Source: Hormiphora californensis | Lineage: Eukaryota; Animalia; Ctenophora | Length of the DNA stretch: 64,000 bases | Direction: 5' to 3' | NCBI GenBank assembly: GCA_020137815.1 | Contig: CM035352.1 | Span: forward strand, 186,001 to 250,000 | Shown here: positions 1-64,000 of the stretch, one piece after another | Layout: every line of letters begins with the position of its first letter | How positions within the stretch are numbered: position 1 is the stretch's first letter | Program-made: the position numbers and the translations under genes | The notes under the pieces: generated by a model | Seen by the model: only the letters and a program-made list of their open reading frames with translations | The model's database searches: none | What the model was told of the DNA's origin: nothing

Positions 1-563
1 CCGTGTGGCCCAGGTTAAAGGGAGGGTACGTTGGCCTTTTTTCACCCAGAAGTTTAATTTCAATCACTCTGATATTTTGACAAAATTTCTGCATGGGTAC
101 TCATTCGAGGAATCTCAAGTTTCAAAAGATAAAAGTTGAAAGTTAATTAATTAACTCAATTTTTCGTTTTTCGGGTTTTTTGAGGTTTTCTCTTGATTAA
201 ATTCGATTTTATTATTTTTTAAACCGCCATACAATAGAGCAAGTATCAACAAATGGCAATCTGCATTTTATTAAAAGTGAATCAAGTTTAGTGGGTGAAA
301 TAAGTTATTTAAAGATGATATTTTTTACCAAACATCGATTTTGATCTGTTTTGACCAGAAATCGGTAAATTCAGGCGCTAAAAATTTGTACGGCCATTAC
401 ACTTGATCAATTTTGATGTTAGCCGGAATTTTTGTTATGTCCTTTCACTGTATCAACGAGAGTTTTCCGTTCTCGCTGTTCCTCCGGTGTTAGGTTGACG
501 TTGACGTCAATAATGCCTCTCTTCCGCTGGTCGCGGAGCCAATTTCTCTAATAAACGTCCTAG

Positions 564-1474
564 GGTACCCGCCCTCCCTGCCGACGGGAGGTCATTCGGC
601 AGGGAGGGCGGGATATAGGGGTATAATGTCCTACGTGCCGACGAGATTGGGATGAGATCGCCGTCGGCACGTAGGACATTTGACCCCTATATTCCGCCCT
701 CCCTGCCGAAAACTCACTCCGAGAGAGTATTCGGCAGGGAGGACATTTACCCCTCCTATTCACCCTCTGTACCGACGATCGGTAGGGAGGGCGTTTCACT
801 CCTTCTGTGAGCTCGAGAATTTGGCCGGCAGGCCAAATACGAAGAGCTCACTGTGTATTGTTCCTCTGAGTATCAGTATCGTTAGGGTTAGGGTTAGGGT
901 GGTGGTTAGGGTTAGGGTGGTGGTTAGGGTTAGGGTGGTGGTTAGGGTTAGGGTGGTGGTTAGGGCGGTGGTTAGGGTGATGGTTAGGGTGATGGTTAGG
1001 GCGATGGTTTGGGCTAAGTTTGGGTTATGGTTTCGTCGGCACAGAGGGTGAAAAGGAGGGGTAAATGTCCTCCCTGCCGATCGTCGGTAGTGAGGCTGAA
1101 AAGGAGGGGTAAATGTCCTCCCTGCCGACGGCCCTACTTGCCAATCGTCGGTACAGAGGGTAAAAGGAGGGGTAAAATGTCCTCCCTGCCGATCGTCGGT
1201 ACAGAGGGTAAAAGGAGGGGTAAAATATCCTCCCTGCCGATCGTCGGTACAGAGGGTAAAAGGAGGGGTAAAATGTCCTCCCTGCCGACGGCCCTCCCTG
1301 CCGATCGGTAGGGAGGTCCGTCGGCAGGGAGGGCAGAAAATAGGCGTATAATGTCCTACGTGCCGACGGCGATCTCATCCCAATTTCGTCGGCACGTAGG
1401 ACATTATACCCCCATATCCCGCCCTCCCTGCCGACCCGTCGGCAGGGAGGTCCGTCGGCAGGGAGGGGGTGACT
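564..1474. mobile_element. Non-autonomous TIR/foldback element with CCCTCCCTGCCGA subterminal repeats and a central telomere-like tract
   Basis: The ends gggtacccgccctccctgccgacgg and ccgtcggcagggagggggtgactc are imperfect inverted repeats. (GGTTAG)n-like tract at 880-1030. The element interrupts a satellite unit (cctagggt|gttcc). Confidence 0.7.
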
Positions 1475-2370
1475 CTGTTCCGATTGGTCTATATTTACTC
1501 CCTATAACCGTGGATGGTCGATAAATTGAGTTTTAGGGGGTGAAAGATGGGTGCTGGCATCCAGCTATGGGGCAGCAATGGATCAATTTTACAGAAAAAG
1601 TTACTGTGTCAATATGGCATCTCTGTCACCGGTCGCGAGGCAAATTTCTCCAATAAACATCCTAGGGTGTTTCAATTGGTCTATATTTACTTCCTATAAC
1701 CGTGGATAGTCGATAAATAGAGTTTTAGGGGGTGCTGGCTGGGTGCTGGGATCCAGCAATGGGGCAGCAATGGATCAATTTTACAGAAAAAGTTACTGTG
1801 TCAATATGGCCTCTCTGTCACCGGTCGCGAGGCAAATTTCTCCAATAAACGTCCTAGGGCGTTCCAATTGATCTATATTTACTCCCTATAACCGTGGATA
1901 GTCGATAAATTGAGTCTTAGGGGGTGAAGAATGGGTGCTGGCATCCAGCAATATGCAGCAATGAGACACGTTTACATTGCTGCTCCATTGCTGGATCCCA
2001 GCACCCAGCCAGCACCCCCTAAAACTCTATTTATCGACTATCCACGGTTATAGGGAGTAAATATAGACCAATTGGAACACCCTAAGACGTTTATTGGAGA
2101 AATTTGCCTCGCGACCGGTGGCAGAGAGGCTATATTGACATAGTAACTTTTTCTGTAAAATCGATCCATTGCTGCCCCATTGCTGGATGCCAGCACCCAG
2201 CCAGGCGCCAGCACCCCCTAAGACTCAATATATCGACTACCCAAGGTTATAAGGAGTAAATATAGACCAATTGGAACACCCTAGGACGTTTATTAGAGAA
2301 ATTTGCTTCGCGACCGGTGGTAGAGAGGCCAATATATTGGCATAGTAAGTTTTTCTGTAAAATCGATCAA
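1475..2370. repeat. ~194-bp satellite-like units arranged as a foldback (forward to ~1975, reverse after)
   Basis: The motif aataaacgtcctagggtgttccaattggtctatatttactccctataaccgtgg recurs, then appears as its reverse complement from ~1976. Confidence 0.75.
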
Positions 2371-2500
2371 AAATAGCACCTTATGTCGACAATATATGGA
2401 CCAATAGGAGCACGCCAGACTCAATTTAATAGTTCCCTCTTAAATTTCAAAATGTGCTGGGAGTTTACCAAAATGTGCTGGCAAGCGCATTGCTACATTG

Positions 2501-3055
2501 TCAACAATTTTGACCTGGGTTTGCTTTCCTGAGAAGCTGCAACAATGATTCCCTCCTTTCAAGGGTTACGATTACTGGTCTTGGACGGTTTTCAGTCATT
2601 TCGCCGACACGCTTTGTGGAAGACACGACTGGTTTTTCATTTAGCTCTGTAAAAATTTCTCGAACTTCATGCTCAGTAGTTCTTGCAGTAGTCTCTGGTA
2701 GCCCAAACAAAACCAAATTCAGCTTCCGATCAGGAGTTGCTTCTTCCGTTGTACTACTTGTAGGAAGAGGCACTGTCGCTTTCTTCCATGCTGCTTGTAG
2801 GCGGGATGGTGCAACAGCTGCTGAGCAGTTTTGTACAAGGACTTTTGAGTAGCCCTGCAGTTGCTTCTGAACAGACTCCGACACCGAATTGAGTTTCCGA
2901 TCTTGTACTTCAATCAGACTATTTTGTGCTTCAATCAGATTCTCTTGTAATTCAATCCTTGCTATCCGGTGTTTATCGACTTCTTCCTTGAATGAGCCAA
3001 GCTCTTTTTGTACCTTCTCGAGTTTCCGATTACACTCCCCTAAAGTACTCCCCAA
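2501..3055 (-). pseudogene. LINE (CR1/L2-type) ORF1 fragment, coiled coil plus RRM-like region
   Basis: Coiled coil followed by APSRLQAA...RKLNLVLFGLPE...RVG...RPRPVIVTL. Homologous to the other ORF1 copies in this window. Confidence 0.7.
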
Positions 3056-3679
3056 ACTACTATGTCCCTCACTCGGGTTTTGTGAAATTTCCCACGGTCA
3101 TAATTCCACTCCCTGATGAGATAAAGACTTGAAATTTGTTTTGTAGAAAGAACTCGACATGATCTCCTCACAAAACAAATTTCAAGTCTCTATCTCATCA
3201 GGGGGTGGAGCTATGGCTGTCTAAAATCCGGTCGCGTGCAGCAAGGGACATAATAGTTTGGGAGGACCTTTAGTTCCCGACGTTCTTTCATACGGACAGT
3301 TTCATCGTTATTTTTCATACATTGTCCAGCTTCCCTCACTATCAGAAGAATATGACGACAGAGGTTCTTGGTGTAAGCCATGAATTGATCTCCATTATAA
3401 TTTCTTGGAGCGTAGTCTACTGGCAGTGCTCGACGGGAATCCAAGAATAACATTCGCAGCTCTTCATCCACCTGATGGTGAACCAGTTTGGATCCATTCC
3501 TGATTAACAAAACGTCTCTTACTGCATAACGAAGTAGTTCCATCACCGTGGGATCAACACATTCCAGTGGATCGGCATCTGCATCAGATGTCTTTAGTTT
3601 CTCCGTCATAACTTCTGCCTGAGGACAATATCAAATTAATTTGTTTAAAGTAGTGTTGAAAAGTTTGAAACAGCTCCAT

Positions 3680-3772
3680 TCAGGAGCATTTAACAGGAGC
3701 ATTTAACAGGAGCATTTAACAGGAGCATTTAACAGGAGCATTTAACAGGAGAATTTAACAGGAGCATTTAAC
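3680..3772. repeat. 13-bp tandem repeat (caggagcatttaa) x~7
   Basis: Directly visible. Confidence 0.9.
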
Positions 3773-4429
3773 ACGCCGACAGGGAGTGGGACAATTAGAC
3801 TAGACAGAAACTTTAGCCCTACACACTCAGGGTGAAAGTGTGCACTACACATGGAGTAGTGCAATAGTCCTTGAGCTGATGTTACACTAGGAGGGCGCCT
3901 GGTAGACTTAAAAGTATTGTATAATAAGTTAATGTCATTGAGTTCGCTCTATACTGCCTCGTTTCGGTGAACTTATTGCCTCTATGCCCTCTCAAGCTAA
4001 TGACAGTAGAACAAAAGTAGAACGTTTTCCATTACAATCGCGCCCTTTTCTGATCACGAGAGAAAATGAGAGGAATACGACTGTGCGGGTGTACAAGATT
4101 ACAAGATTACAAGATTAAAATTATATTTATAATGTCAATAAATTAAATAAATGTAATTATTGACACCCCGCTAATACACTAAACATATTGGTTCACAAGT
4201 ATTAAAAAATAAATATGTCCAACATGCGGACGTTTCCGCCCGTAGCTACCTCTAGCTGGGTTATCTCGTCTAATTCAAACACTCTTCAATATCACATTGT
4301 ATGTACAAAAAACAGAATCAATAAACTGTCGTGATAACAAGTGATGAGTAGCGTCAAGCGTGTAGAAGGGATGTTGTAGATAGTTTGTAGAATGAGGAAT
4401 GAGGATGTGCTCGATATGGAGCAGCGCAA

Positions 4430-5110
4430 GGAAAAGGACCCAGGGATCGATGTGGAGGAGGTAGGAGTAAAGGACCCAGGGATCGATGAGGAGCAAGGTA
4501 GGAGTAAAGGACCCAGGGATCGATGTGGAGGAGGTAGGAGTAAAGGACCCAGGGATCGATGTGGAGCAGGTAGGAGTAGAGGACCCAGGGATCGATGTGG
4601 AGCAAGGTAGGGAAAGGACCCAGGAATCGATGTGGAGGAGGTAGGAGTAAAGGACCCAGGGATCGATGTGAAGGAGGTTGGGAAAAGACCCAGGGATCGA
4701 TGTGGAGCAAGGTAGGGAAAGGACCCAGGAATCGGTGTGGAGGAGGTAGGAGTTAAGGACCCAGGGATCGATGTGGAGGAGGTAGGAGTAGAGGACCCAG
4801 GGATCGATGTGGAGCAAGGTAGGGAAAGGACCCAGGAATCGATGTGGAGGAGGTAGGAGTAAAATAACCAGGGATCGATGTGAAGGAGGTTGGGAAAAGA
4901 CCCAGGGATCGGTGTGGAGCAAGGTAGGGAAAGGACCCAGGAATCGATGTGGAGGAGGTAGGAGTAAAGGACACAGGGATCGATGTGGAGGAGGTAGGAG
5001 TAGAGGACCCAGGGATCGATGTGGAGGAGGTAGGAGTAAAGGACCCAGGAATCGATGTGGAGGAGGTAGGAGTAGAGGACCCAGGTATCGATGTGAAGGA
5101 ATACACGAGA
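4430..5110. repeat. Minisatellite of ~32-33-bp variant units (ggacccagggatcgatgtggaggaggtaggagtaaa)
   Basis: About 20 variant units are visible. They account for the repetitive ORFs at 4275-5215. Confidence 0.9.
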
Positions 5111-5211
5111 AAAAGGGAGCCCAGGAATCAGGAATAGGAGTTGGAGACAGTAGTTACTCAGGAATCCATGTGGATGTACCAAATGTAGGGAAGTGAGGAT
5201 TATTTTGCCGA

Positions 5212-6852
5212 TCATTGGTTGTATGCTCTAAAGAACAAGTGCGTCTTCAGGGATGTTTTAAAAGTAGTAAGGGATTCTGAGTCCCGGATTGATCGTGGTA
5301 GCTGATTCCATAATTTAGGTGCAGCAATACTGAAAGCGCCTCTAGTGTTCTCGTAGTGGTACTCACTCCTCCGCACCTCTTTCAGAGCGGTGACGTCATT
5401 ATCCACTCGGAGTGATTTCACTTTCTGGGGCCGCTTCACTAACATCTCAGACATGTATGGAGGGGATTGATCATGAAGAGTCTTGTATACCATCAAGCAA
5501 ATTTTGTACTCTATTCGCTGTTTCACAGGCAAGAAGTGTGATTTCATACGAAGTTTTGTTACACCGCGTTTTCCTCTTTTCCCGTAAATGTATCGTGTCG
5601 CACTGTTCTGAACTTTCTGTAGACGTTTCAGGTCAGAGTCCTTTAATGAAACCAAAAGAGAGTTGCAATAATCGATACGGCTATGAATAAGGGTTGAAAC
5701 CAGCTTAGTTTTCTGTGCCTTACTCAATTTTCCGGCTATTCTCCACATCTGTACCAGTTGTAGATTGCAAGCTTTGACAACTTTAGTAACGTGATCGGCC
5801 ATTGATAATGTGCTGTCAAACATTACGCCCAAGTTTCTCGCTCTTGGGGTGACTTCTGTTTCGCCATCTTCTGGATTGATCAATATGTTCTCAATATCAG
5901 GTGATTTACTCCATTTGTTTTTCAGGATGAGAACTTCCGTTTTCTCTGGGTTGAGCTTCAGCATACTATGAGCCATCCACAATTTTATGTGTGCCATGCA
6001 TTCCTGTAGTCTTTCGGTCACCTCACCGATTGATTCTGGTGAGAATGAAACATATATCTGACTATCATCAGCATACATATGTATGGTTAGGTCGTATAAT
6101 GCAGCAATCTTTTCCAGGTCCTTCATATATAGGATAAACAACAACGGCCCAAGAATAGACCCTTGGGGCACTCCGATTTCAATAGGTTTCGAACTGGACT
6201 CTGTCGATCCGATCTTAACCTTCGCAAAGCGTCCTGACAGGTAGGATTTGATCCATTTCAGAACACTACCTCCAATTCGATATTCATTCTCAAGTCGCCG
6301 TAACAGTTCTGAATGCGAGATGGTGTCGAACGCGGCCGAGAGGTCCAATAACACAAGAATCACCTGAGATTTGCCGTCAATCTGCAAGAGGATGTCATTG
6401 ACAATTTTCACGGTCGCCGTTTCGCAAGAATGTTTCGTTCTATAGGCGGACTGGAATTTAGCGAAAAGATCATGTTTTTCAAGATGGTCAATCAGCTGCT
6501 CAGCTACACATTTCTCTACTACCTTTGATAAAAATGATAAGTTGGAAATAGGTCTGTAGCTTTTCAATTGATCCGGATCCAATGACGCATTTTTGTGAGC
6601 AGGTCTTATTACAGCTGTTTTCAAGTTATCAGGCACTTCTCCTTGGGACAGACTGGAGTTGACGATCTTCGAGATTATTGGTAGGAGATGAGGTAAGGCA
6701 CCTGTGAGTAGAGAGGTCGGTATAGGGTCAAGGGAACAATGTTTTTGGTTCATTCTTCGGATGGTAGATACAAGTTGTTCATCCGATACCGGTTTAAACG
6801 ATGCAAGGACAGGCACTGATGTTGGTGTTCTCGTATCGGGCAAGTTAGGCAA
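5212..6852 (-). CDS. Reverse transcriptase domain of LINE ORF2 (N-terminally truncated, frameshift near 6880)
   Basis: Motifs YRPISNLSFLSKVVEK, FQSAYR, LLDLSAAFDTI, GVPQGSILGPLLF, YADD, LNPEKTE, LGVMFD, FSIAAPKLWNQLP. Confidence 0.93.
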   Translation of the reverse strand: MPNLPDTRTPTSVPVLASFKPVSDEQLVSTIRRMNQKHCSLDPIPTSLLTGALPHLLPIISKIVNSSLSQGEVPDNLKTAVIRPAHKNASLDPDQLKSYRPISNLSFLSKVVEKCVAEQLIDHLEKHDLFAKFQSAYRTKHSCETATVKIVNDILLQIDGKSQVILVLLDLSAAFDTISHSELLRRLENEYRIGGSVLKWIKSYLSGRFAKVKIGSTESSSKPIEIGVPQGSILGPLLFILYMKDLEKIAALYDLTIHMYADDSQIYVSFSPESIGEVTERLQECMAHIKLWMAHSMLKLNPEKTEVLILKNKWSKSPDIENILINPEDGETEVTPRARNLGVMFDSTLSMADHVTKVVKACNLQLVQMWRIAGKLSKAQKTKLVSTLIHSRIDYCNSLLVSLKDSDLKRLQKVQNSATRYIYGKRGKRGVTKLRMKSHFLPVKQRIEYKICLMVYKTLHDQSPPYMSEMLVKRPQKVKSLRVDNDVTALKEVRRSEYHYENTRGAFSIAAPKLWNQLPRSIRDSESLTTFKTSLKTHLFFRAYNQ

Positions 6853-7170
6853 GGTTTCTGAGAAGGATGGATCATTTCGAATATATCTTGATAAATCTTT
6901 TCAACTTTGGAGTGAAAGAACTCACTCAGTAAATCCGGAAGTTTAGCAGGATCAGGCACTGTTGGGAGTGCTTTCGGGGTTTTATCTTTACCCAGCAGGT
7001 AGTTCATCACCTGATAGGTAGCAGATGGATTGCCCTCAGCAGCCTGAAGTCTGCGTCTGAAAAACTCTCGTCTAGCCCGTCTAAACACTGACCTTGCGTA
7101 TCTCACTTCTCTTACAAACCCCCTTTCCGCTAGATCAAGTTCTTCATAAGTAACTCGATTGGGCTTCTTT

Positions 7171-10100
7171 TTAAATTCACTAACCTTTTTTGACCGGGCC
7201 CATTAATACGGAATATAACAATAAGTGTAATCAGTACATAAAGGTTAAAATAAATTAATTCGTTGCATTGTTTTTAATCAAGTATAAAATATTAAAATCA
7301 TTCCTGTCTGTAAACCGCTTAGGACTGGAACCACGGTGACCACGGAGGCTGACAATAAGGGTTTTCAGGAGACAAAATGATAAACGTTGCCGGATATACC
7401 TTATTGAGTCTGGGTATGATTGACCGGTTTTCTCAGAAAGACGATAAGCTATCTGTTTGTATAGTTTGTCAGCTTCATTACCAACGATACCGGATGTAGA
7501 GAAGACGACGGGAGTAAAATAGCTTTTTTCCACCTGGAGGATGCGCTCTCCGTAGGCCCGTTTTTTCTCATCCTCGTGTTTCTTCAAGACCTTATCAACT
7601 GATAGAGATTTGTTTGTTGGCGCCCTAGAGTTGAAGATGCGAACATCGAGGAACAGTTTTGACATGTCAGTTTTTGACCAAACGCCACGAGCTGAAACGT
7701 CGAGACGAGCTTCATCTGCACCGTTTTGATGGCAGTTTCATATTTGAGGGTCTCCCCGGTGAGAGGCAACAAGTGGGGTTCTACAACAACCTTCTTTGCA
7801 ACCGGCCTCAACTAGCAAATTTGCGGTCAGGTCTCGGATCTGATTGTGCCTGAGATTAACATAGCCCCCACGAGCACAAGATAGGCAGTGTCCGATGGAA
7901 TTCACTTTGCCACAAGCACAGTGGTTAGGGAAATCATGGAGAGCCAGATCGTACCGCAAAGCTAGAGCATCCCAGAATTCTGATTTGTTGAGGTTGAAAC
8001 CATGCTCCGCCAGGGGGAGACTAGTTAGCCAGGTGGACGAGCCACGTTTGCACAGTTCTTCATGAAGTCTCAGCTGGTCTGGACACAGTTTCTCAGCAAC
8101 CGCCGCTAACTGTTTCTTGTTGGACATAGTTTTAGCAAATGCAACCTCTTCCTTGGCCAACTTCAAGCTCTTGGCAACTGACACGAATCTCTCTTCAGTA
8201 ATGGTTGTGTTCTGTTCGATTATTATCTTTGAGAGAGGTGTAGTTGCAACAAGGGATCGCTGGTGCTCAAGGTCAGCGGCTGCACAAGGGTTATCAATGC
8301 CAAGTCCCCCATTCCTGCACGGTAGTGAAAAACGTTCCCGGTGGAGAGGAGTAAAATGGTTGTTCACTGCTGCTGGAAGAAACAAGGTCGTGATTGCTGA
8401 CTCCAGGGGTGCAAAAAGTTCTGAGATGTTTGGTGTTGTCCTCATCAGAAAAAGCCAGCGTTTAGAGAGTCCCATGCAGAAACCTGTGTAGGCAGCCTGG
8501 GGCTCTGTGTTGGCAATGTTTGCGATGGCCTGCACGTCTTCAACCCAACGTTGAATTTCCTTACACGCATAGTCCCGCTGGAATTCAAGAGACCCTATGG
8601 GGGCACCAAGGTAACGATGACCGTCAGATTTGATGATGACGTCAGTGTCTGCGAATATACTGTGTGTTTTTAAATGACTGAGACTGTTCAAATCGACATA
8701 GCGTCAAAAGTTGTAAATATTTTGCTCTGAAATTTTAGGACAAGGTAGATGGCTACCTGCCATTTATTGTACTCGAATTTCAGCAAAATCGGTCGTTCCT
8801 GAATGAACCTGTAGCCCAAAAACCTCCTCTAACTTTGAGCGATCAGATCTCTGCGACCTGATGAGGTAGAGAGCTCAAACTTTCACAATATGTCCATTAG
8901 ATAATTTACTAACTTTTGGCTGCTCGGTTTGGCGATATCTTTTTTAGTTCCTTCGCAGGAACACGGCAAAGTGGTGTAAGTCGGCCTAATTGGGAGCATT
9001 TTTGCACTCAGGTATCACGTATCACGTGTCTTACTGGGGGTAATCAGCCCCCACACCGATTCTGTAATTGGTTCTGAGTGTGGTAAAGTGTGGCGCTTCG
9101 TCAGCAGACGTGATCATAGTGTCCGAAATCGTTGACAAGGTCACGTGACTACCTGTGGTGCTGAGTGTGGTAGAGCGTGGCCGTTCGTCATGACAAGAGA
9201 GAGGGAGAAAAAGAAAGAGATAGCGAGAGAAATAGAGAGAAAGGAAGAGAGTCACATCTTCTTCGTCATGACGAGAGAGTTATACTCAGCAGATAGAGAG
9301 AGCGAATCGGTGACACTAGACGTTGTTATCATGTCGAGATGTTCCACATCTAATCACGTGACCTTGTAACAAGAAAGAGAGAGAGAGAGAGAGACAGCAG
9401 AATGTAAAGGAAGAGAGTTAGAAAAGTTTGTCTGGATTTCAGCTTGTGACCGATTTCGGACACTATGATCACGTCTGCTGACGAAGCGCCACACTTTACC
9501 ACACTCAGAACCAATTACAGAATCGGTGAAACACATGGCGGGGGGCTGATTACCTCCAGTAAGACACGTGATACGTGATACCTGAGTGCAAAAATGCTCC
9601 CAATTAGGCCGACTTACACCACTTTGCCGTGTTCCTGCGAAGGAACTAAAAAAGATATCGCCAAACCAAGCAGCCAAAAGTTAGTAAATTGTCTAATGAA
9701 CATATTGTGAAAGTTTGAGCTCTCTACCTCATCAGGTCGCAGAGATCTGAGCGCTCAAAGTTAGAGGAGGTTTTTGGGCTACAGGTTCATTCAGGAACGA
9801 CCGATTTTGCTGAAATTCGAGTACAATAAATGGCAGGTAGCCATCTACCTTGTCCTAAAATTTCAGAGCAAAACATTCACAACTTTTGACGCTATGTCGA
9901 TTTGAACAGTCTCAGTCATTTAAAAACACACAGTAGATGTAGCCTCCTCAAGGTGTTCTGGCTTAACAATGAGCACAGATTTGTCAGGGCGGGGGAAATA
10001 CCCATAACCGGGACCGTTGGTTACCAATGAATCCCACCACTCTCTAACACCCAGAAGAGTACCCGCAGCAGCACCATCGTCAGCATAAAATATTTGATTA

Positions 10101-10171
10101 GGGGGAGTGGCAGAAAGTTTTTCAATTAGTGGACGGAGACTGATGCAATAAAAGGGTGAAGCAATATTACA
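7171..10171 (-). mobile_element. 5'-truncated CRE-clade non-LTR retrotransposon (RT plus restriction-like endonuclease), interrupted by a foldback element
   Basis: YADDGAAAG...GPGYGYFP (9936-10160); RYLGAPIG, GGLGI, CACG...HCLSC...RHNQIRD, LDVRIFN...EDEKKRAY. 13-bp TSD attgggcttcttt at 7158-7170 and 10172-10184. Confidence 0.88.
8660..9933. mobile_element. TA-flanked foldback DNA element (Tc1/mariner-like non-autonomous) with ~480-bp inverted arms
   Basis: TA-ctgtgtgtttttaaatgactgag...ctcagtcatttaaaaacacacag-TA. Removing it restores the CRE frame (EEATSIFADT). Partial copy at 62764-62992. Confidence 0.88.
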
Positions 10172-10709
10172 ATTGGGCTTCTTTACCATTATAGTGTTGT
10201 GTTGGCACACGGAGAATATGGGAGAGGGACACAACAAGAGTGGCTTCACAATCCACCACTGTCCACTCCTCACTCCTAGTACATCACGCACGTCCCATGC
10301 GACTATAATTCACTAACCCCAGCACCGATCATCGGTGACCGATGCGACTTGTAATATCACGAGAGAAAAAAAAATCATCCGCGCGCACACACAATTTTTT
10401 GGGTGACGAGCCGGAGACCCTGGTCACGTCAAAATACACTGTGGCGCGCGGAAAAACCCTCTTTATGCTCTGCCGTAGGTCGCGCGCAGAGCTCCTGACA
10501 CAATGCACTCGCTCTATTTTTCAAACTTTCTCTTCGGCAGCATCTCTTCGGCTGTTAGTCCAGTGGAAGAACCTATTGGTGTCACTTTAATCTTATTTGA
10601 ACATTTGTTAGAGCTCCCCCCCTTTTTTAGAACTTATATTTTGTACAGTGTGTAGGCGTATAGATATATATACTTTACTTCAAACAGCAATCCGACAATA
10701 CCGGGTTCC

Positions 10710-13029
10710 ATGATGGATACGAGGGTACTCTCGACACTTCGGTGTTGTACCACTTTGCAGGTTCACTCTGTGACCGATCGTGGTGTGCGTTTATTATCTG
10801 AGACCCCGGTGTCGGATTGCTGTTTCATTGGTGTCACTTTTGAGAAACTGACAGGGGACACTATCTACGAATGTGCAAGAAGTTTGAAAGGTAGTGGTGG
10901 ACCCAGTGGCCTAGATGCGACAGGAATTTACAGAATTTTGTGTTCACGTAAATTCAGGAACGCCGTTCCAGCCCTCTGTACGGCCCTTGCCAAGATTGCA
11001 CGTACACTGTCAACAAACAAAGTGGACCTTAAATCATTAGATGTTTTCTGTGCAAGTCGCCTCATACCCATGTCCAAACCAGGAGGCGGAACACGACCCA
11101 TTGGCATTGGAGAGTGCTTTCGACGGGTCATCACCAAAGCTGTTGTACGAACGATTAAGAGCAGCATTAAGGAAGCAGCCGGACGAGTCCAGCTAGCCGC
11201 CGGCCAGATCGGTGGAGTGGAAGCAGCAATCCACTCTCTAAGAGAAAAGTTTGAGGCTGACGATTGTGAAGGAATCATATTACTAGATGCTGAAAATGCC
11301 TTCAATAATCTCAACAGGACCATGGCAATGAATAACACCAAGTTTTACTGTCCTGATTTCAGTACATTTCTGGTCAACATGTACGGAAAACCTCGACACA
11401 ATCCTACTGAGCGCCGAAGGAACGACCCAGGGAGACCCAGCGGCGATGGACCTATATTCAATCGGTATCCTGAGGTTAATCGAGCTGGCAGAGTCTCCGG
11501 ATATAGTTCAGGTGTGGTACGCAGATGATGGGAACGCATCAGGAGGTTTAACTGGGCTACTTTCATGGTACAACAAAGTAGTATCTTTTGGACCCAGTTT
11601 TGGGTACTTTGTCAACCCTTCCAAAAGTGTACTGATAGTAAAACCCCAGTTCCTGGAGACAGCTAAGAGCATGTTCGGAGATACAGGGATGCAAATAACA
11701 GCAGATGGGGCAAGACATCTGGGAGCAACCATTGGTTCAGAACGTTTCAAAAACTCGTTTGTTTCCAATGCAGTGTCCACCTGGCGTGAAGAGCTCAAGA
11801 ACTTGGTAGTTATAGCGAAGACCAATCCCCACCTTGCATACAGCAACTTTACGAGAAGTTTCAAGTTCAAGTGGGGCTTCATGCAGAGGACCATACCAGA
11901 TGTAGCAGACCTCTTTCAGCCGCTAGAGGATCTCATTCGATCCGAACTGATCCCCTGTTTTGCTGGTAGACAGGTGTCTGATTTGGAGCGAGAAATGTTT
12001 GCACTTCCGACTAATCTAGGCGGAATGGGGATTGACAATCCTGTGCTCACTAGCGACAGGGCCTTTGCCAACTCATGTTTGTTAACCAAGCCACTGGTTG
12101 ATGCTATTCTTGTACCACATGAGATTGATATGAACATGTCCAAAGTTGAGAAACTGGCCAGGGATGCTCGTGTTGAGATCGCTAAATCAAATGAGGGCCA
12201 CAACTCTGAAGCTCTTAAGAAGTTGCTGACCAGGATATCATGCCCGAAACTAGTGAGATGTCTTGACCTTGCAGGAGAATCTGGTGCATCAGGATGGCTT
12301 ACGACCAGGCCTTACCCCCATTTGGGCTTTGAGCTTAACCAATTAGAATTTGTTGACTCAATAGCTCTACGGTATGGATTTGAAGCGAAAGATCTAGGCT
12401 CAACATGTGCTTGTGGTAAGCCTAACGATACCGATCACACCTTGTCATGTGCTAAGGGCGGTTACACAATTCTCAGACACGATAATATCAGAGACCTTAT
12501 GGCTGAGATTTGTTCATATGCCGGCCTCAAAGCTGTTGAAACCGAAAAGCTTCTGCAACCATGTCCAGACGGTATCCAGTTTCACCCATCGGCAAACACT
12601 GCTCCTGACGCACGAATGGATGTGGTCGCACTAGACCTGTGGCGTAAATCGCAACTTGCCCACATGGATGTGAGAGTCTTTCATGCCAATGCGCCGTCCC
12701 ATATCAACACGCCCATTGATCAACTCTACCGAAGGAATGAGTCAAGCAAAAAGCAATCATACGGTAAACGGGTTCGAGAAGTTGAAGGAGGGACATTTTC
12801 TCCATTGGTCATGAACACAGCGGGTGGGATAGCTAATGAGTTTCACAAAGTCTTGAAGACACTCTCATCCCGAATCTCAACAAGAACAGGAGAACCATAT
12901 GCTGAAGTGATGGCTCACCTCAGAACGAGGTTACGGTTCTCACTACTGAGGACATGTCTCATAGCCTTGAGAGGTAATCGGAGGAAGATCACCATCGCCA
13001 ACCTAGCTTGCACTGAGCTTGTTACGTGA
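10710..13029 (+). mobile_element. Second, diverged CRE-clade non-LTR retrotransposon ORF (RT, zinc knuckle, RLE), frameshifted near 11395
   Basis: GSGGPSGLD, RPIGIGECFRR, LLDAENAFN, GTTQGDP (alternative frame), YADDGNA, RHLGA, CACGK...HTLSC...RHD, RMDV...DVRVFH...KKQSY. Confidence 0.9.
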
Positions 13030-13099
13030 AGTGAATAAGAAGAGGATAAGAAGAATTATCAAGACCATGAATTAATTTATTATATGTTTTTAGCTGTTA

Positions 13100-14128
13100 G
13101 TTAGGAACACTATTGGTGCGCGGTCGTGCCCACGGAAGGAGTGCTTGGATCATCTTGAAACCGGTTTTAAGTTAACTAATGCATATCCAAAAGTGTCTGT
13201 AGCTATTTGGGTGATGTTCTGACAATCCAATCACGAGTTATGACGAAAAAACCGTCAAAAAAGACGTTTTAAAGTGACAAAAAGGAGGATCTGAACACAG
13301 CCCTTATATGAAGGGTTAGGGCTATGAAACTTCTTGAGTGGACAGAGAATCGTCCAAATTTGTAGTGTCAACTTTGGAATAGTGTCTATTTTTTGTAGTT
13401 ATCATTTTGTCTCTTGAAAACCCTTATTGTCAGTCTCCGTGGTCACCGAGGTTCCAGTCCTAAGCGGTTTACAGACAGGAATGATTTTAATATTTTATAC
13501 TTGATTAAAAACAATGCAACGAATTAATTTATTTTAACCTTTATGTACTGATTACACTTATTGTTATATTCCGTATTAATGGGCCCGGTCAACCCGGTTT
13601 TTCGAAAAAAAATCTTTTGTAGTTATCTAATTAGAGCCGTTCAAACATGTGAGACGATCTGCAAAACAGGGTAATTTGGTACTGTTTCCGTCCCATATTG
13701 CTTGCTCTCACCGCTTGTATGCTTTAATCTGCTCTCTAATTGGGTAAATCTCGTCAAGTGATCACTTCACAAGCAAAAATACACAGTATTAGAGGCCCCT
13801 GCAGCATCTTCTCACATGTTTAAACAGCTGTAATTAGATAACTACATAAGATAGAAACTATTCCAAAGTTGAGACTGCAAATTTGGACGATTCTGTCCAA
13901 TCAAGAAGTTTCATAGCCCCAACCCTTCATATAAGGGCTGTGTTCAGGTCCTCCTTTTTGTCACTTTAAAACGTCTTTTTTGACTGTTTTTTGGTCATAA
14001 CTCGTGATTGGATTATCAGAACATCACTCAAATAGCAGATATGCATTAGTTAACTTAAAACCGGTTTCAAGATGATCCAAGCACTCCTTCCGTGGGCACG
14101 ACCGCACACCAATAGTGGTCCTGACTAC
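13100..14128. mobile_element. Foldback MITE with long inverted arms, hosting a short CRE 3' fragment
   Basis: ggaacactattggtgcgcggtcgtgcccacggaagg... and ...ccttccgtgggcacgaccgcacaccaatagtggtcc are inverted copies. Confidence 0.75.
13404..13614 (+). mobile_element. Severely 5'-truncated copy of the 3' end of the 7171-10171 CRE element
   Basis: Reverse complement of 7191-7380. 13-bp TSD ttttgtagttatc at 13391-13403 and 13615-13627. Confidence 0.85.
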
Positions 14129-14205
14129 TATGGTAGACTTGGGGGGACATTTCATTGCCCCACACGGTATATAAAATCATGTCAAATCGTGTTACCATAT
14201 GTTAA

Positions 14206-14674
14206 AGTGAGAGTGGACCGAATCAGAATTGAACAAGTTTGTTGTAGGTAGTAGAGATTAGCTTTCTGAGCATTTTGCGTTTTTGCCGCTCAAAATCGAC
14301 CCACCCATCACTGATATATTTTTGTTATGTTGGGAGAACTCCTGTTTAATCAGTATGTATAAAACAGAATAGAAACAATCGTGGTGTTTTACTAACACAT
14401 TCTGAATATAAGCAGTGAGGTTGACATGTCCATGCACAGAAGCAGGGCAATGCAAGCCAGCATATTAAAAATTTAAAGAATGTGTTAGTAAAACACAAGG
14501 ATTTTTTCTATCCTGTTTGATAAATATTGATCCAGCAAGAATTCTCCCAACATAACAAAGATATCTCAGTGATGGGTGGGTCGATTTTGAGCGGCAAAAA
14601 TGCAAAATGCTCAGAAAGCTAATCTCTACTACCTACAATAAACTTGTCCAATTCTGATCCGGTCCACTCTCACT
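14206..14674. mobile_element. TTAA-flanked palindromic MITE with AG...CT termini (Kolobok-like)
   Basis: ttaa-agtgagagtggaccg...cggtccactctcact-ttaa. Same family at 14972-17750, 35793-36253, 39189-42296 and 39460-39928. Confidence 0.85.
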
Positions 14675-14753
14675 TTAATAATGTAATAAGTACACAAAAC
14701 GAGCACACGAGAAGGGGCGGTAACAATTCATCAAAAAAATCCGACTTTAGCAG

Positions 14754-14855
14754 ATGGCTCGATGTAAGGAATTTCCGACGCTAAAAAATGATTTATTAAT
14801 CCGAGCAGCCCGTGGAGAAAAGGTGGAACGTATACCCGTTTGGGTTATGAGACAG
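14754..14855 (+). CDS. UROD: Uroporphyrinogen decarboxylase, coding exon 1
   Basis: [34 protein letters not shown], followed by a GTTAGT donor, phase 0. Confidence 0.95.
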
Positions 14856-15172
14856 GTTAGTATCGACCGAATCACTTGGTTACGAAGTTACCCCTTACCA
14901 GCGCGCGCGAAGGTCGCCCGGCGACCTGAGCTAGGGGTTACAGAAGCGGTTTGATTCACTTCAAAAATTAAAGTGAGAGTGGACCGAATCAGAATTGGAT
15001 AAAATTGTTGTAGGTACAGTCGGACCCCGATTTAGTGGCATCCTCGGGGGAACAAAATCCTGCCACTAAATCGGGGTGCCACTAAATCGGGGAGATCCAT
15101 ATTTGGCCCATAAAAACCTATTTTATGCCCAAAATGCTATACTACGACTAAAAACACCTCTAACTGTTATAT

Positions 15173-16560
15173 GCATCGAGCGCGTCTCTCTGGAGGTCCC
15201 TGGTTCAATTCCCGGTCGAACCCAGTATTTTTCGATTTTCTTCCCTATTTAATTCTTGCTCAGATCTCTTTATTCTGAATAATCAATTAATCTCTCCTTG
15301 ACCGAGATCTGCCCGTGTGTGTGTGAGATTCCCCTATATAACCGTTGTACGGAGGGCGTGTGTGTGTGTTGATCACCAGAAGGAGATATCAAAATTACTT
15401 CCTCTATCACATGGTGTCTAGCTAAGGGCATGTGCTTGAATATAGTGTGAAGAAATGCGATCTGTACAGGGGTTCGGTAGCTCAGTGGTAGAGCATCGAG
15501 CGCGTCTCTCTGGAGGTCCCTGGTTCAATTCCCGGTCGAACCCAGTATTTTTCGATTTTCTTCCCTATTTAATTCTTGCTCAGATCTCTTTATTCTGAAT
15601 AATCAATTAATCTCTCCTTGACCGAGATCTGCCCGTGTGTGTGTGAGATTCCCCTATATAACCGTTGTACGGAGGGCGTGTGTGTGTGTTGATCACCAGA
15701 AGGAGATATCAAAATTACTTCCTCTATCACATGGTGTCTAGCTAAGGGCATGTGCTTGAATATAGTGTGAAGAAATGCGATCTGTACAGGGGTTCGGTAG
15801 CTCAGTGGTAGAGCATCGAGCGCGTCTCTCTGGAGGTCCCTGGTTCAATTCCCGGTCGAACCCAGTATTTTTCGATTTTCTTCCCTATTTAATTCTTGCT
15901 CAGATCTCTTTATTCTGAATAATCAATTAATCTCTCCTTGACCGAGATCTGCCCGTGTGTGTGTGAGATTCCCCTATATAACCGTTGTACGGAGGGCGTG
16001 TGTGTGTGTTGATCACCAGAAGGAGATATCAAAATTACTTCCTCTATCACATGGTGTCTAGCTAAGGGCATGTGCTTGAATATAGTGTGAAGAAATGCGA
16101 TCTGTACAGGGGTTCGGTAGCTCAGTGGTAGAGCATCTAGCGCGTCTCTCTGGAGGTCCCTGGTTCAATTCCCGGTCGAACCCAGTATTTTTCGATTTTC
16201 TTCCCTATTTAATTCTTGCTCAGATCTCTTTATTCTGAATAATCAATTAATCTCTCCTTGACCGAGATCTGCCCGTGTGTGTGTGAGATTCCCCTATATA
16301 ACCGTTGTACGGAGGGCGTGTGTGTGTGTTGATCACCAGAAGGAGATATCAAAATTACTTCCTCTATCACATGGTGTCTAGCTAAGGGCATGTGCTTGAA
16401 TATAGTGTGAAGAAATGCGATCTGTACAGGGGTTCGGTAGCTCAGTGGTAGAGCATCGAGCGCGTCTCTCTGGAGGTCCCTGGTTCAATTCCCGGTCGAA
16501 CCCAGTATTTTTCGATTTTCTTCCCTATTTAATTCTTGCTCAGATCTCTTTATTCTGAAT
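15173..16560 (+). repeat. Tandem array of 4.3 near-identical 320-bp units, each with a tRNA-like Pol III gene
   Basis: tRNA-like starts at 15471, 15791, 16111 and 16431. Direct repeat tgttatatgca at 15165-15175 and 16562-16572. Confidence 0.92.
15471..15543 (+). ncRNA. tRNA-like (tRNA-Cys-resembling) Pol III unit with a degenerate anticodon arm; further copies at 15791, 16111 and 16431
   Basis: Acceptor GGTTCGG/TCGAACC, D arm GCTC-AGTGGTA-GAGC, T arm CCTGG-TTCAATT-CCCGG (one mismatch), T5 terminator immediately downstream. The anticodon arm is 18 nt, poorly paired and lacks U33. Confidence 0.7.
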
Positions 16561-18208
16561 GTGTTATATGCAATGTTCATGTATTGATGACATGATAATT
16601 TCTGATTAGAAATAGAAAATTTTTCGATTTTCTTCCCTATTTTAATTCTTGCTCTGAACTCATTATTCAGAAATAGAAAACTTTAAAATATTTTTTTCAA
16701 AAAAATTGTGAAAAATTTTCTAAGTTATACCAGCCCGTCCGATTTGTGTTTCGAATCGGTGCAGCTTACTGGATGTCCTGTCTAATTAGCAGGTTCGAAA
16801 CGAACCGATACGTGATACCATGCCGAATCGGGGTACCCTAAGCGGGTGAGGAAGTATCAAAATTTCAAAATAACTTTTTCTCTCAAAATTTTTGGGGAGC
16901 ACCGATCAAAGCATTGACAATCGTACTGTAAAATTTTGCAAAAAAGTTTTAAATTTTTTTTAAAAGTATACCAGCCAAGTCCGAATCGTGTTTCGAATCG
17001 GTGCATCTTATCGCATGTCCTGCTGCTAATTAGATGGTTCGGAACATGATCGCCATCGAATCGAAATTTTGACTCTTGGTGAACTTGTGATTCAATGGCC
17101 CCATGGGGATCACGTATCGGTTCGTTGCGAACCGTCTAATTAGCAGCAGGATATGCGATAAGATTCACTGATTCGAAACACGATTTGGACGTGGCTGGTA
17201 TACCTTTGAAAAATTTTCAAAAAATTTCACAAAAAATTTCAAAAAAATTTTGGGGGAAAAAAATCGTGCCACTAAATCGGGGTGCCACTAAATCGGGGGC
17301 CACTAAATCGGGGTTCGACTGTAGTAGAGATTAGCTTTCTGAGCATTTTGCGTTTTTGCCGCTAAAAATCGACCCACCCATCACTGAGATATCTTTGTTA
17401 TGTTGGGAGAATTCCTGCTGGATCAATATTTATGAAACAGGATAGAAACAATCCTTGTGTTTTACTAACACATTCTTTAAATTTTGAATATGCTGGCTTG
17501 CATTGCCCTGCTTCTGTGCATGGACATGTCAACCTCACTGCTTATAAGTATTCAGAATGTGTTGGTAAAACACCACGATTGTTTCTTTTCTGTTTTATAC
17601 ATACTGATTAAACAGGAGTTCTCCCAACATAACAAAATATCTCAGTGATGGGTGGGTCGATTTTGAGCGGCAAAAACGCAAAATGCTCAGAAAGCTAATC
17701 TCTACTACCTACAACAAACTTGTCTGATTCTGATTCGGTCCACTCTCACTTTAATAGCTCCTCGACCACTCAATGAAAATGCACCAAATTTTGGTATTCC
17801 CCACCAAATTGTCTGAAAATTACAATTCTGTACTCATATTTGAAAAATTATCTCCGGAACCTTGGTTTTAAGATCAGTTTTAGGTGTTAATGATGAATTT
17901 TTTTTTTGAAAAAGTAGGTCAGGTATGCTTAACATCATATTAAAGATCGTGGCAAAGTTTGAAGTTTTTATCTTCAAAGGTCTGGCCATCAAAATTAAAA
18001 AGGTCTTGAAGTAGGACCATTTGTACAAAATATGTTGTAACACAACTTCTACTTTGCCAAATTAACCCATTAGTGACCTGTGACGCGTTATCGCAACCCA
18101 GGTTTGGAGGCGTATTACGGCTAGATATGAGCATTTGAAATGCTGTAACCACCACACATCACTAGAGAATCGTTCGAACTAAAATTTTAGTCATTAAAAA
18201 GTTTTCTA

Positions 18209-18735
18209 AATTGGGGGGGGGGCCTGCCACAAAAATCTCAGCTACCCTCTTTTCGGCCGATGAGATTTTTGAGATTTTTGGGAAAATTTGCTCAATTACG
18301 TTTGAGATTTTTGAGATTTTTGTGGTAAATTGGCACAATTTTGGCTGCCAATACTCAGTTTTTCGACATATTTTTTATCTTAAAACTGAATCATAATAGC
18401 AGTTTAGTAATTTGAATAGGTAGATTTCATGTTTTAGCTTCACATTAACTTTTGTACTTGAACACAAGGAAAATTTCTATTCAGAATTTTCATTTTTGGT
18501 AGAAAAACACAAGGATTGTTTCTATTCCAAATTTTCGAATGGAAATCTCTCCTTTCTATGAGATTTTTGAGAAAAATTTGCGGGTTTTCCCCGAAAAATC
18601 GCAAATTTGCCTCAAAAATCTCAGAAATCCCACGTTTTTTAGCCAAAAATCGAAAATCTCAAAAATCCCAGCTACCCTGAAAATCGCCAATGAGGCATGA
18701 GATTCTTGCGGCAGGCCCCCCCCCCCCCCCAAATT
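18209..18735. mobile_element. Nested TIR element with poly-G/poly-C termini and gagatttt repeats
   Basis: aatt(g)n cctgccacaaaaatctc ... gagattcttgcggcagg(c)n aaatt. Confidence 0.65.
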
Positions 18736-19384
18736 GACCCTAATTTCCGTAATTATCAATCAAAAAGTACCAATTTCTGGCATTCGGACTAATGCACATA
18801 AATGTGCATTTATGTAATATATCTCGACTAGTTACCGATATGACACATAGCTGATCAGTTAGAGAAATGTTCAGAGATGTTTCTGTAAAAAAACTAGATC
18901 TCAAACGGATTTCCTGTTGGCCCTGTAGAGCCTCAAACAAGTGGGTTGCGGAAACGCTACACTGGCACGGGGCATATATTGGATGTTTTCAAAGCATGTT
19001 AAGGGGCAATTTAAAATAAATAAAAATTATAGGGCTATTTTTGGTGCCTTTTTATGTTTTTTAAAATCGATTAAAGCAAAAAAATCAACTCAAAAAATTT
19101 ATCGTTGCGTTTTCGCAACACACTTTTTGGCTGTTTCTGCCGGTTTCTGAGTCATTAAGTGGGATATTTAGCAAAATTATACATCAGTATGCTTATAAAC
19201 ATTACATTTTACAACCGTGGTTGGTTGAAAGTGTGTATATGAACCGTTTCCAATCGTTGCGTTTTCGCAACATCTATAAAGTAAACAATTTAGTACTGTA
19301 AATGACTCTGGGCCATTTTTATCTTGTTATTAACGATTCTAGTGTTTGATATGTCTAACCTATGACCTCGTGGGACATCTGGGA

Positions 19385-20480
19385 CGAGCTAGAGACACCC
19401 AGCACGACTTAGGGAGCACCCAGAACGGCAAAGAGAGCACCCAGGAGGTCCCAGTGATCGTCTGGGACAACTCAGAGACCACCAGCAACAACTTAGGGAA
19501 CGCCTGAAACAACCCAGGGGAGTGTGGGAGGACTCCTCGAGCAAAGTGGACGACTCAGGGAGCACCTGGGATGTCCCAGGACGAATCAAGGAGCATCCAA
19601 AACGGCAAATGGAGCACCCAGGAGGTCCCAGTGATCGTCTGGGACGACTCAGAGACCACCAGCAACAACTCAGGGAACGCCTGAAACAACCCAGGGGAGC
19701 GTGGGAGGACTCCTCGAGCAAAGTGGACGACTCAGGGAGCACCTGGGATGTCCTAGGACGAATCAAGGAGCATCCAAAACGGCAAATGGAGCACCCAGGA
19801 GGTCCCAGTGATCGTCTGGGACAACTCAGAGACCACCAGCAACAACTTAGGGAACGCCTGAAACAACCCAGGGGAGCGTGGGAGGACTCCTCGAGCAAAG
19901 TGGACGACTCAGGGAGCACCTGGGATGTCCCAGGACGAATCAAGGAGCATCCAAAACGACAAATGGAGCACCCAGGAGGTCCCAGTGATCGTCTGGGACG
20001 ACTCAGAGACCACCAGCAACAACTCAGGGAACGCCTGAAACAACCCAGGGGAGCGTGGGAGGACTCCTCGAGTAAAGTCGACGACTCAGGGAGCACCTGT
20101 GATGTCCCAGGACGAATCAAGGAGCATCCAAAACGGCAAATGGAGCACCCAGGAGGTCCCAGTGATCGTCTGGGACGACCCAGAGAGCACCAGCAACAAC
20201 TCAGGGAACGCCTGAAACAACCCAGGGGAGCGTAGGAGGACTCACCGAGTACACTGAACGACTCAGGGAGTACCTGGGAGGTCTCAGGACGACTCAAGGG
20301 GCATACAGGACGCCTAAAAGAGCGTTTGAGAGGTCCCCGAAAGCGCCCTGGGCGACTCAGGGAGCACCTTGGAGGTCCCAGTACGTTTCATGGAGTATAT
20401 AGGACTTTTTAGGGAGTATCTAGAGCGGCTCATCGAGCTCTCAGGAGTCTCCGGGAAGCACCTGGGACAACTCAGAGGAC
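19385..20480. repeat. 180-bp GC-rich tandem repeat (~4.5 conserved units plus decayed flank)
   Basis: gagcacccaggaggtcccagtgatcgtctggg recurs every 180 bp. Confidence 0.9.
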
Positions 20481-22405
20481 GCCCCAGTGAGTGATTATGG
20501 CCTGGGAGACACAGAATGGCTAAGGATATGCCCACTGGGCTTGAAAGTGGCTATACCCCCACACTAAACACTATATTTTCATGAATTTTCGGTCAAATTT
20601 ACAAATATTCAACCTTATTTTCTAATCCAACATGATCTCCCACCTTCCAATATCGATATGATTCACCCAATGTCGGTTCAAATCAACTTTAGTGATAATT
20701 TAACTGCTATTTCATAATGAAATTATATTGGTGTGAGGGTGGCACTATTTGCTGACATTTTTGCATGTTGCGGAAACGCAACCTTTCTGATTTCCTTCAA
20801 ATTCCCCATAGATACCGTAGTAAGACCTTTACGGTGCTGCTCAGTAGTATAGAAATCAAAAACACTGTACGAGATGGCCAGATTTGCTGTCGAATGAGGT
20901 GTTGCGAAAACGCAACGAAACTCTAAGCTGCCCCAAGCTTAAATCTGACTATCACAAACTATTTCTTCTATTACTAGACTGCCATTAATAACTTAGTTTG
21001 AAAAAAATTATTGAATGTTTAGCTGTTAACAGGCTCCGAATGTTGTTGCGAAAACGCAACGAAATTTAAACTTGCCCGGAGACAAAAACTAGATATCACA
21101 AATTATTTTCATAATAGATTGAAGTCTGTTAAGTGAAATTTTAAAATGATTGCATCATAATTTTAGCTGTAAAATGACTTTGAAAAGTGTTGCGAAAATG
21201 GGACGTGCCAGTGATGCGTTTTCGCAACAGGTTGTTTTAAGCACTTCCCGATAAGATAGAGACTTCCGCTTTTCAACTTACCATATTGGTGCTGCTAGGG
21301 CACTATTCCCAAAAAATTGGAAAATTTCTTCAAAAATTTCGATATCTGGGCACTAATGGGTTAAACCTGGTTTGAAACACTGAACTGCTAATCTATCCCT
21401 CCGAATACGGACGAAGTTTGAAACCGCCAGCTCTATTGACCGCTCTACAATACTTGTTTGTGTCAAAGAAATCAGGAAAGTAACAAGATTTGGTCTCGGT
21501 GTCGACCTGTGCGCAGCTCAGACCCCTAAGCTAGAACTATGTAGTGTAGACTACAACTTTTCAGTGCTCAGTATAACGTTTTGAGCGCGTTATGAAAATA
21601 GGGCAAGCGCTTCTGATACCTCTAAACAGAGTGTGAGGTGTCTTCGATACCAACCGAATCACTGGGCTAAGCTTTGACACCTAAAACCATTCGTGTACCT
21701 TATTCGGGGGGGGGGGGGGGGGGCACAGTGGGTAATTATGCCGCTTGATGGTCGTATAGCAAATATAGGAAAATCTACTGTGAAATTGGCCTGTTTACAA
21801 AATCTGGAATAGAAACAATCCTTGTGTTTTAATAGAAAATTCCAAAAATTGTCTTTTTATTTCAAAAAATGAAACTCGGGAAGCTTGAGTATAAATGTTT
21901 GATATTAAATAGACTTTTAAGCCATAAAACTATCTAGTAATCCTTAAAAAGTACATAATCCTCTAAATTAGTTGTATTTCTAGCTGTTGTGCACCCAGTT
22001 TTTATAAAAACTAAAACATTTGTTTTATTAATAATGCAGTGTAGCGGTGAATAGCGGTACATAATTTTTGTTGCGGATACTCGGAAGGGTCTATATTAAC
22101 ACGTGTAACCCTTGAATTTTCCGACTAATGACGACCAAACTACTATTTTTACTCTTATTTTCGTAAAAATAGGGTAATTTTACTATGCACACAGAAATGT
22201 TCACCGCCTATGAACGGAAAATCCAATTACCACATACTAAAAAGCATCAAAAAGACAAAATTATGATGAGTATGGTTAACATCTAGTTTGTCAGAGATAA
22301 AAAACATATAATGTAAGAAAAAAATCTGAAAATTGATAAATTTTACTGCCAAAATTGATTCAATTGCCATAATTTAAGTTTGCACATATTGTTTTATTCA
22401 TAATA

Positions 22406-22577
22406 CAGTCGGACCCCGATTTAGGGACACCCTCGGGGGAAAGGCTCTTGTCCACTAAATCGGGGTGTCCACTAAATCGGGGTCAAATAAGCTTAATTTC
22501 CTATATCGGGGGAAAAAAATCCTGTCCCTAAATCGGGGTGCCACTAAATCGGGGGCCCCTAAATCGGGGTCCGACTG
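22406..22577. mobile_element. 172-bp pogo-like MITE
   Basis: TA-cagtcggaccccgattta...taaatcggggtccgactg-TA. Confidence 0.88.
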
Positions 22578-23214
22578 TATAGGCATATCTTAATATTTTT
22601 TGATGCGGTTTTTTTGTACTGGCTAGACCTAACAATTCTCTATTGGGTAGCAAATTTGCAGCGAAATCGATTTTTTCCCTAAACGACCATCGTTACCCAC
22701 TGTGCTAAGATAGATAATTCTAAGTGGGAGGAGCTTGAATCCAGACTGAAGATTGACTTGCGAAGCACGGAAGAAAAAATCGTGGAACTTATTTGTGAAG
22801 CCAATAACATGCAGGAATTGATGAGCAACTCGAGCAGGGAATAGAAAACGTTTCAATTCTGGACAGCGCCTTCTTTAGAGAGGATAGTGAACTTCTCAAG
22901 GAAATTCATAAGTCAGTCACACCAATCGAGAAATCAGCAACAGAGATACCACCAACGGCTAGGGTCCTGGGGGTTGGTAATCAACAGAATCCCTCTCGAT
23001 CAACTAGAAACCGTCTACCATCAGAATTTGTTGTTCTTCTTCTTCTTCTGGGAGGACTTGTTCCCTTCAGACCTCGGAACCCCTCAACACAACAGATAGG
23101 TCGTGCCACTCCCGAACCTGACATCACGGGAAGAACCAAAACAACTGCTCTGATAACTGATAGTCTTCTTCGTTCAGCCCGCCCCAACGCAATCGGTAAA
23201 GGACATCAGTGCCA

Positions 23215-23400
23215 TGTTATCACATTTCACTTATTCACTTCTCACATTTCACTTCTCACTTCTCACATTTCACTTATTCACTTCTCACATTTCACTTATC
23301 ACTTCTCACATTTCACTTATCACTTCTCACATTTCACTTATCACTTCTCACATTTCACTTATCAGTTTCGTCACTTCTCACATTTCACTTATCAGTTTCG
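23215..23400. repeat. ~21-bp tandem repeat (cacatttcacttatcacttct)
   Basis: Directly visible, just upstream of the ORF1 copy. Confidence 0.88.
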
Positions 23401-23532
23401 TTTAAAAAAGCTCGCTCCTGATAGTTGCTTGTTCTTGCACCGTTGTACACGCGTGCCTTCACTACCTGGCGGCATGGCTGTCCAGGTACCCGTGCTGTTG
23501 CTTCTGATTACAGTCGGTTGGAGACGTCCATC

Positions 23533-25040
23533 ATGTCCACATTGAGACGAGTCGCGGGGTACCCTGACCCTAACAAGGAAAGCGGCACATTTGACCCGAA
23601 CAAGTTAACCAGCACCTATCTCTCTAAACTAGATACCAACAAGAAGGTCAGCTTTATCTCTGATCTGGCGGGTTTGCTTTGGTATCGTGCACTCCCTCTC
23701 GGTCGGTTAGCTAGGAAGAACTTGCTATCAGATAACACGCGGTCGGATCTGAGTAATTCTGTGTTTAGCACACGGAGCACCGTGAGAAATGAATCGAAAG
23801 AGAAGGTAGAGAAGCTCATGGAGCATCTGGACCACACCCGAGAACGTCTTGACAATGCTACAGATCTGCTATTAAAGTAAGAGTGGCGTGCCGTGTTTTC
23901 TCACAAAACTTAGTGGATGAACGGGGAGTACCACCAGGACCATTGGTAAGGTATCGAAAATTTCCAATTCTGTCGCGTTCATTAGTTATGACGTAATATG
24001 TTCATTATTTCAACTTTTATAAAATTGCTCTACAGAAAAATCGGTGCATTGTGGATTGAAATGGATGCTTGCATCGTGTTCAGCGTCAAAAAATAGCCGG
24101 GGTACCAAATTTTGGTGTCTCTACCTTATCTGTGACACGAGATATAGACAAATATCAAAAACGACCAAAGTGAGAGAAAGAGAGTTTGTTACAAGTGGGT
24201 GGCGCGCACAAACAACTAGCACCCAAAGATAACAATCTCTCTCTCACCCATTTTGGTCGTTTTTGATAATTGTCGATATCTCGCGTCACAGACAAGTTAG
24301 AGACACCAAAATTTGGTACCCCGGCTATTTTTTGACGCTGAACACGATGCAAGCATCCATTTTAATCCACAATGTACAGATTTTTCTGTAGAGCAATTTT
24401 ATGAAAGTTGAAATAATGAACATATTACGTCATAACTAATGAACGAGACAGAATTGGAAATTTTCGATACCGTACCAATGGTCCTGGTGGTACTCCCCGT
24501 TCATCCACTAAGTTTTGTGAGAAAACACGGCGCGCCACTCTTACTTTAAAGCGTGATTCTGAGATAATTGAACTGCAATCGGAGATCAGTGCCCTGAAAG
24601 ACTCGATCATATCAATGAAAGATACCATGCTAGAGAAGAGCGTGACCGCTGTACAGACTGTTGTTAAGGACGAGATCCAGAACTACTCTGCTGTTCTCCA
24701 GACAGCTGCTACTGCTGTGAACCAGACCTGTGTATCTGCCCTTGCTCCCAGTAAACTCCGAACAGCGATTGCCAGTGCTTCAGTAGACCGTAGTAGCAAC
24801 CTGATGGTGTATGGTCTCCCAGAGAGTAACCAGCAAAGTGACAGTACTTTAGTCAAGCAACTATTTGAACATTTGTCTGAAGCTCCAGTGTTATCAGTGG
24901 CGGCACGACTAGGAAAGAGAGAAGGTGAGAGGGCACGGCCAGTGCGGGTGGTGCTGAGGAACAGAGAGATTACCAGGACTATTTTGGGAAAATCGGTATC
25001 GCTAAAGGACTCAGACCAATATCAGTCAGTGTTCGTTGCA
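23533..25040 (+). pseudogene. LINE ORF1 split by a MITE (23533-23875 + 24550-25040)
   Basis: Removing the MITE restores ...ATDLLLKRDSEIIELQ...; then LAPSKLRTAI...DRSSNLMVYGLPE...RPVRVVL...SVFVA. Confidence 0.8.
23876..24545. mobile_element. Palindromic TTAA MITE with AG...CT termini (Kolobok-like, second family)
   Basis: ttaa-agtaagagtggcgtgccgtg...cacggcgcgccactcttact-ttaa. Confidence 0.87.
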
Positions 25041-25066
25041 CTCAAAGACCCACACAGTACCCCATA

Positions 25067-27300
25067 ATGCCCTGGACATGGAAAAGTTCGGAGAGTTCTT
25101 CAAAGATCTTAAATACGCAAACTCCCACTCAACTATATCGGACACCCAGAAATAACCAAGCTGAGAACAAGACCCCAATTGAAGATGCCCTTAAGAATCT
25201 GAACTCAGTCGTTACCCTTGAGGAAACAGTTAGATCCATTAAGCAGCTAAAATCCGGAAAAGCCGCTGGCCCGGATATGATCTCCAATGAGGTTCTCAAA
25301 CTACTTGACGAGGAACACCAACTGATGCTCACCCAGATATTTAACTGCTGTTTCAAGCAAGGCATTTACCCCTGGAACGCCAGTATTTAAATCACCCCGC
25401 TCCATAAAAAAGGGAGTACAAAGAATCCGGACAACTACCGAGCAGTCTCCGTGAGTAGTGCAATTGGTAAGCTAATGAGTTGCATATTACTGGAACGACT
25501 AAAGGAGTTCAGAAGTATTAAATGTCCTGACCACCCCAACCAACTTGGTTTCTGGAAGAAGTGCCAGACGAACGACCATTATATCTTCACAATGCTGACA
25601 CTTACCCAGAAAGCTAAACAGCAAAAGAAACCCCTGTTCGCAATAATGGTCGATTTCCGCAAGACTTTCGATAGCATTCCAAGGGAGGCACTTTTCTTAA
25701 AACTAGCAAGGATGGGAATCACCGGGAATTTTTACAACATTCCAAGGGATATGTATGGAAAATCATCAGGGACAATCAAGCTATCAGGCCATGTAAGCAG
25801 GGAGTTCCCTATCAGAAAGGGAACCGAACAAGGGCACCCGCTTTCACCTGAGTTGTTCAAGATTTTCTTGTACGACATGTCCCCACTCCTGGATAGGGAC
25901 CGACAGCAGTGAGAATCCATCCCTCAGAAATATCAAGGTGACACACCTCCTGTTCGCCGACGATCTGATAAATGCTCTCGCTATCGAGAAAGGCTGCCCA
26001 AAAGTAGGTTAAAATACTTTACAATTATTGCACAACCTGGGGGCTAGAAATGAACCTCGGAAAGACCAAGCTACTTGCCTTCAATGAGATTGATAAAGCC
26101 TAAAAACAACCCATATACCTATCCAGCACAGAGAAACTTGACGAAGCACCCAGCTACTGCTACCTAGCCATCAAAATGACATCTTCTGGAGACTTCAGTA
26201 TTGCCTCAAGAGCAGACCTCCACCTCAAAGCCACCAGAGCAGTATATGGACTCAAGAGGACCATTAGGAGAGACAAGGTATCCTTCAGTGCTGGGAGAGC
26301 GCTCTTTAATTCACTGATCAAGCCAATTCTACTGTATGGAGCTCCAATTCGGGCACCTGTGGACACCACGGTATCGCGGATCATCAAGGAGTCAGTACAT
26401 GGGGAAGCCAACAGTAGCCTTCTTCGAAAGATCTCAGCCGATAAATCGGCTCTCCTACCTGAAATGGCTCACAGGCGTTCTTAGCAAAACACAGAATGCA
26501 GCAATCTGGGGTGATAGTAATACCATCCCCTCAATGTGGAAGCACTCGACATTACCGTCAAGTACCTATCCAGGATTAAGACCCTCGATCCAACCTGGCT
26601 GGTCAATGCTGCTTACCATGAGCAGAAGAACCTTGGACTCCCCTGGTACAAATCATTAGTTCGACTCCTTAACACTGAACCACTCTATAGATTGAACCAC
26701 TTTGATGCCCTGGAAATCAAGGAAGGACGGAGGAAAGAACCAGAATTACCAAAAGTTAAACCCGCCCGAGCACAGACCCACGCCCCGAGTAGAATCTTCA
26801 GAGTCCCCTTAATTCACCAAAGAATTGCATCAACTTACTCCAAAGCCTGGAGCAACACTATCATTACCTCAAGGAAACTCGATTTCTATCAGAACTTCGA
26901 CCGGGAAAACGGTGTACAATCCTACCTGACTAATGTAACGAATTTTACCCATCGAGCAGCCCTGGCCAAGCTGAGAATGAGCTCACACTCCCTTAACATT
27001 GAAGTAGGGCGTCACCAAGGAATCGCCCGGGAGAATAGAAACTGACCCTACTGCAACATCACAATGGGTATAAGGCATAAGCACAACGGAAGCCGAGCTC
27101 CATGGGATCGACACCTGATTTGTGACCTCTACAACCCAGAAAGACAGACCCTGCTAACCGACCTCCCCAAAAGACAAGACCCCTCCCAGCCCATTCCCAT
27201 CATCTCCTCGATCATGTACACCACATCATAGCATTCACCTCGAACCTCCGGGCTCCTTGCACGTTTCGCCAGCGCTATCGAGTACAAGCGCGAGCGTTGG
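25067..27300 (+). pseudogene. Degenerate RTEX-like LINE ORF2 (reverse transcriptase and C-terminal region)
   Basis: LKSGKAAGPDMISNE, PDNYRA, VDFRKTFDSI, KGTEQGHPLSPELF, LFADD, LIKPILLYG, LAKLRMSSHSLNIEVGRH. Many frameshifts and stops. Confidence 0.85.
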
Positions 27301-27395
27301 ATGTCATCAATGACACCTCCCACTTAGCTTTCTCCCCTGTACTAGCTATGAAGTGGCAGCAGACTCCTTTTGTTTAGACCCCCTTCAGTGTTTAT

Positions 27396-28527
27396 GGTCT
27401 TGTTTTTTTTAACTGGTCGTCCGACCAAAATTTTTCAATCAATTATTCCGATAGATGGTGCGGTGTTCAAATTTAATTTAAAAAAAACCAGACCTCTATC
27501 TTACTCCTGAGCGGTGCTATTAATGAAAATACGACGTGCGGTGCTCTTGTGCGGTGCTGACCTCTAATTTGCCTCCTGATGCCTCTTATAAGTTGAAATT
27601 TCAGGAATCGATGGCCATAATTTTTCCCAATCAACAAAACCAACATCGATAAACATTTTACTCTTTTAGTGCGGTGCAGGCCTAAATTTCTGCTTTTTTC
27701 TTACTCTTGAAGGGTAAAATGAGCAAATAGCATTACGGTTTCTTGCACACCTTTTCTATCGACATTTCTTGATACTATGAACCTAAAATCAACACTAAAG
27801 TTTACTCATGGGGTGCGGTGCAGAGGCTTTAAAAGTGGTTGTATATTGCGACTTGTCAACTGCACCGCAATAAATGAGTAAATACGTCTGAAAACTAGCT
27901 AGTGGTGTAGCTAGTGTTTATATCAACTGTTTTTGATCAAAATTGGAGTCATTTACTCATTTGGTGCGGTGCATGGGCATTTTAATAGAACTTGATGTTT
28001 TCCGTGTCACCGCACCAAATAAGTAAATTTTTTGATTTCTTTTCAGCACTAATTGTTCCTTTACAAATGAGGAACGTATTAGTCAACATTTGGGGAATTT
28101 ATTTTAATTTATAATTATAAAATATTTATTTATTTATTTATTTATAATAGAGCCCATTTGATAGTATAAAACCTCGATTTAAAAATGCTGCTACTTTGAG
28201 TGCCAATTGCACCGCACTAGATGAGTCACATGCTTACTCATCGCTGTAGGCAAGATTTATAGAACAATTATCTGCAATTTTACTCAAAAATTGCAGTTTT
28301 ATTATTTGTCATGAAGATTTTGTGCCAGTTTTAGCAAACGTGGTCATATGCACCGCACAACACGAGTAAAGTTTAATAACACAAGCTTAAAATACTCTCA
28401 AGACACTTTTACATCATAGTTTTGATTTTTAGCAATTTTGAAAAAATATTTCTTACCTAAATACTCCTTTTTCCAAAATTTGTCAAATTTTCAGTCGAGG
28501 AGACGACCAGTTAAAAAAAACAAGACC
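27396..28527. mobile_element. TIR element with many gtgcggtgca subterminal repeats
   Basis: ggtcttgttttttttaactggtcgtc...gacgaccagttaaaaaaaacaagacc, flanked by ttat/ttaa. Confidence 0.75.
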
Positions 28528-29220
28528 TTAACATAAATGTTTTGATACCTAACGATAAGACCCCGGAATTTATATGTGTGTGAGTGGATTTTTAACTTGA
28601 TGTTATAAGTTTCACGAACAGGAAAGTGCTGATCAAGGGCAGTGCTATCCAGTTCTTACACTCATGGGAACATGAGTAGAACTAATTTACAAACCGTGTC
28701 AAACCGTGTCACACACACACACACACACACGTCACCCACACACTGATATTGATCAAGCGTTTGGATGATCAGAGGTGGGCGGAATGTTTGGCATCTGATT
28801 TTAGGTACATATCAAGAGAACTGCAAACAGACAACAGAGAATAGTTTAAGGCCTCTTCGCACATAGCTGCGGCCTGTCCCCAGCCGTTGTTGCATCGAAC
28901 CTGGATCCCTCTTTATTAACGGAACCAGCCATGCTGTTCCTGACGAGAGGAAGAAAGGGGAAGTGCTCCCTGGTTGGGGACAGGCCGTTGCTGTCTTCTT
29001 CATTTCACAGCCCCCGTGGGTTTTACTCACGGGCGTTCCACCCATGGGTTCCACCCATGTGGGTCATTCACGAGCACTCACACTAGTGTCGGCCAAATCG
29101 CAATGACGAAAGTCGCGATAGTTCTTTAGGGTTTCACACAGAAGAACAAGAACAAGAAGAAGATGTCAAGTATGTGTCAAATTTTTCAAGCTGGAGATGT
29201 TAATCTTTACAATTTTTCAG

Positions 29221-29371
29221 GCTGGACGATATCTTCCAGAGTACCGAGAACTTCGAAAACAATACGATTTTTTTACTATATGCCAAACACCTGAGCTAGC
29301 ATGTGAAGTTACACTACAACCAATTAGGCGTTTCGAGCTGGATGCAGCTATTATATTTTCTGACATTCTAG
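29221..29371 (+). CDS. UROD: Uroporphyrinogen decarboxylase, exon 2
   Basis: tttttcag acceptor; AGRYLPEY...[27 protein letters not shown]; GTATGT donor, phase 1. Confidence 0.96.
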
Positions 29372-29417
29372 GTATGTTATACATGTGTAAATACTATTAT
29401 GTGTCTTTTTTCAGGTA

Positions 29418-30105
29418 TTTTTTCCCTGCCCGGGTGATTGCCGAAGGCAATCACCCGGGATGATCTTTTTAGCACGCACGTGCTAAAAAGATCATTCAGG
29501 GTTTAGAAATCAGCAGATTGTGTAGTTAACTAAAAGTGTCCGTCCGTCCGTCCGTCCGTCACGGACAACGCCTAACAACAAGTCTGCTCCTTCATAAAAC
29601 TTTCATCTCACGATTCGTTGATTCAATAAAGGAAATGATTAACACACATTGTGGCACGCAATTACTCGCTGATAGCACTTCCCACTATCACCTGAAATCA
29701 CTTTGGGCGCCCTACATCCATGCTATGAAGTGGTAGAACGTCTTCCAAGCATGAAACTACTGTCACACTTGAGACTCGAGTTGAGATGCGGTTAAAGTTG
29801 AAGCACTTGGTAACCAACTGGGGTCTCCTAAGCAACTGCCTTGGTTGCCATAGCAACTGTCTTGGTTATCATAGCAACTGCTTTGATTACCATAGCAACT
29901 GCTTTGGTAACCATAGCAACTGCTTTGGTAACCATAGCAACTTACTTAGTTACCTTAGTAACCAACATCGCATCAGCCAAAAAATGCTATTTGAGCACAA
30001 AATTCATCAGGAAATCCAGTTTTGAAGCTTATCCATCAATTTTAAATCCATTTGTGGCAGGGAAACACCGCATTATGAATACATAATGCAATAATTCTTG
30101 TTTTT
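29418..30105 (+). mobile_element. Helentron-associated / DINE-1-like non-autonomous element (HINE)
   Basis: 5' subTIR tttccctgc plus hairpin, (gtcc)n microsatellite, 3' subTIR gcagggaaa, terminal stem-loop gcattatg-aata-cataatgc, T-run ends. Other copies at 42862-46460, 51765-56670 (-) and 61205-61315 (-). Confidence 0.72.
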
Positions 30106-30332
30106 AGCGGTGTGCGAACTCTAGTGCTACACTCTAAGTCTAAAGAGGACTATATATCTAAATTTAGATTTAGATAAAGAGTCCAAATAATTATAAACTA
30201 TAGGAGGAGATAAAGAGTCCAAATAATTATAAACTATAGGAGGACTCTTTATCTAAAAAGTCTACACAGGGCGGACTCTTTATCTAAAAAGTTTAAACTA
30301 AGTGGACTCTATATCTACATAAATCTAAATTA

Positions 30333-30496
30333 TCTTTGCTTATAAAGGGATTACTGGTAAAGCGCTCGACAGGATCAAGATTCTGGAGCTGATTACAAAG
30401 TAATACAAGGTCGTTTACTCAGAGTTTCATGCTTTCGCAATCGTCTGACGATTGCGAAAGCATGAAACTCTGAGTAAACGACCTTGTATTACTTTG
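30333..30496. mobile_element. 164-bp Penelope-type mini-insertion: ~60-bp tail plus a 107-bp perfect palindrome carrying a hammerhead core
   Basis: 13-bp TSD taaatctaaatta (30320-30332 / 30497-30509). The empty site is visible in the paralogous element near 54620-54640. Confidence 0.75.
30441..30483 (+). ncRNA. Minimal type-I hammerhead ribozyme motif
   Basis: CTGACGA-T-TGC-GAAA-GCA-T-GAAA-CTC-T-GAG-TA. Confidence 0.65.
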
Positions 30497-30583
30497 TAAA
30501 TCTAAATTAGATATAGAGCCCGCCTTTCGCCGCGAACTCGAGATTTCGGCCGTTAGGCCGGAAACGAGAGTTTGCTCTACCCA

Positions 30584-30886
30584 TCTAACTATATCTAATG
30601 CAAATTTGCACGGAAATGTGACACCCTATCGTCAATGTGACGATGTGATCCGTCAATGTGACGACGTGATCCGTCAGCGTGACGACATGATCCATCAGTG
30701 TGACGACGTGATTCGTAGGTATCACGTATCACATGTGTTGAGAACTGCTTGCGACTTGAGGGGTCACATCACATGTATAAAAGGGAGAGAAAGAGAGGGA
30801 TCACATCACATAGCATATAGCAGACAGGCAGAGAGAAAAACAGACCCCTCGATTTGCGATCGGTACGATCGCCCCCGTTTTGCTAG
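30584..30886 (+). mobile_element. Non-autonomous Helitron
   Basis: A|TC start, subterminal hairpin gcgatcg-gta-cgatcgc, CTAG|T end, internal 21-bp repeats. Second copy at 43187-43506 (-). Confidence 0.85.
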
Positions 30887-32062
30887 TATATACTAATTTA
30901 GAAGTGTAAGGGCCGTTATTTGGGTTCGGGGTTAGGGTTAGGGTTAGGGTTAGTATTAGGATTAGGTTTTGGGTTGGGTTAGGATTTTAGACATAGAGTC
31001 CGGGTTGGAGGATTTGGCGCCAAAATGTACTAGAGGACTCTATGTCTAAAAAGTCTACACAGGGAGGTCTCTTTATCTAAACTTTTTTCAAAATCTAACT
31101 GTAGATAAAGAGTCCGTTTTTAGATATAGAGTCCGCCTTGGATTTAGATAAAGAGTCCGTTAGGACTAGAGTCCGCCCACCTTTTTTAGCACACACGTGC
31201 AAAAAATATCATTCAGGGATTAGAAATCAGCATTGTAGGGGTTAACTAAATGTATCTGTCTGTCCACCGGCTGGCTGCGAACTGCCTTCGTCCCCAAAGT
31301 TATGCCACTACGGATTATGGTGGTGCATGCTCAAAAGTAGTATGAAGACTATTGGAACAAGGATATTGTATTAAATATGCACTGAACTGCTGTAGACATC
31401 ACCCACTCACTTCATACACACACAACACCCACACACATGACCAAGCCTGTACAACAGGTTATTGATCACCGGCTGTATTACAGCACGAAAGAGCCGTCAC
31501 TAGTATCGTGCAGGGATCCGAAGATCATGTAATGATAACAATTAATATGACGTGATCAACTACTATAGCCCAACTGTTCATTCTGAGAATTCTGATACAG
31601 TGGGTGTTGTGTGTGTATGAAGTGAGTGGGTGATGTCTACAGCAGTTCAGCACTGCTGATAATAAGAGCCCTGTTTATACGCCTAATCTGTTCAGATAGC
31701 AATGAAACACAAGGATTGTTGCTATCCGAGATTCCTGAATATAAAGATACGCCAATTCGAATAGTACTGTGGGTATGTGCCTAGATTAATCGAACCCAGT
31801 GGATTCCCTTGGTAACTCCCATGTTAAACAAGGAGACGAAACTGGGGGGTTGGAGTTACCTCATATATCAGTACGGCAAATAATATCTTTGTATCAGAAT
31901 TCTCAGTATGAACAGTTGGGCTATAGCAGTTGATCACGTCATATTAATTGACTATTGGAACGTGAGAAGTTTTCCATGCAGCAGCCAGCTATCAAAAGTT
32001 CTGGATTTCTATATCAGGTAACGTTTTGCATGACTAAGTTCTCACAGTTGCAATTTTTACAG

Positions 32063-32415
32063 TGATTCCCCAAGCTCTTGGAATGGAAGTTCTTATGAAA
32101 CCAGGCATTGGTCCTGTCTTCACCGAACCTTTAAACACACCAGCGGATATGGAAAAACTTGATATGAATGTTGATGTAATAGAAAAGTTATCGTATGTTT
32201 ATGAGGCTATAAGTTTAACACGGTGCAGATTGGAAGGGACAGTCCCATTGATAGGATTCAGCGGTGCCCCATGGACATTAATGGCATACATGATAGAAGG
32301 TGGAGGAAGTAAGACTATGAATAAAGCTAAAAAATGGCTTTATGCGAGTCCCAATGAAAGTCATACACTACTGCAAGTTATCTCGAAAACAATCACAAAA
32401 CATCTCATTCAGCAG
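32063..32415 (+). CDS. UROD: Uroporphyrinogen decarboxylase, exon 3
   Basis: tttttacag acceptor; VIPQALGM...VPLIGFSGAPWTLMAYMIEGGGSK...LIQQ; GTATG donor, phase 0. Confidence 0.96.
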
Positions 32416-33506
32416 GTATGTATTGAAAAAATCCATTTTTATGTTTGACTTTTCAAACAGACTGATGAAATCGGGGGTGGGTTGAAATCGTGTTCTGATA
32501 AAACTTGATCAAAATTTAGCTAAAGCCAGGGCTGGCTCCAGCCCGATATTTCTGGGGGGGGGGGTGCAGTGGCCGAAGGCCACTGTTCCCTAAAAGTAGC
32601 ATTAAATTCAGTGATTTAATTCGGTTGTGATCAGTCAAAAATTTTACTGAAAATTTTGTATTTTTGGGGTGGTTTCCCAATCCAAATGGTCTCAGATAGT
32701 CTTGGCAGCTTCGCTCATCACCCTTCTGGAGCCAGCCCTGGCTAAAGCTCCACTTTGCCAACCTAGACTGCCTTTCTCAGTCAAGGGTATCTGTATACCG
32801 ATCTATTCCGCGATGCTGCGTTGTGGGGCTCACGTGCACGTGATGAGTGCTGAAAAAATACTCTGCGCTCTCCCTCGCAGTCTAATCACTGTCTCTCACT
32901 TTGAGTGAGAGAAAGGGAGAGAAAGAAAGATGGTGAGACGGAGAGAAAAAAATAAGAGAAAGAAAGAGGGTGAGATGGAGAGAAAAGAGAAAAATGTGTG
33001 TGTTTGAGAATGTGTCTTATGAATCGGAGAAATGTCGGTGCTGCGGGGCTTTGGGTGGCCATTTATACCAAGTGGCCATTTGTACCATGAATCAGGCTTT
33101 TCAGCATTTTTTCTTTTTTTCACTTTTTTTTCTTGCACATTTTCCTACTTTTATTTGCAGTAGTAGTGGGGACGAATTTAAACTTTTTGAGTTTTTATTT
33201 GTCGGAAAGCAAATTCCGGTTGTAACCGACTAATTTTGTACAAGGAGTACAAGCGTGTTTACAAGGGGACCCCAACAGGCCCCAACTTGAGGGGCTCCCC
33301 CTGGGCCCACATTGGGCGCCGGGCGGGTGGGGCGTGTACCTATGTTTTTTGGGACTCCAATAGCATGCTTGTTACGATGTAGTGTTCAAAATAATTAAAT
33401 AAAATTTGGGTTTTTAGGCCCTTTAAACTAACGGCTAAGTCGACAAAAATTTCACTTAGCACACCCAGTGGACACTCCCCCCACCCTTTAATGCAACATC
33501 CCACAG

Positions 33507-33789
33507 GTTGTAGCTGGTGCTCAGATAATACAGGTGTTTGAGAGTAGTGCCGAATTCCTAGGGACAGATGCATTCAATAAGTTCTGTATACCTTACCTGA
33601 AGGAAATTGCAACAAACGTGATTAACGGTTTACTGGATCGACATATCGAACCCGTTCCTATGATAATATTCGCCAAGGGAGCAAGTCATTCTATATCCAA
33701 ATTATCTTACCTTGGATTTGATGTCGTGGCAATTGACTGGCTTGTGGATCCAAAAGTTGTTAGAGACTTTTGTCACATTACTGTTCAAG
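33507..33789 (+). CDS. UROD: Uroporphyrinogen decarboxylase, exon 4
   Basis: ccacag acceptor; VVAGAQIIQVFES...PMIIFAKGA...IDW...TVQ; GT donor, phase 1. Confidence 0.95.
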
Positions 33790-34021
33790 GTACATCGAGA
33801 AAAATCTTTATTTAAACAGCACACCTATAACCAAGCCGAAAACTAAAAGAAGTTAGTCCCTACTATTCTTAGCTACTCTATTCTTAGCTTCTCTCTTTCT
33901 AAAGTTCATGTGTTCTCTCTTTCTTTCTTTCTCACTCTCTCTAACTCTCTCTTTGATTTACCAGTGAAACACATGTTTTTCTTGTGTTTTCTTTGATTGC
34001 CATTTAATTTATGTATTCCAG

Positions 34022-34245
34022 GAAATTTGGATCCGTGTGCGTTGTATTCTTCAAAAAGTGAGCTGAAGGAAATGGTCAAGACGATGGTAGAAGATTTTGG
34101 TGTTCGAGGTTATATTGCCAACCTTGGCCACGGAATTTATCCTGACATGGATCCTGACAGTGTGAAGACATTAGTGGATACAGTACACAGCGTCAGCGAA
34201 GAATTGATTAGGAAAGGAGATATCTTCACTCAACTTTATACTTAG
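34022..34245 (+). CDS. UROD: Uroporphyrinogen decarboxylase, exon 5 (stop); spliced CDS 1113 nt = 370 aa
   Basis: ttccag acceptor; GNLDP...YIANLGHGIYP. All five exons join in frame. Confidence 0.95.
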
Positions 34246-34570
34246 AAATATGAAATCTTTAAAACTGTTTGGATTGCTCGAGGTCCAAAGGTGTCAATTT
34301 ATACAGTAAAGATTATTTACCAGAAGATACCTGAAACGGTTGGTCGTTTATGATGATAAAGTTGGATTTTTTGAAGTTGTCACCCCCCCCCCCTTCTAGT
34401 GTGCTCATTTTTTGTGCATCACATCACATGATGCACACGTCGAAATTGATAAATTTCATATGCGTGTGCATTTGGGGGTGACAACTTCAAAAATCCGACT
34501 TTAGTTTAACTGTTACTCAAATGTCAAATACTAAAGTGTGATATACCGTGGTTACATATTATATATATAT

Positions 34571-35450
34571 CACTGCGCTGGCAAGCGCAAAGGTTGCCAT
34601 TCCCCCTCCCCCAAAAGCGCTGCCAGAAACGCAGTTATACGTTTTATGGGTGTTTGGCTAAAAAACCGGATTTCGAAAGGCTATAGCATCGCTCTCTTTC
34701 ATCGGATTGACTTGAAATTTGGAATGTATACCCGGCTTGGGGTCCTTTACTTAAGTTTAAAATTTCAAGTCTCTATCTCATCTGGGACGGAAGTTACAGA
34801 CTGGTCCCATTTGCTGAAGATTCAGTGTAACGGACGCGCGCGTACGCGCGCGCATAGGAGAGACGCTTTTTCTGAGCACGGTTCTGAACAAACGGAAAGA
34901 GATAGAGACTTATCGTTTTCACTAGCTTGTAGATCTACTCAATTATTGTGTTATTAGCGGGGTGAGGTTTTCAATCATCCCCAGGAACGTCCTACAGAAC
35001 GTCTTAAAGTCGTCATTTTTCAGACTCTGACCGAACTTCTTTGAGCTCAATTTACACCCTTAAGACGGATTCTAATCGAAAAACGAAGACTATATCATGG
35101 AAAGAGAATTGTCTAAACTTTCAGAAACTATATTTCGAATTTTCAAAACTGCATGTATAAGGGTCTTAAAACGCGTCTGAAGTGTCATGACTGTTTAAAA
35201 ATAGGTATGACGATATGGGTTTTTTCGCCATAGCGATCTCAAATCGTATCCAATCGATCTCAAACTCGGTCAGTATCTTCATCTAGGTAATCCGGATGAT
35301 ATGACGTCGTAATTATGACGTCATAACGTCGTGACGTCATTTTATGACGTCAAAATGACGTCAAAAATGAAATTTTCTCAATTTCGCGATTCAATCCTCT
35401 CTGTACCTGTTTTACTACATCTAAATGGATAAAAATCCCAAAAATGATGC
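34571..35450. mobile_element. Interspersed repeat starting cactgcgctggcaagcgcaaagg (unclassified)
   Basis: A closely similar copy lies at 62996-63545. Confidence 0.65.
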
Positions 35451-36368
35451 AAATTATACCAAAACTAATTGAAATTAGTAGGCCGGAAAGGTTGCCCTAT
35501 GATTTGAGCTACCTTTGGCACCAGTACATTCCCTTTTGAAGATAGAGTAAGCATCTGCCATACCCTGTCTGTACCCCGTGAATGTTACGTTGACAAAGAT
35601 AGCTCAAATCATAGGGCAACCTTTCCGGCCTACTAATTTCAATTAGTTTTGGTATAATATATATATATATATATATATATACCACCTATCATATCGTATG
35701 ATTAATTCCTTCCTCGATGACCCAAGATCGAGAATGGTCATCCCTTTTTTGACCGTTTTTCCCGTGGTCAAAGTTATTTGAAAATAGTTTAAAGTGAGAG
35801 TGGACAGAATCAGAATTGGATAAGTTTTTTGGAGGAAGTAGATATTAATTCTATGAGTATTTTGCCTTTTTGCCGCTCAAAATCGACCCATCCATCACTG
35901 AGATATTTTTGTTACTCTCGGGGAATTATTGCTGGATCAATATTTATCAAACAGGATAGAAACAATCCTTGTGTTTTACTAACACATTCTTTAAATTTTT
36001 AATATGCTGACTTGCATTGCTCTGCTTCTGTGCATGGACATGTCAACCTCACTGCTTATATTCAGAATATGTTAGTAAAACACGACGATTGTTTCTATCC
36101 TGTTTCATACATACTGATTAAACAGGAATTCCCCGAGAGTAACAAAAATATCTCAGTGATGGATGGGTCGATTTTGAGCGGCAAAAAGGCATAATGCTCA
36201 TAGAACTTATCTCTAAAACCTCGAGCAAACTTGTCCAATTCTGATTCTGTCCACAAGATAGTGCCATTCTGCAATCGTGTTATAAGAGTGCAAACCATAC
36301 CACTAAACCACGGAGACGCTGACTAAATTGCCATTTAACGCTCCAGTTACAAATTGGAAACTGACATC

Positions 36369-39184
<2,816 letters not shown>

Positions 39185-39974
39185 TTAAAGTGAGAGTGGA
39201 CATAATCAGAATTGGACAAGTTTTTTGGAGGTTGTAGAGATTAGTTCTATGAGCATTATGCCTTTTTGCCGCTCAAAATCGACCCATCCATCACTGAGAT
39301 ATTTTTGTTACTCTCGGGGAATTCCTGTTTAATCAGTATGTAAAAAACAGGATAGAAACAATCGTCGTGTTTTACTAACACATTCTTAATATTAAGCAGT
39401 GAGGTTGACATGTCCAATGCACAGAAGCAGAGCAATGCAATTCAGCATGTTTAAAATTTAGTGAGAGTGGACCGAATCAGAATTGGACAAGTTTGGTGTA
39501 GGTGGTAGAGATTAGCTTTCTGAGCATTTTGCGTTTTTGCCGCTCAAAATCGACCCACCCATCACTGAGATATTATTGTTATGTTGGGAGAATTTCTGCT
39601 GGATCAATATTTATCAAACAGGATAGAAACAATCGTTGTGTTTTACTAACACATTCTTTAAATTTACAACATGCTAACTTGCATTGTTCTGCTTCTGTGC
39701 ATGAACATGTCAACCTCACTGATTATATTCAGAATGTGTTAGTAAAACACGACGATTGTTTCTATGCTGTTTTTTACATACTGATTAAACAGTAGTTCTC
39801 CCAACATAACAAAAATATCTCAGTGATGGGTGGGTCGATTTTGAGCGGTAAAAACGCATTATGCTCAGAAAGCTAATCTCTACTACTTACAACAACTTTA
39901 TCCAATTCTGATTCGGTCCACTCTCACTTTAAAGAATTTGTTAGTAAAACACAAGGATTGTTTCTATCCTGTTT

Positions 39975-40775
39975 CCCGGTGTCCCGATTTTTTTTTCACG
40001 CCTGGAATTTTCATTTTGGGAGCTCGTTTTGCTGCAGGAATTTTACTATTTGCTGCAGTCATGGATAGGGATTTTGCCGTCCTAAAATACCCCGGCAGTC
40101 CCAGTACCCCTAACATTGGAATATTTCCCTACTGCAGTCATTGGAATATTCCATCTTTGCAGTGCCTGCTGCAGTGCTGCTGCTAGTAGTGGAAATTCCT
40201 TGGAATATTCCATCTCTGCAGTGCTGCTGCAGCAGTGGAAATGTCTTGGAATATTCCACTCAGGGACTGCAACAGTGACTATAACGATCTCACCCCTTTG
40301 TAAAGCTATGGGGAAAAAAGAGAGCTATGTTAAAGTATGAATCTCTCTTTTCTTCCCCTTCCCTGCTGCAGTGCTGCAGCGACTGCAGAGATGGAAAATT
40401 CCGAGAAAATTCCACTCAGGTACTGCAACAGTGACTATAACGATCTCACCCCTTTGTAAAGCTATGGGGAAAAAAGAGAGCTTTGTTAAAGTATGAATCT
40501 CTCTTTTCTTTCCCCCTCCCCCTTACTCGACTGTTGTCGGTGCATTACGCACAACTGGGGCATGCCCCAACATATTCTATCTCTCTGTTACACACTGTTA
40601 ACACTGCAGCACTGCTGTATCTCTGCGTGTAAGTATGGAAAATATCTTCTGCTGCTGCAGCAGCTGCTGCTGCAGCAGTCCCCCAATATTTTTTCATTTT
40701 GCTGCAAGGATTTTGTTTTGCTGCAGAATTTTTGCATTTATCTTTCCTTCATATTCCAGAGATCGGGACACTGGG
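39975..40775. mobile_element. TIR element with 8-bp TSD (hAT/P-like), rich in ctgcag repeats
   Basis: cccggtgtcccgat...atcgggacactggg. TSD tcctgttt at 39967-39974 and 42133-42140 (right copy displaced by the Penelope insertion). Confidence 0.75.
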
Positions 40776-40779
40776 TCCT

Positions 40780-42124
40780 TTGGAGATGGTGGAGGCTGGT
40801 GGGGTAGTATATCTTGGTTTCATTGTTCACACCAATATTGTTGGAGGGTGCGATATGACATCGAAGACGCTCATTTGTTAGACGTTTCGGCTGTACGGCC
40901 ATTATCAATAATGCTATGGGGGAATTTACATTAGCACATTACATAAGACATCAATATGTACATAGGGGACAAAATTGTAAAAGACTGGACCAAACGGCAA
41001 ACACACACAACATAAACAGAAGCCAAAAACAACAAACAATCGAATCCACGATGCTGCTCCTTCATAAAAAACTCTTATTTACATTAATTTACACATGAAA
41101 TATTATAACAAAATACTAAAAAATGAACCCGTTGTTGCACATTTTGTTCAATGGTGGCCTTAGTCGTGTAATGGCACGGCTCTCTCTGAGATAGGCGTCT
41201 ATGGGGTCTCTACCCTTATTTATTATATCAAAATTGAAAATATTGAAGAATGCATCGTATTCCCTTCTCCCTGCTTGTCCGTATATGAGCTCCGGGTGCA
41301 TCTCATTAGCATGTTCCAATCTGGTGTGAGTCTCGTGCTCGGCGATCCGGTGTTTCAGTGGACGGCTTGTCACACCTATGTAGGTACCGTTGTTGCATAG
41401 GTTGCACGAAGCACGGTACACTACGTTTTCCGTCGAGCATTGAATGCCATGTTGATGCAGCTCGCATTCACAGTTTTGACTGTTTTCTTCTTTGTTGTTG
41501 TAATGGTTTTTCCTGTTGTAATGGTTTTTCACCATGCTAGCAACAGTTCTTCCCGAAGATGTTACCACACGGATCGGCAGCCCAGATTCTTTAACTGCTT
41601 TCTTCACCTTTCGTAGGGCGCCCTCATTGGTGTATGGCAGTTTCATGATGTATATTTTGTTGGATTTTTCATCATCTGGTGGGGCCGGGCTTGTAGTCGG
41701 GGTGGATAACTGCTTCGCAATTTCCAAGCTAACAGTTTTTATCGGGTAGCCTGAGTTGACTAGATTTTCTCTCAGTTTTTCAAGGTGAGGGAATGCTAGG
41801 TCAACTGTGGAACACCTGTTGAGGATGCGTTTTGTTTCTGTGCGGATTATATTTAGTTTTATAACTTCTGCACAGTGGGAGTGATAGTTGAGGTAGCTTC
41901 CACTGTGGGTGCTCTTCTGAAAGAGTTCCCACGTTAGAGATGTTTCTCCTCCGTTGTTGGTGGTTCTAACGGTCAGGTCGAGAAAAGAGATTTCTGAGAC
42001 TCCTACTGCTGGTTCTGTTGCCTCTTCTCTTGTAAATTTTACAGCCGAAACGTCTAACAAATGAGCGTCTTCGATGTCATATCGCACCCTCCAACAATAT
42101 TGGTGTGAACAATGAAACCAAGAT
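40780..42124 (-). mobile_element. 5'-truncated Penelope-like element (RT thumb plus GIY-YIG) with an inverted terminal segment
   Basis: ISFLDL...FQKSTHSGSYLNYHSH...CECELH...VVYRASCNLC...YIGVTSRPLKHRIAEH...ES-AI-RPPLN. 40810-40895 is inverted at 42040-42124. 12-bp TSD acactgggtcct. Confidence 0.9.
40872..40914 (-). ncRNA. Variant minimal hammerhead ribozyme (U3-A8 core)
   Basis: The minus strand reads TTGATAA-T-GGC-CGTACA-GCC-GAAAC-GTC, ~200 nt downstream of the Penelope stop codon. Confidence 0.6.
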
Positions 42125-43186
42125 ACACTGGGTCCTGTTTGATAAATATTGATCCAGCAGGAATTCCCCGAGAGTAACAAAAATATCTCAGTGATGGATG
42201 GGTCGATTTTGAGTGGCAAAAAGGCAAAATGCTCATAGAACTAATCTCTACAACCTCCAAAAAACTTGTCCAATTCTGATTCTGTCCACTCTCACTTTAA
42301 AAAAGGCAGATGAAATTCTTGGGTCAACATTTGCACGTGCAGTTTAATAGGAGCTATGGGAGGGGGATTGGGGACCTTCGCCAATCTGCAAAATCCATAG
42401 CTCTGTGAAAATAGCTTAACTTCATCTTTCCAATGAGCCAAAGATTACCGAAATTGGTTGAGAAATGGCCGAGTTATGGCGTAAAACGTCTAAAAATCGT
42501 GCAAAAACGTGATTTTCACTGTTCTTGGTAACTACCGCAGTTTTGTAGTCGACGGGGGCTCTGCTTGCGGGGTTCCTTAGAAACCGACGCCAGTTTCCAG
42601 CTGGAACACTCCTGGTCAACCATGACATCTACGATCATGTGACCGAATTTCGTTGTGAATTGCATTGAAAGTAGGCGCTGTGCATAGTGTCAATACTACC
42701 CCCCCCCCCACTAGTAACAAACGACACAGAATTAGAAATTCTTGATACCGTAGCAATGGTTCATCCACTAAGTTTTGTGAGAAAACAGGGCACACCAATC
42801 TCAAAATTTTCTCGCGAAGCTCATTTTATTCCTTTATGACTGAAGTGATATCACTCTAAAATTTTTTCCCTGCCCGGGTGGATGATATTTTTAGCACGTG
42901 TGCTAAAAAGATCATTCAGGGTTTAGAAATCAGCGATGGTGGGGGTTAAATGTCCGCCACGCAGATACGCCTAACAACATCAAGTCTGCTCCTTTATAAA
43001 ACTTTCATCTCACGCTAGTAGTATGTAAAATGGCCCCGCTGGATCACGATTTTCGGTGTCACCACATTATTCCATATTTGGGCATATCACGTGATGTCAA
43101 ATGATGTCACGTCATAGAATTTTGCAAACCTTTATATATTCCATATTTGCATACGTCATATGATGTCACGTGATTAATTAAGATTA

Positions 43187-43506
43187 CTAGCAAAACTGGG
43201 GCGATCGTACCGATCGCAAATCGAGGGGTCTGTTTCTATGTTTTCTCTCTGCCTGTCTGCTATATGCTATGTGATGTGATCCCTCTCTTTTTCTCTCTTT
43301 CTCTCCCTTTTATACATGTGATGTGACCCCTCAAGTCGCAAGCAGTTCTCAACACGTGTGATACGTGATACCTACGAATCACGTCGTCACACTGACGGAT
43401 CATGTCGTCACACTGACGGATCACGTCGTCACATTGACGGATCACGTCGTCACATTGACGATAGGGTGTCACATTTCCGTGCAAATTTGCATTAGATATA
43501 GTTAGA
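43187..43506 (-). mobile_element. Non-autonomous Helitron in the left Polinton TIR
   Basis: Reverse complement of the 30584-30886 element. The empty A|T site is visible in the right TIR near 46240. Confidence 0.87.
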
Positions 43507-44156
43507 TGATGTGACGTCACCAAATAATTAGGTATTTTCAATGACGTCAGCACAGAATGTATGTGTAAACATGCGAATTATGATCAAATTACCAGCACAA
43601 GGCTTTTTTGGACTGTAACAGCACGGAAATTTCTGTCTGAAACGTAAAAACTCTTGAAAAGGGCAAATTAAAGCGTTACCTTGGTGCTTTTGTGTTCCAA
43701 GTGCTGACAAGCGCTCCAGCAGTATATCCTGTGGATGTTCCCAGCTGGCAAGGGCCACAGTATAGTGTAAAATGGCCCCGCTGTACCACCTAAAAATGGG
43801 GTACACATTTGATAATCCAGTAAAATGTCTGGACGCTTACATTAATGGGTGTTTTTAGCTGTTCCTAGCCATTCCTAGCTATTCCTTGTTAATTATAGGA
43901 ATCTTAAAAGCGTTCCAAGTGTTCCTAGTCTATTGTCCGTATGCTCTATGAGTGTTCCCGGCAGTTCCTTGGTCATTCAATCTATTCCTAGTGTTCCTAG
44001 TCTGTTATTCACCGTTATCTGGTGTTTCTCGCCTGTTCCAGGCATCACAGGAACACACAGGAACATACAGGAACGGTTAGAAACAGCTTAAAATACAAAA
44101 TAAGTCAGAAAATACGCTTTTTAGAGCTAAAATATATATAGAATATTACATACATC

Positions 44157-45640
44157 TCAATTTTCATATTCTAAACTTGCAACAAGGGATAGTGTTCTCC
44201 CGATAACTTGAAAAATATTATAAAAATCTTTTGAATGTTTTAAAAGTAGTCTTTTGATTTCATCTAGGCTTTTGCAATCAACCATATTGATCAGTTTTCT
44301 ACCTTTTGCACTTAGGCGCTTTCTCCGAGGAACAACTAGAGGAACAGCTCCATACTTTAGACCGATAAATAGGCTTTTTATTGCTTTAACCAGTCTATTA
44401 CTGCGTACAATCGAAGCATAGCTTTTCATATCCATCAATCTTCGAAGTTCTAAATAGTCCCGGATATTTTTAAGAGTTGATTATTGTATCCGAGAACTCA
44501 TAGAACTGCTGTGTCATGAAATTTAGTCCTAAATTCTTCTAGTTGTTTCTCAAACAAGAGAATTCTCTCAAGATGCTGTTTTGTTTCACTCAACTTTGAT
44601 TAATACAGTCGGACCCCGATTTAACGGCACCCTCGGGGGAAAGGTTTTTGTCCGTTAAATCGGGGTGTCCGCTAAATCGGGGTCAAATATGGTTGATTTT
44701 CTGTATCGGGGGAAGATTATGCTGCCGCTAAATCGGGGTGCCGCTAAATCGGGGGCCGTTAAATCGGGGTCCGACTGTATAATCTCTCATATTTCCGAGC
44801 TTGTTGATCTCGTTTTCGGTACAACGCCTTGAAGTCAATTTCCTTCAATGGATCAGATTTATCCTCAATTTCATCTTCCTCAATATCATCATCCTCATCA
44901 TCCAGATATATCATTATTTACTTCATTATCCTTTTTAGAATTAATTGATGATTCCTTATTTGGAACGTTTTCTGTTTTGTCATCGGCTTTGATTGATTGA
45001 GCTGAGTCAGTACCAGTTGGTCCCCATTTTTTGTGATCATATTTTTCATGTTGAAGAAGAATTGCATGGATACATTTTTACAGAAAAAAATCAAATGACA
45101 ATAATAAATTAAAAGACAAGTGTTTCTTTTATAGTCGTCCCACATTATTCCCACAATTTGGACAATCTTCGTTCTCTTCCGGTAACACCTTTTCCGTGAT
45201 ATCTTCTACCGATTCTAGATTTTGTTGCACCAATTCACGAATCACGATCAATGATTCGTTATCCTTTATCGCATTTATTAGGAGCTCCTCTTCTGGTGTC
45301 AGCTCAATCTGAGACAAATCTGCATTAATTAGATCTTGCTTCAAACAAAACACTGTAGTAGGCCTCGAGTATGGACGTTTCACTTTCGACATTTGGTGAA
45401 TCGATCTCTTCATCAGATAATTGGGATAATTCCTCCGGGTCAGGATCTGTGTCAGGGTCAGAATCAGAGCTATTTCGCTTTTTGTCATTCAATCGTAGAG
45501 CTTTCAGATAAGACTTTGAATGAGACATGGTTGGAAATGATGATCATGGAAAAACTCTTTTATTCCTCGATGTTCTTTTCAAAAGTATTTGGTTCCTCGG
45601 TGTTCTTTTCAAGAACCCTTTGATTCCTTGGTGTTCTTTT
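44157..45640 (-). pseudogene. Fragmented ORF of unknown function inside the mini-Polinton
   Basis: Protein-like pieces (ELTPEEELLINAIKDNESLIVIRELV; LFIGLKYGAVPLVVPRRKRLS) broken by frameshifts and by a MITE at 44606-44777. Confidence 0.55.
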
Positions 45641-46533
45641 GATTTCGTGTTTCTAACCGTTCGACCGTGTTCCTATGATGTTCCTGTGTGTTCCTGTGAT
45701 GCCTGGAACAAGCGAGAAACACCAGATAACGGTGAATAACAGACTAGGAACACTAGGAATAGATTGAATGACCAAGGAACTGCCGGGAACACTCATAGAG
45801 CATACGGACAATAGACTAGGAACACTTGGAACGCTTTTAAGATTCCTATAATTAACAAGGAATAGCTAGGAATGGCTAGGAACAGCTAAAAACACCCATT
45901 AATGTAAGCGTCCAGACATTTTACTGGATTATCAAATGTGTACCCCATTTTTAGGTGGTACAGCGGGGCCATTTTACACTATACTGTGGCCCTTGCCAGC
46001 TGGGAACATCCACAGGATACACTGCTGGAGCGCTTGTCAGCACTTGGAACACAAAAGCACCAAGGTAACGCTTTAATTTGCCCTTTTCAAGAGTTTTTAC
46101 GTTTCAGACAGAGAAATTTCCGTGCTGTTACAGTCCAAAAAAGCCTTGTGCTGGTAATTTGATCATAATTCGCATGTTTACACATACATTCTGTGCTGAC
46201 GTCATTGAAAATACCTAATTATTTGGTGACGTCACATCATAATCTTAATTAATCACGTGACATCATATGACGTATGCAAATATGGAATATACAAAGGTTT
46301 GCAAAATTCTATGACGTCACACCATGACGTCATAATCACGTGATATGCCCAAATATGGAATAATGTGGTGACACCGAAAATCGTGATCCAGCGGGGCCAT
46401 TTTACATACTACTCACGCTTCGTTGATGCAATAAAGGAAATGATTAACACGCATTGTACGGTGCACTTGCCAGTGCAGTGATATCGTCTAATATACTATT
46501 TAACCTTTTATTTTCAGAACTAGCTAATCGACA

Positions 46534-46680
46534 ATGGACAATGAACGTTATTTAGGACAGCTGAATAGTTTTCTGACAAACAAAGGATACACTCTTCCTC
46601 GTGATGTTGAATGCATTGAACAGTCTACACAATCGGGCACTGTTTTTCTTTGCAAGTTATTCCTCTTCGACTTTGGACTT
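46534..46680 (+). CDS. dsRNA-binding-domain protein, coding exon 1 (N-half of dsRBD1)
   Basis: ttttattttcag acceptor 16 nt before the ATG; MDNERYLGQLNSFLTNKGYTLPRDVECIEQSTQSGTVFLCKLFLFDFGL; GTATGT donor, phase 0. Confidence 0.75.
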
Positions 46681-47963
46681 GTATGTGAAATTTGACAAAA
46701 ATCACTGTGTTGGAAAGCATCACCCTTCCCCAAAATAAGATGGGGATTATGTGCACAAAGTTTTCAAATCACTGAGTTTAACTGCCTTCATTTCAAGTTC
46801 AAGGGTTCGAACAGATACATATAATACATTGATGGGCGAAAAAAGTCCTCCCTAGACAAGCATGGTTCGGTTTCAGATATTGTAGAGCTCTAAAATTTGG
46901 CACAGTTACTTATACATACTTTATGGGACAAATATAAAATAAATATATATTGACCAAAATGTCAGACTTTTAGCTCAAAGTTCATTTTTTTCACCGAAAT
47001 GAACATTTTCATTCATTCCAAAATCACGATTTTTCGGTCTAGAAGTTAAACCATTGCTTTTGGCCATCGATCAGCTTTCCAACGCCTCCAAGAAACCCCA
47101 AAACGAACAATCACAAGACACACAGCTACAGCGGCATGTTTCTGACAGTGACGCTCCAGTTACAAAATTTGAACCTGGCATCAGTTTCAACTGGACAGCT
47201 GGGACACTCCTGGTGAACCATGCTGCACGAGAGATTTTCGATCACGTGATCGATGTGAATTTCATTGAAAGTATAGTGCATCAGTACTCCAAAGACAACA
47301 TGACGCTAGTTTTACTGAAAACTGATACCAGGTTCGAATTTTGTAACTGGTCCCTTAGTCAGGTCATGTGATCCCCACCGAATCGTGGACTATTTTAAAT
47401 TGCTTATCAGACGTAGTGGGGAAGAATCGCGTATCGTAGCCGCTAATGAGGGATGTGTATCAAAAAGCGACATGATATGTTATTCGAGAGCACTTGTCTG
47501 AAGAGGCCACTTGTTAATGAGCTTCAAATCGCATGACCAATCATCATCGTCATCCATCATTATATTAGCGGATGTGATACGTGATTCTTCCTCACTTGCC
47601 TGATCAGAAAATTATATTAGTCCACGATTCGGTGGGGGTCACATGACTTGACTAACTGTCAGAAACATGTCCACTGCACTTGTGATTGTCCGTTTTGGGT
47701 TTTCTTGGTTTCTTGGTCGCGTTGGAAAGCTAATCGATAGCAAAAAATGGAGACGGACGCTAGGTCAAACGCCTAAGTCTAATCGGACTCTATATAATAC
47801 TTAGAGTCCGATTTTTGCTCAAAATACGAGCAGGACTCTATGTCTACCAAGTCTAAAACAAGGGGACTCTATGTCTACTAAGTCTAAAACAAGGGGACGC
47901 TAAGTCTAAAAAATAACGGTATTTAGTCTAAAATCGTAGATTGTGATCGAAAGTTTCCGGCCA

Positions 47964-48515
47964 TTAGGCCGGAAACGAGAGCTCGCACATCAGAATCACT
48001 CTCAGTTTTATGAGTTCCCACAACTGAACCTCGTCTAATAGACCACAGCTTCTCTTCTCTCTCTCTCTCAACTTAGCAACTAATGTTCTCCTTTCTAATC
48101 TTTCCTCTAAAGTCCTATCAGGGGCAATGAACACTGCTCGGAAAGTCTCTGTCCCTTTCAGCCGTGCTGCCTTAGCTAAAATATCCCTAACAGTCTCCTT
48201 GCTCCTCAAAATCACCTTCACCGTACCCCTTCCTCCCTGATCCTCCCAAGCCTCTCAACTTTTGAAAGAACTGATGCTTCCTCCTTTACCTTATCACTGT
48301 CACTACTCCTCTCATCCTCGCACAATCCATATACAATCGTATTACTACTGTGGTCGGTTGTTGCACTAGCAATAGCAGTCCGGATTTTACTGGGAGCAAG
48401 AGCAGATGTACATGCAATATGCATTATTCACAGCAGTAGCGGCTGTTTCAAGTGCTGTTGAATAGATCTGGATCTCATTCTTAACAACTGACTGGACAGC
48501 ACTCTTCTCAAGCAT
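47964..48515 (-). pseudogene. Degenerate LINE ORF1 fragment
   Basis: LAPSKIRTAI...SSNTIVYGL...VFIAPDRTLEERLERR; similar to 24550-25040. Confidence 0.75.
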
Positions 48516-49386
48516 ACTAAATGTGGGCATAAAAAATGTCCGCCCTAGACTAGCATGGTTCCAGATATTGTAGAGCGCCAAAATTTGGCAGAGTTACTCT
48601 ATGGGACAAATAAATAGGTTGACCAAAATTTCAGACTTTTAGCTCAAAGTTCATTTTTTTGATCGGAATGAACATTGTCATTCATTCCAAAAAACATGAA
48701 TTTTTTATCCAAAAGTCAAACAATTGTCTTTGGCTATCGAATTTCTTTCAAATGCGACCAAGAAATCAAAAACAGACAACCACAAGGCACACAGTGATCA
48801 TGTTTCTTGTAGTGAGTCAGGTCATGTGATCCTCACCGAATCGTGGACAACTTTCTGAGTTGCTAATCAGGCTTATTGGGGAAGAATCACGTATCATAGC
48901 CGCTAATGAGGGATGTGTATCGAAAAAGCGACATGTGATTTGAAAGCACTGAGATAAAGAGAACACTTGTTAATGAGCCTCGGATCTCATGGCCAATCAT
49001 CTTCGTCATCCCACATTGGCGGCTGTGATACGTGATTCTCCACAACTAATCCTGATTAGCAATTTAGAACAGTCCAAGATTCGATGGGGATCACATGACC
49101 TGACTATCTGTCAGAAACATGATCACTGTGTGCCTTGTGCTTGCCCGTTTTTGATTTTCTTAGTCACATTTGAAAGAAATTCGACAGCCAAAGACAATTG
49201 TATAAATTCTGCCGTCGAGCTGTATTTCTGTTGTAAGATGTGCTAGTCCTTTGTGTCCTATTTTGCAGTCCCAGCCACGAAAGCCGCTCAACGACTGGTC
49301 GTGTACAGTGCACACTGCATAATCTGAGAATGAAGCATATAAACTATGTAACTAGCTAATTTGTCGAAGTAAAACATAACTTTCAG

Positions 49387-49533
49387 AGCAAAACTGGGAT
49401 TGGCAAGACGAAAAAGTCAGCGAAGAACGATGCTGCTCGCCAATTGTTTGACGATATTGCGAGAAAAGAGCTTCAACCTTCTGATCTGAGTAGAAAAGAT
49501 ACGGGAAAGAAAGGAGAAATTAGTGAGTTGTTT
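49387..49533 (+). CDS. dsRBD protein, exon 2
   Basis: tttcag acceptor; SKTGIGKTKKSAKNDAARQLFDDI...KKGEISELF (KKxAxxxAA motif); GTAAGT donor, phase 0. Confidence 0.85.
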
Positions 49534-50674
49534 GTAAGTTAAAATATATTGTATACTGTAAAACCAGATATTTTCGCGATTCGATCAAAATTGACTATTT
49601 TCGCTTATCCCACTGCCACCCCCATTTCACGGTCCTAGTCTATTGTTTAATTACGCCAAGAGTGCAGTCATCATTGCCATGAGACACCAGACCTGCTTGG
49701 CGTAGACCAATGAAGTGTGAGCATTTTCTCATTGCTGATTGGATCTAACATAAGATATAGCCAATCAATGAACCGATTACCACTGACTTAGTACTAGAGT
49801 AAAAAAATCCTGAAATGATTTGCACGAGTTCTATGTGAAAAATTGTCCAAAATATTTTCGCGGAATTAATTTTCGCGGATTTTCCAGCCAAAAATAAAGA
49901 GCGAAAATTAAAATCTCACAAAAATTAATGGTTTTACAGTATGCTGATATGCAAGCCCAAATTAAAATTGTAAAATTTTGAGCCAATTTGACAAAAAAAC
50001 AATAGAAATGCTCATTACCAAGCCATGTTACATTGGGAATGAGCATTTCCATTATTTCTGTCACATTTACAGACACATCTACAAATATACATATTAGAGT
50101 GCGTTCTACACATCCTAAAAAACGATGGTAAAAACGACGGTAAAAACGATACAGACAGATAGAATATGTTGGAGCATGTTCCAGTTGTGCCTAGTGCACC
50201 GATAACAGTCACGTAAGGGGGAAGGGGAAGAACAGAGAGATTCATACTTTAACATATATTCTGTCTGTATCGTTTTTACCATCGTTTTTACCATTGTTTT
50301 TTAGGATGTGTAGAACGCACTCTTAGTTACCAATTATTTTATGTCTGTTATGAATCCGATTGTATTTCTTCCATCTTATGAGAGCAGGTTAATTTGGTTT
50401 TTATCACCGTTGTTGAATCTAATTTTGGTTGAGTGTGTGAGTAAACTGCTCTGATTATCCCTCAGTGGCAGTATTAGCTATGCTATGCTGTCCCTGGGGG
50501 ATCTGGACAGGATACAACTCTAGATATTATTATTACTAGAAGGCCCGTTCAAGTAGAGCACCCGTTGACCCGAATCCCCACGCTCTCCCTCACCCAGAAT
50601 CACCCCTCTCACCCACTGTCGACAGAATTCTCTAAAAACTTTCTGGAGAAATTTACTTCGAATTTACTTGAACG

Positions 50675-50974
50675 TTAATCGTATTTTTTCGATTTATCAG
50701 GAGTTTTAAGCCTTTTTACAGAGTTTTTTGTCGTGTAGAAAAATATTCTAAACAGGGCGCTTTCCAGCTCCGCGCCACACTTCTTTAGTTGTTTGGCTGC
50801 TGAAAAAGTATATTCCAGTGTAGATTTCAGCCGCATATTATACTTTTTCAGCAGCCAAACAACTAAAGAAGTGCAGCGCGGCGCTGGAAAGGGCCCTGTT
50901 TTTAATATTCTTCTACACGACAAAAAATCTGAAAAAATGCTCAAAACTCCTGATAAATCGAAAAAAACGATTAA
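50675..50974. mobile_element. ~300-bp palindromic MITE
   Basis: ttaatcgtattttttcgatttatcaggag...ctcctgataaatcgaaaaaaacgattaa. Confidence 0.75.
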
Positions 50975-51174
50975 CGAAAAGTTTTAGGTATCTTGTCAAC
51001 CTGAAAATGATATGATATTTATATAGTATTATCATAGTTTTATTAAACAATATTGTTTTTTATTGAGATTTGAGCATGAGCAGCCGCATAATGATAATGA
51101 TCAACATGAATATTGGCGTGGCATAACCTGAGTTCAGATTGCTACACTTTTTTCTAAAAATATTTTGTCTCCAG

Positions 51175-51336
51175 GAACTAGCCCAACGGCATAAACTTGG
51201 AAACCCCTGTTTTCAAGTTATATCTACGCCATCATCGAGTGACCCAAGCTTCAGCGTTGAATTAAGATTGGCTGGAGAAGTTTCTGAAGCAGCGGGCAGC
51301 AACAAAAAAATGGCAAAAATAGCAGCAGCACTTAAA
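51175..51336 (+). CDS. dsRBD protein, exon 3 (dsRBD2)
   Basis: tttgtctccag acceptor; ELAQRHKLGNPCFQV...PSFSVELRL...AAGSNKKMAKIAAALK; GTAAGT donor, phase 0. Confidence 0.87.
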
Positions 51337-52535
51337 GTAAGTATTTACTGTTACACACCTGAAGGAGTATTAACAAGATTATTTGCATTATGTTGTAACA
51401 TAACTTATAGGAACCGGCAATACCGGATTTTTTTTCTCGATTCGATCTCGATCTTTTTTAGAAGGTCGAAAATTTTTCGATTCGATCCAGATTTGATCTT
51501 TTAGCGATCAAAAATTTTCGATTCGATCTCGATTCGATCTTTGGGCTATCCAAAAATATCGATTCGATCTCGATTCGATCTTTTGGGGTTCAAAAATTTT
51601 CGATTCGGTCTCGATTCGATCTTTGGGTGATAAAAAACTTTCGATTCGATCTCGATTCGATCTTTGGGTAATAAAAAACTTTTGATCCGATCTTTGGGCG
51701 ATAAAAACCTTTCGATTCGATCTTTGAGGGTTCAAAAAATCTCGATTCGATCTTTGGGTGATAAAACAAGAATTGTAAAATTTTGAGATATAATATAATT
51801 CTTTAGGTAGCACTGCTTGTACAACTTATAACACCCCCCAGTGTTATAAGTTTTCACTTATAACACCCCCCAGTGTTATAAGTTTTCACTTATAACACCC
51901 CCCAGTGATACATGAAAACTTATAACACTGCTGCACTTAGAAGTCCTTACTCCACTGTTTCTGTCACACTTAAAAACCGTTGGAAAGATAAGCGTGTACG
52001 AACTCCCTCTCTCTCTTTCTTTATGTCACACTCTCAAGCCGTTGCAACACCGAGATCAAGATAACAGTCACGAACTCCCAGACCCACACATTCTTTATCT
52101 CTCTCTCACTCTCGCTAATCTATCACTCTCTTTACCTATAGATCTCAGACGTTATCTTATCTCTGCCTGCTACCTTATCATGAATTCGTTCTATTGTTAC
52201 GCCCTAAACTGTCTCTCACTCTTGTTTTAAAAATTTTACAATGCAATTTTATTATGCCTATTTTCGTTGTACCTGACGTCAACAATAATGTCCCAGATTC
52301 TTACACTTTTAGACCTCGCAGGCTCGGTCAAAAAGTAAAACTACATCACTCGCAGGCTCGTGAGGTAGTTACACTTAGTGGCACTCGCAGGCTCGTGCAC
52401 TAAAGTACAAGAATCTGCCTCGACCTGTGGTCTCGGATCATTATTGTTGTACTTATAACACTCGACCTTCGGTCTCGTGTTATAAGTTTTCAGGTACAAC
52501 TTATAGGCATAATAAAATCCTACATTATTGCATTA

Positions 52536-53878
52536 CAATAACAAACACGAGTGTTTTAGAAAACAATTGTTTCACTACCAGTTGCCTGGTAGATCATCAG
52601 TTCCGATAATGAAATATCAACAAACAAACAAATCAATCCCTGCTCCTTTAGAAACATTTTAATAACATGAACTTCCGGGTGTGTCTGCATTTTCCCACAA
52701 CTTCCGAGCGCTTGTTCAGGGGGGTTATATCCGTCCTCTTGGAGTTTTCCAATATTTGTACTTTCTCCGTGGTGCAGAGGTCGCACGATTGTGTTGGTCC
52801 ATTGGGTGGGTGCCCTCTGTCGATAACCTTCCACTCTATGGTGAAGTCGGTGTTGCTGTCTTTCAATTCCCATACATGTTTCGACAGTTCAGTTGACTTC
52901 CTCGCATTTTCCCTCCTGAAGCTGCTCTGGTGTGCATTGTATCTGGTCTTGAATTGATTTTCCGTAAGACCAACGTAGCTGGATGTTCCAGTTTGTGTTG
53001 TTACACTGGCCTCGTAGATCACACCTTTTTGTAGACACTTTTGTTGCAGGGGACATTCAGCTGTTCTTCTACAGTTGCAGGACCGCTCTGTGTTGGCTGG
53101 CACTCCACTGCTTTTCAATACCCGTTTGTTGTGGGCCTTGATGATCTGGCTCATATTGGGCAGGGTGCTAAAGCTGACTTTAACGGTTCTTCTGTTAAAT
53201 AGCTTGCGGAGAGGGTGGCCTATGTAGAAGTGTGAGTCCAGTAGTTGGAGGAATTTCTTGCCGATGTTTGTTTTGGTTAACTGTGAATATGGCGGGGTAA
53301 ACCAGATCACGTTCCTCTTCCTCCTCCTCTTCTTCCTCTTATTTGTGCCGGGCTCTGTGTAATTGAGGAGTCCTTCGAAGTTGCTTCTTTTCAATGCCTC
53401 CTCGTATGGTCCCTTGGCCTCCATGAACTTCTCTCGGTCGGATGAGAGTTCTGAAATCCTCTTCTCTATCATCTTCGGCAGGTTCTTCTTGATTGACACT
53501 GGGTGGTTGGACCTTTTGTCAACATAGAGTATGGTATTGTCTTTTTTGACGTAAGGTGCGACCTCTGCACCACGGAGAAAGTACAAATATTGGAAAACTC
53601 CAAGAGGACGGATATAACCCCCCTGAACAAGCGCTCGGAAGTTGTGGGAAAATGCAGACACACCCGGAAGTTCATGTTATTAAAATGTTTCTAAAGGAGC
53701 AGGGATTGATTTGTTTGTTTGTTGATATTTCATTATCGGAACTGATGATCTACCAGGCAACTGGTAGTGAAACAATTGTTTTCTAAAACACTCGTGTTTG
53801 TTATTGTACAGTACTCCAGGAAAATTTCATTGCCCTGTCGAGTTCTCCTGAGGACGCAATCCCCACAAATCACAGTGA
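52536..53878 (-). mobile_element. 5'-truncated Naiad-type Penelope-like element with an inverted 3' segment
   Basis: RKRNVIWFTPPYS, CNCRRTAECPLQQKCL, VIYEASV...YVGLTENQFKTRYNAH, CDLCTTEK, LNKRSE...CRH. 52534-52790 is inverted at 53556-53808. 12-bp TSD attattgcatta. Confidence 0.9.
53736..53786 (+). ncRNA. Minimal hammerhead ribozyme motif (mirror copy at 52557-52606 on the - strand)
   Basis: GGAA-CTGATGA-T-CTACCAG-GCAA-CTGGTAG-T-GAAAC-AATT-GTT-TTCT. Confidence 0.72.
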
Positions 53879-54454
53879 ATTATTGCATTATGTATTCATA
53901 ATGCGGTGTTTCCCTGCCACAAATGGATTTAAAATTGATGAATAAGCTTCAAAACTGGATTGAAATGGCGTTTTTTGCGCTTTTTTGCCCTAGATGCGAT
54001 TTTCTCCTTTGGATACTTTTATATATTTCCGCCCACGGTCCTGCGTAGTTCCCAGAGGTCCCCTTTAGGTCACACAACCGTTCGTTTTGCTGGGGGACTC
54101 GGTCGAGGTTGAACGTCCTTCAGGGACACCGTGTATGGTAACCAAAGCAGTTGCCTAGCTAGGAGAGCCCAATTAGTTACCAAGAACTTCAACTTTAATC
54201 GCATCTCAACTTGAGTCACTAGTACTAGTGACTGTAGTTTCATGCTTGGAAGACGTTCAACCACTTCATGGCATGGCTGTAGGGCGCCCGGAGTGATTTC
54301 TGGTGATAGTAGGAAGTGCTATCAGCGAGTAATTCGTGCCACAATGTGCGTTAATCATTTCCGTTGTTGAATCAACGAAGCGTGAGATCAAAGTTTTATG
54401 AAGGAGCAGACTTGTTGTTAGGCGTTTTCCGGGACGGACGGACACATTTAGTTA

Positions 54455-56591
54455 GGTGTGCGGACTGTAGTGCTACACTCTAAGTCTACAGTGGACTCTA
54501 TATCTAAATTTAGATTTAGATAAAGAGTCCAAATAAGTCTAAACTCTAGGAGGACTCTATATCTAAAAAGTCTACACAGGGCGGACTCCTTATCTAAAAA
54601 GTCTAAACAAAGTGGACTCTATATCTACATAAATCTAAATTAGATATAGAGTCCGCCTTTCGCCGCGAACTCGAGATTTCGGCCGTTAGGCCGGAAACGA
54701 GAGTTTGCTCTACCCCTATACTAATTTAGAAGTGTTAGGGCCGTTATTTGGGTTCGAGGTTAGGGTTAGTGTTAGGGTTAGGTTTTGGGTTGGGTTAGGA
54801 TTTTAGACATAGAGTCCGGGTTGGAGGATTTGGTGCCAAAATGTACTAGAGGACTCTATACAAGGTGGGCCACGGATTGTTGGTCATGGTTAGCGAGGTG
54901 GTGTGTCAAAACGGTGATAGTTGTGAGAATACAAATTATGGGAGCACTCTGGATCAATTCCTTGGTAACTTTTTCCATAATTTTCTGTCAAAAATTCGAA
55001 AATTCATTTTTCATTCCTTCATTCATGTCTCGTTCATTCATAATGTGAGCATCCTAATTTTCCATCATTAAGCTATTTTTCTTTGGCTTGAATTTATCTT
55101 TCCAATGAGCACCATAAAAATGAAATTGAATCACCAGGTCACACAGCAGTTGAGGAAATGTTCATGCATGATTTTGGCTCTTTTTGTGACTTTCAATGAG
55201 CTATATCACGGCGACCTTCCGTTCAATCTTCTTAAAAATTTGGGAAAACATTGGATAAGCAAAGATCTTTGCTCACAAGAAAAATCAAGGTCAAAGGTCA
55301 AAGTTCATTTTACATTTTTGTTAGTTCATTCCGTTCATTCAGGAACCAACATCCCTAAAGTGATGAAAATGCTTGGGTTTTGTTTGGCCCATGTCCTGCA
55401 ATGACAGAGAGGTGTAATAGCGTGTTTCCGGGCTAGTTTGTGGGTATCCATGTGATCATGATGATATCTGACACCTTTTCTGAACCATACTTGAGGGATT
55501 TTCTCAAATTCAAGCATGTAACTTGGTTTTTCTGCGATTAGTACCGTGCAACAATGTTATGAGATCTCATCAAACCTCAAAAATGATGATTAGCTCAATG
55601 AAATTAGTTGATTTATGATCGACATTGTTCGTTTCGTTCAATTTGACATCGGTTTTAATCTTTTCAATCGTAAATCAACTAATTTCATTGAGCTAATCAT
55701 CATTTTTGAGGTTTGATGAGATCTCATAACATTGTTGCACGGTACTAATCGCAGAAAAACCAAGTTACATGCTTGAATTTGAGAAAATCCCTCAAGTATG
55801 GTTCAGAAAAGGTGTCAGATATCATCATGATCACATGGATACCCACAAACTAGCCCGGAAACACGCTATTACACCTCTCTGTCATTGCAGGACATGGGCC
55901 AAACAAAACCCAAGCATTTTCATCACTTTAGGGATGTTGGTTCCTGAATGAACGGAATGAACTAACAAAAATGAAAAATGAACTTTGACCTTTGACCTTG
56001 ATTTTTCTTGTGAGCAAAGATCTTTGCTTATCCAATGTTTTCCCAAATTTTTAAGAAGATTGAACGGAAGGTCGCCGTGATATAGCTCATTGAAAGTCAC
56101 AAAAAGAGCCAAAATCATGCATGAACATTTCCTCAACTGCTGTGTGACCTGGTGATTCAATTTCATTTTTATGGTGCTCATTGGAAAGATAAATTCAAGC
56201 CAAAGAAAAATAGCTTAATGATGGAAAATTAGGATGCTCACATTATGAATGAACGAGACATGAATGAAGGAATGAAAAATGAATTTTCGAATTTTTGACA
56301 GAAAATTATGGAAAAAGTTACCAAGGAATTGATCCAGAGTGCTCCCATAATTTTTATTCTCACAACTATCACCGTTTTGACACACCACCTCGCTAACCAT
56401 GACCAACAATCCGTGGCCCACCATCTAAAAATTCTACACAGGGCGGACTCTTTATCTAAAAAGTCTACACAGGGAGGACTCTTTATCTAAACTTTTTTCA
56501 AAATCTAACTGTAGATAAAGAGTCCGTTTTTAGATATAGAGTCCGCCTTCGATTTAGATAAAGAGTCCGTTAGCACTAGAGTCCGCCCACC
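54455..56591. mobile_element. Mutator-like non-autonomous element (same family as 30109-31181) containing a foldback
   Basis: GG...CC TIRs and a 9-bp TSD atttagtta. Confidence 0.8.
54864..56422. repeat. 1.56-kb near-perfect inverted repeat (foldback element, ~755-bp arms, ~47-bp spacer)
   Basis: ggtgggccacggattg...caatccgtggcccacc. The ORF track shows mirror ORFs on both strands. Confidence 0.93.
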
Positions 56592-57039
56592 ATTTAGTTA
56601 ACCCCCTCGATCTGCTGATTTCTAAACCCTGAATGATATTTTTAGCACGTGCATGCTAAAAAACATCATCCGATCTCGATTTGATCTCTGAGCTCAAAAA
56701 ACTACTCGATTCGATTCGATCTCTCGATCTTTCGATTCGATCCGATATTATCGCCGGTTCCTAAACATAACGGTGAATTTCCCTGCCGCGTGAACCTGTG
56801 AAGAAAATATATATTCATAGGGCAGTGTGTCCTTATACTAGCACTACAATGACAGACCTGAACACCTTGCAATTAAAACTAAAATGTACATCTTTGATTT
56901 TGATTTTCAACGTTCAAATGAATACCGAAACAATATCATGTACTCAAAAGAACGAGGCAGGCTCACCGAATGAGCGCTTACACCGCTAAAACACTTTAAA
57001 TCAACTAATATTATATAGAAATTAATATTGTCCACTTTT

Positions 57040-58007
57040 CAGTCCTTCTTATCTATCTTAATCACACTACCTCTCACAATATCCCACTTAAAGTGTGGCT
57101 CAGTGTCTTTCTGTCACTTTAACTCAGCAACAAGTCTCTTTCTCTCACTTCTCTCCTCAACAGTCCTGTCCGGACAAATGTACACATCGTTCATCCCGTC
57201 CACTTCCCTCAGCATCCCAGACCTTGCCAGAATGGAGCGTACCATATCTCGGTTGTGTAGTACCACCTTGACAGGCCGCTTCCTCCCGATTACCTTCTCG
57301 CCTAGCCTCCTACAGCTTACCAATTTAGGCTTCTCATTGGTGTGTTCCAACACATTCAGAACAACATCCTCAGTCTTTTCCTCTCCATCAGACTCCATCA
57401 ACCCGTAGAAAATCAGGTTGCTGGACCTGTCCTCCACACTGGACGCCTTCACCATGGCTGCTTGTAGCTTCCTAGGGGCAAGCGAGGCAGTGCAGCTCTT
57501 CTTTACAACTGCTGCATAGCACTTCAGTTCTTCTTTGACAGAGGAAACTGTGTCCTCAATCTTCTTGCTCTTCTCAGAGAGGAGAGAGCTCTGGAGAGAT
57601 ATCACCGTCTCTTGACAAGATAGCAACGCTTCCTGAGACTTAATAACAGCCTCTTGCATGGAATTGATCTTCCCTGTTACCTCTTCCAGCTTTTTATCTG
57701 TCTCCTCTAGCTTTTTTGTCTTATCTTTGAACAACTCAGCGTCCACTTCCACAACATATGGCAGGATCACCATATGACAGAACCAGGCATAATTCTGGAT
57801 CATGTTTATCAATTCAGGCTTGTTCTTCGTGTTCAGCCTAGCTGCAGTAACTCTTGATGAATCAAAACTGTTACCGCGGCTCTGGCACGCAGCATCATTT
57901 AGTAGACTCTCTACTGCCTTCATCACACTCGCTGAGGGACATGCTTCATCTGTCAGTCCATTACTTTCACACCACTGTGTGAATTTTTTGCTGTGCATCT
58001 CCACCAA
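57040..58007 (-). pseudogene. Near-complete LINE ORF1 (coiled coil plus RRM-like) with no ORF2 downstream
   Basis: 297-aa ORF with LAPRKLQAA...DRSSNLIFYGL...RPVKVVL...VYICPDRTVEER; probable premature stop at 57114. Confidence 0.78.
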
Positions 58008-58439
58008 TGTAGAGTGTGTACAACAATCGCTCGTACAAACGGTGCAGGTCAGGAGCTCAGAAAATCAAACAAAATAGATAAGAAGTAGGAAGTTGTTTCC
58101 GCTCTAGGGCTAAATAATTGCTTAGTATTAACTAGCCTTCTAAAACGGTTCAAATTGTGTAGAAAAATGGTTTTTATTTTCTAGGTCTAACTAGAACGTC
58201 CTAAAAAACTGTCATAAAGTTAAGACATTTTTCAAATCAACCAAATTTCTTTGAGCTCAACTTACATCCTGAAGATGGCTTCTGATTGAAAGATGGAGAC
58301 TACTACTACTGACGATAGTGCGTTTTTCGCCATAGCGACCTCAATTCTTGTCCAATCGATCTCAAACTTGGTCAGCATCTTTATCTACGTAAGCCTGATA
58401 ATAATTATTCACCATCATGACGTTATAACGTCGTGACGT

Positions 58440-58690
58440 CACGCCTTAATTGCAACTGCCCATACCACCAACACAATATAATACCGTGTGACATCCAGCA
58501 CGCTGTATGCAGGGCAACCTGCAATTTCTGCCACCAAGTATATATCGGAGTAACCAACCGCCCCCTCAAAGCCAGACTTGACGAGCACGAATCAGCAACA
58601 AGATTGGGTAATCTTGATTGCTCGACCCTGGCCGAACATGCAAACATGGCCCACTTCCATCACCTAACAGGGACCAGGGGCACCTGGCAA
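58440..58690 (+). pseudogene. Penelope GIY-YIG endonuclease fragment
   Basis: CNCPYH...RATCNFCHQVYIGVTNRPLKARLDEHESATR; homologous to the 41116-42040 ORF. Confidence 0.8.
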
Positions 58691-58922
58691 ACAAGAATTA
58701 TTATTGCATTATGTTTCATAAGGGCCCAGTTAGAGATTTGAAACCGGGCGTCAGTTTCCTGCTGACACTGTCGCGTGGCGCTACTTTCAATGCAATTCAC
58801 ATCGAAATCCCTGCTAGTCATCGAAGATGTCGCGCGCAGTATGGTTCATAAGGATTCTCCCAGCTGTCAGTTTGCAACTGGACCGTAATTAATGCTGTGT
58901 TTCCCTGCCAACGAATACTGTA

Positions 58923-60027
58923 CCGCCTGGGCCAGAAAAAAGTCATGGTACGCCGAGCCTAATATCTCCCAAATCTTAACTCCAATCACTCTAATATTTT
59001 GACACAATATTTGTATGGGTACTCATTCGAGGAATCCAGAGTTTCAGCCCTCTGGACAAAAGTTCATTTTTTTCGCCCGAATGAATATCGAATGAACACC
59101 AAAACGGGACCATATTTCGGTACCAAAGTTTCACAAATTTGTTTGGCTACCGATTTTCTTTCGAACGCGACCAGTTTGAGCTTAATTGGGTCACCACAAG
59201 AATCTCAGTGACCAGTTTACCAAGCCTAGGTTGGGTCATGTGATCCCCATCAAATTATGACGTGTTAGCAAGAAAACTTACATTCTAACGGACGCTGTAT
59301 CGGTACACCGTCCTCATTAGCAGATGTGATACGTGATACTCGACCGTTACACCTGCTTATTGGCACTTCTTAATGACACTAGTGTCTCAATGGGGTCAGA
59401 TGACCAGATCTAGGGTTAGAACACTAACCACTGTGTCACTTGTGGTGGTCCAATTGAGCTAAAATTAGTCGCGTTTGAAAGGAAATAGATATCCAAAGGC
59501 AACTGTGAAATTCCGGTTCGAAAAAGCATTCCTGTTTTCAAGTTCATTCAGGATTAATTCCAGTCGGAAAAATGAACTTTAAGATAGAGCCCTAAAATTC
59601 CGGCTAACATCAACATTGATCAATTGGAATGGCCGTACCAATTTATAGCGCCTGAAATTGCCAATTTCTTGTCAAAACGGGTCAAAATCGATTTTCGGTA
59701 AAAATGAACATTTTTCAATTGCTTATTTCACCCATAAAAACTTATCCAATTTCAATAAAAATGCAGATTGCCATTTGTTGTTACTTCTTCTATTACATGG
59801 CTGCTTTTTTTAGAATAAAATCGAATATAATAAAGAGAAAACTCGAAAAAAACCAAAAAAATGAAAAATAGGGCTCATTAATGAATTTTGAAGTTTTAGG
59901 AAGTCAAACTCCGGATTCCTCGAATGAGTACCCATACAAACATTGTGTCAAAATATCAGAGTGATCGAAGTTAAGATTTGGGAGGTATGAGGCTCGGCGT
60001 ACCATGACTTTTTTTTGGCCCAGGCGG
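58923..60027. mobile_element. TA-flanked TIR element (related sequence at 1-430)
   Basis: TA-ccgcctgggccagaaaaaagtcatggtacgccgagcc...ggctcggcgtaccatgacttttttttggcccaggcgg-TA. Confidence 0.8.
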
Positions 60028-61313
60028 TACAACTGATCACCGATAAACGATGAGATCTGGTAAGCGCCGCTCACACACCAGACGATGCCATGCAATGTGA
60101 TCTGATCGTCATCCACATTCCACGTAAGCCCTAATTACAATGTTATGTGACACTAAGCTATGCATGGGAAACTTCTCGCGTTCCCTCAGTTACCATACTA
60201 ACGAGCTGAGCTTTCAACGCCTTTAAGTTTCAAGAAGTTAAATCCATTCGATGGCTAATAGCACCGCTATGCTGTAACATTCGAGGTGTGCTAAGTGAAA
60301 ATTTTGTCGACTTGGCCAAAAGGTTAAGGGTAGATATGAAACTATGGACAATTGTCTACTACATCCTGAAAACGGAATTGGGATAGTGTATGTCAATTAC
60401 GTGGGCCAGGCGATTAAAAAAGTTTACTTTTTTACCGAAAAAAGGAAAATATGTGTGTTTTACACCAGTGTTTGGCATGTTCTTGATATCAACTTTTTAT
60501 GGTCAGGGTCGTGTTCAGCGGTTTGATACCGATCAGAATAGATGTGTATCATGAAAGTTAGCCAAAGGTCATTTTTGACCTGAAAATGTTCATTTTGGAC
60601 CAAAAATGTTCATTTTTGACTAAAAATGTTCATTTTGGCCATTTTCTTCAATTTTGAGAGCTTTTTCATGAACGGGATCGTGTTCAAAAGTAGTCGGTTA
60701 CAACCGGAATTTGGTTTCCGACAAATAAAATCTCAAAAAGTTGAAATTCGTCTCAACTAATACTGCAAAGTAGGAAAATGTGCAAGAAAAAAAGATGAAA
60801 AAAAAATAAAATTTTCATTATAAAATGGAGTTCTGAAGGTGCAGACTGGAAATAATGGTTGTACTGGTTCTCATGAGGCGATTCATATGTGTGGTTTTTT
60901 CGAAATAACGCCCCAAAAAACATTTTTTGATATGAATATGCCCATATATGGGCATACATCAGCCCACGTAATTGGGCCAGGGTAGGACTAAAATTTTTTT
61001 ACCAAATGTTTTAGAATGATCGTAGGAACTCATTCTAGGGGTAAACTTTGTGAAAATTGGATTTGATTTATGAGTTTGGAAAAATAGCACACCCTAGTAT
61101 ACATACGCTGCATTTTGAGCGTGCGCCACCGAAATCCGTAGTGTAATAACTTAGCAGACGATGCTTTCAAAATGGATCGGTTGTCATGTGCACAGCGCCG
61201 GTAACGGTGGACGGACGGACACGATCTGCTGATTTCTAAACCCTGAATGATATTTTTAGCATGTGCGTGCTAAAAACATCATCCCGAAGGGCATTCACCC
61301 GTGCAGGGAAAAA

Positions 61314-61793
61314 TTAAGATTCGTCCCTACTATAGTTTGCACTTCCGCAATAACATCGTCTCTCAAGGAGGTGTGCCTGTAGTTTTACAAGCTCAGCTTG
61401 TGCAGCAACAAGGGCTCTCTGAGCTGAGATAACCTCTTCTTGACGTTCAAAACACTTCGTCTCCATCTCCCTACACTTTCTTGCTTCTCTGAACGTTTTC
61501 TTCATAGCGGGGTACGCTTTCTCAATAAGAAGCTTAGAGGCTTTGGTTACCCATTCCACCAGCTCGACTTTGTTGATGCTGCTGATCTTGGATTTGGTCG
61601 GTACTGGAAGATCATCCCACAATCCAACCTCCTCCACGTCATCGTACTCGGAACCAATTATCTCCTGCTTCTTAATTCCCGCGAGAAACAAAATATCCTC
61701 AGACAAACCCACCATATCATGACGGAGAGAGTCATACTCATCAAAGTTTATCTTTCCGGTGTCTTTCAATTTGATTCTGGGGTCGATACTCAT
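61314..61793 (-). pseudogene. N-terminal part of a LINE ORF1-like protein, cut by a HINE copy
   Basis: Coiled coil QEEVISAQRALVAAQAELVKLQ resembles the corresponding region of the 57114-58007 ORF. Confidence 0.55.
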
Positions 61794-61899
61794 CGTTTAG
61801 AAACAACGAGTAACGGTTATTCTCTGTGCGTGATTAGATATTGCAGTGTGGAAGATAACGAGACAAGCAACCAAAGAAAATTAACTTCCTACAAAAAAA

Positions 61900-61906
61900 A
61901 GAGAGG

Positions 61907-61988
<82 letters not shown>

Positions 61989-62030
61989 AAGAGAGACAGA
62001 GAAAGAGAGAGTGAGTGAGAGAAATCAGAG
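61900..62030. repeat. (GA)n microsatellite
   Basis: Directly visible. Confidence 0.95.
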
Positions 62031-62161
62031 AGGGAAAGATATTGATCTGATATAACCCGGAGAGGTTTGACAATAAAAGTGGTCACCTTTCCAGCCAACT
62101 AATTTCTGTTAGTTTTTGGCAAAATAGATAAATATCATTTTAGCACTATTACTTTCCATAG

Positions 62162-62382
62162 GTTTTGAAAGTTCTGAAGCCAAAATTAGACGGTACGAAT
62201 TGGCCGAATGAAGAAGAAAACTTAACTTGGTCTGACTATCATACCTTGGATGATAAGACCGAAAATGACGTAACAAAACAGTTTATTTATGAAGACTTGG
62301 ATTCTTTTCAAGGGGTGATCTATATTGATAAGGATTATGTGTGCACAACTACAACCGATGCAACTGTTTTTTCTACTGGCAA
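62162..62382 (+). CDS. dsRBD protein, probable exon 4; the gene continues beyond the window
   Basis: tttccatag acceptor; VLKVLKPK completes the last dsRBD2 helix, then an acidic linker and ...QGVIYIDKDYVCTTTTDATVFSTG; GTAAGT donor, phase 2. Confidence 0.7.
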
Positions 62383-64000
62383 GTAAGTTTTGTTTTAACA
62401 GCTAGAAGGGGGGTAATCATGGTGACAAGTGGTGACAGATGGTGACTCATCTGACCATTTAGGGTATCTCACCATCACCATTTTCTCCATTTGTCACAAT
62501 TTTTTGATATTGATTGATTTGATAAAACTTATTAGTTTCCTTAGACCGATATATTTGTTCATTATAAGTTGTTAACATGGCCACTCCGGATCAGCTAGTA
62601 GTGTTTTGGAACGCTAAAAAAGTTACGTTGAGGGTGCACTGCCTCCCCTGCACAACACATTAAAGCGCAATTAATCACCTGTAACCCCTTATTTACATCC
62701 AGTCGACTTGAATCTTGGTAGAAGTGCTCTAGTTTTTTTTTATAATTGTCCCATAACATCATACTGTGTGTTTTTAAATGACTGAGACTGTTCAAATCGA
62801 CATAGCGTGAAAAGTTGTGAATATTTTACTCTGAAATTTTAGGACAAAGTAGATGGCTACCCGCCATTTTTTGTACTTGAATTTCAGCAAAATCGGTCGT
62901 TGCTGAATGAACCTGTAGCCCAAAAACCTTCTCTAACTTTGAGCGCTCAAATCTCTGCATCCTGTTCAGGTAGAGAGCTCAAACTTTCACAATATCACTG
63001 CGCTGGCAAGCGCAAAGGTTGCCATTCCCCCTCCCCAAAAACGCCGCCAGAAACGCAGTTATACGTTTGATGGGTGTTTGGCTGAAATACCGGATTTCGA
63101 AAGGCTATAGCGTCGCTCACTTTCATCCGATTGACTTGAAATTTGGAATGTATACCCGGCTTGGGGTCTTTGACTCTAGTTTAAAATTTAAAGTCTCTAT
63201 TTCATCTAGAACTGAAGTTACAGATAGGTCCCATATGTGCGCGCGTAGAAGAGACGCTTTTTATAAACCATATTCACGCCAAACGAAAAGAGATAGAAAC
63301 TATTCGTTTTCACAGCTGGTAGATCTACTGGATGTGTGTGCATTAGTCGAGGTGGGGTCCGTTTTAATTGCCAGGAACGTCCTACAGAACGTCTTAAAGT
63401 CGTCAATTTTCAGACTCTGACCAAAATTCTTTGAGCTCAATTTACACCCTCAAGACGGATTCTAATCGAAAAACGAAGACTATATCATGGAAAGAGAATT
63501 GTCTAAACTTTCAGAAATTAAATGGCGAATTTTCAAAACTACATGTACAGGGTCTGTCACCAGTGTCGCATCGTTTTGAAATTCTCCGCACAAACGACTA
63601 GCACAAAATGACAACTTGCAAAGAATTGCTTGCTGCTCAGTTTGTTTTTATGTTAGCGAATTGAAACAAAGTACATCGTTTAGAGAATTTAATTGTCTAT
63701 GTCTAGGTGAAAACTAGACGAAAAATGAGCAAGTTCAGGTGAAACTAGAGAAATCTAAAAAGTGACCTCAAAAAAACGTCTTTTCGACCAAATATTTTGA
63801 AATCGCCATAGCTCTGGAAGTGAAGAGTAGGTCGAACAGTTTTGTCTGAATTTTCACGTAGTACCGGTTTTAACCTGATAGGACCAACCACCAATGAGCC
63901 TACCTCAAAAAACTTTGAAACAACCTGATTTTTTCAAAATTTCGCTCTTCCCGAGAATTTTGGAAAAGTATCGTATCATTTTCGCGATTTTGATACGACA

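Follow-up and report, generated by a model that had tools for sequence, protein, structure and literature searches.

The window, a 64,000-nucleotide stretch of DNA, contains a head-to-tail array of a 320-bp unit that probably arose by retroposition from a multimeric template, a judgement that jointly covers a linear read-through RNA, a tRNA-processed circle and a LINE-mobilised element. Our preferred reading, held at about even confidence, is that the array is the insertion of a likely non-autonomous retroelement, copied by a Penelope-type enzyme from linear read-through RNA. Two insertions, each bracketed by a target-site duplication (TSD), one of them multimeric, have empty sites and share a 3' end, which ties a tRNA-bearing tandem unit to retroposition.

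Two insertions and their target sites

The locus is composed of the following features.

14754..14855, plus strand: exon of uroporphyrinogen decarboxylase (UROD), followed by a GT donor
15017..17321, no strand assigned: host MITE with terminal inverted repeats and TA flanks, itself within another MITE
15165..15175, plus strand: left copy of the 11-bp TSD, its final 3 bases common to the unit
15173..16560, plus strand: head-to-tail array of 4.34 x 320 bp, 5'-truncated within the tRNA D arm, with a single substitution at 16138
16540..16558, plus strand: predicted 5-bp hairpin, whose end lies 2 bases short of the 3' end of the array; candidate start site of reverse transcription
16562..16572, plus strand: right copy of the 11-bp TSD, with one additional G (16561) between it and the array
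16608..16619 and 16669..16680, plus strand: 12-bp direct repeats around the older insertion
16620..16668, plus strand: older insertion, a 49-bp piece of the unit's trailer, about 50 bp downstream of the array

The array lies downstream of the UROD exon on the same strand, likely in an intron of the UROD gene, with a later exon within 32038-32448. The best relative of this later exon is from Pleurobrachia bachei (91% identical), and the other matches listed reach at most 74%, which makes a related ctenophore the likely host. We take the host MITE to be pogo-like. Contigs from five of 24 public runs (X1, X5, X7, X8 and X15) were compared with two stretches, each of about one unit plus one flank. 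Heterogeneous flanks are found at 17323 in 41 contigs of X5 and 80 of X8.

A period of 320 bp runs across 15173-16560, and position 16138 is the sole internal difference between copies, as in the original prediction of 4.3 copies with one substitution near that position. The array contains four full tRNA-like copies, and the first copy lacks its 5' third. The predicted start in the middle of the tRNA with 3-nt microhomology is borne out by three bases shared at the 5' junction.

The 11-bp direct repeat bracketing the array, also part of that prediction, is a true TSD. The window contains the 11-mer at 15165 and 16562 and nowhere else, and the rough probability of finding it at both junctions by chance is 2e-5. 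In X1, 10 contigs run straight from the left host flank into the right 11-mer (before 16562), and six run straight from the left 11-mer (behind 15175) into the right host flank. The empty site in other copies of the host MITE thus consists of a single 11-mer, which identifies the repeat as a TSD. An empty site with both 11-mers is not what these contigs contain, and none of the three outcomes that the original prediction had set against itself appeared in the contigs examined.

The copy number of the array rests on the assembly, since no listed contig from the public runs bridges either array junction. An error in that number, or an ordinary tRNA gene array in place of a mobile unit, is nevertheless highly improbable. 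The two ends of the array differ in phase, the TSD has an empty site, and one copy carries a private substitution.

Apart from the array, BLAST and local alignment find unit-related sequence in the window only at 16619-16672, a stretch of 54 bp with 91% identity to the unit's trailer. The 12-mer that flanks the piece occurs nowhere else in the window. In one contig of X8, position 16607 is joined to 16669, skipping 61 letters, with 11 letters that fit both sides, which is the empty site of the piece. The piece is therefore a separate, older insertion of the 320-bp unit. Homology-driven repair as a source of the 54-bp match was dropped in view of the piece's own TSD and empty site.

This second TSD-flanked piece, missed by the original prediction, fixes the 3' end of the unit. 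From its start at the T5 run, the piece extends to unit position 15275-15279; for the array, the end is at the equivalent of 15280. By our estimate, two 3' ends would coincide to this extent by chance in about 3% of cases on a 320-bp unit. Both insertions end just past the predicted hairpin, whose stem contains an A-T/T-A swap between the array and the older piece.

LINE machinery would also suit a fixed 3' end, 5' truncation and a TSD, and several LINE-type reverse transcriptase (RT) remnants lie within the window. A SINE-like element with a 3' stem-loop could have been inserted by a LINE as about 1.3 units and grown to 4.3 by unequal crossing-over; squamates commonly have SINE-derived satellites of 4-5 units, according to the available part of PMC10702118. 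We consider this origin unlikely. Neither the array nor the older piece has a poly(A), simple-repeat or microsatellite tail at its 3' junction, and the unit continues past the 3' end without a scar. The LINE 3' regions in the window do not match the unit, and the insert would still require a head-to-tail template.

The original prediction had the whole multimer inserted in one event from a circular or multimeric RNA. The head-to-tail template and the retroposition-like ends stand, but 1.3 units followed by local unequal crossing-over fit equally well. The template must have contained at least 1.3 units head to tail; the remaining units may have grown in place.

The tRNA-like cassette and the search for a ribozyme

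Two features recur in the units of the array.

15471..15543, 15791..15863, 16111..16183 and 16431..16503, plus strand: full tRNA-like copies with a non-canonical anticodon arm; 15173..15223, truncated copy
15548..15552, plus strand: T5 run directly behind the tRNA-like sequence, one per unit; predicted Pol III terminator

The four full copies score 39.7-40.5 bits against the Rfam tRNA model, above its gathering score of 29, as an ordinary tRNA gene array would. The acceptor stem pairs over 7 bp including one G-U, and the D stem pairs too. The T stem contains one U-C mismatch and the anticodon stem one C-U mismatch. The anticodon loop of 7 nt has G at position 33 and C at position 37, whereas a canonical loop has U33 and a purine at 37. 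With both stems mismatched and G33 and C37 in the loop, the tRNA-like sequence is unlikely to decode, in agreement with the original prediction. The paired anticodon stem, intact T stem, U33 and purine 37 of a functional tRNA gene are all missing, which argues against an ordinary tRNA gene array. The original prediction also had the acceptor, D and T arms, boxes A and B and the T5 terminator kept in each unit. Of these, the acceptor and D arms pair and the boxes and T5 run are present, but the T stem is mismatched.

Boxes A and B place the tRNA-related part with those of tRNA-derived SINEs. An ordinary SINE of this type has a tRNA-like part with both boxes, a TSD and 5' truncation, all common to the 320-bp unit. 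Unlike such a SINE, the unit (45% GC) keeps 180 bp upstream of the tRNA, carries a terminator in the middle of the element, lacks a tail and is arranged head to tail. A start at the tRNA head, a poly(A) or simple-repeat tail and dispersed monomers were not found, the other loci being seen as contig pieces. Plain transcription by Pol III would end at the T5 run after about 80 bases, just behind the tRNA and short of the whole unit, so the template of the insertions was likely a read-through product.

The original prediction reported no hammerhead core in the unit, and Rfam and two pattern scans agree. No CTGANGA core is present on either strand of the doubled unit. A scan for minimal hammerheads with stem II finds none in the unit and detects cores in both Penelope-like copies of the window. 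No Rfam ribozyme is found in 14000-18000 at E <= 1. Lacking a hammerhead, the 320-bp family is not a member of the retrozymes. An HDV-like ribozyme was tried by eye around a GCTAAGGG motif; the fit fails on helix order, and Rfam is also negative. Weak Rfam matches to MIR5185 and Plastid-ycf2 lie far under the gathering scores and were dismissed.

In place of a hammerhead, the tRNA-like fold itself might direct cleavage, for instance as the RNase P/Z signal suggested in the original prediction. Host tRNA enzymes would cut the unit RNA at the fold, and the product would be ligated to a 320-nt circle and reverse-transcribed. We regard this scheme as rather unlikely. The copies in the array agree at all 15 of the 15 sites that vary within the family, as a single circular template gives, but a homogeneous source array gives the same identity. 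Family variants affect one of 73 tRNA sites and 14 of 180 spacer sites (p = 0.07), or two of 73 tRNA sites if a D-loop insertion is counted (p = 0.16), a rarity in the tRNA that would accord with a fold under constraint by processing. However, the common variant 15218 G>A, which accounts for 71-82% of summed depth in three DNA runs, breaks an acceptor-stem pair, so the tRNA fold is not strictly kept. The unit folds on itself no better than shuffles on either strand (z 0.32 and 0.08), whereas retrozyme circles are described as highly self-paired in the available part of PMC7761336.

A high-copy family in two organisms

The 320-bp unit is a high-copy family in two organisms. Summed depth at the least branched unit positions, to be read as an order of magnitude and not as a copy number, is about 7,800 in X1, 17,000-53,000 in X5 and 1,600 in X8. 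Single listed contigs have depths of roughly 4-15, 40-280 and 7-64 in these runs, respectively. These values suggest that units number in the hundreds in organism A and in the tens in organism B. Round the whole unit, depth is unbroken in three DNA runs, with head-to-tail joints among the listed contigs. The spacer and the tRNA are contiguous and similar in their order of summed depth. Two scans of metagenome contigs for exact patterns of the unit returned no loci.

A high-copy family with head-to-tail continuity in three DNA runs could also be a tRNA-containing satellite that spreads at the DNA level. An extrachromosomal circle, or a template switch in break repair, would copy part of an array into a staggered break, and the 3-nt microhomology at the 5' junction would be in keeping with this. 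Tandem repeats of 200-360 bp that contain a tRNA are described in amphibians (PMC10702118, PMC12054243, as far as available). Such spread does not predict a 3' end shared by two separate insertions and other contigs, or two TSDs of 11-12 bp that match those of the local Penelope-like copies, and we hold it to be quite unlikely.

Unit ends outside the window were taken from the best 22 of 350 loose ends and the best 32 of about 5,900 pieces, and minus-strand records were excluded from end counts for their ambiguous orientation. Seven of the ten plus-strand DNA contigs listed continue for at least 20 unaligned letters at the 3' side; among these best matches, the stop lies at 15269-15299 in five, and the other two stop at 15314 and 15402. 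Among the best 22 of 350, loose 3' ends followed by mixed or unrelated sequence lie at 15268 (eight contigs), 15286 (two) and 15280 (one). A second 3'-end cluster, at 15402, is formed by eight contigs of X5 and seven of X8, from two organisms; it matches the first in size and lies 120 bases from it. Loose 5' ends, again among the best 22 of 350, are scattered over 15177, 15184 (eight contigs), 15186, 15226 (four), 15245 and 15430. Contig ends of this kind may mark subfamily divergence rather than junctions, with no second flank or TSD seen at those loci.

No end cluster is found at the 5' or 3' boundary of the tRNA among the best 22 of 350 loose ends. This speaks against a circle released at those boundaries, and the lack of a heterogeneous cluster at the tRNA head speaks against LINE mobilisation as well. 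In some copies a different sequence lies immediately upstream of the tRNA, as seen in four contigs of X8 and in a joint of 15232 to 15468 in X5 and X8. A SINE-like subfamily could account for these, which counts against the preferred reading.

The eight contigs of X5 that begin at 15184 do so in the middle of the anticodon loop, with mixed sequence upstream, and one contig of X15 begins at 15186. These ends agree better with cleavage within the anticodon loop and subsequent ligation by RtcB than with cleavage by RNase P and RNase Z. In this variant, tRNA enzymes would cut the loop, the RtcB-closed circle would restore the fold, and a Penelope-type enzyme would produce TSD-flanked multimers from the circle. 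According to the available part of PMC7229834, retrozyme monomers are circularised in vitro by RtcB. Among the ends listed, the 15184 cluster occurs in one DNA run only, and we judge the variant as improbable as the general scheme. If this were true, a circular RNA would be mobile while relying on tRNA processing rather than on self-cleavage, which would also give tRNA-containing satellites a way to spread.

In the X15 metatranscriptome, nine low-depth contigs, which may include DNA, tile the full unit across the T5 run and the 3'-end position. One of them runs for 249 bases through the spacer and the tRNA and beyond the T5 run, and another crosses the 3'-end position. None covers the 42 bp of host flank. 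The contigs are a weak hint of read-through RNA. Tiling of the full unit would also suit a circle, but contigs do not show strand, RNA ends or circles.

Priming, the likely partner and related repeats

The apparently preferred 3' end, the scattered 5' ends, the microhomology at the 5' junction and the TSDs of 11-12 bp together point to target-primed reverse transcription. A unit that lacks a tail and continues past its 3' end fits internal priming. In the available part of PMC11167929, a Penelope-like enzyme of the anole primes internally in a stem-loop on unprocessed RNA, without a need for hammerhead cleavage, and favours AT-rich DNA. Two Penelope start sites, 30-40 bases apart, are also described there; the 120 bases between the two 3'-end clusters of the family exceed this distance and count against the preferred reading. 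If priming is internal and the RNA unprocessed, linear read-through RNA of an existing array suffices as template.

Under the preferred reading, RNA polymerase would read through a homogeneous array that already exists, from a host intron for instance. A Penelope-type enzyme would nick AT-rich DNA with a stagger of 11-12 bp and prime internally at the hairpin, about 55 bases past the tRNA-like sequence. It would then copy backwards through several units, stop early and join the product by 3-nt microhomology. Long products would yield multimers like the array, and short ones fragments of 50-100 bp. With a multimeric template, each unit would keep the upstream flank and the terminator that an ordinary SINE loses. 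Most likely, the tRNA-like part was captured as a Pol III cassette that does not decode; it would help to keep arrays transcribed and would not be needed for RNA cutting.

A Penelope-type RT/endonuclease is the likely partner of the family, as the original prediction suggested. Both Penelope-like copies in the window have TSDs of 12 bp and hammerhead cores; of the 12-13 bp predicted for them, a TSD of 13 bp was not found in either. A TSD length of 11-12 bp does not single out Penelope. The RT motif GLYRDD is present in 23 of 24 relatives (at least 500 aa) of one copy, most of which have a GIY-YIG-like motif behind it. The two Penelope-like ORFs align with each other in the RT/GIY-YIG-like region (E 1e-5). 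Pfam gives no match for these ORFs and no relevant match for seven of the relatives, so the Penelope-like identity rests on motifs, hammerhead cores and structure. The best match of the unit to a Penelope-like 3' region covers 23 of 30 bases and scores 30, within the 22-30 of window-wide shuffles. The same match reaches a p of about 0.004 only in a test narrowed post hoc, and two partial Penelope-like copies were available for it. If the partner is of Penelope type, the family would be a SINE-like Penelope passenger, equipped with a complete Pol III cassette and independent of a hammerhead.

Non-autonomous Penelope-like elements provide a precedent. In the available part of PMC8557442, such elements, including MRC1 of Chlamydomonas, give multicopy head-to-tail insertions with 5' truncation, and most Naiad/Chlamys elements lack hammerheads. 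The array has both the partial-tandem, multicopy head-to-tail arrangement and the 5' truncation. However, the 3' end of MRC1-type elements is generally similar to that of an autonomous family, and the match of the unit is not above shuffles. The unit also contains a tRNA cassette, and none is mentioned for MRC1-type elements in that part of the source.

Metazoan non-LTR retrozymes are likewise non-coding tandem units of a few hundred bp with GC below 50%, few copies per locus, a TSD over 4 bp and a proposed Penelope-like partner (available parts of PMC7229834, PMC7761336 and bioRxiv 10.64898/2026.07.22.740005). The array has tandem non-coding units within the range of about 150-400 bp and a TSD over 4 bp, but a Type I hammerhead is absent from its units. 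A tRNA-like cassette is present instead, and homology to the pLTR is not significant. The family offers a direct test of whether retrozyme-type spread requires a ribozyme or a circle at all.

The Sm-alpha and Sj-alpha elements of Schistosoma are retroposed tandem units with a Pol III promoter and multimeric transcripts, according to the available part of PMC6765202. These carry an active hammerhead, whereas the 320-bp unit has none and bears a T5 run directly after the tRNA-like promoter. No description of the 320-bp family, or of a ribozyme-free, tRNA-bearing counterpart, was found in the literature, subscription journals, Repbase and bioRxiv supplements aside.

The amphibian repeats PolIII/TAN, OAX and Rana/polIII and the SINE-derived satellites of squamates share tandem units of 200-360 bp that include a tRNA-like part and often have no SINE counterpart (PMC10702118, PMC12054243, in the parts available). 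The amphibian repeats have been known for decades, and their origin is called unconfirmed in these sources. The accounts given there contain no multimer that is flanked by a TSD, has an empty site and ends at a fixed 3' position, as the array described here does.

A spacer module ending at 15402

Part of the spacer of the 320-bp tRNA-bearing unit also occurs outside the array. Dispersed pieces of an 83-bp segment (unit position 15320-15402) are present in organisms A and B, the two in which the unit family was seen, and share a common right end at 15402. This end is possibly a second priming site; alternatively, the 83-bp module may be common to the unit and a separate family.

Penelope-like copies and the unit trailer

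Two Penelope-like copies in the window are truncated at the 5' end. In each, the 5' part is inverted, a hammerhead core lies close to the 3' end and the TSD is 12 bp long:

40768-42136, minus strand, Penelope-like copy
52524-53890, Penelope-like copy; one side of the TSD displaced by ~70 bp

The trailer, which follows the tRNA in the unit, matches the 3' region of the first copy at 23 of 30 bases (15541-15570 versus 40959-40988, minus strand), a similarity that is not significant window-wide.

The host MITE and its surroundings

Another copy of the host MITE, the TA-flanked element carrying the array, is found in one contig of the public DNA sequencing run X5. It contains a 30-letter insert accompanied by a 9-bp duplication at 17114-17122. 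The start of the insert resembles the minus strand of the unit spacer, which may be a chance likeness. The window also holds two relatives of the host MITE, both short and with internal deletions:

22406-22579, short host MITE relative
44601-44781, short host MITE relative

The ~17 kb between the two uroporphyrinogen decarboxylase exons found (14856-32040) is packed with nested MITEs, tandem repeats and LINE remnants.

Palindromes

Two palindromes were also observed. One is imperfect (3040-3273) and bears a hammerhead-like core on each strand (3113, plus; 3201, minus). The other is near-perfect and spans 1.56 kb (54864-56422), with arms 97.9% identical.
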